Assembly: GCF_052425735.1 (NCBI RefSeq)
Contig: NC_135760.1
Location: forward strand, 13,330,001-13,394,000
Length of the DNA: 64,000 nucleotides
Origin: Oculina patagonica
Taxonomy: Eukaryota
Direction of reading: 5' to 3'
A program made the translations under genes and the position numbers. This document shows positions 1 through 64,000 of the stretch, one piece after another; position 1 is the stretch's first letter, and each line of letters starts with the position of its first letter. The notes beneath the pieces are model-generated. The model worked only from the letters and a program-made list of their open reading frames with translations, made no database searches and was not told the DNA's origin.

Positions 1-324
1 ACATGAACAACGTGGAAATAAACAATGCTATCAAATTTAAAATGTGGGTGGAGGTGTCAAAGAATTTTTGACAACTCGGCGACATTACTTGGCCCCCTGG
101 TCGGAACAAATTTGTTGTATGGAAAGCCAACAGCCTGAAATCTTAATCCCCTGTGGGCGTGCGAGGCTTGCGCGAAAATCGGCGCTTTGCGCCTCAACAT
201 TTGGTGCTTCGCACCTTCGATAAGCGCTTTTTCCAACGACTTTAGAGAAAAAATGACTGTTTTGCAGTCTAACTAGTTTTAATAACTTTTTATCAAGTGC
301 ATATACTAAGTAATCTTTATTCAC

Positions 325-3088
325 CTCTTCGTAATCACTGAGTGCAAAAAGTAGGCCGCATTTTTCTCCATAAAGGACTGCCATGTTGACGTCCAGCTCA
401 GTTTTGCTCGTCATTTTACTTGCAATATCCATGGCCTCTCTAAAGGTGTCTTTTGCCACATTAAATTTGCAATTTGCAGATCTAAGATGAAGTAGCCTGT
501 AAAGAAGTTACATGTCATAGAATAGAGTTAATGATTAGGGATAACACTTCTAGCAAAAGACTCAGCAGGAAATGTCTAAACACTGTCTGCTTGGGTTTCC
601 AATCATCCTACTGATTTTGCTAATTAACATTAACAGTGACTGTCACTACGACTTGTTTGAGTCTGGACAAAACTTTTGATTTTACACAAGACCATCAAAC
701 CTATTTTCCAGACTTTTACCAGTCATAATTAAGATTTCAGACTTTTTCAGTGTCCAAACACTATAACCATGAAATAAATAAAACTTCTCGTTTTGCTTGC
801 TTGCTTATGTTTATAATTGGGAGAATCGATACCTTGTAAGAAATTTAGTTGCTATCCTACAGCCATCTTGTTCTTTGGTGTTACAAAGTTTGTAACTGGT
901 GCTCAGTATTTTTTCTGCATCTTCATACCATCCAGCTTCTGATAAAAAACCACCTGAAATACAAAAGATCAGGTTAACTATCATCTTAATGTCACTTCTT
1001 TTTTTCCAAAAAAAAAACTGAGTTACTGAGATTGTGCCTCAGTAACTTCCAAAAATTGGAGTTATTGTGTGACTAAATCCCCAGTAACATGTACTTCAAG
1101 AATAACAACCCTTTATATGGTTAACTTGTTACATTTGCCTAGCAATACCATTAGCACAGAACAAACTATAGCAAGGGTAATAGATTGAAAACAAAGTACC
1201 CCTACCAAGTGACATCCCTGTCTTCAAGAGTTTCTGAATGACATGTCGATCTGACTTGTCTTCTGCATGTGATACCTTGTCACATCTTTTAATGAACTCT
1301 GAAGTGAGAACCTCTGATAGATCAAATCCTTCTTCTCGTAATCCTTGGAAGACTGCATACAGTTTAACTCTAAAAAGGTCACAAGAATATTTTAAAATTA
1401 TAATAAATGGATATTAAAAAATGTACTCCTCTACTGACTTAAATATTGAATATGAGTAGTCAGGAGTTGACATATTGACATTAAAATGGCCTGTGACTGA
1501 CTTTTTTAATGTCAATTTTTGGACTGATATAAATATATCTCATATTATTAGAGGAAGGCCTACTCTGTAAGAAACATCATGATCTTTACGATAATAAAAT
1601 TGAAATGTTCATCTATCTTTCAAACCGTGATGAACAATAACCACATTTTTTTTAATGAAAGGATTTTTAATAATAAGAAACTTATAAATGCCTGACCCCC
1701 CCCCCCTCCCACCCTCTTCAAGTTAATACTGGACCCATCAATGATAATATGATGTTAAAAAATTATGATTGTAAGGTTGAAAATATGCAGCATTGCATGC
1801 TGAACAGAGAATATAAATAGTGCGCTAATACAGTTGTTGTTGTCAATCAATCAATCAATCACTATTTCCCCCAATACAAGTATATTTTACAGAGGTGGTT
1901 GTTGCTGTTGTAAATAAGATTGATCATAAAAAAAATAACAACTGAATAACATTTCTGGGAATGTAACAGGTAAAGAAGGGAGGGCTGGGAGGGTAACAAT
2001 AGGAAATATACTACAACACACTGTTGTTGTTGTTGTTGTTGTTGTTTTAATACTAGAAGGTCCTCAGTGAATAACATTGCTGAAGTTAGTATTGTAAAGG
2101 GAAGAGGGGAGGGTAAGGTACCAACATTGAAGATAATAGCCATAACATTGGAGCTTTCAAATTTTTGCCATCACTTGCTATTCTTCTCTACAGAGAATAA
2201 CTCACAATGATTATCATAAATCATTTATCCTTCTGCTAGATATTCATCTCTAAGCTTTATATTGAATTTGTGATACCCTTGAGGTGAAATCTTAGTGGTC
2301 GCATTTTGTTTGTAATCATATGCAAGGATGAATAAATCAAATTTAGTATTTTGTTTACACATGAAAAACATCTTTGAATGATTTCAGTTTAGGTCTATGC
2401 TCACTTTGTTCAACTCTATAAATTAGTACAAAATTACAGCACACTGGGAGATATAATCCAAACGACAGAACAGAAATGAAAAAAAAATTTCCTCACTAGC
2501 TTATATTGGGCTAATGAGTAATTTCAGTTTTTTAGTCACAAGACCTTGTGAAACTCCATGGAGCGTGAACCGTTTCGATGTTGATTTACTGTGTGTGTGT
2601 CTACGTCAATCTTTTTGCAGTTTTCTTTTCGTGATAAGGTCTCTGTAACAAACCATTCGCTTATCTTACGTGACACAAATGGAATGAAATTATCGGTACC
2701 TTTACACACAGGAAATATACACAGGAAAAATGTAGCTTTTTACCTCGTATCTCCAGCTCTTAAAGCTTTTGAAACAACATCCAGCTCACTTAGCTCTGCT
2801 ACCAATACTTCTGTCTTACCAGTGTCGAAAAGCTAAACAAAACAAAGCCGCAAAATGCATTAGCCCCAACATAAATTTTGTAAACAACCATTCATCGATC
2901 CAAGGAAACTGGCAGTTAAATCGTGGAAAGAGGCTGAAAGAAAAGATCGATATACTTACCGTTCTATATACATCACACTGAACAGCATTTGGAAGTGAAC
3001 GAAACTCTGACTTAAACAAATCACAATTCCTAACTGTCGTAAGAGATGCCAAATCGTACAAGCTATCTACCCTACAGTCCGCCGCCAT
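325..3088 (-). CDS. APPBP2: Amyloid protein-binding protein 2 (CRL2 substrate receptor), 5' exons; gene continues beyond window start
   Basis: Exons 3088-2960, 2832-2744, 1369-1206, 953-833, 496-325, all GT-AG and in frame. Peptides MAADCRVDSLYDLA..RSLPNAVQCDVY, GGFLSEAGWYEDAEK, LLHLRSANCKF and LYGEKCGLLFALSDYEE match the recalled APPBP2 N-terminus. Confidence 0.9.
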
Positions 3089-3278
3089 GTTTACATCCGT
3101 CTCGTCATCCAACAAAGCTTCCCATGAGAACTTGCTGGTTTTCCGGAAATAAGAGCGCTGTTCGCGGGAGACTGAAACTTCCGGTTTAGAGACTGGCGCC
3201 AAAATTAAAATTTGTCCGCCATTATTGAAAGATCACAAGAAAAACACCTGAAGTCTTTTGAACATTTTACTCGTACAA
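3089..3278. promoter_or_regulatory. Putative bidirectional promoter APPBP2/MND1
   Basis: 190 nt between divergent ATGs; ETS-like ccggaaat (about 3143) and acttccgg (about 3177); YY1-like ccgccat (about 3217). Confidence 0.6.
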
Positions 3279-5965
3279 ATGGTAATTTAAAACTTTCTGC
3301 TGGAAGACGTTTGATACCTTCTTCTTTATTATTTTCATATTACTTTCCTTACTGACCAAAGTTGATTTTTTTCAGTCAAAAAAGCGTGGTTTGAGTTTGG
3401 AAGAGAAGAGGACACGTCTTTTAGAACTGTTCTTTGAAAAGGTGAGCGCTGTTTGTTTACTTGTGCAAGGTTTTTTTGCAATGCTTTTTGTAGATAACCT
3501 GGGAGATAATTACGATATTTTATAACTACGCTTTGATAAGCAGCCTTCTAGTTTATTACTATGTTGAGTAGTTTAAACTTTTTTGGGTAGTAATTTATTT
3601 AGCCTGCGTTGCAGACGTAAAAACCCCGGTATAGTGCACTATACCGGGGTTTTGTTCGTCTGCAACGCAGGCTATAATAGGCCATTTTACAGTTGTCTGC
3701 TCAGTGACCCGGCCTTTGAATGGAAGTGAGGCTGAAGGTGACCTTGTTTTGATACAGACCTCACTGCTTTTGTTTTGTTAATCATGTTTTTGTTTTGTTA
3801 ATCATGTTTTTATGATGCTTATTAGTTTGTATTTACATAATAATGCAGAGAGGTTTGTATCAATGCAAGGTCACCTCCAGCCTCACTACCATTCAAAGGC
3901 CAGGTCACTTGGCAGCCAACTGTAAAATGGACTATTTATTGTGCTGTTAATATTTCTATTTTTTCTAGCACAATTAAATGGTTGTTGTTATTCTTCTTAT
4001 ACTGCTTACGTTACTGTGCAGAAATAGGAGTAACAGAATTAGTTTGAAGTTGCAAAGATTACATGTAAGAGTTAATTAGAGAATATGAGGTGAATTGGTG
4101 AGGGGGCTCTTTTTGAAAGAATATAATAATATACGGGACTTTGACTCAAGAAACTCCTTTATCTCTATACCTTGGGGAATCATTCAAGTTTTCTCACATA
4201 CAAATCGTGTATAGTCCCGTCCCCTAGTCAGTTGGGCACTATCTGGATGTCTACCAAGGTCCATGATAAAATTTGTAAAGACTATATTTAAAATTAAATG
4301 TCATAATGAATTACCGTAAAATCCGTATAAGCTCCCCCGCTTATAAGCCCCCCGGTTATAGGCCCCCATGGAAACAAAAAAATACATCCGATTATAAGCC
4401 CCCCTATTCCGGATGACGACTGAACAGGGCTAAATGTGGCTTTGTGATTTTACTAAAAACGTACGACAACACTCCCGGGGCCGTTTCGAAACGTTTTCAT
4501 CCGCTTATAAGCCCCCCGGATGTAAGCCCCTCCGCTTATAAGCCCACTAAAAAACCCTTACGAAGTTGTATAAGCCCAGGGCTTATAACCGGAATTCTAC
4601 GGTATGTTACTGAGCTAGTCGGTACTTTTCATTTCAACAGAAAGAATTCTTTCTACTCAAGGAGCTGGAGAAAATTGCTCCCAAGGAAAAAGGAATCAGT
4701 AAGAAAACATAAGAATGTGTTTCTTTAAGTAAGTTATCCCATCCTTCATGGCATTAGAGCTGATGATGATGGTTTCTTTCCTGTTTAGCATCCATGTCTG
4801 TTAAGGAAGTTCTACAAAGCTTGGTTGATGACAATCTTGTGGATACTGATAAAATCGGTACTTCCATTTATTTCTGGGCTTACCCAAGCAAGGCAATGCA
4901 TACAGTAAGTAAACTATGGGGTGCACCCACTCAGTAAATAATCTCAAAATTTGGAAAGCACATCTAGCCTTTTGCAACACAGTTGAAAGTTAGGAATTTG
5001 AATTAGGAAAAAGGACTCTTTACAAAGAATATTCAAAGGTATTTATTAATTTTCTTTCAGCGACAGCAGAAGCTACAGCAACTCACCGAGCAAATCAACG
5101 AATGTGAAAAGAAAATTGCCTCCACAACTAAACTTTTAAAGCAAGCTAACTGTGGCCGAGAACAGTCTGTAAGTATTAGTGACAGGATTGAGAATGAATA
5201 CAGGAATTGCCTATTTCTTTTTCAAAATAACTGGCCAATCAGTGAATAGCATGACAAATAGCCTACTTGTATCGTATGTACAATATCCCAGTTACGGCAA
5301 ATAAAGCAATCTTCAATTCAATTATTTTAACCTACCTTGACTTTTTCACCATTTTGGTAAAACAAAAGGTAGGTATTACAAGTATAAAAAAGAGCCATAG
5401 AAAATAATAATATTTGTCCAGACAATGTTCCACCAGTTAGCAATTCATCATGCACGGGCAAATTTGGGTCAGCCACGTCAGCCATTTCTTAAGGTCAACT
5501 GTTATTTTAAAGATCTTTAAAATGATCCTACAATAATACATAACCGGGTTGCTGCAGCAAACCCTCCCAAGGCGGAATTGCATAATCAGTTAACAAAAAG
5601 AAAAGACTTTAGGGTAGGTACAACAACCCAATTAACAAATCTGCTGGGGACCCAGAGCGGAGGTATACAATCCATTAAAAATTTGTTTGTAAAAACAGGA
5701 TGACAGAGATGCTATTCTTCAAGAGCTAATGCAAAAAGAAAAGCTGTGTAAAGAACAGGAACAAGAGCTTGAGAGATATCGAGAATGTGACCCAGAAGTG
5801 CTGGAAAACATGCAGAAAGAAACAGTGATGGCAAAAGAAGGTGCTAATCGCTGGACTGACAATGTGTTTACCATCAAGTCCTGGTGTGTCAGGAAGTTTG
5901 GATTGGAAGAAAAAATGATTGACAAGAACTTTGGAATTCCAGAAGACTTTGATTATGTGGAATAG
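3279..5965 (+). CDS. MND1: Meiotic nuclear division protein 1
   Basis: Exons 3279-3281 (ATG only), 3376-3441, 4641-4698, 4789-4904, 5061-5168, 5699-5965. Peptides [51 protein letters not shown] and FGIPEDFDY. Confidence 0.95.
3600..3674. mobile_element. Palindromic TAG..CTA MITE (AcademH-type)
   Basis: Near-perfect palindrome tagcctgcgttgcagacg..cgtctgcaacgcaggcta. 9-bp TSD taatttatt; the right copy is split by the next element. Half copy at about 55802. Confidence 0.75.
3679..3933. mobile_element. TIR MITE with AT target duplication (ISL2EU-like)
   Basis: TIRs aggccattttacagttg / caactgtaaaatggact, extended internal inverted arms, flanked by AT on both sides. Confidence 0.7.
4314..4602. 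mobile_element. TA-flanked Tc1/mariner-pogo-type MITE in MND1 intron 2
   Basis: ta|ccgtaaaatccg ... cggaattctacgg|ta, with several internal (gc)ttataagccc repeats. Confidence 0.75.
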
Positions 5966-6318
5966 ACTGAGAGACAGCTTGTACATTGTAAATAAAGTTT
6001 ATGTATTATAATTCCTTCTTACTATTCGGGTGCCTTTTTAGAGACACTATTATCTATTGTTAGTTGATGTACATTGCTGGTTACCTTCATCTAACCACTG
6101 ATATCTGGCTGCAGAGGTGAAAATAACAGCCATTGTTGAACCAAATTTTGCTGTGGTTCACTGTGTTGAGTTATTTTCAGTGTTTTGTTAGATTCCTAAC
6201 AATTTTGAGTGCACTGAAGACTTATCCAAATATTTGAATTGGAGCTTTTTGTAATATGTATATAAAATCTTAGAGTAGACTGTTCACAGACTCTATTTTC
6301 AATGCAAATAACATGAAG

Positions 6319-6625
6319 TATTATTCAACAAATGCGCGCGCTGCCCATATATGGTCAAAATGTTAACATTATGTGTCATCTGTACATAACAGATATCATG
6401 CGATATACATAGGTTGTGAAGATTCGTCCGAATTCTCGTAAAGCGCTACATAATTACAGTTTTTCTTTCTGCAGAATGTGATTCGTTGACAATTTGTTGA
6501 ATAATAAACAATTATCCTACTCAATCTTGTGGAATATCATCTGATTTTAGCACACTCAGCCTACGGCCTCGTCAGCTAAGTATCAGGCGATATGCCGCGC
6601 GATTTTGCAGGATAATTGTTAAATA
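6319..6625. mobile_element. Double-hairpin non-autonomous element (Crypton-like architecture)
   Basis: IR1 tattattcaacaaat/atttgttgaataata followed directly by IR2 aacaattatcct/aggataattgtt. No TSD seen. Confidence 0.5.
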
Positions 6626-6971
6626 AACAGCTAGGGAAGCAAGGACAAGCACAACTCTGCCCCCTCCACCCCTACGTGCCTCCCATTATAGGCTAGTGTC
6701 CAGTTCTCATGAGTTTTTTCTTGTGTTCAATGATCCAAGAAAAAAAAACGAAAATAGAAAGCTGTAAGCAGTGTACTCTCAGTGAGATTGAGTGTCATCA
6801 TTTGGATTTTAACCCTCGGACGTACAAGGGGGGGGGGGGGGGGGGGCCCCCCCCCTATTTTTTTTTTTTTATTTTTTAAAAAAAATTTTTTTCCTAATTT
6901 TTTTTTGTTTTTTTTTTTTTTTTTTTAATTTTTTTTTTTTTTTTTTTTTTTTGTTTTTTTCCCTGCCCCCC

Positions 6972-7150
6972 NNNNNNNNNNNNNNNNNNNNNNNNNNNNN
7001 NNNNNNNNNNNNNNNNNNNNNNNNNNNNNNNNNNNNNNNNNNNNNNNNNNNNNNNNNNNNNNNNNNNNNNNNNNNNNNNNNNNNNNNNNNNNNNNNNNNN
7101 NNNNNNNNNNNNNNNNNNNNNNNNNNNNNNNNNNNNNNNNNNNNNNNNNN
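6972..7150. other. Assembly gap (N run) with low-quality homopolymer flanks
   Basis: Run of n; poly-G/C/T/A flanks at about 6828-6971 and 7151-7260. Confidence 0.95.
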
Positions 7151-7329
7151 TTTCTATTAACACAAAAAAAAAAAAAATTTTTTTGTTAGTTAAAAAAAAA
7201 AATAATTCTAATAAAAAAAAAAAAAAAAAAACGGGGGGGCCCCCCCCCCCCCCCCCCCCTTTGTTAAGAGAGGCATTTTAAGGGTCACAAAGATCTGCTC
7301 TTTTGCCAACTAACTTTGCTTACACATGC

Positions 7330-7575
7330 CCCAATATGCGTAGCCTACATAAAAATTTAAAACATCGTCAATGACCTCGCTCAATGACCTCATATTGACT
7401 GTTAAAGAAACTCCAGAAATCATAGCTATATCGGAATATGTGTTTTTGATTAATAATTCACCAACTAGAGCAGGAGGTGTCGGCCTTTATATTTCTCAAG
7501 AATTGAACTTCATTAGGAGGGAAGATCCGGAAATAGCTAGTGACGGAATAGAATCGTGCTGGGTCGAACCCTTTA
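7330..7575 (+). mobile_element. Degenerate LINE (CR1/L2-like) apurinic endonuclease fragment
   Basis: Translates to NMRSLHKN..PEIIAISE..RAGGVGLYI..IESCWVE, typical APE motifs. Truncated. Confidence 0.7.
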
Positions 7576-7607
7576 ACTGCTAAAACTAATGCTAGCAGTG
7601 GTTTATT

Positions 7608-10600
7608 TCACACTCCAACAATTTTTCCTGTTGACTTCCCTAACTGTTTCAGTCTGTAATACTCTGATAGATCCTTGGACTGTACCATGGTGCTTCTCTT
7701 TGGATGAAGTTTTAACTTTTGAAGAGTTTCTTCAAAATATTCAGGCAGAGGTGCCTTAATTATAATATCCCTTCCGTGATATAAGTTTGGTAAAGTTAAC
7801 TGTCTTGCATGTAGATGGAGAGGAATGAGTGCTCTTTGCCACTGTCTTATCTTTCCTTTTGCTTTGGGATCTTCCCTGTTTTTTGTACCTTGAATCTGAA
7901 GAAGCTGCAGTAAACGCAGGGGTAAAACCTGTAAAAGAAAAGTTTTAATATTAAAACAAATGATTGAAAAAGCAGTTTCCCATTACATTTCACAGTGTTT
8001 GCTCCACTATTGGCTCAAAGTACTTCTACATGCTTTGCACTGCATTATAAAATGATTTTTTATTTTAATAAATAATCAATATCTTACCATGTCTGGCCCT
8101 ATCCCCCACCCGGGGGTAAGAAAATAAGCATCATACCATGTAAATAATGTCTTCTTGATATCAGCTAAGCTTTTAGAGCCCTTCTATACCTTTATGAGAA
8201 AACCTATTGCCACGTCAGATGCAAGTATTCCTGTGATTTCTAAGCCACAATTAAGTACACCTATGGTTTATCAGTCAGAGTATAGTATGCCAGTGATTGA
8301 TAAGCCACTTGTGAAGACTGGGTATACTTTTGGTTGCTAAGCCTTAGGATGGTATACCTGTGGTTGATAGGACTGTTGGTTTTCAAGCTTAATACACATA
8401 ATCCTTGCTTAAAACTGATATTCCTAAATCTGATAATTCCATTAATGCTAAAATCTGAGTTTGATATACCTGTGGTTGACGTAGATCAGAAGAGAACTTA
8501 TGATCTCCCAGTATCGGACATTTCAGTCCTTCTGCTGTGTGTACTCTGATTTGCTGCTTTAGTCCTGTAACTGGCTCCAGTTGTAACAGAGCACATGTGT
8601 TTTGATTTGTGTCCAAAATTTTAAATTTTGTTTTTGCATTTTTGAAGCCAGCAGCACTTAACACCTGAATTAATACAAAAAAAGCATAATTTTCACATTA
8701 AACACTATCAAATTTTAATTCAAAATTTGTGAACTTGATAACCTAAAGAATCTAATGCAGTGCTTTAATGAGGTGTTTTAACCAAAAAAAGAGGTGTTTT
8801 AACCAAAAAAGTCTATTTTCTAGACTATTAATTTCTAGAATTTAGTTACTTTGAACTTACTTTAAAAAAAAAAAAATGATGGTATTGTTTAGATTGCATG
8901 CTTACTTTTGCCTTTCTACACCTTAAAGGGCATACCTTATTATAGGAATATAACAAAGCATTTTAACAACCCGAACAAAATTTACGCGTAATAAAATTAA
9001 CGCGAATTTAAAAAAAAAGTTCTGGTCAAATCCTTATAGTAAAAAAGACATCGTCAATGAAATTAACGCAAATTTTTTAAATTCGCGTTAATAATATGTA
9101 TCGTTAATTTCCTATAATAAGGTAACATAATTCTGCAATCCATATGATTTGCTTAATATTGTATTTCTCTTGTAAATAATGTTTGTATCACAAGATGAAG
9201 TAGATGTACTATTTAATTTAAAAAAAAAAAACAATACTGTATTTCGCCTGTGAACATTTCAGCACTCAAAACTGTGCCAAAAAAGTTAACATCGCTCAAG
9301 TTGCTTTATCGCAACAGTGAATTTAATTTAACTGTCATAATTATTTTGCATTGCAACATTTAACTATAAATAATTCCCATACTTCAAAAGACTTGCCAAT
9401 CAGATCAGTTCTGGTAACAATGCGATGTCCTCCAGGAAGTTTACGCTCACCAATGGGAATATTGATTTCTCCTGCTTCAAATGCTGGTACTCCAACAGTT
9501 ACTGCCCAGTACTGTTTAGTAATTGTCCTATTGGAGAACATTTCTGCTATCTTTTTGGCTGCACTTGCTGACCTAAAATAAAAATACTGACAAATATTAA
9601 AATTTGATTTGTAATTTTTTTGGCAAACAAAACAAACATACAAACTTTTTGAGCAAAAAAGGCTATTAAAAAACTGTTGATAATCAAAATACAATCAAAT
9701 ATAAGTACCGGGTAATCAAAGACAATCATAGTTGAAAATAATATTAACCAGTACCTTGTGAATAACAGAGTTCCACTGCAGTCCCTGTAAGTACAGCACA
9801 ATAACATTCAACATTTACTTTGGTTAAAAAATTGTTGCAAATTTCAAAAGACTCTAATTTTGTGGTCATGTAATGAAACTATTTCCACGCAGCTTGAAAA
9901 GATACCAATTCTAAAATGGCAACTACTTTCTGACACATGTCTTTCATGTGGGTACCCTAATAGCACTGGGATAACTCTACAAATTGTCCTTTTACGTTTT
10001 AACAACCTAAGGTGGTACCAAGCCAAATTGATTACTAAAGGAGAATCCACCTGAGCAATCTTCTGATTAAAATTCGGGCTCACCACTTGTTTTGTTTTTC
10101 TGATTTTTCAATACCTCAGTGATTGTTTGCCATCCTGCATTGTAAGCTAGCAACAGCTGCCTTAAAATTCCTCGGAATTACAACAAAAACAATGAAATAA
10201 CCTGTCAAGACAGTACATACTTATCAAGTCGATGTGCCAGCTCTGGTCTTTGCTTTAATTTTTTTATTTCTGTAAACTCATCAAGCATGTCCATAATACA
10301 CATCTTTACACCAGGACCCGCTTAAAAACAAAACATAGATGCAAACAGTCTTTTTGGTATTTACATGTATTTTTTATTTTATTATATAAACTGATATGGT
10401 ATAGCGAGTGGTAGCAAATCAAGAAAAATGGAAATGGTATCACACATGTGTGGATAAAAATGATATCCACACATGTGTGGTATCATTTTTGACCAATCAG
10501 CTCGCAGAGTTTGCCGTGTTTCAATGCTCAATAAGCCAAATTTTATCGACCCCCTTTTCTCTCAGAATTTTCAATGATCCTCCACTGGGGATGGAGGGGG

Positions 10601-11979
10601 GTATGGATATTTTCTGGAGGCACACATTTGAGACTTTGCAAGAGAGCAAAAGTGATGTATTGGAAAGACAATTCATTACCCTTGACAAACATGACTATAT
10701 ACTTTTGGGACTTTTTTATGAAAAATAAATGCTGGATTTAAGCTTTAAGAGCCTGAAGGGGTAAAGTGGGAACTGGGATTTGGTCAAATTTTCACTGGGA
10801 AAATGGGATTTGGATCGCCGGAACTGGGATTTGGTCACTGGGTATGGGAATCACAGACAGAAAAACAATAGAACTGGGCCTGGGATTGGAAAAGCAATAG
10901 GCTGAAAAAATGAGATGTAGGTAAAATTTGGGCTGGGAAAATGGGATTTATACCCAACCCTCTACCCCACTTTAGGACCTTCCTTTAACACTTACAGTGC
11001 ACTGGCAGTCCATATGGTTTGTTCACTGCAATAATGTCATCTGTAGAAATATAAGAGAAACATGTCTTTGAATACAATTTTTAAAATTTAAGCTTAATTA
11101 TCTCTTTATAAACTGAGGGCTGCTACCAGTGAGCCTATGATTTCACTGTGTATTTTGTTCCCCTAGCTAGGTCGACCCTAGGTCCCAAGCGAAAAAAAAA
11201 TTGAATTAGTGTCTTCTTGGTTTAGATAGAATGTTGTTGTTGTGCAGTCTTGCCGTTATTAGGGTCTGTAGGCCGTGCTAGTTGGCTAAATTCCCGGGGG
11301 GGGGGGGGAGGGGTACTCCCATAAATTTCGGATAGGGGTGTGCCGCCAAGGTTCTTAAACCCTGACCCTATTTAAGGATAAAGAAAGCGAAAATTGTTAC
11401 CCTTTTTAAGGCCCAAAACCGAAAAATGACACCCTATTTAAGGGGAGGAGAAACGTTCCGTGACGACCCAAATAACGGCTAACCACGCACGGCAAGACAC
11501 AAATCTTTATAAAATCGCTTTTCTAATACCTGAACTGAAAATTCAGTTTTCAGATATCTTTTTCTCGTTTAGCTGGGTGTTTATTTTAGCTAATAGAATT
11601 TAGGTACCCTATCTAAGGATCACAGCGGGAACGCATTGCCAAAAGGAGCAAAAATGATACCCTATTTAAGGACCGAGAACCTCAAAAACCATACCCTATT
11701 GGGCGGCACATACCTATATAGGCCACATATGGGAGTACCCCCCCCCCGGGGGGGGGGGAAAATTAGGGTAAAAGTAGCAGTTAATTTAAACCATGTGCTG
11801 CACAAATTTATAAATATGTTGGCGATCGCACAACACAGGCAAGCGATATGGCACTACGCTGGTCAATGCCTGTGCAAACCATACTTACTGTTCATAAAAA
11901 TTACACTGTCCGCTAAGAATTGTGCATCTATGACAGTTCTTCCCAGAGCTAACCTCGCTGTCTTAGCTGCTAGCGCCAT
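7608..11979 (-). CDS. RluA-family pseudouridine synthase, RPUSD3/RPUSD4-like (probably mitochondrial)
   Basis: Exons 11979-11889, 11040-10996, 10320-10221, 9784-9755, 9572-9383, 8664-8470, 7928-7608. Motifs NKPYGLPVHSGPG, HRLDKDCSG (catalytic Asp), KQYWAVTVGVP, QIRVH, PILGDHKF and LHLHARQL. Confidence 0.88.
8935..9122 (+). mobile_element. Short TA-flanked MITE; same family as 23771-25081 and 41448-41633
   Basis: ta|ccttattataggaa ... ttcctataataagg|ta with internal aattaacgcg repeats. Confidence 0.8.
11293..11758. mobile_element. CCC..GGG MITE in RPUSD intron 1
   Basis: cccggg(G)n-tactcccata ... tatgggagtac(C)n-cggg; internal accctatttaagg repeats; related to 32662-32971 and about 63520-63671. 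Confidence 0.7.
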
Positions 11980-12138
11980 CTTGAATCGCTCTTTAACCTA
12001 ATGACACTTTAGTGAGGGATACATAAAGTATTCAGTAAATTAAGTATACATAGCGTCGCATACATGAATCACAAGCATGAAGGTTAGGTTCCAAGCTCCA
12101 TACCGCGCACACGGCACACGTGCGTTTTGCGAATAAAC

Positions 12139-15002
12139 ATGGCGAAGAGCATTCGGTCGAAAAGAAAACGAAAACTTCGGGCTGCAAGGAGAGAAAAATT
12201 AAAGCCAAAGGTGAAAGCAAAGTTGGAGGAGATACTTGGAATAACTGACAAGGAAATGATCGTGGATACAGAGAGCCGCGAGGAAGATAAAAACGAAGAA
12301 CAAGCACAAAGAGAAACGCAGGAGAATGAAGAAGACACGACAGCTATCGGTAAGACTAAGAGATTATTGAAACAACAAGTCTAAACAGAACTAAACAAGT
12401 GAAGACTAAGGGGGAGGAACTTAACTTCAAAACAGTTGTTAAGGATGGCTTCTAGGGATTAGTTTTTGATCATGTTCGTTCTATTGGAGATTACCAGAGA
12501 GATTGCCTTTATTTTCGACAGTCATGACCATATTTGGTAAGTCACGTGACAAGAACACAAAAACCTTCAAAACTCACATAGCTTGCTTGAATTTTTCTCC
12601 ATTGAAATCAACACCGCGGGTAGAGTGCATTTAGAAGCAAAATCTGCAGCATGGATTTGTTAAAATTCGTGTTACTTAAAAAACTATGATGTCATTAAGT
12701 TTTTGTGATGTCATAACTTTAAAAATAATGTTAACACTTTTCCACTGGATAGTGATTTATCCAGTGAATAGCTTTATCCAACCTTTGAAAAACTGGGTCC
12801 TGGTTAGAAGCCCTTTCCACACTCCCCCTTCCAACATTTGGATATTTATACCAACATTCTCAAAGAGCAATGAATTTCAAAGAGTTTGCTTACAGAAGGT
12901 CAACCCTCCAAGTTTCCTTAGTGACCATCTGGCCACTGACTGCTAGGTTTGGTCGGCAGTGAAAAAACTTAGTTGCTAAATAAAGCTCAAACTTTCAATG
13001 CTTCTCAATTTTAGTTACCAGGCTGGCGACTTGGTTCCAATTTAGTCGTCAGTTCCAAAATTTTAGTCGCCATGGCAACTAAAATGGTCTTAACTTGGAG
13101 GGTTAAAGGTGTCTGTTGGAAGGGGTTCATAAATAATAATATGATATAATATAATAATAATATTATCTGTACCAGTTGTTGGCAAATTCCAGGCTCCAAG
13201 ACTGGTCTTAGCCTGCAGTTTTGTATCAAACTGATTCTGCAAACTAATAGACCATTTGCATTATGACGTAAAAGCACAAAGACTTCTGGTAGTTGTAGTT
13301 AGGTTCGCGGGAAAACACAATTTCTGGCTTATGATTGGCTAAGGGTAGCCAAGCGTGAAGGTGGCCATCCAGGACTTTTATTTTGATCTGAAGTTGAGCT
13401 GCTAAGATTACGCTCTTGTCGCTTCGAAATTAGTTTATACATGTATTTTTTCAGTTACCTGTCAAAAATATAGAAAACAGGATTATATCTTTGGAATGAA
13501 CTGATTTGACTGAGTTCTGTGTTTTAACCAAGACAGACAAATGTTGTTCGTGTTCAAGTAAGTTTAATATGTACGTTGTGTGGCGGAGTTGACTTGGTAG
13601 AAATTCATTCATCGCGGCCGACAACTTCTCTTCGTAAATAATTTTAGCCTAATATCACAGCTTCAAAAAATCGTGCACTGGAAACAGATTGCTTGAAAGG
13701 ACGAGTCGAGGATATAACTAAATTTGTGTGGAATCAAGTGAAAGCAAGGCAAACCATTCACTTTGTTCATCATCTATTTTCAGATGTTCAACAAACGATC
13801 GCTTCCATCGATCGCAGGTGAATTAATTCTTCACTGAAAAGCTTAGAAAATTTACCGTATATCATGATTGCTCGGCGGGATGGTCAGTTTAATTTGTTTT
13901 TACAGTGAGACAGAGAAACGAGTCAAATAATTTTCCTCGTTCAATCGAGCTTCATCAATGAATCATGAAGGGTCAATCATAAAGGATTTTCAAGCTGATC
14001 AATCAAAACTTCCCTGTGCAGTTGAATACAGATTATTTGTTTTTATCTTATATCTTAAAATTGTATTTTTTCGTCAAATTGGAACTGTAATTGCAATATT
14101 CTTTAACAAAGAAATTTTCTTGTTTTTGTACTGGAAATGTCAACTCGTCGAGTAGCAGTTGTGGTTTCAATCCGAGCGAGGGCCGTGCGAGCAAATATAA
14201 TTTTATTTCCATAATCTTGTTGATGAACGATTACTTGCGCGACTCGAAAGGTGAGCCTCAAAGATTTTTACGAGTGTAGACATCATGTACTGTACTCCCC
14301 CATGTTTAGAAATGGTAAAATATTGCGTCTTCGTATATTATTTGAAAATACCTGGCAAGCAAAAGTTTTACTCAGGAATTTAAATAAATGACCACGCTAC
14401 TGAGACTCGACTGGAGGAAACACTCGTTGAAACTTCACTACAAAACGCAACCAAGCAAATATACAATTTCTTGCATAACTTTTTTTCATTTTAACGGACT
14501 TGGTTTTATACTGAGAGGTTGCTTTTGCCCTATAAATGAAGCCACGGGGACGTCTTCTTCGGTGAGAGTAATTTTCTTTACCTCCATGACTATTTTCTTG
14601 GGCAAGCGGGCTTGATGACGATTCAAAATTTCCCGCGAACTTAACTACAACTACCAGAAGTCTTTGCGCATTTACGTCATAATGCAAATGGTCTATTGTG
14701 CCATGCTGATGTGGTAGCTTTTGAAGTACACTCAAGTGCTTGCTTTATATTTTGTCTGGATAGTAAAATCAGAATTTAACCAGCACTTTAAAGTAGTGGA
14801 ACTGTATAATCTTGCAGGCATTTTTGAATTTAATTATTGTGTTTTTACATCAACAGAAGTTACAGAGGATGTTGAAATGAAATCTAAAGATGGAACACAG
14901 AAGAAACTTGGGAAAAAAGCACTCAAAAAAATAAACAAGAAAAGGAATTTGAAAAGACTCGGAAACAAGAAAAGAAAAAATCAAAAGATTTTTAAGTGGT
15001 GA
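12139..15002 (+). CDS. LLPH: Protein LLP homolog (LAPS18 family)
   Basis: Exons 12139-12349 and 14857-15002. MAKSIRSKRKRKLRA N-terminus and basic C-terminus ending in FKW. Confidence 0.88.
13249..14694. mobile_element. 1.45-kb non-autonomous TIR element with AT target duplication, in LLPH intron
   Basis: About 60-bp TIRs agaccatttgcattatgacgtaaa..ggttcgcggg / cccgcgaac..tttacgtcataatgcaaatggtct, flanked by AT. No transposase ORF seen. Confidence 0.8.
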
Positions 15003-15842
15003 CTTTGGTAGAACTTTTGCTGGAAAATTTATAACTGAGTATCTGTACACTAGACAACAAAATAGGGGAAACATTCCTGTCAATTCTTTACACAAGTTTC
15101 CACTGAAATTACAAGACCTTGAATTTGTACATTTTAATACAGAAAGCTATAAACCTGTTTCTCTTTCTTTTGTTTCATTGTAACCATCTTGAAATTCCAA
15201 GGTGAAGCAGAGTGACTGCTTTGGCCATTGGGTACATTAGGGTGTACATAGAATTTATAACCAGAACTCTTTTATTGTTGGTATAACTTGTGCCATAACA
15301 AAGTAATGGCTTTGTTACTTCACTACTGAATGAACGATATTTATTTCAACTTAGCTTGATAAACAGTATCGGTTCCTGACAGTTAGAGTTCAATGTAAAG
15401 GCATTTGGTAATGTCGATGGCACCACACCACTCTTAAGAACGCATAAGATTCCCACCCCCGCATTCATTATACATTTTCTTCCCCCCGAACCGCGCCCCA
15501 CCCTCCACACAAGCCGCCCCCGCGGCGGCCCCCGCGGGCGGGCCCCCGTCCGGGGGGGGGGAGGGGGTGGCGAGTAACGCGAAGGTGTTCTTAAGTGATG
15601 ACATTTGTTTTTAAAATTTAGAATAAATTATGGTTTGTTTCTTTAGTGTAGTTCTGAAAATTTCATGGTACGTCAATGCAATACACCTTAGTCGATGATT
15701 TTATTTAGAACCATCCCAGAACACCCCACTGATGTGGAAAAAAGAGAGATGTTGAGCACCACTGGAAAGCAAAGGGTCTCAAGCCAACAGCTGCTTGTTA
15801 TCAGACCAGCAGTGCTAAATCTCGTGATCACTGCAGCTTTCT

Positions 15843-17981
15843 TCACTTCAGTTCTTCAAGTGTATTGATCATCATATATCTGGAAAATATGATGTACAGC
15901 TTCCTAAACCAGAGCAACTGACTTCTGTGAGCATACATGGCCTTCTGTTGACAAAATGTTCAACATTTATGAGCCTTCAATTTTTTAAGAATTTTATATT
16001 AACTTCAGAAAATTCCAAAAAAACTTCAGAAAATTCAACCAACCTGTGCTAAAAGGATGTCTTGAGGACTTGACAGAATCATGTGTCTAAAGTAGGGTGA
16101 GAGGAATAATTATTATTAATCTGAAAACTAGTTTTCTAGCTAGTGATAACATGCTCCCTCTAAATATTCTGACAGTTATTTGACTTGAGTTTGAACTTTC
16201 TGGTCACATGATCAACTGATACAAAAGGACTACTCTACACTGAACACGTCCTAAAACTGGATAATGGAGAAAAGGGTTTTACTGTTGTAAGCATTAAAGA
16301 TGTAAGAACCAGACAACTCAACCAGTATCTAAATATCTCAATTCCTTTCCTGCCTCAAAAAGAATAAAGGAAATTGAGACATCTGCAAGCAGAAAACATT
16401 TACATTTTTTATTAGTTTTACTTACTGTGAATGGACACTGAATGGAAGATCAAACAGTGAGATGTATTTCCTCAAAATGCTTATGCTACTGAGCATGTAA
16501 ACTGTAACATCTTCAAGGAGTCCTTCATCTTTCAGTCTTTTTATGGCTTTGTAGATGGCAATGTGGTTTGTATGGCCTGACACCCCATAGGAATCAAAAG
16601 TAATGACCTATTTTGTGAAAGCAAAACCTTGTCAGGAGAGCAGCTAAGATAACAGTCGCATACCTCTTCCTCCTGCTTAGGTGTTACCTTAGTATTCACT
16701 TGTATGTGTTCAAGATAATCTTTGTCTGAAATATTTCATAATGACTAACAGAGGACATATATTTTATTGTTTTGGCCCCAGTTGTTTCAAGGATGGATAA
16801 TGCTATCCACTGGTATGTTTTGTTAGCACTTATCTACTGGATAGCCATTTATCGGGTGGATAGCGTTATCCACCCTTTGAACAGCTGGGTTCTGGTGTTT
16901 AACCACCCCCCTCCTGCACGCCAACTTCTCTTTTTTACACAGCACTGGATCTTACCACTTGAAATTGGTTGTGTTTGATATGATCAGCAATTATTCGACC
17001 AGCAATCTTAGCATCCCAGGCTACCTTGGGATCATCGGGAAGGTAACTGAAAGAAAGAATTTAGAATGGAATAAGATGACAACAAAGTAAAACATGATAG
17101 AATATTCAAATATAAAGATCAGCAATTATCTCTTGCTGAACCCCAGATTATGAACAACTTCTCGAACAATAAAATGGAAATCCCAGGGTCTCAAAGGGGT
17201 TCAGCGTTCTAAAGCTCTGGGGCCTTCAAAATTTCAAAAGCAGGGCTCCCAGCACTGTGGCAATAGTTTTGTAATAGTTAGGGTTGGAGCGTAGTGATCA
17301 TTAAAAGGATAGGGAGCCTCTGCTGCAAAATTTTAGGGCCCTAGGTCCTAGCCCCCCAAACCCCAGCCCACCCACCTTTAGGACCCTAAATTGCAATGCA
17401 TATCTCAAAATGGTTTACCGGTGATCAATAATGGTCACATGATTTGATGGAATTCCAAGAATACTGCAGCTTGACAACAACTCTTGTTTTCGTAAATCGC
17501 CTTGTTGGTAAAAATTGCCTGTAAAATAAAATGGTCACGAGTAAGTACAGTTGCACAATCACTAATGTAGTCCTTATGGCTTATCTTGGAAAAAATGTAA
17601 ATACCCTGGGGAGTGGGTTGGGGTGGGAAATGTAGGGGGAGAGGGGTGGGGTGTTGCAATTAAAGGGCTTCACAACTAACGTCTAAGTCACGATGTCAAT
17701 CAAACCCTGAAAGAAAAACCTCAGTTTTTAACAAACATACCTGTAGAGAGACACAGTAGATGCACTGTGCAGCACCGCTGAAGATTCAAAATGGCGGGCG
17801 AGAAGAACATACACTCGTCATCTGGATGAGCAGTAATGACAAGAACATTTTTCTTATTAAATTCGAACTTCTTGTTTTCTTGGAGTTTTAACTGTCTACT
17901 GTAGAAAATTATAAGAAAACTTGACAAAATAACAACGAACAGAGAGAAAACTGAAATCCAACTCAGTTCAAACGGAACCAT
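15843..17981 (-). CDS. PIGL: N-acetylglucosaminyl-phosphatidylinositol de-N-acetylase
   Basis: Exons 17981-17741, 17518-17419, 17046-16956, 16607-16426, 16086-16044, 15944-15843. N-terminal TM segment, [23 protein letters not shown] and [18 protein letters not shown]. Confidence 0.95.
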
Positions 17982-18134
17982 CAGTGTGCGTGGTTACCAA
18001 GTAAAAATTGCCTGGCTACTAAGCGATTCTTTCACTCGGTATGACCCTTTTGTTATGGTGTAAAAATGTGATTGTTTTGTCGTGATTTTTGTTTTCTTGC
18101 CTCTTTTAATACTGAAAAGAGCGATTTTTATACA

Positions 18135-21100
18135 ATGGAGAATGTAGTTCCTTCAACTGCAGAAGAAAATGACGCGGAGAATCACGCAAAAACCAACGGT
18201 GAAAAGGAAGAGTTGGTGCAGAGCGGGAACCCTGCTAACTTCGTTATTGACCACAGTAATAACGTTACTGTCGAACGCATAGACTATGATACGGATGTCG
18301 GAATCAAGAAAGAGGATCGTCAAGAATTCCCAGTGGATGAAGACGAATCTTTTGGAGAGGGAGAGCCCCAAGAAGACGACTCTATGTGCACTCACAAGGA
18401 AAATCAGGGCCGTAAAAACATTTCCACGCTCACTTCAAGACACTATGCTGGTCACGTAAGGGTCTTCAAAGGTATCGTACATAGCTTTACAACTTGTTTG
18501 TATAAATGTACAGCTTTTCTTTTTATATTTATGAGAAAGGAGCGGAGGAATTGAAATCACTGATCTTCAATGAAATGGAGTGGTCAAGATTGATTTAGAT
18601 TTTTGTTTAATGAATTATGCATTGGCTTCTCAGAAGTTTGAGTTAAATAAAAAAAACTGACGGTGGTGTTACAGACAACAGATTTTTTTTTGCGAAATAG
18701 TTGTTTAAAAGACATGAAGAGCAACAAAGTAACATGGATTAATCTTTAGGCTAGGTGGGACAGGCAAACTATACTTCAAACAACATGCTCCTTTGCACAA
18801 CTAGGAAACTGTAGAGCATGTTGCTTGTTATGCACCTACCTATGTTAATGGGGGGGGGGGTCGGGCATTGAGTGGGGATTTTGACATTTTCTTTAAATAA
18901 AGGCAAATTCCCCACCCCCCAGGACAAAATAATTTGTCAAAATCCCCACCCAGGGGACAAGGGAAAGTGGTCAGATGTTCTTCAAACCTTGTTGCAGAGG
19001 ACCGCTTATGATCAAAATCCCTACCCTGGGGACATAATGTATGATCAAAATCTCTACCCTGGGGACAGACATCAGGATCAAATTCCCATGGTATGCCCGA
19101 CACCCCCCCCCCCCTCGGGCTTAACATTGGTAGGTGCATTGTGTACTATGAATAAAGAAAAGTGCTTATAGTAAAATTAATTGAAGCACCTAACAAATTA
19201 GCCTGTGAACAAGCTCCTCAGTGGGATATGGGGCCAAAAAAAATTAGTGAGTGCTCGCTTGGTTTGCCCTACTTGCCAATTTTGTTTTGCCCCTTTGCCC
19301 CACCGTGACTCTGGAGGCAAACGCAAGCCACTTAACAAATTACTGATATCTCTGAGTGGTATCCTTTTCATGTCTTATATCACAGAATGGTTAAAGTGCA
19401 AAGGAATGGACGAAGAATTTGAGCAGTGGGCACCCAGGGAGATTAGCAATTGGTTGTCTGACTTTTACAAGGAATCTCACTTAAAACATGGTGGAACCAA
19501 GAGGGCCAGCTCCCTAAGAATCATACGTTCAGCTATAGATCATCACTTAAAGAGTGCACCTTACTGCAAGTGCTACAGTCTGACTCATTCTCCTGAATTC
19601 AGCAAAGCTAATGCTACATTGCATGACTTGGAGGCTGCGCAGAAAGAATACTTGGATTCTTCAGATTGCAATACCAGTGCCTTACCTTTAAATGTAGATG
19701 AAGTACGTAAGCTGTGGGCCACTGGAGTTGTGGGAATCAAAACTCCTAAGTCTCTACAGAGACTGGTGTTTTTGGCTGTGGGAATCAATTTTGGTGTTAC
19801 TTCCAGAGATGACTTGCGTGATTTAAAACCTGACATGTTTGAATTTCACATTGACGAGAAAACAGGCCTTGAGTATGCGGCATGTAAACTGGACGAGTCA
19901 ACTTCAGCTCAGCTGAGGAGTAAAAGATATAAATGTACTGGAAGGAAAATGTTCAGTGTACCAGGAAGTCTGCAATGTCCTGTTGCAGCATTGAAATTGT
20001 TCCTTAAAAGGAGGAATCCTGCTTGTAGTGCATTTTTTCAAATACCAAACCGTGACTTTGCAACAAGTGGAGTGTGGTACAGGTCACAAGCCGCTGGGCT
20101 TAACTGTTTGTCTGGCATGTTAAAAGACATGTCACATGAAGCACTCCTCCCGATGGATTATTCCAATCACAATTTGCGAGCCACACCTCCTATTGTGTTA
20201 TACAAGGCAATGGAGGAGATAGCAACTCTACGACCTACAAGAATCATCAATAATGCAATTCTGAACGACAAGATTGCATTAAGTAGTCCAGCACCTCCAC
20301 TGTGGAACTCAGTGACGACCTCACCAAGTATTCCATCAGGAAATGATATCACAAATCACACAGTTGTGCCTGTTGTTGAATCAAATACTATTCAGGCACC
20401 CTCTAGAGACGCAAGCACCATTGCCAATGGGAGCAATCCATCTCAACACTCCCCCAGTTTAAATGTTCCTCAGAACTTGCATCACGTGTTCTGTATTCCT
20501 CAGCAATGGAACATTCAAGACATCATCAGAGCTGTGAACTCAGGAGATGCACTTGTGATCACAAAACAATCAAGTAAAACAGAGGTTCAGCCCCATGAGA
20601 ATGGGGACATAACACAATCCAGAGATGCTCATCAACAACAAGCTAGTGAGGTGTGCCATAATGTTGGACGTGACAGATCTGGTCGTAAACAGGTATATAT
20701 CAGTAAATGTATATAGACATGTAAAAGGTGACAACTTCAACAACAAAAACAACTTTATTTGTAATAAAAGAATAAAAATTATGCTGTGGAACTTTAATTT
20801 ACAATTTGCATTCGAGCCTAGTGGTTTACCAGGCTGAACAGGGCTGAAACGAGACCTTTGGCATAGATAAGGCAAGATCTTACTAGGAGCTGCAAGGGGC
20901 ATGCCCTTCAGAAAATTAGAAACTCTGAAACAAGTTTTTATACATTTTGTATAATGTATTTCTTAAAAAAAATCAGTCTTGTTCAACTCGGGGCTATTTT
21001 CTTAACTTAGCATGAAAGAAATCTAGATGAGGCAAGTGCCTTGTCTTGCCTCTTGATAGTTATGGCCCTCCTGAAGCTTATCCTGGTTTTCATAGCATGA

Positions 21101-22424
21101 TGCAACTAGGTATATTTCCACTCCCTCCTGGATGGGATGCTATTCAATACCCCATTCCTTCTATAGCGTGCGCCTGCAGGGAATCACAGTAGTTGTATTC
21201 AACAAATCATGTGCAAGACTTAGAAACATGCATCGTTGCTGAGTCTCGCACATGGTTTGATGAATACAACTACCGTGATTCCTTGCAGGCGTGCGCTATA
21301 GAGGGAATCGGCCATTGCAGGGTTACTCCCAGCATTAAGTTTGCTGGTACTCATTTATACACCTGGATGGAGGGGTAAAGTGTCTTACCCAAGAACACAA
21401 TGCAGTTTCCTGGCCAGGGCTCAAACCCAGACCACTTGATTTGAATTCCAGTGCACTAACCATTAGGCCACCATGCCTCCCCCAAGACATTTTCATTCCC
21501 TACATTAATCTCTGCAGCAGCAAGAACACAGGATAAGACTCTTATCAAGATCTTAACAAAAAGATCTTTGTACATTCTTCTTACTGGTCTCCATCACAGT
21601 GGGGAGAATTTGCTCAATAACTGGCAACTTTTCTTTGATTTGTATTAACTTCCATGGTTCTTTTTGTATATGAAATAATTTATGCAGCATTTTTTCACTG
21701 TCTGCATTTTAGTGCATACTGGTGCAACTTAATGCTTTGTATCATTGACAATTGATGATTTGATATCAAGCTTCTTTTTATGTTTTCAAGCCTGAGCCCA
21801 AACGGTTACGTAGAGACCCAGAGGTGATCAAAGATGAATCATTCAAGGTAAGAATACTCTCCTCAGTTGCACAACAACATAAAATGAACATACAAATTTA
21901 AGTTTGCAAGGGCTTACCTGTGTCACTACAACACTCTAAAAACTGTCCCCCCCCCCTCATTTCCTGCTAGACACTCAAAACAAATGCGCCATTTCCTACA
22001 TCTCTGAAAATATGTCATGAAATCATGAAGCACAGAACAAACCACTTTATCATTCTTTTTCCTCACAGAGCAAAGTCTTGCAACTGTGAATGTGTTTTAA
22101 CTTTTCAGTCACTTGCAACCCCCCTGTGTGGCTATCAAAATGAAAGCTATCAATTTGTACTTTCTTGTGGTAGTTTTTGGTGAATAAAAGCAGAGTTGAG
22201 TAGTATTAGGATATACAGGGAAGTGAAAGATGATAATTGGTGTATTCCAGGTTGAAGATTCCTATGTGAAGGCAATAAATGGTATAAAGACAGGTCTTCA
22301 AACCTTGGATAACCTTGTATCTAAACAGCAGCCTTCCAACCAAGTTATTCAAGAGTTGTCACATATAGGTGACAGCATTCAAGACCTTCTGCAAAGGATG
22401 AACTCAAATGAAAATAAACAATAA
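18135..22424 (+). CDS. DUF3504 / Crypton tyrosine-recombinase-derived protein (QRICH1/ZMYM/KIAA1958-like domain)
   Basis: Exons 18135-18471, 19386-20692, 21791-21847, 22251-22424, in frame with GT-AG. Motifs WLSDFYKE..SSLRIIRSAIDHHL, CPVAALKLFLKRR, AFFQIP, VWYRSQAAGLN and YSNHNLRAT. Confidence 0.75.
18831..19138. mobile_element. Harbinger-type MITE; second copy at 43606-43897
   Basis: TIR tgcacctacc(a/t)atgttaa; the second copy has a clean TAA TSD. Confidence 0.75.
21075..21482 (-). mobile_element. tRNA-derived SINE interrupted by a palindromic MITE (about 21154-21308)
   Basis: Reverse complement resembles the SINE at 51351 (tRNA-like head, cttgggtaagacacttt..ccaggtgtata). Nested IR attccttctatagcgtgcgcctgc / gcaggcgtgcgctatagagggaat. 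Confidence 0.7.
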
Positions 22425-23414
22425 TATATTAGAGTTTATTTCCTTGGAAGCTGATCTGTCAAAATATATTAAGAAAACTAACCTGCCAAACTGCAAACCA
22501 AGAGGCTTTCACTGCAGTTTATTTTTTGTTTACTGGTGGTAGTAAATTCTTATTAAGTTTTCTTATCACTCTTACTTGGCTAGTTGTGGCAAAATTTTAA
22601 GGGAGCCACCTTTAAGTGAAACTTGGACAAATATGTTCGAGTTGTTTAAATTGATTCAAAGTATTTATAGTGGACCTTAGATGTAAAACAAATACAAGTA
22701 TAAGAGGACTCAACTGTCTTTAACTAAAGTCTTAAGCCAAAAGTTTACAACCGTATGTCCACTTAAATCTAACAAAAGAGTTTTTTAATGAGATGTAAGT
22801 TATTAATATGATGGCCACATATGTGGTATAAGTTATTTTTACTAACTCGTTGTTTGTATGGGTACTTGGATCATAGAAACACATCAAAGCTTTTTACCTC
22901 AAAGGTTCGTGAAATTTACAGTTTTATATTTATTGCCTTGCCTTGCACTTGCATTTCTTAAGATGTTGTCAGTTTCATTATTTATTAATTAATTGCAAGA
23001 AGTCCCTTTAAGAAAGGTTCAGCGTAGAGATTTTCTTGAATTTCTGATTGAGTTTGTTAGACAACGTTGTTATGAACATGTTTGCAGGATAAATAGAGGT
23101 GCAATATATTCATGAGTTTCTATTGTGAGGTGATTTCCCTTACATTTTAGAATCCCTTTGTCCAACACATATTTTAATAGCTTTCCAACTTTGTTACAAG
23201 TGGTTCATTTTCAAAGAAATCGCACACGGCTCACATTACTCAGTTTTGACAGGTTTTTAACTACTTGGAAATTAGGTCTAAACACCCCCAAGACGAAACG
23301 CCCCTGGGAGTTTTACGTGGAAAAAGCTTACTTGAATACTTAAATACTCGGTGTGACACGTTTTTACAATGAGAAATATACAGCCAGTTCTTTTCCTTGA
23401 GGGATGTTGCTTTC

Positions 23415-23521
23415 TAGGCTCGATTTCCGCCACCTCCTCGAGTCCGGTCTTTGTCCCTCCCCGCTTTCGAAGGGAGGAGCGCGGGCTCATTTTCCCGAAA
23501 AGCGGCTGGAAATCGAGCCTA
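23415..23521. mobile_element. TAG..CTA MITE, 9-bp TSD (AcademH-type)
   Basis: taggctcgatttcc / ggaaatcgagccta with perfect TSD gttgctttc. Confidence 0.85.
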
Positions 23522-23770
23522 GTTGCTTTCTTACGTGAATTAATTATTTCTTGGGGGCATTTTGACCGGTTACCTTTTTACTTATTCCCACATGTAACTT
23601 AACTTTTACTCTTTGAATATTCTTCTTTGGTGATGTTGTGTTTCATGTTCACCTTAATTAAAGCTTTGATGATTTTATATCGTCCAACTTGTTGATTGTT
23701 TCTTTACTTTGGGCCCAGTAAAGATTTCGAGAATAAGAGTTACAAAATTGTATGCATAATTACAGGGTTA

Positions 23771-25081
23771 CCTTATTAGAGGAATATAACGAAGTATTTT
23801 AACAACGCGAACAAAATGTACGCGTAATAAAATTAACGCGAATTGTCAAAAATTTATGTTTACATAATCCTCTTCGCGCCTAGGAGGCACATAAGGCTGA
23901 GACCAGAGATTTCCATTGCTCCCTTTCCATGGCTACCTCTCAAGTTCTTTCCACGTCTTCCCTGCTGTTCATTTCTGCCTCGATCGTCCTCCCCAAGTCT
24001 CCCGTGGACGTCCTCCCTCCCACTATCCGGTGTCCATCAATCAGTCGTGTGCACCGGCCTCCGAACTGCCCAGCCACCTCCACTCTGCTTATTACCATGG
24101 CGATGTCCCGTTGTCCTGTCGAAGAGTTCTGGTGATCCTGGCAGATCGCACCCGGAAGGACCGAGAGGGCCGACCCCCAGCCCCGGCACGACTGGCCCAG
24201 GACCCACTCGTGACAGGATGCGAGACGCGGTCCACCGGATGCCAACCTCCCGTCCCACTCCCCATCTCATCTCCAACTCCACTGGACGCTGATGTCTGAT
24301 CTCTCCGCACGCCAGTGGCAGACGAGCAGCACCAGTAGAGGACCTACGCCACCACGGCAGAGATCTCAGCGAGACGTAGCGATCCCCGCTCTGCGCCCAG
24401 CGCACTGACTGGGAGACGGACGCCGACCCCGCCCCGTGCCACACTGAGAACCCGGCCAAGGCAGAGGAAGGGACCGGCGGACGGACCGGCCACCAACACG
24501 GCGCCACCCGGCGCCGAGTGCAGACACGAGCCAGAAGAGACGGGCCCGCAGGTGAGTGCACCGGGAGCGCCCCGCACCAGCCAGGGGCCGGCATCCAGAT
24601 TTGAAAAGTATATAACCAATCTGTTATATGTTTACATGCATTTAATTAACTCGAATTCTCGTGTGGTGTGTGCTTACATGCAGTTAACTAACGCGAATTT
24701 GTTGCATAGTAATCTTTATAGCAAGCTGCGCTCTTCAAAAGACAAAACAAGAACGTCCAACATCAGAACTTGAGGTTTAATTCCGATAAACCATACATAA
24801 CAAAGATATTTAAACAGACCAAAAAGTGACTAATATTCAATGCATGGGTCCATGATCCAGGGATGGAATACATCCAGTCCTGGCGCTTTCTTCTGCCTCT
24901 GCTATCCCTGCAGCTTTGACGGAGAAGTAGATGACGTGTTAACACAACTTACCCGGTGTCTTAGAATAACAATGCTGTAAAATAGAGTGATTTTAATTAA
25001 CAAACATTAAGGTACATTAAATTAACGCGAATTTTTGGAATTCGCGTTAATTACATGTATCGTTAATTTCCTATAATAAGG
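23771..25081 (+). mobile_element. Long TA-flanked TIR element with GC-rich internal cargo
   Basis: Both ends match the MITEs at 8935 and 41448; the interior at about 23875-24600 is GC-rich and unrelated. Confidence 0.8.
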
Positions 25082-25560
25082 TATAAGGAAATGTTACCGA
25101 GTAATCGTGTTACAGTTCAGATGCCAACTGTTTGTACAAGCTGACCTCATCAACCCTTCAAGCTTTCCCACTTTCGAACTCAATTTCGACCCCGCCCCTG
25201 ATCGCTTGGTAGCACAGGCTACCCAGACATGTAGCATCGCTTGGTAGCACAGGCTACCCAGAAAAGTGACAGGTCTCTTACGCCTCTCCACTGCTAGTGA
25301 ATAAAATAAACTCAAAAAGGCCATAATATGAGATAATAACTTTATTGAAATCATTGGGAGCCGCCACATAACAGCTCCCGTAAAGAATCTTTGCAAACAA
25401 TTCGTACATTGCAATTAAACACAGTACTATTAAAAGGGCTTGAGCTGAAGACGTACCAAATAATATACAGTTAACAAGAAAAAGATATCACTGCCGTCCA
25501 TACTTCACGATTATCAAAGAATATTGTATTACAAAGTCCACACTGCTGTGTGACGTCATT

Positions 25561-27222
25561 CTAAAACAATCCCGTGAGCATTTGCTTTGCGACACTGAGT
25601 TTCCTGACACGTTGAATGTTATCTGTACCACGCTTACACAAACTGCCTATCTGACCAAATTCGCTTCTCTCGTTAAACACATCTGTTTTCTTTCGAAGTT
25701 GATAGATGAGCTGCAAGATAAAAATAGTAAAAGAGAGCCGGAAAAAAAGAAGATGCACATGACACGAGCATGGGACAAAGAAAATCGAGCCCCGACGGGA
25801 CGAACCCTGCCCCAGATACCGGGGGCGCCACCCGAGCCGAGAGACCGACCCTGTCCCGCCTGTCAAAACATCACAATTACCGAGCAAAACCATCAACCAC
25901 TGATGAATTCGACATGCTGACCAGCAGAGGGACGCGTGCCACAACCTAGTAAATGGCCCAGCCACACGAGCCCGAGCTCAGGGAGAGCGCCCCCGGCGGG
26001 GGCCAGGGCGACCGCGGGGACCAGAACTTGTCCCATGCTCGTGTCATGTAGAACATCTTATCTTTATTAAGATAAAAATACATTACATGATCCACCATTT
26101 AGTCTCTTAAACGGGGGAAAAAGGGAAAATGATATCCACGGAAAACGGGATGTTAACATTTAGTTCCTAAGCTCCTAAGGCGTCGACACGCTCCTTAGCC
26201 CTAAGACACTAAGTAAGAACCATACTAGGAAGATCTAAACTAAACTAAACTAAACTGATCTAAACGAAACTTTAGGCGGGAGTTAACATAAAGTTCTTTT
26301 TTCTGCCGCTTTACGTGTTGTTTTTTTTTTGGAAATATCCGTCACTTATTAAGCAATGAAAAAACCCTATGCTCGTCCCATAAATCTATGTTTAGGGGTG
26401 CTGTGTAAATATTTTGGTGATTTTTGGAGATTTTTGGGAGGAGATAGTTTTTCTTAAGAGTGGTAAAATTTAGAGAAATAAGAAAATAAGAAATATTGAA
26501 GATTTGATGTAGTTTTAAAATTAGAATTTGATGTTAAAGATTAGTAGACGGACACCAGACAGTCCCCTTACAAACTGGAGTGCTCTTGCGTGGGGGTCAA
26601 CTGTCTGTTAGTGTTCCAAAAATAATTTTCTTCCTTTTATTCCTCTTATAAATTACTATAGATTTCACTAAAATTTACGTTAAGTCCCCCCTTAACTAAA
26701 CAAACAATTGTAACTAAACTAAACTACAATGGGCGTCAAAAGTCTTGAGACAGTTGGATGAAATTGATACTAATTTAAAATTCCCGTTTTTTCACCTTTA
26801 ATCTACTGCCGCTTCTGAACCACTCCCCCTCCCCCTTTTCAATGTTGTACCAAACGAGGCAGTCTCGCAGATAACAAATACAACATTGTTTCGGGGGGAG
26901 GGGGTTATATTGAAGGGGTGAGGGGCAAATTTGTCCAAGGTACTCAAAAAGTGCCGACTGTCTCAACACTTTTGGCGCTCATTGTAGTAGCCTGTGTTGA
27001 GGCTGCTACTCCTGGGATGGTGCTGTGACGTCATTTCGATTTAGCGGAAGATGTTGAGATGTTTCCTTCAGTAATGACAATAATGGCAGAAGTTCTTTGT
27101 TCTATTTGTTTGGTTTTATACTAATGTTCCACGAAGGAGAACATATCTTCGTTGTTTTCGCTCTCCCCGGGTTCGGTTTTTTTTTCTTTTTTTAAGCTTC
27201 AGCGCGCAAAAAAATTTTTATT

Positions 27223-27255
<33 letters not shown>

Positions 27256-30200
27256 TTGTTAGTGCATGTGTCTTACCGCTAAGAACTCCTCAAAATCGAT
27301 AGCACCAGAGCCATCCTTGTCAATTTCATTAAAATACTGCTGCCGTACCGAGGGCTCAGAGCGGTCACCAAGGTCATCGAGAACTTGCATTCTAAATAAA
27401 GTTATCAATACATAACTCATAATGGCGTTGAAATGAGTACTTTATTCTTACTAATTTTCGCGATTTCAAAATAATCGCGAAATTTAGTACGCGCGAAAAA
27501 TATATTGCGCGAAATTTTACCACGCGAAAATTAATACCATATTTTATATCAAAACAATAAAAATGTTAAATATTTGGAACTGCAACTATCTACCTTTAAA
27601 AATATGACTAGCACCCTTCCTCTGAAAACTGTTTCGTCTGTAAATTGTTCAAAACCTCTTTAGTATAGTCACTAAAGTTTCGTTTGCAGGCCCTTAAGTT
27701 ACATTGAGTCAGACCTTGTGTATTTCCAGTGGTTCCCAGTCTTTGACGACTCATCCATAAAAACTGAAAAATCGCGAAATTTAATACATTTTTTCGCTAT
27801 TTTTTTTTGCAGTCGCGAAAATTAATACTCGCGAATTTTCGCGAAATTAAGTACGCGCGAAAACTTGTAAGAATAAGGTAATTACCTCTTTGTCTATCTA
27901 CAACGTTGCGCAAATACCACGTTTGTGACATTAAAGACAAAAAAAACTACAGTAGACTTACAGTGGATTCCCGATTTTTCGAACTTCCAAGGAGGGTCCT
28001 GGGGGACGGAGGTATAAAATCCCATTTCCCATCTAATTGTTTTCCCTATTTTTTAAATCCCATTCCCAGTTCTATTGTTTATTTGTTTGTGATTCCCAGT
28101 CCCTGTGACCCAAATCTCATTTTACCCGGGGAAAATTTGCCCAAATCCCAGTTCCCACTTTTTAAAACCCTTCAGGCCTCCCTCCAAGGGAAACAATAAT
28201 TGGTTCGAAGAATCGGGAGTTTGAAGGGGGTAAAACTGAAAAAACTGCTGTGTTCGACTGAGCGAAGCATGTCCGAGGAGAAAAGACTTTTAGTACAGTA
28301 TTTTAACTCAAGTCGAGAAATCGAGGGTTCGAGAAATTAGTATTCCGCTGTAATCAAATCGTTTGAATGTGTTACTCGAGGGTCTGGCTGAGGGTACTGG
28401 AATCTCAGGTATCAGTAACATTTTCGGTGATTTCTCAGCAAACAGTTAAAATTTCACTCAAGCTTATTTCTCGGCTATCATTGAATTTTGCAGTTCTCAG
28501 ATATCAATTAAAAATGGCATCACTTCTCATCTGACAGTTAAAATTTTCACCAAATGTCAGCTGTCAGTTAAGCCTATCCACGACCGTCTTACTCCGAAGC
28601 GCCTTCGTGCCTCATATTCGAATGCTCCTTCTTGAATAAGGGAAATGAAACCTAAGAACGCGTTATAAAGTCCTGTCAGGAATTGGTGGCAAATACTAGA
28701 GAGGTCAAAAACTTCCAAATATTTTTCTAACTTGAAATAACAAAAATAAGTATAACAACAACACCTGATTTTCAGTATCTCAATTGAATATTTATTTTTA
28801 GAAATGCACTTTCCGCGAAAATAATATTGCTGCAGAACTCCGCACGTGGACGAAATGAAGACGCAACTGGTCGAAGATGTCTTTTAGACCTGTGTCAGTA
28901 AATTTGCCGACATGGTACTAGCTCAGTAACATCAATAGCTTGTGAACAGGCTCCCAAGTGGAGCTGGGCGAAAAATAAATCGGCGAGCGATGCGAGCCGA
29001 GAAGAGCGAGCGAGGCAAGCTGAGCGTGGTCTCGAGGCGGCGCGTGGCCTCCCACGCCCCGTTCTCGGCTTGCTTGAGTTGCTTCGCTCGCGTATTTGTT
29101 TGTTCTTCTTTTTACACCCTGCCTTACTCGGGAGCCTGTTCGCAGGCTATAACATCAATAACATCTATACAGTTGACTCCCAATTCTTGGTTTTCACGTG
29201 ACGTCATCAAAATTCTAAAATCCAGATTCGCAAGGCCCCTGAGTTTTTATCCTTCACTGGCTATTAGAAGTCCTTAATACATATCCTGTTGAAGGTTTTA
29301 AGCTCGGTAGCATCCGCCGTCTTTAAGACAGAGCATTTTGACTTTCGGAGTTTCACGCCACACGACATCAAGATGGCCGCCAGAAGGCTGTCACGTATGC
29401 TTGAAAAAATGCCTAATCCTGAACATTTGTTTTTTTGCTAGAAGTGTTCATCTGAATGTTTACTTGTTCATGATGGTGATCTGACCGCTTTTTGTAGCAG
29501 AAGCGAATGCCAGATGTTTTTGTTGATTGCCGCCATGTTGGAGCCCAAGCAGTTGGGCTCCAACATGGCGTCTCCATACTGTGCTCTCTAAATTTGCGTG
29601 AAACATTTTGATGGATAACTCGAGTACTGGAATACCATACAGACCTGAGGCATGGACAAGTAGTCTATGTAGTAGTTTTTTACAACCTGATATATAATTT
29701 TGATTTATTTGACTCAATAGTTTTGGATTTATTTTTTCGTGGCGTGACAGTGAAAACCACTTATAGCTCGAACCTTCAAGACGAAGGTTCGAGTCATTGG
29801 GTGCGGATTCGAGTTATCGGATTAAAAAAAGTTACAAAGTGACTTGAAGGGGAATCCAAAAAAGGTTTGAATAAGCGGAAAGTTTGAGTAATCGAGGGTT
29901 CAAGTTATCGAGATTTGACTGTATCTGTATATTTTATAGTTTTTAAAAAGGAACATATTTAATAATAGCGATACTTACAATTCCTTGAAATCGATTATTC
30001 CATCTTGATTCAAATCAAACGTTTGGAATTGTAATCTTAAATCCACTATATCGCCTTCTTTAAATTCTGGAAATTCCTCTATTAAAGATCGGAAATCTTT
30101 TTCACCCATTTCTGAAAAAAAAGAAAAAAATGCAATAGAAAAAAAGCCCGATGTCGGCAAAAGTGATCACTCCGCAAAGCAATGAAAGAAGAAGATATCT

Positions 30201-33200
30201 AGCTTTTTATTTTTTCTAATAAATAGCCAAAGTTGCCAATTGTGAGATAAAAAAAAGTTGTATCAGGAAACGGGGCAACAATAGACTATACCGCTTCCAT
30301 GTCCCCATTAGTGGCATGTGATACTGTGAGTGACAGTGACAGTGACAGTGACAGTGATAGTGACAGTGACAGTGACAGTGACAGTGACAGTGACAGTGAC
30401 AGTAACAGTAACAGTAACAGTAACAGTGGCAGTGACAGTAACAGTAACAGTGACAGTGACAGTGACAGTGACATTGGCAGTGACAGTGACAGTGACAGTG
30501 ACAGTAACAGTGGCAGTGACAGTGACATTGACATTGACAGTGACAGTGACAGTGACAGTGACAGTAACAGTGGCAGTGACAGTGACAGTGACATTGACAG
30601 TGACAGTGACAGTGACAGTGACAGTGGCAGTGGCAGTGACGGTGACAGTGACAGTGACAGTGACAGTGACATTGACAGTGACAGTGACATTAACAGTGAC
30701 AGTGACAGTGACAGTGACATTAACAGTGACAGTGACATTGACAGTGACAGTGACATTAACAGTGACAGTGACAGTGACAGTGACAGTGACAGTGACATTG
30801 ACAGTGACAGTGACAGTGACAGTGACAGTGACAGTGACAGTGACAGTGACAGTGACATTGACAGTGACATTGACAGTGACAGTGACAGTGACATTGGCAG
30901 TGACAGTGACAGTGACATTGACAGTGACAGTAACAGTGACAGTGATCAGTGGCAGTGGCAGTGACAGTGACAGTGACAGTGACAGTGACAGTGACATTGA
31001 TCAGTGACAGTGACAGTGACATTAACAGTGACAGTGACAGTGACAGTGACAGTGACAGTGACAGTGACATTAACAGTGACAGTGACAGTGACAGTGACAG
31101 TGACAGTGACAGTGACAGTGACAGTGACAGTGACAGTGACAGTGACAGTGACAGTGACATTGACATTGACAGTGACAGTGACAGTGACAGTGACAGTGAC
31201 AGTAACAGTGGCAGTGACAGTGACAGTGACATTGACAGTGACAGTGACAGTGACAGTGACAGTGGCAGTGGCAGTGACGGTGACAGTGACAGTGACAGTG
31301 ACAGTGACATTGACAGTGACAGTGACATTAACAGTGACAATGACAGTGACAGTGACAGTGACATTAACAGTGACATGGTGACAGTGACAGTGACAGTGAC
31401 AGTGACAGTGACAGTGACAGTGACAGTGACAGTGACATTAACAGTGACAGTGACAGTGACAGTGACAGTGACAGTGACAGTGACAGTGACAGTCACTGTC
31501 ACTGGACTGGGACTGGGATTGTAGACAAAAAATAGGCTGTGAAATGGGATTTGGTACCCCCCCCCCCCTTTCAGGACCCTCATACTGGAGCATCGCAGAG
31601 CGTGCGCCCGAATACATTACATTTTGTGCTTACAGTTGAAGTTAACTTTTCCCGTTGCTTTGTGCCAAGAGTTGCTCTAACCGTAGACAGATAAAAACGA
31701 CAGTTCCTTACCTTGAAATTTTCTTCTGTTTACCGCCGATCGCCTTCTTTCTTGAAGTAATTTTTCCCAATAATGCTCTTGAATGTTTTGAAATTCTGTG
31801 TTTTTTAATTCATTTTCGCCGTGTGTTTTTCTTGTCCCTGTAACAATCAATATAAGCTTTCAGTCATAAAGTAGGTTGAGTTATTCAACTTTGACTTCTT
31901 TAAAATTTTAGGGTTATTAGGGGTTTCGTCCAGTTTCCTTACAGTAAACTATGATTTTCTCAAGTGGATAATCTTAAATGAGCTATGTCACCGGGATTAC
32001 ACAGATTTTTGGTCTAAACTGTTCTGAAATTAGTCGTAGGCAACTTAACCCTAAATAAACAGTATCTTTGAACATCTAAAGGAAGCTACGGCTATAAATA
32101 TCGATATTTCGAAGAGGCACGGAAAACGGAAACAACTTGAAAACGTTTGCCTAACTTTTTCAAATTGCAATCCGTTTCCATCCGAGCCATCTGCAGCCAA
32201 GGATGCTCGTTAACAGTTTCAGTGCTCTATTAAATATAGCAATTTTTAATAAAAATAGAGTATTATTAAAATGTTATCTGCGAGACAACTATAAATTTTG
32301 GCTGTTCAAAAATCTGTTAAAATCTGTGACATATTCGATTAAGCGCCCAACCTCGAATAAGCGCCCACCCTAAAAGTAGGAAAAGTAATAAGCGCCCAGC
32401 CCGAATAAGCGCCCACTCTCAAGGTCCAAAATAAAAGCGCCCAGGGCGCTTAATCGAATAAATACGGTAGTCCCTTTAAAGTATCTGAGACTTTTCCGCT
32501 CCCTGCTCGAAACATTTAATATGTCGGGGCAGAATAGATTGTACTTTTGATGTTTAGCTCATGTGATTTCATAAATTGTTTTCGCTTCTTTGTTTCGAGG
32601 AAAGGAGAGTGAATATTAGAGTAGCTAAACTGGTTAATTTAGATTTGAACTCACGTAAAATCCCAGGGGGGTACTCCGGCTTGTAAATGACGGGGACGAT
32701 CGAATGGAGGCAAAACTCAGGACCCAAAAAAATCCCTGAGTCTTCCGACATTACCCCAAAAAATCCCTGGACCAAAAATAAAAACCATAAAAATGCCAGG
32801 CCGTGCCGGGCACTTTAGTTAGTTTTAATAACCAAAAAATCCCCTATATTAATCAAGTCACCCCAAAAAATACTTGCCAGATTTTCCAACCCAAAAAATC
32901 CCGTAATCGAATGCAAACCCAAAAAAATCCCGATCATCCCCGTCATTTACAAGCCGGAGTACCCCCCTGGGCGTAAAATATGCCAACCTTAAACATATCG
33001 TGAAGTATACGTTGTGGTTCAATTTTTCCCTTGGTATAATTTGGTATTTTTCTTTATTTTATATTCATTATCATATATTACCATGCACTAGAACAAACGA
33101 AATTACCAAAATTGTACCAAGGGGAAAATTTGAACCACAACATAATATACATGCTAGACATTTGGCAACAGAAAAGTGTTCACAGACAGCAAAAAAGCAA

Positions 33201-33604
33201 ATGCATGTAAATTGTATTTTTGCTTAAGCCTGGTTTTCACTAGCGACGCAAGCACAAGCTCAAGAATAACAGCTCTTATTTCACCGCGAAAACGGCTTCC
33301 ACTCAAGCAAAAGCACAAGCGCATTGCATTTTGATGCTTGTGTTTGTGCTTGCGGCAAGCACAAGAACAAGGATGAAAATTTGTCTTTTTTGCGTGATTG
33401 GGCTTGTGCTTGCGCTTGTGCTTCCGTGGCTAGTGAAAACCAGGCTTTAGCCGAGCGATTTTATGTATAACGGATGAATTCATTCAATTTTGTAGAATAA
33501 ATGGCGTTTAACGGAACGTATTTCTTACCCGTTATATTAAAATAAGCATTTGGCTCGTAGATTATCGGGCTTCTTGTGATTGGATAGCTCGGAGCACAAC
33601 CCAT
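25561..33604 (-). CDS. Small two-EF-hand calcium-binding protein with N-terminal MGCxxS acylation motif
   Basis: Exons 33604-33529, 31837-31712, 30111-29979, 27391-27277, 25710-25561 join in frame (phases 1,1,2,0). EF loops [12 protein letters not shown] and [12 protein letters not shown]. The first two exons are less certain than the EF-hand exons. Confidence 0.75.
25757..26049. mobile_element. 22-bp TIR cassette with GC-rich interior
   Basis: acatgacacgagcatgggacaa / ttgtcccatgctcgtgtcatgt perfect inverted repeat. Confidence 0.65.
26727..26984. mobile_element. TA-flanked MITE
   Basis: ta|caatgggcgtcaaaagtcttgagacagt / actgtctcaacacttttggcgctcattg|ta. Confidence 0.75.
27440..27878. mobile_element. 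TA-flanked MITE with cgcgaaa subterminal repeats
   Basis: ta|ctttattcttac ... gtaagaataagg|ta. Confidence 0.7.
27961..28350. mobile_element. TA-flanked CAG..CTG MITE carrying a nested GAG..CTC element (about 27992-28180)
   Basis: ta|cagtggattc..tattccgctg|ta. The nested piece resembles an inverted copy of about 10749-10985 and of the end fragment at 31510-31580. Confidence 0.6.
28936..29149. mobile_element. TAG..CTA MITE, 9-bp TSD (AcademH-type)
   Basis: tagcttgtgaacaggctccc / gggagcctgttcgcaggcta, TSD taacatcaa. Confidence 0.85.
30329..31503. repeat. (AGTGAC)n hexanucleotide array in an intron of the EF-hand gene
   Basis: About 190 units with variants AGTAAC, AGTGGC, ATTGAC and ATTAAC; ends in inverted units gtcactgtcact. 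Confidence 0.97.
32662..32971. mobile_element. CCC..GGG MITE with 8-bp TSD
   Basis: cccaggggggtactccggcttgtaaatgacgggga / tccccgtcatttacaagccggagtacccccctggg, TSD cgtaaaat. Confidence 0.85.
33227..33446. mobile_element. Harbinger-type MITE
   Basis: agcctggttttcactagc / gctagtgaaaaccaggct, TSD TTA; internal caagcac repeats. Confidence 0.8.
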
Positions 33605-34217
33605 GCCGTATTTTAAGGCGTTAACCAAGGAAAACTCAAACTATTATAGGACAAGTACATTTTGCTACGCCAGAATCTCGATATTAACAAAACAAACTCG
33701 TTAGTTATACGTCATAATCACTTTATTACATCAGTGTCTGTGGAGGTGATGGTATTTTAAAAATCGAGAAAAATAACGGTTGTTTAGAAAATTGCTTGCC
33801 GTTAAGGGATCCACAGGTTCCTTTTACACAGCCACTTTTTTGTATTGGGTTTTATCCCCGCCTCTTTTAAAAAGCTAGCAAACAAACTATATCTACATAC
33901 AGTAGCTAATGTAAAGCGCGCGCGCGCGTGCCATGGCGTTATGGAAATACTCGGGATGCTTTTAGAACGAGAAAAGCTGTAGAATCAAGAGGCGGGCGTT
34001 TCCATAGCTGTTTCAAACTGTTTAAAAACAAAATGTAATGCAAGGAAAAAGGTTATCTATAATGTAAAAAGCTCGAAATAATTTTTTATGTTCTCAGTTA
34101 CAATAAACGGATTTACCCAATCACAACGCGGGGAATATCGGTTCATTTCCAAAAAGAGGATCTAATTCATACATGATGTGGACTCTGACAATGTTTTACC
34201 GCGAGGTTTAAAAGTTA

Positions 34218-34652
34218 AGGTCGGGACACACTAGGCGACAAGTCGCTACAACATGTTGCCTCGTGTGACATGGTGCATTTTTGCGACAATCTTTGTCCCT
34301 GCGACAGAATTTTGTCGTCGCGATCAGTCGAACGAATTCAAACCAGTTTGATTTCGTGCGACTGATCGCAGCGACAAAATGAGCGAAAACAGCGTTGTCG
34401 CAGCTATCCTGCGATCAGGCGTCCGTAGCGTGTGCACACTTCTGCGACAAAATACAAATCAACCAATGACAGAGCGTCTGGTATTTTCGCCATATTGAAT
34501 TAAAAAACTAGTTCACATTCCCATTCTTCCAAATTCGCTGCGAGTCACCGAACAAGCGCCTTGTCGCAGCGACTTGTTTTGAAGCAGGGCACACGGAGCG
34601 ACTTGTTGCAGAGACCTGTCGCTGCGACTTGTCGCCTAGTGTGCCCCGACCT
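34218..34652. mobile_element. Harbinger-type MITE
   Basis: aggtcgggacacactaggcgacaagtcgc / gcgacttgtcgcctagtgtgccccgacct, flanks tta/cta. Confidence 0.75.
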
Positions 34653-35752
34653 CTAAACCTCACCTCTTTTCAACATTTCAAGGGAAAAGCGCAACAGGGC
34701 GAGGTCGAAGTTCTAACAGTAACTTCAAGGAAACGAGTTAAGAGTTTCGAAAGACAGTGTTCTTGGTTTTGAGAGAAAACAACAGAAAACATACAACAAT
34801 CCGTTTGACAAGTTTTTAATTCAGTTAACAACAGTCTGATATGTTTAACAGTACATGATCAGCTATTCTGCTCACTAGACATTAATTTAAAATCGTTACA
34901 GTCATGTATTGTGGGGTGGAGGAGAGACTGTAAAATGTCCTAGCGAACTACACGCGTTGCAACGAATTGTCACTGACAAACGAACTTAAGGGATCAAGAT
35001 CGGCAAATAGAAACACTTATCTCGTTTCATGCACAATTACTGTGGTACATCACAACTCACGACTATTCAATAGATCGCGTGACGCGGGGGGTAAACAGTC
35101 GCTTCAAATTTTACACAAAATATATATACTAAACAAGTACGCGCCGCCCTGGCGCCGCCAAATGCTGAAGGCCAACAAGTAATTTTAGCGACATTCTCTT
35201 GCAATTTTTTGCACAAAAATGTTACATTGCAATTTTAAGAGCGTTTTTGCGCGTATCGCACCAATGTTGCAAGTTAAGACAACATGCTGCACAAAATTGA
35301 ACTTCTGTCAAGTTCGTGTAGCATGTTGCCACAACTTGCAGCACGAGTGGTAATACGCGCAACAGCGCTTTTAAAATTGCAGTGAATTGCCTGAATGGTA
35401 TTTTTTCAAAGTGCTTGATCATTAAGGCCGATTTGTATTGATAATTTATGTCCGTGCCATTCCACAACTGTGGTGGAGATGGTGAATAGCCGGCAAACTC
35501 CAGAAGAGTCGATAGTCCTTGGTGAAGCCTCCTGTCATTCTTATACTCTGAAGAAGGAATTGAGAGGAGGAATGCCGACGTCAGTGCCGGAAGCGGAAGT
35601 GTGAGTCCCGGAAGTGCGAGTCCCACATGACGCAAATCGGAATCTGATTCTGCGCTCACGGGTCAGGTTAACTCCAGCGCAATTTCTTCTCTTTCATCAC
35701 AGAGTGCTTGAGCCCGGGTTTATTATGTTTCGTCCAACAGCTGTTGTTCGTG

Positions 35753-38700
35753 TTAGTCCCAGCTTTCTCGCTCCTTGACGAATTCTTCTATTTTGGAAAA
35801 ATAATTCAGCTTCACCACCTCCTGTCGAGCTGTCTCCAAATCTCCTGGAAAGAGAAAAAAGTTGGAGAAGGTTGTTTTAATTTACAGATGAAAAAATCTG
35901 TCCAGCGATGGGAGTAAGAAGTTTTGTTATAGACTAGACGACTTTCATAAAATTTGAAAGTTATGACGCATTTTTTAGTAAAGTCGGTAACAGGATTTTT
36001 CTTAAGTAATTTGACCTGCTGAAAACGAAAATGCTTGTTACCAAAAATTATTTAGCGATCTTCAGTGTGAAAATGACGTCACAAAAAAGGCACCTAAAAT
36101 GACGTCATTGCACCGTTAATCCTAACCATAACTTCCAGAATATTAAAGCAATCACAATGAAACTTAGAGGATATATAGTTTGTTCGAAAATCTATCTTTT
36201 GTTATACGTCACGTGGGATGATTACGTCACATCACGTGAAAATTACATCATAATGTCAAAACAGGCGCCATCTTGGATCCGCCATCTTGAATTTCAAATT
36301 TTTTTCCAAAACGTCAGAAAATCGCCCAAAATTACTGAAAAGTACTCAAAATAAATAAAACGGTGCAAAACAAAAAACCTAAAAAGATTTTGTGTTCTAT
36401 TAATTTCATTAATAGAACACAAAAATCACACATTTTGGAAAACATTCCTGTCAAAATGTCATTGCCATTGTAATGTCAAGTTCCCCAAACAACAACCTAT
36501 CCTACCAAATTATTCCCAGATAAATTTTAGATAAACTCGCAAAGTTGGCAGTGTTCGGTTAAATCTTGAAAAAATTATAAGCGTTCAAAGTTAGCGCGGT
36601 TACTTCCCCCTCCCACCTTCCCCTACAGGTCTGGATAGGGTTAACTTTGTGGATAAAAATAGGTTCTAAGCCGTATGCACTATATTTGCATCTTTTTATA
36701 CCAAATAAATTGCCTCCAACCTAGTTCCTGCCTTTTTTTAGAATAGGCCACAGAAAGCATTCCAGGCAACCTGTGGCGCCACAGATATGATAATTGAAAT
36801 GCTGAATGAAAAATATAATAAATACTGTCGACTTTATAGGCTGTTCAACTGTGGCTAAAAGTTAAAGAAACAACTGAGATCTATACCTTTACCGTTATGG
36901 AATCTTCGTTGGGTCTATAAAAAGAAACGGTTTCATTTAAAAAATGCGAACACATTCCTTGGACGTTTCGCTATTAGGAAATAGTTATTTACATCTTTGC
37001 CTTATACTTATTCATATTGGCGGTGTTTTTGCTTCAAATATATCTTAGAAGAAATAAAAGTACTGAACAACCAGCTTTATAGGCAATGATAGGGCTTTTA
37101 AGTTATCGAAAGTTGGAGCGTTATTCTTGTGCATCGTGTCCCAGAATTTCATCTTTGACGATTCATCTTGCTCCTGTCAAGACACAGTTTCCAACCTTTT
37201 GCACCACAAATTCTCTCACCTGTTTTTGCTTTTTTGACCAAGCTCTTCGGTATTTAACAGCGACAGATCGTTCGTGGCAATGCTATAAAGTCAGGTTTGA
37301 TTTTCTGGTGGCGAAAATACTAATAATTACTTAAGGATGGCGAGCAATAAAGATTCATCCTTCTTGCCCCAATCTTTCCTACCAGGAGTAGACTTGTTGC
37401 GGGAAAACTTCTTGGCTCAATCCAAACATTGTGTGTGTAATATCAGCAATCTGTGACAGGGGATTATAGAACAGTGCCGCTCTACTCAATGCTGATTACT
37501 TCTTGGATATGTCCACGATCCCTCCTCCTCTTTTCCCTATCTCATTTAGCCATTCAAGACTGTGATCAGCACTGACCTGGTTGAATTTGCTTGCATTCCA
37601 TTTGAAAAGGAAGTTTCCCTTCATATGGCAACATCGGGCGGAAACTTGCAAGTACAGTCCCATATCCCCTCTCTATGAGCCCGTGTGAGAATTAAGAGGA
37701 TAGAGTCCATTTCCATGTAGTTCCAAGAAAACGTGAAATTGACCTTTTCTTCGGATCTTTGTGTTACAAATTCGTCGTCAAGGGCATATTTTTCTTTTCC
37801 AAAATTTGTAATTTTGTGTTCTATTAATGAAATTAAATTAACATTAATGCAATTATTTTCACCTTTTTAGTTTTTTGCAACGTTTTATTTATTTTGAGTA
37901 CTTTTTTAGTAATTTTGGGCGATTTTCTGACGTCTTGGGAAAATTGTGAAATCCAAGATGGCGGATCCAAGATGGCGCCTGTTTTGACATCATGATGTAA
38001 TTGTCACGTCATGTGACGTAACCATTACACATGACGTATTATAAAAAATAGATTTTTGGACATACTATATATCCTCTAAATTTCATTGTGATTGCTTTAA
38101 TATTCAGGAAGTTACGGATAGGGTTAACGGTGTAATGACGTCATCTTAGGTGTCTTTATTTGTGACGTCATTTTGAGATTGAAGATCGCAAAAAAAATTT
38201 TGGTAACAAGCATTTTCGTTTTCAGCAGGTCAAATTACTTAAGAAAACTACTGTTACCAACTTTTACTAAAAAATGCCCCTTCATTTTTCTGAGAATGAC
38301 TTTACGCAAATGCCGACTAGTCTATTATGCAGAATCTCGCCGTTATGCTTTGAAAGCAAGACGCTTTGCATGCACGTGGCTAAACATGGTTATCGCGTCA
38401 CATTACTTGTAAATAAGCCTGTCGTTTCCTTCAGTGGCTGCTAATGGCATATCTATGTTGCAACAGGCATAGCCCGAATTTCAGCCGTTTCTAATCATTT
38501 TCTGTCAGCAGTAAGCGACCACAGATAATTGCTAAAGTTCAGGCTTCCAGTAGAATTGCAGAGGGAGAGAGAGAGAGAAAAAGTGAGGTCGTCCGTGGGT
38601 ATCAATCAACACAACGTTTCCAAATCAAATATTTACCTTTCTTGAAAGCGCTTGAAACACTTTGAAGGCACTTCTTCAGATCTCCTGAAAACGAAGATTA

Positions 38701-41700
38701 AAAGTAACTGACCAGACTTGCTCCTTGTCACTCATTGTTAGAGTCTTACCCTAATATACCTCTGGTTTATGTGAGTGCAGATGAAAATGACTGAGAAACA
38801 AATGCTGCTTTGCATGCAATAAAATATATACTAGTTATGCAACGCTTTCGAGTGGTATACTGTGGAATATCCCACTTGTCACTTGTATTTTCTTGGTATA
38901 CACACTCGCCTAAAGGCTCGTGTGTATACCGAGAAAATACAAGTGACAAGTGGGATATTCCACAGTATACCACGAGAAAGTGTTGTGTAACTATTTTATA
39001 CCATGCCATAGAAAATACGCTTACTAAATCTCGTTGAGAATACAATCGCAGCGCTGATGGGAAGGTTGGGTTGAATACCGTCGAATATACAACGGCTTTC
39101 CTGTATTCTGATTGGCTGTATTTTCTATGGCATGGTATAAATCCCTGTACCCCACTGAGTGTAAGTGAACTCAATCAACTCGGACCAAGTCTAAAATTAG
39201 GAACGTTTATCCAGTAGTTCTATTAGTTATGAGTTTTACCAAGGTTTCTTTTTGAGATTTTTTTAACTTCCAAATTTAAAACACTAACCTTGATTCTTAA
39301 CACGTTACAATATTACTTATTGTATTAAAAGGTACAAACATACCATTATTTTCTTGATAGACTTCCTTTGCTTTCTCATCATCTGATGTAATTTTTTCAT
39401 ATTTTTCCATTATTTCATCCAAGAATACTACGTCTGTTGATATTGCTTCTTCTTCTGTAATTGGCAACCCATGTAAATTTAACTGTGAAGAAAAAAAATA
39501 CCTTAATTCTTAATAACATTAATAATGACACTCATTAGGGGACATTGGGCTTGGCAATAAATTATAGTTGTTTCTAAGACCATTTCTAAACCCATTCTTT
39601 GCTTAATTATCTTTTTAGAAGAGTTCTACATTTGTTGTTTGATGTTTAGCTGTAGGTTTTTCTGCAAATTGAAGTTGGCTCCCAACAAAGAGAACAGAAC
39701 TAACAAGTTACACTGTTGACATATATTAAAGAATATGGACAAGTTAAAGTTACCAAAAAGCGAACAAGCGATTACTTCTTCAGACTTTTTTTTGGTGACG
39801 AGTGAATGAAAACTGTTTCTGCCAGTTATTACTTGCTTGGGGAATAAAGCATAATGTAGGTTGTAATTCGATAATGCAATTTTGTCCTTTTTGTCATCAG
39901 CTTTTGTCTTGAGGGGTGGGGGGGGGGGGGGATTTGCTAAAAAATGAAAACCATGCTTGAAAGTTCTGGTTAGTAGAAAATTGGTTTTGGCTAGTGAAAT
40001 CAAAGGTGTTACTAGCCAATAAGTTAGTAGAAAAGTTAGTCTCAAGCCCTGCACTTTATTTGGCAAATGTGACAGACTAAGTGGGTGTTAATGAGCTGAT
40101 GCTGACTTACGAGATACAGGCTTCTCTTGAGTGGCTTCAGAAGAGTGTGATAAGCTTCATTTACCAGCGATGACTGCTCTTCAGACAGACTTTTCTCCTC
40201 CTATATATGATTAAAACATTATGATGACATTCATAAAATACATACAAAATGTACCACATACAGGGCACGGTATTTGAGTTTTTCAGTCTGGAACAGGGTA
40301 TTTAAACTCTGTTGTTTTGGTTTGTAACATTTGGTGTAATAATTTCTGGGATCTGAGCAAGGAAATATGTCTGGCATGCATAAGCAAATGTCGATTTTAT
40401 CTCAAGCATAAGTACAACAACAAAGCAGTAAACTTAAAAATTATGTTACCAAAATTCAGCCTAGCTTATGTGTACCATTTTCCCAATAATTTTTGCGGGC
40501 CCAAGAGAGGCCCGCAACCCTAATCTTGACAGTGACCAGCGGATTGCGTTTTACGCGTGCGCGCCACGTTAATAAAAAGCGAACAGAAAACGGAAGTTGA
40601 AAATTTTGTTCTTCCACTAAGAACGATCGGAATGCGAAAAATGTGTCAATCACGACAGTTTGTCGTAACACCGGAAGAGAAAATCTGTTCTCCAAGAACG
40701 ATTGTCACATAAGATCTAAGGCTTCTGTCACATGGAAGATTGCAAACATTACAATTTGCAGACTTGTTTTACGGGTGTTGCTTTTGCGAAAATTTGCTCT
40801 GATTGTATCACGCATAAACCACGGCAAAGCGAATGATTCCAACAACGGTTATTCTCAAGAAATTCGTTATAACACTGACAACATAGCGAGTTTATCGACC
40901 GAGGAAAATCACATCTCAATTCACACCGCGTGCTCGACTACAGTTCACTAAACTGTCAATCCAACAAAAAACAACTCTGACTGGTTCGCGGCCGGTTAGC
41001 CGCAATTAAGTGTGACTTATCATTAATTGCGCCACGTTAATAAAAGGCGAGCACAACATAGCGAAAAGCAAAAAGGACCCCCAACTTTTTGGAACTGGGG
41101 GTCCCAAGGACCCTTAACTTTCAAAACTAGTGGGAACTCTGCTAAGGGTTGTAAGAATAGCATGATGTTTTTGTTTTAAAGGGTTCAGCAGCACATCCTC
41201 AAATTTTAAAGTGCTTCCCACCCCTTCCCCAGGCCCCTTACACATTCCTTCTCAAGGACTAAATCTTGCATTAGGCAATTTTCAAAGCTGGCTCTGAGAC
41301 TCAGAGGAATAAAACGAATGAATCACTGACTTAACACTCAATAACAACACGCTTCTTTTGGTATTATTTTTCCTGAGATGGAGCCAAGGTAACATTTTTA
41401 CATAATATTATTTTGAAAATACTGGTAGTCTGCATTTGATCTACATACCTTATTATAGGAAATTAACGATACATGTTATTAACGCGAATTTCAAAAATTG
41501 GCGTTAATTTTATGTATGTTAACTTTTTTACTATAAGCATTTGACCAGAACTTTTCCTAAATTCGCGTTAATTTTATTACGCGTAAATTTTGTTCGCGTT
41601 GTTAAAATGCCTTGTTATATTCCTATAATAAGGTAGTATGCAATACCTTGGACAGCTCACTAAACTTATCAGGGTGTAGTTTCCATTGTAGTTTTTTATA

Positions 41701-43084
41701 CTCTTCTGCCAGCTGTGTTGTGTTGACGTCAAATGTCTTGGGGCTACATCAAGAGAATAACATAATTATGGAGAAACAATTAAACGCAATTAACCGAAAT
41801 GTTATCCAGGAAATATCCATACAAAATGCCCCAAGGATGGCCAATGGAAATTGTGAGTGTAGGTCAAAGATTTTAAATGGCAATGTGAAGTGAAATTGGA
41901 ATTTCCACAGGGGTAGCGTGTTCGAACTAAAGAAAACCTGTCTGTGGGAGGAGTATGGATATTTTCTGGTACATCTATTTACGAATAGATCTTTTTACCA
42001 CCGCAACAACCATTTTGATTTTTATTGTTTTGAAAGACATTATGGGATGCTCATGGGACAAATAATTATTAATAACTATTTGCCCCTCCCCTCCCCACCC
42101 CCGAGCAACCCATATACCGTATTTTCTTGATTAAACGCCGGGCCCCGAATAAACGCCGGTTCTCCAAGGTAGAGTGGTAAGTAAGCCTTTTAGGCATTTA
42201 TTTGAGGTGTGATATGCTTTAGGTATGATGTCAAGATACCGTACATTCATGTCACAAATAATGATTAAAACCCCTTTTTTAATAAACGTTTTGCTCAAAT
42301 AAACTGCACCATTCAAATAAACGCCGGATCCACAGAGCCAAGTTTGAAATAAACGCCGGGGGCGTTTAATTGAGAAAATACGGTATAATAGCCATTTGAA
42401 ACAAAAGAAATTAAAATGGCCACCATATCGGTAAAAAATGAAGACAGGCAGTTTTTTGGGGGTGGGGGATATGGCTAGGGTGGAGGCATTTGAACAGCTT
42501 GCATTTGCTTACCATAGAGGGGGGGGGGAGTAGAATTGACTGATGTGAGACCCCATGTGAGACCAACCAAGAAGTCATCTTATTAAACGATAAACACTGA
42601 AATTGCAGTCAGGAATATTCATAACTCAAATATTTGTCTGTCACTGACTATTATCAAACGTTTTTAACAACGTTTGTTTGAAACGTTTGATAACAACGTT
42701 TTTTAACAACGTTTGTTTGAAACGTTTGTTAAAAACGTTTGATAATAGTCAGTGACAGACTAATAATTGAGATAAGTCATCTTATATTTGCTTGGACTTG
42801 CTTGCATTGAATACTAACCTGTTCATCAGCTCAAAATACGTCGCCTTCTTTGATGGACTTTGAATAATGTTGCAAGAAGGGCAGAAGAACTCTACTGCTG
42901 CTTTGATCTCTGCGTTACACTTCCAACATCTTTTGTCTTTCAGCCGTTCACTTGTCGCGCTGCTAGCACACATCTTGTATTGTCCAGTTGGCAGCCATGA
43001 GTTTCTTGAGCGAGAAATCGAATTATTTATGGTGCCTCTTGGCAATAAAGCAGCGATCATCGGAATAAATCGTCTACTGGACAT
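35753..43084 (-). CDS. HSCB: Iron-sulfur cluster co-chaperone HscB (HSC20)
   Basis: Exons 43084-42819, 41743-41647, 40200-40111, 39482-39344, 38684-38637, 35844-35753. Presequence-like N-terminus, CWKC..CPSC finger, J-domain LHPDKF, SSLVNEAYHTLLKPL and C-terminal KLNYF. Confidence 0.93.
35930..38324 (-). mobile_element. Academ (AcademX-type) deletion derivative with about 500-bp TIRs, in last HSCB intron
   Basis: TAG..CTA ends, 3-bp TSD TTA, long mirrored arms (35930 to about 36440; about 37805 to 38324). Minus-strand remnant GNFLFKWNASKFNQVSADHSLEWLNEIGKRGGGIVDI at about 37500-37620. Confidence 0.75.
38825..39141. mobile_element. Double-hairpin non-autonomous element (Crypton-like architecture)
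   Basis: About 70-bp palindrome arms around ctcgcctaaaggctcg, then IR tataccatgccatagaaaatac / gtattttctatggcatggtata. Confidence 0.6.
40492..41050 (+). mobile_element. 3'-truncated copy of the Helentron-like element at 56678-57488
   Basis: About 550 bp nearly identical (inverted) to about 56930-57486. Confidence 0.8.
41448..41633 (-). mobile_element. Short TA-flanked MITE (family of 8935-9122)
   Basis: Reverse-oriented near-identical copy; ends 13 nt from the HSCB exon 2 donor. Confidence 0.8.
42117..42383. mobile_element. TA-flanked pogo-type MITE
   Basis: ta|ccgtattttcttgattaaacgcc / ggcgtttaattgagaaaatacgg|ta; aataaacgcc repeats. Confidence 0.75.
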
Positions 43085-43239
43085 GTTGTATTGCTTATAG
43101 CTCCACGCAAATAAAAAGACTGTTACAGCAACTGCGGAACCTCAACTTCAACTTGCATCACTTACTAGAGGACATCAAATGATTCTTACACAAAGTACTA
43201 ATCGTTTCCAGTATGGCCTGGTTCCAAAGGTCAACAAAG

Positions 43240-46200
43240 ATGGCGACGAAAATGTCAAGACATATACTATCTTCTTTTACTTCTCCAAAAAGTTATATTT
43301 CTTGTGTTTTGCCTCGGTTAACAAGTCAAAATTGTATAAGAGTGAGAAGACATGTATCAAGCCTCGCTACACTTCCGGAAACACACGAAATGCTTAGGAA
43401 AACATGTCGGGATTTTGCGGACAAGGAACTCGCTCCCATTGCTGCGAGTCTGGATAAAGAGCATAAATATCCTGAGGAGCAGGTAAAGAATATGAGACTC
43501 TGAAACAATTTGAATTATCACAGCAACATTGTGGTTATGGAACGTTGGTGTACTTGAAGCTTAAGGGTATTAGCTTTGTAAGGTATTAGCTTTATTCTTA
43601 TGTAATGCACCTATCAATGTTAAGCCCGAGGGGGGGGGGGGGTCGGGCAAGGGGTGGGGATTTTGACATTTTCTATAAAAAAATGTCAAATTCCCCACCC
43701 CCGGGACAAAATAATTGGTCAAAATCCCCATGAAATGTGGTCAAATGTCCTTCAAACCTTCATATACGACCCGAAAATCCCTACCCTGGGGCCATCACGT
43801 ACGATCAAAATCCCTACCGTGGGGACCTACCTCACGATCAAATTCCCGTGGTTAGCCCGACCCCCCCCCCCCGTCGGGCTTAACATTGATAGGTGCATAA
43901 GCTTAACCCCATATAATTTCACATAAGCTTAAAAAGTGCAATACCGGTAATATCCTTCAGATATTCACTCTGCAAGTTCTGTTATGTCAGGAGCCCATCA
44001 ACTGGAGCCTTCATCTCCCATACTAACCCTTGGAGTCAACCCTTTCCCGTATTAATTTATTTTTAGAACTAATCTCCCGGGGTCTCGCGCGGGAGATTTC
44101 GCACCTCTGTCAATCATTTGTCGCATTCCGCTGTGGCTACGCAAGCTGTGATATCTAAAATGATAGCGAAACGAGAAGGAAAGACTGCAGAATGTTGTTC
44201 CTTGTCGTCCTCTAAATTCAGTATTTCTTCGAAGGAAGACATCAAGTAATGCTATGACTAAAAAACTGCGGAATTTTGTACAGGTCTGTCGAAAAAGTAA
44301 GAACAATTATTCGAATCGAAAGGCGCCGAGACCGATCTCGCAACTGCGAAATTACGAATATATTTTGAAAAGAGGATGGATAGGCGCAACAGATCGGTCA
44401 ATATTATTTGCCGTGTAATTCTTCCGATAAGAAGGCAGCTTGATAAAAGGTTAATCGATTCTAATCGTTGTTGTGAAAAATAAATTTTACTGGGTTGTAA
44501 ACATTCACACTAAACGAACGTATCAATGGTATATATAAATTTATAAACAAGGTACGCACTTTGGCCTGTACCAACACATTGCAAATCAAATCCTACAAGG
44601 CATTCGAAACTCTGAGTGACAATAATTCAGACAAGCGCTAGCTTGTGAACCCTTCGTGGCGAAGACACTAGACAAACATTAGAATAAAAAATATCTAAAC
44701 AGCCGTTCCGGCTAAACGACCCATTCGGCTTTAGATAGTACAGGCATAGAGTTCTCTTTGGAAACATACAAAGCGAAAGAAATGTACGGGGAATAAAATA
44801 AGCGGATCACACGGTCTCTAACCGAAGAAAGATGTAACATTCAGGCCGTTGGCCTGTACGCGTATATTTTTAAAATTGTAAGATGCGCAATATCTCACCT
44901 CTGCAACAGCGACTCAACGATCTCTGCCATAATTCCAGTTGCAACTTTAGAAGTAACAAACACATATCATTTTCCTGAGGTTTTATTCGAAGCATGATGA
45001 TCTTATATTGGCTGGATCTTGGAGCATACGGATAGTCAAAATGTGCATCGAAGTCATCACGTTTGTAGTGTTCGTCGCCGTATCAAAGAACACGCGTTTG
45101 CCACAGCTCGGCCCATATTAAATTATTTCTGCTTTCGTTCGGGAATATCTCTTACAAATCCAGCGTCAAATCTCACAGTACTGTTTACGTCTAACACTGC
45201 ATGTAATTAGTCCGTGCAAACCAGAAATCAATAAGATTCAAACAAGCAACTGAAGCAATTACATATTTCCGATCAACGCCATGACTAAACTGACTTCGTT
45301 TTCAAGGACAAAAAGTGGTTTATTAATTAACTTTTAACCGTTATTCATTCACGAGTAAACCAGGCTCTCTCGTCTGTAAAATCAGGAAAGAAGCAAAATT
45401 ATAAAGGAAAACGGACAGGGAATGTGCGTACGACATTGGCCGCCATTTTTTTTTTTTTTTACATCGTCGCCCTAGCTACGCTGCATGTGGTCTGACCACA
45501 GGAGCAATGTTTTCGCGGGAAATGTGTTTCTAAAAATAAAAATATACGGGAAAGGGTTGACTCAAGGGTACAGTACGTATGGAGGCTCCAGTTGATGGGC
45601 TCCTGGTTATGTGCAAAATATGCCACCGCTTGAAAATTGCTATAGAAAAAAGTTTATGCATGTAACATTGGCACCAGTGACCCCCACCCCACCCCCAACC
45701 CAACCTCATCAGCCATCCCATAGGGCCACACTCTGTTCACACTTGGTGCATAGTACCCTAGTACAATGGTTTGCTGGGCAAAAATGTGAAAATAACTTTT
45801 TTCAAGTACCCATGCCAGAATTTGGGTATGGCCATCGTGCCCAAGTACGAGAGATGGGCACCCAAGGGTACTTGGATATCTAGTGTCTGAACATCATTTT
45901 GTGCCAGTGTCCAGGCACTAGTACTCAGGCACCAAGTGTGAACATAGCCTAAAGGAGGTGTGGGTACTTGGGGGAAAAGAGAGCATGCCTAGTCTATTTG
46001 AGATGGGGAAAAAAAGAGAACAAGAAACAGGTTTTCAAATGTGGCGGAAACCAGGAATTAAAAGTACAGTGAGCAGGCAACTGGTAACTCCCTTGATTTC
46101 ACAAAATTTTTAATTTCTTCAGATATAACCCTTGCACAATCTCCCAGTCAGTTTTAATATCTGACAATAACCCCCAGGGGGTACTTAATAAAATCTTAAA

Positions 46201-49200
46201 ATCTTCATGAAATTGCTTAATAAGCTATGTTTAATGTTGAACATCACTTTAAACAGGTGAGAAAAATTGGAGAACTTGGCCTGTTGTCAATGGAAGTTCC
46301 AGAATCATTGGGAGGTTCAGGATTGGATTATCTGGCATATGCCATAGGAATGGAAGAAATCAGTCGAGGCTGTGCGTCAACTGGTGTTATCATGAGTGTT
46401 AATAATGTAAGTATGTAACCTTTTAAACAGTCCTTATTATTTTATAAGAAAGTAAAGTTTACATTTATTTTTACGAATGGTTTGGGGTTTTTCTTTTAAA
46501 AATAAACAATGAAATGTACTGTCTCTGTAAGTATAGTATATAACATCCTATAGGATATCCAGAATTTAATGTCAAAGCTTTAATATGAGTGTTTTATTAG
46601 TTTCCATTGGTATCTTTGCAGTCTCTTTACCTTGGCCCTCTACTAAAATATGGAACAGATGAGCAGAAGAAGAAATGGGTGACTCCTTTCTGCTCTGGTG
46701 AAAGGGTTGGCTGCTTTGCTCTTAGTGAACCAGGTACCTTAAAACATAATTTGTTTTGTTAGTGGACCAAAAAGTAAAAGCTGCATTTGTTTCATTTCTT
46801 GACTCTGAAGATGACTTTTGCTCAGGTTGTTGAAACGTCAGTCACCAACCACAGTTCTTTTTGAACTACAGTACTCTCACCTGGCTGATCACACTTTACG
46901 ACCTAAAGTGTTTAGTATTAGCAATGCAATGGCTCTGTACTTTCTTTTTTTAACAGGTGACATAATCATAAAGTTCTTAATTTAGTATCAAGTCAGTGTT
47001 TGTTGTCACTTTAGCCTGCGTAGCTGGCGGGAGTGTCGTGTGCGAGTGCTTGCTTTGAGCGGGCGAAGCCCGCGTGTGTGAGCGGCGAAGCCGCGATCCG
47101 AGTCCTCCCCAATTCCCTCGCGGCTCGCTCCAAATTCCTTGCGGCTCCGCGGTTCCCTCTCAAAGCAAGCACTCGCACTCGAATCCCGCCAGCTACGCAG
47201 GCTATTGTCACTTTCACCGTAGTGGTACATGAACTGATCACATGCCAGATCAAAGTTCAAGCTGTAATTACCCTTGCACAATGATGAGGCTTAATTAATT
47301 TTTTGTGTTTATATTTTAAGACAATGGTAGTGATGCTGGAGCTGCTAAGACCACTGCAAAGTTAGAAGGGGATCACTGGGTCTTAAATGGAACAAAAGCT
47401 TGGATCACTAATGGCTATGAATCTGAGGCAACAGTGGTGTTTGCTACTACTGACAGATCAAAGAAACACAAAGGCATCAGTGCATTCATTGTACCCAAAC
47501 CAACTGAAGGGCTGACTCTGGGAAAGAAGGAAGATAAGTTGGGAATAAGGGCCTCTTCTACATGCTCTCTGATCTTTGAAAACTGTCACATTCCAAAAGA
47601 AAATTTACTTGGAGAGCCTGGCCTTGGATTCAAAATAGCAATGGTTAGTACATAACCTTACAGTGACAAATTATGTTAAAAATTTTGATCTGGATGTTTT
47701 CATTTGCTGATTCAGTATTCTGCAAGATAGTGGTGTTTTATTGTTTATCTTGTGTTCTTTCTCAGGCCACACTTGATGCAGGTCGTATTGGTGTAGCTGG
47801 CCAAGCGTTAGGGATAGCTCAGGTATATTTTCTTTTAAACTGCACTTCCACTGTTTAATGACCTACAAATGTGACATGCTCTTGCCATGCTTTTACAAAT
47901 GTCATAATTTTTTCTTTAACAAGCGCCAGACTGTCATTCATATAATTGTCAACATGTTTATTTCAGGCTGCCCTTGACTGTGCCATTGACTATGCACAGA
48001 AAAGATTTGCCTTTGATCAGCCAATTGCAAGCTTTCAAGCAATTCAGGTAACAAGAGCCTTGCATGCACACTATGTAGAGTTCCTTTCGAAAGTCAAGAG
48101 ACTAAACCTGTTCACTATGATTATGAAATGTTTGAAAACCTGTGTACTGCTTTCAGACAAGTTCTTTTGAGTTGTATTGTTGTATTGCCGTACCATATTA
48201 CGCACTATATAGATGAAGCTAGCTGATATGGAGCTCAAGTTAGAAAGTGCTAGGTTACTGACTTGGAAAGCAGCAATGTTGAAAGATGCAGGGGAGAACT
48301 ACACTAAGGTACTGTGTAACAATTTTGTATTTATTTTTAGATAATGTTGCAGAATTGATCTTTTGAACTAGACATGTACAGGGTTTGGAGTCGTGAATGA
48401 CCTGTTTCTGAGAAAACACAAGACTGTACACAAGACTGTCTAGCAGACAATACAGTCGGGGGAATAAGTGCTAGTTGAAGCACTCAAACAGTTTCCAAAT
48501 TATTTTATCCAATCAAAACCAAGTGCGAGTACTCAAGAGTACTCCAAAAGCAATCACACAAACAAATATGTCATATGCTTAGCAACTTCTGGGATGAACA
48601 CTGCAGGCTTAGTCCAACCTCGGAGGTGGGATTTCATAAAAAATCTGGCACTTATTTCCCCGACTGATAAAGACAATTTATTATTTGCTAAAAAAATACC
48701 GTATTGTGCTACATCTGCAGGCAAGTGAAACACCTAGTTGATTACTTTCTCATTGAAGTAAATGTTTTTATTGTAAAATGGGCACTGTTTCGACAGACAC
48801 TTACATGTAAGTTTTTGAGCCAGAAGCAGCTATCGTAGCCTCCCACGCAGTTGTTCTTAGGGGCGATCGTGTTTCACTCCTCCCCACGAACGGTAATTTT
48901 TCATTAATCCCAATTTTTCTTTTCACAGGAGGCAGCAATGGCAAAACTTGCAGCATCTGAAGCTGCTACATTTATATCACATCAGGTACTTTCTATTTCT
49001 CCTTAACTTTTTTATCAAGCCCCCATTATTATCACAGCTTCATGTTCATACATGTATGACACTACAATCATCTTCCACTCACCAATGGAGAAAAAAATTC
49101 AAACATTGAATGTTTATGTTCAGCACCTTATAACCCTTTTGGAACCAAGCTCAAACTTTGAAATCTCTACACCAATTGGCATACATTTCATTTTGTGTTG

Positions 49201-50256
49201 GTTCTGAAGAGTTGTGATTACATGACCTTACATCAACACTGCATCTGCCAGATGATAGTTTTCTGTCAGACCTTGGACTAGCTAGTTTGAATTGTCACTG
49301 AGCCGTCCTCTCGCTTATCTCCCCACGAGAGGACCACTGACAATTCAGACTATGGACTAGCTTTTTCTGTCTCTTATATTTTCTGGTTTGTGCATCTTTT
49401 TCCCAAAGTGTTAAAATGAAGTTTCGGCTAGTTCTTTTAAAGCCTTCATCAGTTAAAACACTGAAGCTGTTACACACGATTTAAAAGAGCAACACATTAA
49501 GAGCGTGCGCTGCAAACCCGGATTGCGCAAAACACAAAAGAGCCATTGCTATGTTCGACCACGACTCTAAAGTCTCCTGTCACGTTCACGAAAACAATCA
49601 CCAATTTTCACAAGCGACTCTTTTTGGAAGCCTGGTTGTCAATTAAGAATCCGCACTCTGGGAACGACCACATTACAGTCCCAGAGGTCTACAAATCCTT
49701 GGCACGCGCATGGGTATTGCGCCACGTTCTTTCTAGCCTGCATAGCAGGCGTCTGAGTAGTTTTTGTAGCGCGCGTATTTCCTCGCGCAGCCTTCTCACG
49801 ACCACGCACTCTTTAAACACAGACGCCTGCTATGCAGGCTACGTTCTTTCTGAAACTTCACACGTTATTTTTGCAGCGCGCACTCTTAACGTGTTGCTCT
49901 TCAGTATTTTAACTGATGAACAGCACTAGCCGAAACGTCTTTTGAAAGTAACATAAAAACAGTCAGCGTCAAACCACAAACAAACTATGTCATCTCCTGA
50001 CTACAATCACACAATTTTTAAACGTGTTAAATTGAAGTTGACCAACATTTTAACAAGAGTTGATGCAAAAACAATGCTTAAAAGTATTTTTTTTTTTTTG
50101 TAGTGTATCCAAATCCTTGGTGGTATGGGTTATGTCACTGATATGCCAGCAGAGAGGCACTACAGAGATGCTAGAATCACAGAGATTTATGAAGGAACAA
50201 GTGAAATACAAAGAATTGTAATTGCTGGAAGACTTTTGAAAGAATATGGCCAATGA
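43240..50256 (+). CDS. ACADS: Short-chain acyl-CoA dehydrogenase, mitochondrial
   Basis: Exons 43240 (or 43213)-43482, 46257-46406, 46622-46733, 47321-47643, 47766-47822, 47967-48047, 48213-48308, 48929-48985, 50104-50256. Motifs [46 protein letters not shown] and [18 protein letters not shown]. Confidence 0.96.
43606..43897. mobile_element. Harbinger-type MITE
   Basis: taa|tgcacctatcaatgttaagcccga / tcgggcttaacattgataggtgca|taa. Confidence 0.85.
43988..45605. mobile_element. 1.6-kb non-autonomous CAG..CTG DNA transposon with 7-bp TSD (P/hAT-like)
   Basis: TIR caggagcccatcaactggagcct..gagtcaaccctttcccgtat mirrored at 45530-45605; TSD gttatgt. Confidence 0.8.
46800..46900 (+). mobile_element. 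Penelope-like pLTR fragment with minimal hammerhead ribozyme core
   Basis: tgact-CTGAAGA-tgac..gtt-GAAAC-GTC-agtca: stem I (tgact/agtca) closes the conserved hammerhead boxes. Confidence 0.65.
47012..47204. mobile_element. TAG..CTA MITE, 9-bp TSD (AcademH-type)
   Basis: tagcctgcgtagctggcggga / tcccgccagctacgcaggcta, TSD ttgtcactt. Confidence 0.85.
48453..48666. mobile_element. CAG..CTG MITE
   Basis: cagtcgggggaataagtgc / gcacttatttccccgactg. Confidence 0.7.
49421..49940 (+). mobile_element. 5'-truncated Penelope-like retroelement with inverted pLTR
   Basis: GIY-YIG C-terminal-like peptide [33 protein letters not shown]. 49421-49516 is an inverted copy of 49870-49936; both carry CTGATGA..GAAAC. 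Confidence 0.75.
49734..49841. mobile_element. TAG..CTA MITE, 9-bp TSD, nested in the Penelope remnant
   Basis: tagcctgcatagcaggcgtctg / cagacgcctgctatgcaggcta, TSD cgttctttc. Confidence 0.85.
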
Positions 50257-51018
50257 TAATTTAAAATATTGAAATAGAGATTTGCTTGGATAAATAATGT
50301 CCTTGTTAGCCTTGGTTTTGCTTTTTTTTGTCAGCATTTCAAAGCATTTTAATTTTTAAACTTGACAATGTTGTCCAGTTTGAAAGAAAAAGAAGTTGTT
50401 CATTATATATAAAAGCAGGCTCTTTATTATGAGGTGATAGAATTTCACTCTTAAAAATTTAATAACTTCCATGAAGAACTCATTTACACTGGAGATATGT
50501 GACCATCACAACAAACATTTTTTTTTTTTCAAAAAAAAAAAATTACATTGACGATTACAGTGAGTACATTCAAACATAATTACTACTAGTGCTTTTTTAC
50601 AGTGTTTTTTCCTTTATCACAACAAACATAGTTTTCAAAAACAGTTTTGGGAATTTTCTGTAAAAGAACTAAAATATAATTTGCACTTTTGAATGGAATG
50701 TTGTTGTTAGTTATTGATGGTGCAGTATTGAATATTATTTAGAAGGCATATGCCAGTAAGTTGAGAAATTTTTATGTACAAAATCTACAGATTTACAAAT
50801 TGTATGTGTGCTAATTTAATACAGTGTACAGTACTGTTTGATGTACAAATAAAACACATTTCAGATGTAAATATCTATCAACAATTCCTTCCCCTGAGAG
50901 TCTTGCTTTAAATAAATAATAAAAAACTAAAAAAGGAAAAAAATTCATGTACATGTGTGTGTTTGAGGATATGACATTATGTTGAGTTTCTTTACACACG
51001 GCAGACAAAACAGCTAGA

Positions 51019-53017
51019 CTAGTTGGTCCCAGTATGTGACGGAACACCTTGCGGTAAGAACTCCTGTGCAGCTTCTCTAGCTGATTTCCAGTAATGCAGC
51101 TTGATATGCGCTTGTATTGTCAGTGGTGGCACAGGAGCATCTTCCTCATCGTCCATACTTTCTTCACGTTTTTCCTTTTCCTTTCCCTTCTTTTCATCTT
51201 TGCTTGACTTCCCACGGCTAGCTTTGCCCTTTGCTGGTGTAGCTGCTCGCAGGTTACCTTTGGATGGCTTGTCAGTTGGATCTGTAAAGAAGGAATATGT
51301 AAGAGATCCAGGAGATTCTTAAAATAATGCTACCTTACCTAACAACCTCATGGGAGGTGCAGCGGCTTAACGGTTAGCGCGCTCGACTCAGAGTCGAACG
51401 GCCCGGGTTGGAGACCTGGCCAGGGCACTGCGTTGTGCTCTTGGGCAAGACACTTTGCTCTCAGGGTTCCTCACTCCACCCAGGTGTATGATGAAATGAT
51501 GCTGGGGGGTACCCTGCAATGAACTAGCATCCCATCCAGGGGGAGTTGCAATACAGGGATAAACTCCGACTCTATGGGCCACTTGGCTCGAACACAGACT
51601 TAACCTTTACCTAACAACCTCACAACAAAAGCAAGTACTGACCTTTACCAGGCTTTTTTCTGTCACTAGTATCAGACTTGGCACCAGACCCTCCATCTTT
51701 CTTGTCATTGTCCCCAGTCTCCTCTCCTCCCTCACAGACACACTCAGTCTCCAATTCAAGTTCTCCTTCCAGTAATGAAGCCAAAGGAACTTGACAAGAA
51801 CCAAGAATTGAACGTGTTTGTGGAAGCTCAAATAATTCTATGTCTTCTTGTTTATTCTTCTTGCCTTTTCCATCTTTGGGCTGTAAATTGGAAAAAAGAA
51901 TAGTTTTGTTACATTTTAGAAGAGAATAAAACAGGTAAAACACCTAAAAAAGGGAGTGTATATTTGCATTGCAGTCAGTAGAAAAAAAATTGTATGGTGG
52001 TACATTTTTTGAAGATGCATCTCCACTTACCTTCTCCTTTCCTTTTGCTGAGTCTTTTCGCTTCTCCTTACTTGGAGCTTTCTGCATTTTGCTTCCTGGT
52101 CGACCTTATGAGAGAAACAATGAAACTATATTTTAAGACAGTTTCCTATTGTTATTTACTTATAACCAAAATACATTCATTACAAGCACTTGCACATGTG
52201 AGCAAGGGCCACAGTTTCCACATGTGTTGTGTGGACTCTACTATTCTGTGGCTGTACCATGCTGATGTGTCCCAACAAAGACAAAACTGCTGTCCATGCC
52301 TGCCGCTCTGCACAGGGAAATAGGCATGTGCAGGCATGATGATCGCACAGTCTCCATCTTCCCGCCATTTTTTACCATCTGTTGTCACGTGATTAAACAA
52401 TTTGCATTCACGAGACAACGTGAGCTACTTTTAATCGCTGATGAAGACTGTGCGATACAGTCGAAAGCTGCGCTTATAAACTTTTCAGACCTTGCGACAA
52501 GAATATTGTTCGTATAGAAGTTTGTCTTACTTTTTGCTGAGGCTGGTGGCTTGGTTTCTGTAGTATGCAATGCATTAGGATCCTCCAAAACATACATATG
52601 TTTGGTTTTTATGACAGTGAAATTAATGCCATCCTGAATAAAGTCTCGCAGTGGGACCAGCAGGCGGGTGTGAAACTTCTTACTGTAGTCAAGTTCTATA
52701 CCATCTTCATTCCACGGCAAACTTCCTGTTGCAACTGTTTGAAACAAACCTATGAAGAAAAATATCTTGCTGATAAATAAATTGCTGCTTGAAAACAATA
52801 CAGTAGAACCCCGGTAACTCGAACTCGGATAACTCGAAATAACTTCCATTCCCTTGGACCCACTTTTCAGTCATTTCTTCTCGGTTAACTCAAAAACCCC
52901 GCTAATTCGAACTGTGTTTTGTTTCCCTTCAGAGTTCAAGTAACCAGGGTTCAACTGTATATAGTTTTATGTATTATTTAACAATTAGACTAAAAGCCCG
53001 AGTTTTTCTATCGCTCA

Positions 53018-53051
<34 letters not shown>

Positions 53052-56000
53052 AAGAAACTCTAAAGGATTGCATTCCAAAACCTACAATATTGTGCACTTT
53101 GAAGACCAGAATCAAGACAATTTACCGCTTAAAGAGCTACTCGCGCGCGCAACTGTTTTCTATCGGCAAATAGAAAACAGTGGGAGAACCAATCAGATTT
53201 GCGGATTTCCAATAGAACACAGCTAAGACAGCTGAGTTTCTACTAAATGAATATATTAAACAATGACAATATTATAATATCTGTAAGTTTCAATATTTTA
53301 AAACCAAAAGTCAAACTTGAAGTCCCGACCAGCTGTAGTTTCTCCACCTCCCACATTCCTAGGATAGCTAGTGGTCAGTCAACCTCCTCCTCTTACAGCT
53401 GAAAATGTAAGGCGTGCGTGAAGGCTGAAGGGGAACTCTGAATTACTGGAGAGAACTGTAGCTGTTCAGTGAACAATATATGAGCTAAATGACAGACTGA
53501 CTGACTGACTGTCTGTCTGTCTTACTGACTGTCTATCTATCTGACTGACTGACTTACTGACCCATTGACTGTCTGTCTGTCTGACTGACCCACTGACTGT
53601 CTGTCTGTCTTACTGACTGACTGACTGTCTGTCTGTCTGTCTGTCTTACTGACTGACTGACTGACTGACTGACTGACCCACTGACCCACTGACTGTCATC
53701 TGACTGACTGACTCACCAGAGTCTTGACTTGGCTGATCATCATCAATGTAAACAGTTCCTTCCTCCTGGGCATCACTGGTACTGTCGTCAGCCATGATAG
53801 AGATGGTGGGTATTGACAGAGCAGGGGACTCACACTGGATAGCTGTGGGTGCACTTTTGAGGAACTTGAACTCCACATGATACTTGTGTTCAGTCTTGGG
53901 GTAATCAGAGTTGATTTCAGGATCCTGTAGAAAAAGTCATTTAAAATTCAGAGTTAATAACTTTTGATCTCATTTTATCAATTAATGATGATGAGCTAGA
54001 CTTGCTCCAAGTTGACCTCTCATGAGTCTCTAAAGCAAGCTTTATGGAGGTAGGCAGTCTCTGAAGTGAGCAGAAAAATGCAAACTAACCAAGCTTTTAA
54101 CAAGGTCACACAGCAACAAGTGAGCTAGTTTTACGGAAAAAAATTAAAAGGACTGAGAAAGTCTAATGATGACTCCACTTTATGGGCAGATTAAATTGGT
54201 GATAAGTTTTTAAAGATGCCGGAGGTTCCCCACATAAAAGCGAAGTGGATGCTCATCAAAAATTGTGAAGATACACCTCTATTCTAACAGGTACAAGAAG
54301 CAGAATAGTGGTGTACTCACCTCGACTTCTTCAGGCATTTTAACACCTTTAATGTTCTTGATCGATATCATCAGTTGAGCTTCGTCCACTGGAACATCTG
54401 AAACAAAATTATCAGCAAAATACAATTAATTTCCACCACTGCCAAAAAGGGTTTAAAGCAAAAGTTTAAATTTGTGGCACATCAAAATGACAGAATCCAT
54501 AAGCCATAAATTTCACCACTGTAGTATATATTAAATATTATTTGGTATGTCACAAGTTAAAAATACATGTATCAACTGCAACTTGATAATCTGACTGCTT
54601 TTCACGACTGAATCATTCAGTACCTTTCAGTTTAGAAAGCCCTTTAAAGAAATGTTTCTCATCTGCTGAAATTCTGATATCATCAAGAATTGTAAGTTGG
54701 CGAATCGAGTCAATTGTGTAACCACGGTAACCTGGTACAAGCTGAAAAACAATAAAGTAGAAACATATTTATTTGTATTACATTTTTTACAACTTAACAG
54801 CCCCTGTAAGTACAACAATAACATTTTAATGTAAATTTAACACAGGTAACAGTCGTAACATGTGACCCAGTCAGCAACCTGTACAAGATGCCTCTAACTT
54901 GGGAGTGTTGTAGTTTTCTTGAAGGTTGAAAAAGCGAATCCTCAGTACTGATTGTCATATTTTGTGAGAATTAAACTGCAAATACACCAATTTATAAAAT
55001 GGTCGAGGAATTGCGCGCGCTGTAATTGGTCAATTCGAATTCATTATAATCCCATAAAGCACGCTGCATACGTCACGCGCGTGCTTTATTGAGTTATAAT
55101 GCACGCTGCTTACGTCACGAGTTTAAGCGCGCGCAATTTCTTTAACATTTCATAAAAGAAATAAAAAACTTTCTCCTCGTGCATTATTGAGTTTTATAAG
55201 CACTTGGGAATTTTTAAGAACACTCGAGAAGTGCGAGAAGCACTTGGCTGCGCCTCGTCCTTCTCTATGCACTTCTCTCGTGTTCTTAAAAATTCCCGCG
55301 TGCTTATATAACTCAATAATGCACTCGGGCGCGTTTTTTATTTCTTTAATAAAAAAAAATCCTCCATTAAGTGCTTTTACTTATTGTCATCATTATCTAT
55401 CTGCTTGGCAAAATATTATACCCTCATTAAAGTATTCGTAAGTAACGATAAATATTTGAAAAGTAAAAAGAAGGTAAAATACCCTTGTTAACTTACTGCC
55501 AGAGGATTTCCCTGAAGAACAAGATTTTTAAGTTTACGTAGGGTTTTAAGCACATTGATGGTGTTGTATAGATCTGCAAGATTGTTGAAGCTTAAATCCA
55601 AAGATAAAAGATGTGGCCTGAAACAAACAAAGATGAGGAGTTAACCAGTAAATAATTAAATAATACCGGTATGTTGTTATTTTCCCTGCATATATACTTT
55701 AGTAAGCTTATTCACAGCCCTGGGGACTTGACCCTTAACAATAAAATTAGCCATCTATACAACGTTTTGTTAAATTTCTTTAAAGGTCTGACGAAAAATA
55801 CTAGCCTGTGTTGCAGACGAACTAAACCCCGGCTAGCCAAATACTTCCCTCGTCTTGTTTAGATTTAAATTTAATTTTTTTTTAGTTATTAGTATTTTCC
55901 CTTGAGCAGTTTTATTGCTGGCATTATTAATGGCTTTAATGGCCTACTGTGCCCAAGGGCATGAAGAGGATTGAGTGAGTTGAGTGATTATTAATGGCAA

Positions 56001-59000
56001 TAAATATAAAAATGTTGTTTGTTCTTGGGTAAGGAGTTGTATTTGGTTGAAGTCATACTTTTCCTCTTTATAAATAAAAAATAAGCATTAATGTTTGAAT
56101 GGAGTCTTGAACCCTGAACTTTGTGATAACATTACTTTATGATGAAAGTATTATTCATACCATGCAGTTGACTTCATGTGTCCTGTGATAGAAGAAATAA
56201 GATTGAAGCTGAGGCCCAAGTGAATGAGGGGTGGAGGACACACACACAGAGGACTTATATCAGAAATCTGATTAGCAGCAAGTTCCAGCTCCTGTAAACA
56301 CAAAATAGAATCTGATAATGACCTGTGGTACATCACAGAATTTATTATAAATGGCAATGGATCTGAAGCCTACCTCTAATCCTTTAGGAAGTCTCTTAGA
56401 GTCTATGTTCTTGATTAAATTTGCACTTAAGGTCAGCTGCTTAAGATTTTTAAGTTGAAGAAGGCCATCATCAATTTCTGTTACCTAAAATAAATAAACT
56501 TAATTTAGTCGGTAACAATCCTGAGATGTCACACCAACTGTAAAAATCTAAATAAAAACTAATACAATAGGGCATTAGGGAATTTGGGTGATAAATGTAA
56601 TCAACAGGGATTTTGAGTTTGAACCAAACCCCTTTCATGTTATTTTTTTAAAGCAGGGACATGAAGTTTATCTTATTACTAGTGGTAACCACAGGTTAGA
56701 AAGTGCGGGCCTTGACGCACTTAGAAAAGGTACTGGCACGAGAGTGCGTAATTTTAGATATAGATGGCAGTGTCGTTAAATAAATGATTAAATGGACAAA
56801 AGACAATTATCCCGAGTAACGCGTCAAGCAAGGAATGCATGTTTTTATCGTTTTGGGAAGTGTAATCGAGCACGCGGTGTGAATTGAGATGTGATTTTTT
56901 TCAGTCGGTAAACTCGCTATGTTGTGCTCGCCTTTTATTAACGTGGCGCGATTAATGATAAATCACGCTTAATTGCCGCTAACCGGCCGCGAACCAGTCA
57001 GAGTTGTTTTTTTTGTCGGATGGACAGTTTAGTGAACTGTAGTCGAGCAAGCGGTGTGAATTGAGATGTGATTTTCCTCGGTCGATAAACTCGCTATGTT
57101 GTCAGTGTTATAACGAATTTCTCGAGAATAACCGTTGTTGGAACCATTTGCTTTGCCATGGTTTATGCGTAATACAATCAGAGCAAATTTTCACAAAAGC
57201 AACACCCGTAAAACAAGTCTGCAAATTGTAATGTTTGCAATCTTCCATGTGACAGAAGCCAAGATCTTATGTGACAATCGCTCTTGGAGAACAGATTTTC
57301 TCTTCCGGTGATACGACAAACTGTCGTGATTGACACATTTTTCGCATTCCGATCGTTCTTAGTGGAAGAACAAAATTTTCAACTTCCGTTTTGCAGATAG
57401 TCTTTATAAACGTGGCGCGCACGCGTAATACGCAATCCGCTGGTCACTGTCAAGATTAGGGTTGCGGGCCTCTCTTGGGCCCGCAATAATAGGCATATGA
57501 TCTCACCTTTTTATCTACAATTCGGAGGGATTTAAAGAATTTTAGAATGAAGGCTTCCGTAAGTTGATCTGGTGACTTGACAGCAATTTCTCGTAAGCTC
57601 TCAGCTTCACTGCTCCAAGTGCAGTCCACATCATAAGGAGACTTGATGGCAAGCTCTTGAAGGCTTTCAACAGTCTCTAACTGAGCACTGTTTTCTGTCA
57701 GAGCACATTGAAAATCAAGACACACATTTAACAACCCTTGTAAACTAAACATGAAACCTCAAAAAATAAATAAAAAATCAGGGCTATTTTATGAAACAGT
57801 CAATAGCTGTTATTGCAGTTGAGCCAGCGATAATATATTCTTTTGTTAAAAAGGTATGCGAACAGGGCGAAAGGGTCAACACATCAGTGAACACAATGCG
57901 GAAGGACCCTTAAGCCTCGTTTGAATGTCAAACAGCTGAGAACTCCAATAACAGCTATTCAAAATGAGATGTACGAAAAAAACTTGTCTCAGCTACATTG
58001 GCTTAGTTATCTGGTAGTGTGTCAGAATATTGCTTGTTATCAAAATGAATGTGCTTGTAAACTTTGATGAAACATTCACAATGTAGTGCCAAGACAGCTG
58101 TCATAATGTTATCACTTAGACTTCTAGTAATGACTTATTTGATCACCATTGTTCTCTCTCAATCTGAACATTGGATTAGTTTTTTTGGGTCTCAATTAAG
58201 TCTTCACTTCCAGGAAAATATCCATACTCACCCAAAGAAAAGGGGAGTGGATATGGTTGGGTGGAGGTGTGGGTTCAAAAAACCCTTCCATATCATGGAA
58301 TGATGTTTTCTGAACCAACACAATAAGAGTCATGGTGACATATTCAAAATGTGTGTTGGGGGGGGGGGGGGGAGGGGGCAGAGGGGTCAGAACTTCCTGT
58401 TTCCCGTACCTCTTACTCCCACCTCCCATCTCTTTTTCTCCTGCGTCCCATCCCTTTTAGTAGTGGTTCCCTTCTCTTTGCCCCATTAATTTTGCAAAAT
58501 ACAGTCAACTCTCGTTATAGCGGACACGCTTGGGGCGTCGTTTCGTGTCCGTTATAGCGAGAGTCCGTAATAGCGGGAGTCATTTCCAGTCAAACCTTGT
58601 TCGTTGGGGATCTGGATTTTGTCTGTAATAGTGAGTGTCCGCAATAGCGGGGTGTCCGCAAGGCGAGAGTTAACTGTATAACACAACATTGCAAAAAAAT
58701 TTCAGTTTCTTCCTGTTCCTGCCACCTTGGGAATCCCACCATCTCTTATTCCGCCTCCTGTCCATTTTTACGCGGGATCCTACCCTCCTGTCCCCCTCCA
58801 CCAAAATAAAGAAAGGGGTTTGACAAATCTCTTTTTCCATGTACATGAATTGAAGAGTGCCTACCAGACCCTAGTTTATGAATTAAGATTCTTTTAAAAT
58901 CCCTTCCTCAATACAAAGTCATACCTGGAATTATTGCTGGGTTAACTGCAGATGATGATCTTGCACCCAGCTTCAAGGTACCTGTACTCTTCAAGCTCAC

Positions 59001-59342
59001 ATTACTGCTCACATTTTGAGCTCTCTTGAACAAAAAGAAAACGATATTTCAGTATGTTATAAGTAAGATTTTACCTGACCCTCATTTTAGCTTAAAACTA
59101 TAAATGACTTAATGATCAGGAGGGAAATTGAGGAAACAACTGCGCAGACCATAAAACCACTAGCTGCCTGTTATTTTCTTGTTTTTCTTTTCCTCCTTGT
59201 TTTTCTTAACGTGGTCAAATGCAAGTAAAATATTCCAGCTTACCCAGCTACCATACCCACAAGGAAATTCTCGGATGCATAAAGTATTTAGCTGCGAATG
59301 AAACGCGGCAGTAACGTTAAAAGAAGGCACCGTTTCAGCCAT
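51019..59342 (-). CDS. LRRC43: Leucine-rich repeat-containing protein 43
   Basis: Exons 59342-59244, 59024-58925, 57694-57507, 56484-56374, 56291-56161, 55617-55497, 54741-54624, 54397-54321, 53924-53717, 52749-52531, 52104-52031, 51880-51643 (donor ambiguous), 51281-51019. Peptides [45 protein letters not shown] and [21 protein letters not shown]. Confidence 0.88.
51351..51606 (+). mobile_element. tRNA-derived SINE in last LRRC43 intron
   Basis: tRNA-like head (ggcttaacggttagcgcgctcgac..gggttggagacc), conserved core cttgggcaagacacttt, 16-bp TSD ttacctaacaacctca. Confidence 0.85.
52801..52957. mobile_element. TA-flanked pogo-type MITE
   Basis: ta|cagtagaacccc / gggttcaactg|ta; taactcga repeats. 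Confidence 0.7.
52974..53248. mobile_element. Double-hairpin non-autonomous element (Crypton-like architecture)
   Basis: IR aaacaattagacta / tagtctaattgttt, then IR tagaagaaactc / gagtttctacta. Confidence 0.5.
53490..53713. repeat. Compound (GACT)n/(GTCT)n microsatellite next to an LRRC43 donor site
   Basis: Directly visible tetranucleotide repeats. Confidence 0.95.
54990..55350. mobile_element. Double-hairpin non-autonomous element (Crypton-like architecture)
   Basis: IR ttataaaatg/catttcataa, then about 90-bp arms aagaaataaaaaac..gagaagtgc / gcacttctc..gttttttatttctt around cttggctgcgcctcg. Confidence 0.55.
56678..57488 (-). mobile_element. Helentron/Helitron2-like non-autonomous element
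   Basis: On the minus strand: 5' hairpin tgcgggcc-caagaga-ggcccgca; 3' subterminal ggcccgcac, stem-loop taacc-tgt-ggtta, and CTAGT end. No TSD. Confidence 0.65.
58502..58676. mobile_element. TA-flanked pogo-type MITE
   Basis: ta|cagtcaactctcg / cgagagttaactg|ta. Confidence 0.75.
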
Positions 59343-59535
59343 ATTATTTCAGTCTATCTTTTAAGTTTGTCCGCCATTTTGGTTGCCAACTAAAACACAT
59401 GGGAACGAGGCTGTCCTGGTTTGTTTCCAAGTGAAGTAAATACAGGGAGGAATCTGGAACCTAGTTTCATTCGTTCCAATGTCGTTCCAAGATGGAGGTT
59501 TGATGCAGATTATCCCGGAGATATTTTAGTTCAAA

Positions 59536-60255
59536 ATGACCGAGAAAAAGGACGAGTTTCTTCGTATAGGCGGCGATTCAGATTTCCAAGGTCGTAGTAA
59601 TTCGATTTTTGCATGTCTAGACAAGCTCGAACCTGAGCAAAAGACTGAAACGAGTGAAACTGAATCGAAGCCAGTTGGACCTCGTGCACCGAAACGTGTG
59701 CCAGATCATGTTTTGCACCCTGAAAAATGGACCAAGTATAGTCTAGAGGAGGACGGCAGTGAAAAGAACGCTGGTATGACTGGTGATGCCTTAAACAGAC
59801 ATACAGCTCTCTCCTTCATGGACGAGATTCGCAAAAGAAAGGAAAATTCTAGCAAAACAAATGCAGAATTAGAATCTGACGTAGTGATGACAGAAAAACA
59901 CGTCTTTTCCAAATCGGCTGTCAAACACAAAATGGAAGTAGATGAAGTTCCTCCTCGGTCCGTGGTTGTTGAGGGTGTCAACGTTATGCCTGAGTATGTG
60001 ATAGGACAATCTCCAGCTAAAACACCTAAAAAACAGCCACAGGCACATTCAGCTGATAAGACGAAACACTCCCCAGGGGAAGTGGTCTCTCTTGAACACT
60101 TGGAAGAGAAAGAAACTATAGACAGTGCTTCGGGGAGCAAAGGTCAGGTCTCTGACTCTGCAGGGGAACAGAAAGAGAAAGCAACATTTACTAAAAGGAA
60201 GGTCAAGGCTCGTGGGGGACTGCGTGAACACAAATCATCAGCAGATGATGAATAA
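59536..60255 (+). CDS. TSSC4: U5 snRNP-associated protein TSSC4
   Basis: Single-exon 239-aa ORF with FQGRSNSIFACL, VPDHVLHPEKWTKYSLEE, NRHTALSFM, VMPEYVIG and SLEHL motifs. Confidence 0.88.
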   Translation: MTEKKDEFLRIGGDSDFQGRSNSIFACLDKLEPEQKTETSETESKPVGPRAPKRVPDHVLHPEKWTKYSLEEDGSEKNAGMTGDALNRHTALSFMDEIRKRKENSSKTNAELESDVVMTEKHVFSKSAVKHKMEVDEVPPRSVVVEGVNVMPEYVIGQSPAKTPKKQPQAHSADKTKHSPGEVVSLEHLEEKETIDSASGSKGQVSDSAGEQKEKATFTKRKVKARGGLREHKSSADDE

Positions 60256-61092
60256 TTCATAAAAACTGTGAACCTGTTTCCACATGCGATCAGGCGTTCT
60301 TTTTCTCACAGTGGGAGGTCAAAAGAACGCCTGATTGCGGTTAACTTGTTAGTTGCCCTGTGGCAAAGAGAACTCTCTTTACCGTTCTTATGGGGATTGA
60401 GTATTTAGTAGATTCTCTGCCCAGCACAATGCATCTTTGTAGATTTAAAGGAATCATGTTACATGTACCTGTTGATTTGCTTATGTATAATAAAGTTATT
60501 CAAATGTATGATAATGGACAGTGGCAGGCAGGACAGTTTCTGTGTGGAGAGACATCCATTATGAACACCTTCTTAACTGAGCAGCTAATCATAGTTACCT
60601 GTTAAAGTGACATATCTTACCATGGCAACCATGTTTTGACAGCCATGTTATCCCAAAGTCAGTCTATTAATATTTATAGATTTACTTTACTATGATGGTG
60701 ATAGATGTGGATCATGTACATATCCCATAAACTAAAATGGCCTAATGTTTTTTTGTAACAGGAACTTTAATGTAACTGCTTGCAATAGGTTACTCTGCAC
60801 AGTGTTATGAGGAAATAGAGCAATTTCTGTCCTCTGCTGTGCTATGAACTGCAATTTGGTCAGGGGCCAACTTGTTTTATGCTCCGAAAAGATTAGAAAA
60901 CTTAAACTCAGCACTTTATTCATATCAGTATTATTAAACAAATATCTAATTATGGTAATTCAAACATGTTCCTAACAGTTGAAAACAAGGAGCCTGCATA
61001 TGCAGATGGATTTCAATGCTGTCTACAGGAAGTTGTTCATTTACAGTAAAGTATTATAAGAAAATCTACAGACTATTGAATATCTTCTTACA

Positions 61093-61201
61093 TAGTCTAC
61101 TTCGCAGCCGCTTTTTGGGACGTCACGCAACACTCCCCCCAAAGAAGCTCTTTGGGGGGAGCGTTGCGTGACGTCCCAAAAAGCGACTGCGAAGGAGACT
61201 A
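61093..61201. mobile_element. Palindromic TAG..CTA MITE just downstream of the RABL3 stop
   Basis: About 52-bp arms cttcgcagccgctttttgggacgtcacgcaac / gttgcgtgacgtcccaaaaagcgactgcgaag; TSD degenerate (..ttaca). Confidence 0.75.
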
Positions 61202-61259
61202 GCTGTTACAGAGATCACTAGAGTTATTGTAGGCACTGTCACAATTGTTACTCGAGCAA

Positions 61260-62015
61260 TCAAACCATTTTTCGCTTACTAAATCTATCGTAAAACTTTG
61301 GTGATTCTGCAGTACCAAATGACTGCTGTAATTGTGGCACTTCACGAGAATAAAAGCGCCTTTCTATCACTTTATCAAAGAAAGCGCATAACTTTCTGGC
61401 GTTATGAGATCCAGGCTTGAGTTGTTTCATGTCTGTACAGTTCAGATTTATCATATCAGCACCAATTTCTTCAGCAAGATTTAATCCCCTGGAGGAATTT
61501 AGAATTCGTGCAGTTCCTGCTTGATCTAGCTTAGTGCCAATGATTATGACTGGAATCTGGTTTCCTGCAAACTGTTCAGAGTCATAGTCCTCACCGATAT
61601 CAATGGAAAACTCAAACCAACTGTCTTTGTTAGAAGGTTTATGTTGCTTGGTACTCAAGACACTGTTGCTTTCTTTGCCAGAACCTAGCACCTCTGCTAG
61701 CCACCGTCTAAGATTTGTAAATGACTTCTTGTTTGTCAAATCGTGAACAAGAATCAATCCATTGACACCGTTATAAAATATTGATCGGCTGTTTTCGTGG
61801 CTGGCAGAGCCTCCGACATCCCAAAACTCCAGGAAAAAGCTTTTCGTTCCTGGCATGCCTTCTTTGTAGTCGTAGAGTTTTACCTCCACAGTACAGCCTA
61901 TTGTCCATCCCGGGGTCGAAAGACTTTCATCGTGGCAAATATGATGAACTAAAGAGGTCTTTCCGACGCCTGAATCACCAACAACTAAAATCTTGACTTT
62001 CTCCAAGGCAGCCAT
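61260..62015 (-). CDS. RABL3: Rab-like protein 3 (intronless)
   Basis: MAALEKVKILVVGDSGVGKTSLVH, WTIGCTVEV, WDVGGS, LVHDLTNKKS, GTKLD and FFDKVIERRF. Confidence 0.93.
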   Translation of the reverse strand: MAALEKVKILVVGDSGVGKTSLVHHICHDESLSTPGWTIGCTVEVKLYDYKEGMPGTKSFFLEFWDVGGSASHENSRSIFYNGVNGLILVHDLTNKKSFTNLRRWLAEVLGSGKESNSVLSTKQHKPSNKDSWFEFSIDIGEDYDSEQFAGNQIPVIIIGTKLDQAGTARILNSSRGLNLAEEIGADMINLNCTDMKQLKPGSHNARKLCAFFDKVIERRFYSREVPQLQQSFGTAESPKFYDRFSKRKMV

Positions 62016-62148
62016 TTTGCATCTGACACGTCGTACGCAAATAGACTGGGCTCTAGTCACCAGTACTTTTCTTCCTCCGAAAACGCCTTGTGAATTTTCT
62101 TTATTGACTGAAAACAGAAAAAATATTCATCACATAGCCTTCTTCACC

Positions 62149-63404
62149 ATGTCTGTGTCGACCCTTGTAAAAGCCCAGTGGCTACGCCAATTGATGCTTC
62201 AAAAAACAAAATATCTGCGAGTTTTGGATGCGTCTTGGCACCTCCCAAAGGAAAATCGTGATCCGAAGAAAGAGTTTGAGGCGCACAGGATTCCAGGGGC
62301 AAAGTTTTTCGACATTGAAGAGTGCGTGGACAAGTCGTCACCTTACGACCACATGTTGCCAAATACCGAAGATTTCTCAAACTATGTTCGCAGTCTTGGA
62401 ATCAAGAACGACAGCCATGTTATTGTGTACGATAACAACAAAGCTGGTTTATTCTCGGCTCCCCGGGTGTGGTGGATGTTTCGTGCATTCGGGCACGATC
62501 GGGTATCACTTCTGGATGGCGGGTTTCCAAAGTGGTGTGCAGAGGGTTATCCAGTTAAATCAGGACCAGAGAGTTCAAAACCAATTGAAGGTAACAGCTG
62601 GTCTTGTAGATTTAAAATTACTTGTAAAACATGGAGGTCCAGGGTTTTAGCAGGGACAGTCTGCTAAAACCTAAGAAGGGTGGGGTGGATCATGTTGTTG
62701 TCACCCATCTTGATTACCGACAGAACCTCATCGAACAGTAGTTACTGCGCTAAGAATGTCAAACGTCACCAAAAATTACCATTCTGCTGCAAAATTGCCT
62801 TATCATATAGAGACTGAAATACTTTCTATTTTCACACAAAAATTACTCACCCTACCCCTATCTAGGACTGCAGATTTCATCACATTTTTTGGGGGGGCGG
62901 GGGAGTAGTATTCTAACATTCTTCTATTTTGTTATATTTTAATTTATGTTGTTTTTTTAAATTTTCACAGATGGTGGCCCATTCAAAGCAACCTTTAATA
63001 CATCCATGTTCTGTGACTTTGATTTTGTGAAAGCCAATTTAGCACATCCAACCATACAAGTCGCTGATGCACGATCACCTGGCAGATTCTTTGGAACTGA
63101 ACCAGAGCCACGCCCTAACTTCCCGTCTGGTCACATTCCACATGCAAAAAGTTTCCACTACGCTCTGTGTTTAGATCCCGAAACACAGCTGATGAAAGAT
63201 CCCGAGCAGTTGAAGAAAGTTTTTGAGGATGCGGGAATTGATCTTAGAAAACCTCTTATCACATCCTGTGGATCTGGGATCTCAGCATGTATCTTGGCTT
63301 TGGCTGTACACCTTTGTGGGAAAACAACAGACACCATGGTTTATGATGGATCTTGGGTAGAGTGGGCACAACGTGCTACTCCTAATATGATTGAAAAGAA
63401 TTAA
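62149..63404 (+). CDS. MPST: 3-mercaptopyruvate sulfurtransferase (two-domain rhodanese)
   Basis: Exons 62149-62590 and 62971-63404. LRVLDASW, APRVWWMFRAFGH, DARSPGRF, active-site loop CGSGIS (MPST-type rather than CRKGVT) and YDGSWVEW. Confidence 0.88.
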
Positions 63405-64000
63405 GAATTTTTAACACTTCCTTATATAAATTTTCTGCAGTGATGTACAAACAAGGAACATTGTAATTTTGACAGAAAATTGCATCTGTTTAAAATATTT
63501 TAATCAAAGGCTCTTTAAAAAACTGTAATGACAGATTTCCATACCCTTTCCTATACCTAAACTTGTGAAATCCCTTCCCTTTTATATACCAAAAGCCTGA
63601 AAAAGGTACCCCTTTCATGCGGAGCCTCCTAAATAGGCCATTATAAGGAGTACCCCCCCCCCTCCCCCGGGTATAAATGTCACATTGAACTGGATGGAGA
63701 ATCAATTGTGGAGGGGTTTAGTAATAAACTTAAAATAAATGTATGCTATGTTCATTAAGTTATTGTCATAAAAAGCTAAGCATCTGATGCAATAATGACA
63801 CACAGAGTTAAGCCTTAAGGTCTCTACATAAAAATTAATACAACAATCTGAAAGTTTTTTCTTTTGATCAATACCCTACAGTGTATTATTTTATTTATCG
63901 AACACTGACCCAGCTGGGTCACATTAACACATTCTATGTATCACATTATAAAAAGCAGTTTTTTAGCTTTTTTAAAACACTTTGATTTGATGTAAAATAC

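Follow-up and report, generated by a model that had tools for sequence, protein, structure and literature searches.

A likely CryptonA-derived DUF3504 host gene without a tyrosine nucleophile that is paired head-to-head with PIGL in corals and sea anemones

The Crypton-derived host genes KCTD1, KIAA1958, ZMYM2-4, QRICH1 and WOC have been reported as restricted to bilaterians or to vertebrates (PMC3212892). QRICH1, which is described as bilaterian-restricted and which has lost the catalytic His and Arg-II (PMC3212892), forms the Zincore coregulator with SEPHS1 (PDB 9hjt), and there it acts on DNA-bound factors without cutting. KIAA1958, a vertebrate protein whose function is unassigned, has been reported from jawed vertebrates only and is without His, Arg-II and Tyr (PMC3212892). 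The yeast kinetochore protein Ndc10/Cbf2, which is derived from a CryptonF, is a precedent for use of the recombinase fold as a non-catalytic DNA-binding dimer. Here we describe a gene in a 64-kb stretch of coral DNA (the whole stretch analysed, called the window below) that in all likelihood is a CryptonA-derived DUF3504/Cre-like host gene, domesticated by the coral-anemone ancestor: a single-copy, four-exon gene that shares its promoter with PIGL and whose product is no recombinase but probably a nuclear, dimeric, non-cutting module.

Among solved structures, the catalytic-like domain of the coral protein is matched best by QRICH1 (VIA-align Z 14.1 over 148 aa, rmsd 3.5), likewise a Crypton-derived host protein without the Tyr nucleophile, but the two are just 13-16% identical. 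A CARD and a Q-rich region are found in QRICH1, against an acidic N-terminus and a helix-Pro-helix tail in the coral protein, which also keeps the HxxR whose His and Arg QRICH1 lost. KIAA1958 is similar to the coral gene in overall size, in having a Cre-like module and in having no zinc fingers, but its module is C-terminal (434-714 of 716) and that of the coral protein is central. Closest in sequence are the CryptonA transposons (a 2.1-kb family in this genome and the Nematostella Cryptons): across some 270 aa they are 29-35% identical to the coral protein, and they share its SAM-like plus catalytic layout and the CPV...LNP...FFQ...WY and YTNHxxRAT motifs. These elements are intronless and multi-copy and have the K, GH and Tyr, whereas the coral gene is unique, spliced and syntenic and has none of the three. 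Ndc10/Cbf2 matches the coral model much more weakly (Z 6.3-6.8) and derives from another Crypton group, in another kingdom; no sequence similarity between it and the coral protein was detected.

The DUF3504 gene occupies positions 18135-22424 on the forward strand of the window and has four exons, a coding sequence of 1875 nt (624 aa) and introns that are all GT-AG. The intact four-exon gene of the original prediction, made from the DNA sequence alone, was borne out by RNA: a 2083-nt RNA contig (run X1, record 2) covers the four exons and joins all three predicted introns exactly, and the same exon joints are present in two more RNA runs. The gene is thus expressed, with spliced contigs in three runs as well as a spliced transcript contig (599 aa) for the Stylophora ortholog; a poly(A) raw-read run (X23) contained 2 reads only for it. 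Exon 1 (18135-18471) encodes an acidic disordered N-terminus (pI 4.2, with 26 D+E among 94 aa) followed by helix 1 of the SAM-like domain (…SRHYAGHVRVFK). Exon 2 (19386-20692) encodes the Cre-like two-domain core (19388-20227, from the DUF3504 match and the AF2 model), which is basic (pI 9.0), and then a disordered Pro/Ser/Gln-rich linker (AF2 pLDDT <50), a conserved island and a basic end. Exon 3 (21791-21847) contains the basic, NLS-like PEPKRLRR cluster at 21791-21814, and exon 4 (22251-22424) encodes the helix-Pro-helix tail, 57 aa plus the stop, a candidate dimerisation module. The acidic N-terminus, the disordered linker and the basic cluster had all been recognized in the original prediction and stand as described there; RKQ|xEPK(R/K) at the exon 2/3 junction is kept in Stylophora, Nematostella, Actinia and Actinostola, and the exon 4 tail is conserved in the anemone orthologs. 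The conserved island, HHVFCIPQQWNIQDIIRAVNSGDALVITKQ (20480-20569, forward strand), has V, C, W, G and A residues that are invariant from corals to Nematostella; AF2 confidence there is low. A PDB sequence-profile search gave no meaningful match, HERC5 over the island (E 0.42) being not significant.

PF12012 (DUF3504) matches exon 2 with 41.4 bits, above its gathering score of 29.7, and it matches the Stylophora, Nematostella and P0024 orthologs with 41-42 bits. AF2 run with only 24 close orthologs gave an unusable model (mean pLDDT 44.5), which was remedied by a 112-sequence alignment that included Crypton-type relatives and gave a core pLDDT of >90. The modelled core is a two-domain tyrosine-recombinase fold, a SAM-like N domain plus a catalytic-type domain (AF2 and VIA-align). 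In the PDB, Foldseek ranks 9hjt_H first (E 1.4e-6), the QRICH1 chain of the DNA-bound Zincore structure, and Cre next; VIA-align superimposes Cre across both domains (Z 12.7, 236 aa). Among reviewed predicted structures human KIAA1958 is best (E 2e-9, 20% identity over 295 residues, model residues 1-279), and ZMYM2 and QRICH1 rank behind it with 16% and 13% identity. The YR-like core that had been proposed is thus upheld by both domain score and fold, and the earlier statement that MYM fingers and a BTB domain are missing agrees with Pfam scans of the window, Stylophora and P0024 proteins, which gave DUF3504 alone and no MYM fingers, CARD or BTB domain.

The catalytic residues were mapped against intact Crypton-type recombinases from the same genome and from other phyla. 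The DUF3504 protein keeps Arg-I, the acidic residue (D) and HxxR (NHNLRAT). Box I, which reads FGVTSRDD and had been taken as lost, is altered instead: the R of TSRDD (19805-19807, forward strand) aligns with the R of RRGRE, is the Arg-I equivalent, and is invariant in all orthologs. The HNLR that contains the box II His and Arg-II (20168-20179, forward strand), previously noted as kept, aligns with YTNHxxRAT of the intact Crypton recombinases. Arg-II is invariant across orthologs. The His is not: of 23 aligned orthologs, four have another residue there (P0019, P0021, P0022 and P0023), with I, Y or N among the replacements, and P0024 has also lost it. In the alignment the catalytic Lys, His/Trp-III and the Tyr nucleophile are absent from the DUF3504 protein and from every ortholog: the Lys site, STKNH in intact recombinases, is STSAQ here, and the absence of a GH...Y segment after HNLR, seen earlier in the coral protein, extends to all orthologs. 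The alignment supports the earlier non-catalytic reading, in that a protein without the Lys general acid, His/Trp-III and the Tyr-bearing C-terminal segment has no way to form a covalent 3'-phosphotyrosine intermediate and so is no recombinase.

The gene is single-copy, with no near-identical dispersed copies: a protein-level search of the 529-Mb genome gives 33% identity for the runner-up locus, and the DNA of exon 2 occurs only once. The PIGL(-)/gene(+) head-to-head pairing is found in Stylophora, in other corals (L015, L016 and L023), in Nematostella and in Actinostola, and the gene order Mnd1-PseudoU_synth-LLPH-PIGL(-)-gene(+)-EF-hand(-) is common to Stylophora, Nematostella and Actinostola; upstream of the L018 ortholog (54%) there is no PIGL match on its short, low-coverage contig. 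The Nematostella ortholog, LOC5522246, has its introns at the same positions as the coral gene (the exon 1/2 boundary is VRVFK|DW), and an Actinia tenebrosa ortholog was found by homology search. dN/dS is 0.06-0.10 for the core (comparisons with dS of 0.17 to 1.9), 0.3-0.57 for the linker and 0-0.27 for the conserved island. In a gene tree limited to orthologs and to Crypton-type and Tyr-less relatives, the orthogroup is monophyletic (SH-aLRT 99) and its split into anemones and corals follows the taxa. The single copy, PIGL synteny, introns shared with Nematostella, low core dN/dS and spliced transcripts together support transposon domestication as originally proposed: an old recombinase gene is held as a spliced, expressed, single-copy host gene. 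This domestication is ancient and hexacorallian and had taken place by the time of the last ancestor shared by stony corals and sea anemones, which diverged an inferred >500 My (half a billion years) ago. The orthologs are from Hexacorallia only and octocorals and medusozoans were outside the search, so this age is a lower bound.

The divergent neighbour is PIGL, whose exon 1 lies at 17721-17981 on the reverse strand with its ATG at 17981 (PF02585, 32.9 bits against a cut-off of 28.2). The 153 nt predicted to separate the two ATGs were confirmed by measurement (17982-18134), and this spacer is a shared bidirectional promoter/5' UTR region: RNA contigs for the DUF3504 gene begin by 18024, and contigs on the PIGL side extend to 18027. 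Two copies of CBTGGYTRCYARG, at 17989-18001 and 18011-18023 (forward strand), are the only matches to this motif in the whole 64 kb, where 0.09 are expected. The motif is also present in the orthologous spacers of L013, L015, L016, L023 and Actinostola L021, the last of which had been left out when the motif was derived. Both the contig ends and this spacer-specific motif pair, conserved as far as Actinostola, support the original prediction of a promoter common to PIGL and the DUF3504 gene. By eye the motif is X-box/RFX-like, and the pair may be RFX/X-box-type sites. The ATG-to-ATG distance is about 136-190 nt in corals, about 160 nt in Actinostola and about 1.1 kb in Nematostella.

Could the gene nonetheless be an active or decaying copy of a Crypton transposon that lies next to PIGL by chance? 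The genome contains at least 97 DUF3504 loci, including the 2.1-kb Crypton-like family, whose copies elsewhere are 99.4-99.8% identical and have the full R-K-H-R-H-Y set. We rejected this reading and consider its probability negligible, given the unique sequence of the gene, its three spliced introns at Nematostella positions, the synteny kept across Hexacorallia, purifying selection (core dN/dS at most 0.10) and the Tyr segment missing in all orthologs. The presence of active-looking Cryptons in the same genome also favours a different idea, namely that the protein is a Tyr-less recombinase subunit still taking part in DNA transactions, as a heteromer with active Cryptons, as an occupant of their sites (repressor or dominant negative), or by lending its R-H-R pocket in trans, much like Flp, whose active site is built from more than one subunit. 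The pocket R, D, H and R are strongly constrained after an inferred >500 My and the tail is predicted to self-associate (below), but identity with the resident Cryptons is only about 30%, the C-terminal helices that serve subunit exchange in Cre and Flp are gone, and the His is not invariant (above); we judge this very improbable. We give similarly little credence to a host guardian (dominant negative) directed against active Crypton families, in which the Arg-His-Arg pocket would be kept because the Tyr-less protein still engages Crypton recombination sites or recombinase subunits.

A single domestication before the cnidarian-bilaterian split, under which the cnidarian gene would be co-orthologous with a DUF3504 host lineage of bilaterians (KIAA1958-like, or WOC/ZMYM/QRICH1), is unlikely in our estimation, but several observations point in its direction. 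KIAA1958 matches best in structure among reviewed proteins, with ZMYM2 and QRICH1 behind it (above), the Nematostella and Actinia orthologs give sub-threshold matches to PF25561, the QRICH1 N-domain (21-25 bits against a cut-off of 30.8), and the nearest tree neighbours, P0061, paddlefish P0072 and Mytilus P0028, are also Tyr-less, with support of only 77-87. However, Tyr-less long branches tend to attract one another in trees, and P0061, which we rejected as a divergent ortholog, sits inside a CEP76 intron and not beside PIGL. Identity to the Tyr-bearing Crypton-type recombinases also exceeds that to KIAA1958, ZMYM2 and QRICH1 (values above), and the MYM fingers, CARD and BTB domain of such proteins are absent. 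Of two homology searches aimed at broader taxa or at KIAA1958/QRICH1, one added A. tenebrosa alone and the other gave only sturgeon/paddlefish paralogs and Crypton-like ORFs. Arg-II is gone from all DUF3504 host genes described, and the His from each of them except KCTD1 (PMC3212892); the coral gene keeps both and therefore cannot descend from within them. A domestication independent of the bilaterian KIAA1958/ZMYM/QRICH1 lineages is likely, and the evidence is consistent with its being cnidarian-specific.

As a domesticated CryptonA-derived host gene, the preferred reading, it probably encodes a nuclear, dimeric, non-cutting DNA- or chromatin-binding adaptor. The protein retains the two-domain recombinase fold with the phosphate-contacting Arg-I, acidic residue, His and Arg-II, but the Lys general acid and His/Trp-III are gone, as is the entire C-terminal segment with the Tyr. 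The conserved RKQ-xEPKR(L)RR cluster could take it into the nucleus, the C-terminal helix-Pro-helix tail could serve for dimerisation, and its basic Cre-like clamp might serve as a non-cutting module for DNA/chromatin binding or transcription-factor docking, by analogy with the QRICH1 DUF3504 in Zincore. The R/H/R triad sets it apart from all DUF3504 host genes described so far, in which Arg-II was lost (PMC3212892), so it may still perform some phosphate chemistry or act in trans. With regard to the tail, the model supports binding between two copies: its predicted homodimer scores 0.32, barely at the mark and with one of three runs at 0.02, against 0.02 for the best of 3 controls; at least 94% of contacts recur between the runs, and partner pLDDT is at least 51. 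Of 30 proteins solved as one-chain pairs, 21 reach this mark, and of 23 solved as single chains none does (17/29 among eukaryotes, 7/16 among animals).

With this locus, a well-supported Crypton domestication is added outside the bilaterians; it dates back at least to the coral-anemone split, has an architecture of its own and differs in which catalytic residues are gone (Tyr, Lys and His-III) and which are kept (Arg-I, His and Arg-II). DUF3504 genes were already known to be widespread in animals, and this solid, not very surprising new case of transposon domestication extends that picture and does not change it. The locus is also a clean example of a bidirectional promoter pair kept together over deep time, and, with an ortholog in the tractable model Nematostella, reuse of the recombinase fold can be asked about there. 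Two of its introns contain repeats: a MITE-like insertion with 36-nt inverted terminal arms in intron 1 (18830-19139), where RNA-contig depth is high and unconnected to the exons, and a hairpin with 83-nt arms in intron 2 (21145-21317), a repeat family member outside the gene proper, where RNA-contig depth is 150-620, also without connection to the exons.

Translation of the four predicted exons of the DUF3504 gene (18135-18471, 19386-20692, 21791-21847 and 22251-22424, plus strand) gives an open 1875 nt coding sequence (624 amino acids) with GT-AG at every intron, and the exons are joined as the original prediction proposed in a single 2083 nt RNA contig from a public run (18024-18471, 19386-20692, 21791-21847 and 22251-22521); two more runs from other studies contain identical joints. 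The DUF3504 match of exon 2 scores 41.4 bits (gathering score 29.7). The composition expected for the protein was also found: its N-terminus is acidic (pI 4.2), its P/S/Q-rich linker is disordered in the structure model and exon 3 begins with PEPKRLRR; the core is basic (pI 9.0). Intron 1 carries a MITE-like insertion (18830-19139; 36 nt inverted arms rich in G/C runs) with deep RNA-contig cover, none of it joined to exons, and intron 2 a near-perfect hairpin (21145-21317; 83 nt arms, 84% complementary, 7 nt loop) whose RNA-contig depth of 150-620 marks it as a member of an abundant expressed repeat family.

Is the gene simply a transposon copy? A six-frame search of the 529-Mb assembly gave a single hit at 100% identity, with 33% at the locus ranked next, and the gene's exon 2 DNA is unique; with the orthologs and synteny described below, this rules out a transposon copy. 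The Oculina patagonica genome holds at least 97 other DUF3504 loci. Among these is a 2.1-kb Crypton-like family with sharp ends and 99.4-99.8% DNA identity (L007:1069-3165, which is G000:C10, about 9258008-9260104, and copies at L008, L010 and L011), present on four chromosomes with 376-398 aa ORFs that have the full R-K-HxxR-GH-Y catalytic set; this family looks recently active. The same search returned further multi-copy ORF families of 420 and 481 aa.

Many coral data sets carry orthologs, with identities from 94% down to 44%. An exhaustive representative search returned a tight orthogroup at 41% identity or more; next come Crypton-like proteins from amphioxus, mussel and brittle star, at just 29-35%. 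The locus of Stylophora pistillata LOC111326145 (Mnd1, PseudoU_synth, LLPH, PIGL(-), gene(+), HSCB/EF-hand(-)) shows exon-by-exon collinearity with the window; the collinear block spans 5700-16600 and 25500-35900, with Mnd1, the PseudoU_synth_2 gene, LLPH, PIGL and the downstream HSCB/EF-hand gene. Conservation covers the whole Mnd1-to-EF-hand block, not just the PIGL/DUF3504 pair. Nematostella vectensis LOC5522246 is flanked by PIGL(-) and an EF-hand gene, Actinostola has the order Mnd1, PseudoU_synth, PIGL(-), gene(+), and P0024, an ortholog from a relative, has PIGL directly upstream; Actinia tenebrosa LOC116288802 is an additional ortholog. The deposited 833-aa Actinostola model KAK3737534.1 (L021:10001-20883) has Pfam matches to both DUF3504 and EF-hand in one product, so it appears to be a fusion with the downstream gene and is probably an annotation artefact. 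The four-exon layout recurs in Nematostella, where the third exon is short and the boundaries fall at VRVFK/DW and RKQ/TEPK.

A tree of 123 Cre-like modules groups the orthologs as a single clade (SH-aLRT 99), within which anemones separate from corals and two further relatives. The split between Scleractinia and Actiniaria is generally placed more than 500 My ago, and the age this implies for the gene is a lower bound. Against five orthologs (dS 0.17 to 1.9), dN/dS is 0.06-0.10 in the core, 0.3-0.57 in the linker and 0-0.27 in a conserved island (20480-20569). The recombinase fold has clearly been retained under strong constraint in an expressed, ancient gene.

A structure model from close orthologs alone was unusable (mean pLDDT 44.5); a better one used a 112-sequence alignment that included Crypton-type relatives, and gave pLDDT above 90 for exon 2 residues 1-280. 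Foldseek ranked QRICH1 in the Zincore-ZFP91-DNA complex first (9hjt_H, E 1.4e-6), followed by many Cre-loxP structures. VIA-align scored QRICH1 at Z 14.1 over 148 residues (rmsd 3.5) and Cre at Z 12.7 over 236 residues across both domains; after them came Xer, lambda Int, Flp, topoisomerase IB and Ndc10. Of the reviewed predicted structures, KIAA1958 matched best (E 2e-9, 20% identity), then a XerD homolog (E 1.2e-4), ZMYM2 (16%), and XerC with further recombinases; QRICH1 (13%) came at rank 24. Because of these matches we assign the modelled core to the two-domain tyrosine-recombinase fold. Some Cre superpositions reach the conserved island (model residues up to 394), where model confidence is low.

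By sequence and fold the protein is a member of the DUF3504/Crypton-derived Cre-like family, and it is not an active recombinase. Intact Crypton-type ORFs of this genome and of other phyla were aligned with it and its orthologs: where the intact copies have F-x-RRGRE, STKNH, YTNHxxRAT and GH(R/K)xxxSxxxY, the protein has FGVTSRDD, STSAQ, YSNHNLRAT and thereafter an unrelated linker. The protein thus retains Arg-I, the acidic residue, His-II and Arg-II; box I had been thought lost, wrongly, as Arg-I of FGVTSRDD aligns with RRGRE of intact copies. Neither Arg-I nor Arg-II varies among the 23 orthologs of protein alignment A1, and alignment A3 shows the same for those of Nematostella and Actinostola. 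Every ortholog, that of Nematostella included, lacks Lys, His/Trp-III and the Tyr nucleophile. The absence of the nucleophile segment is as predicted, and Tyr-nucleophile chemistry is impossible. The pattern of loss differs from that of all published DUF3504 host genes, which lack Tyr and Arg-II, His being lost in all but KCTD1 (PMC3212892).

The protein also differs from ZMYM, QRICH1 and KCTD1 in having none of their accessory domains. An independent domestication is favoured over an origin shared with a bilaterian lineage because HxxR is kept and because Tyr-bearing Cryptons are more similar in sequence (higher identity) than KIAA1958, ZMYM2 or QRICH1. An older origin common to this gene and a bilaterian lineage would fit the nearest tree neighbours of the orthogroup, which are other Tyr-less proteins (weak support, 77-87); one of these was rejected as an ortholog, as it sits in a CEP76 intron. 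Since the tree was built without the named bilaterian sequences, we allow this older origin a small probability, against which stand the retained HxxR and the closeness to Tyr-bearing Cryptons. The original reading as a domesticated Crypton recombinase gene is essentially right: the gene is real, single-copy, syntenic and Tyr-less. The literature searched yielded no description of a cnidarian DUF3504 host gene, and database labels call the orthologs only uncharacterised or "ZMYM2-like/QRICH1 C-terminal domain-containing".

How might such a protein act? Where exons 2 and 3 join, a conserved cluster of basic residues may direct nuclear import, and the basic Cre-like clamp would bind DNA or DNA-bound factors without cutting, by analogy with Ndc10 and with QRICH1 in Zincore. 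Ndc10 at kinetochores is a precedent for non-cutting DNA binding by a recombinase fold. The QRICH1 module is another, for binding of DNA or DNA-bound factors, going by the title of PDB 9hjt and by Bianchi et al. 2025 as cited in PMC13538652. The helix-Pro-helix tail may pair two molecules: a homodimer test of the 57-aa peptide from exon 4 gave a score of 0.32 (best control 0.02), with contact agreement between runs of at least 94% and partner pLDDT of at least 51; one run of the three gave 0.02. Among proteins solved as one-chain pairs 21 of 30 reach this mark, and among single-chain ones 0 of 23 do; for eukaryotes the figure is 17 of 29 (7 of 16 for animals). The model favours tail self-binding and is not a demonstration of it.

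The predicted 153 nt from ATG to ATG is confirmed by PIGL exon 1 (PF02585, minus strand, ATG at 17981), and the promoter does appear to be shared: RNA contigs of the DUF3504 gene start by 18024, PIGL-side contigs extend to 18027, and one contig bridges the two first exons. Such a contig is what overlapping 5' ends of divergent transcripts would produce, although contigs cannot fix a start site. Five corals have ATG-to-ATG distances of about 136-190 nt and Actinostola one of about 160 nt, against about 1.1 kb in Nematostella. Aligned coral spacers define two copies of CBTGGYTRCYARG (17989-18023), its only matches in the 64-kb window (0.09 expected), and it recurs in the orthologous spacer of the anemone Actinostola, which was left out of the motif definition. 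By eye these boxes resemble RFX X-box half-sites, a candidate lead and not a result.

The representative search also returned three long proteins (P0032, P0047 and P0075) with an ATF7IP binding domain, DUF3504 and a Phage_integrase C-terminus with GH...Y. Kojima and Jurka reportedly predicted an ATF7IP-Crypton fusion from an intronic Crypton in birds, and this architecture matches it. Isoforms of a chondrostean gene (Polyodon spathula LOC121303856 with P0072, P0204 and P0205; sturgeon P0202 and P0203) carry alternative DUF3504 modules with 46-48% mutual identity, a layout reminiscent of the two isoforms reported for KIAA1958.
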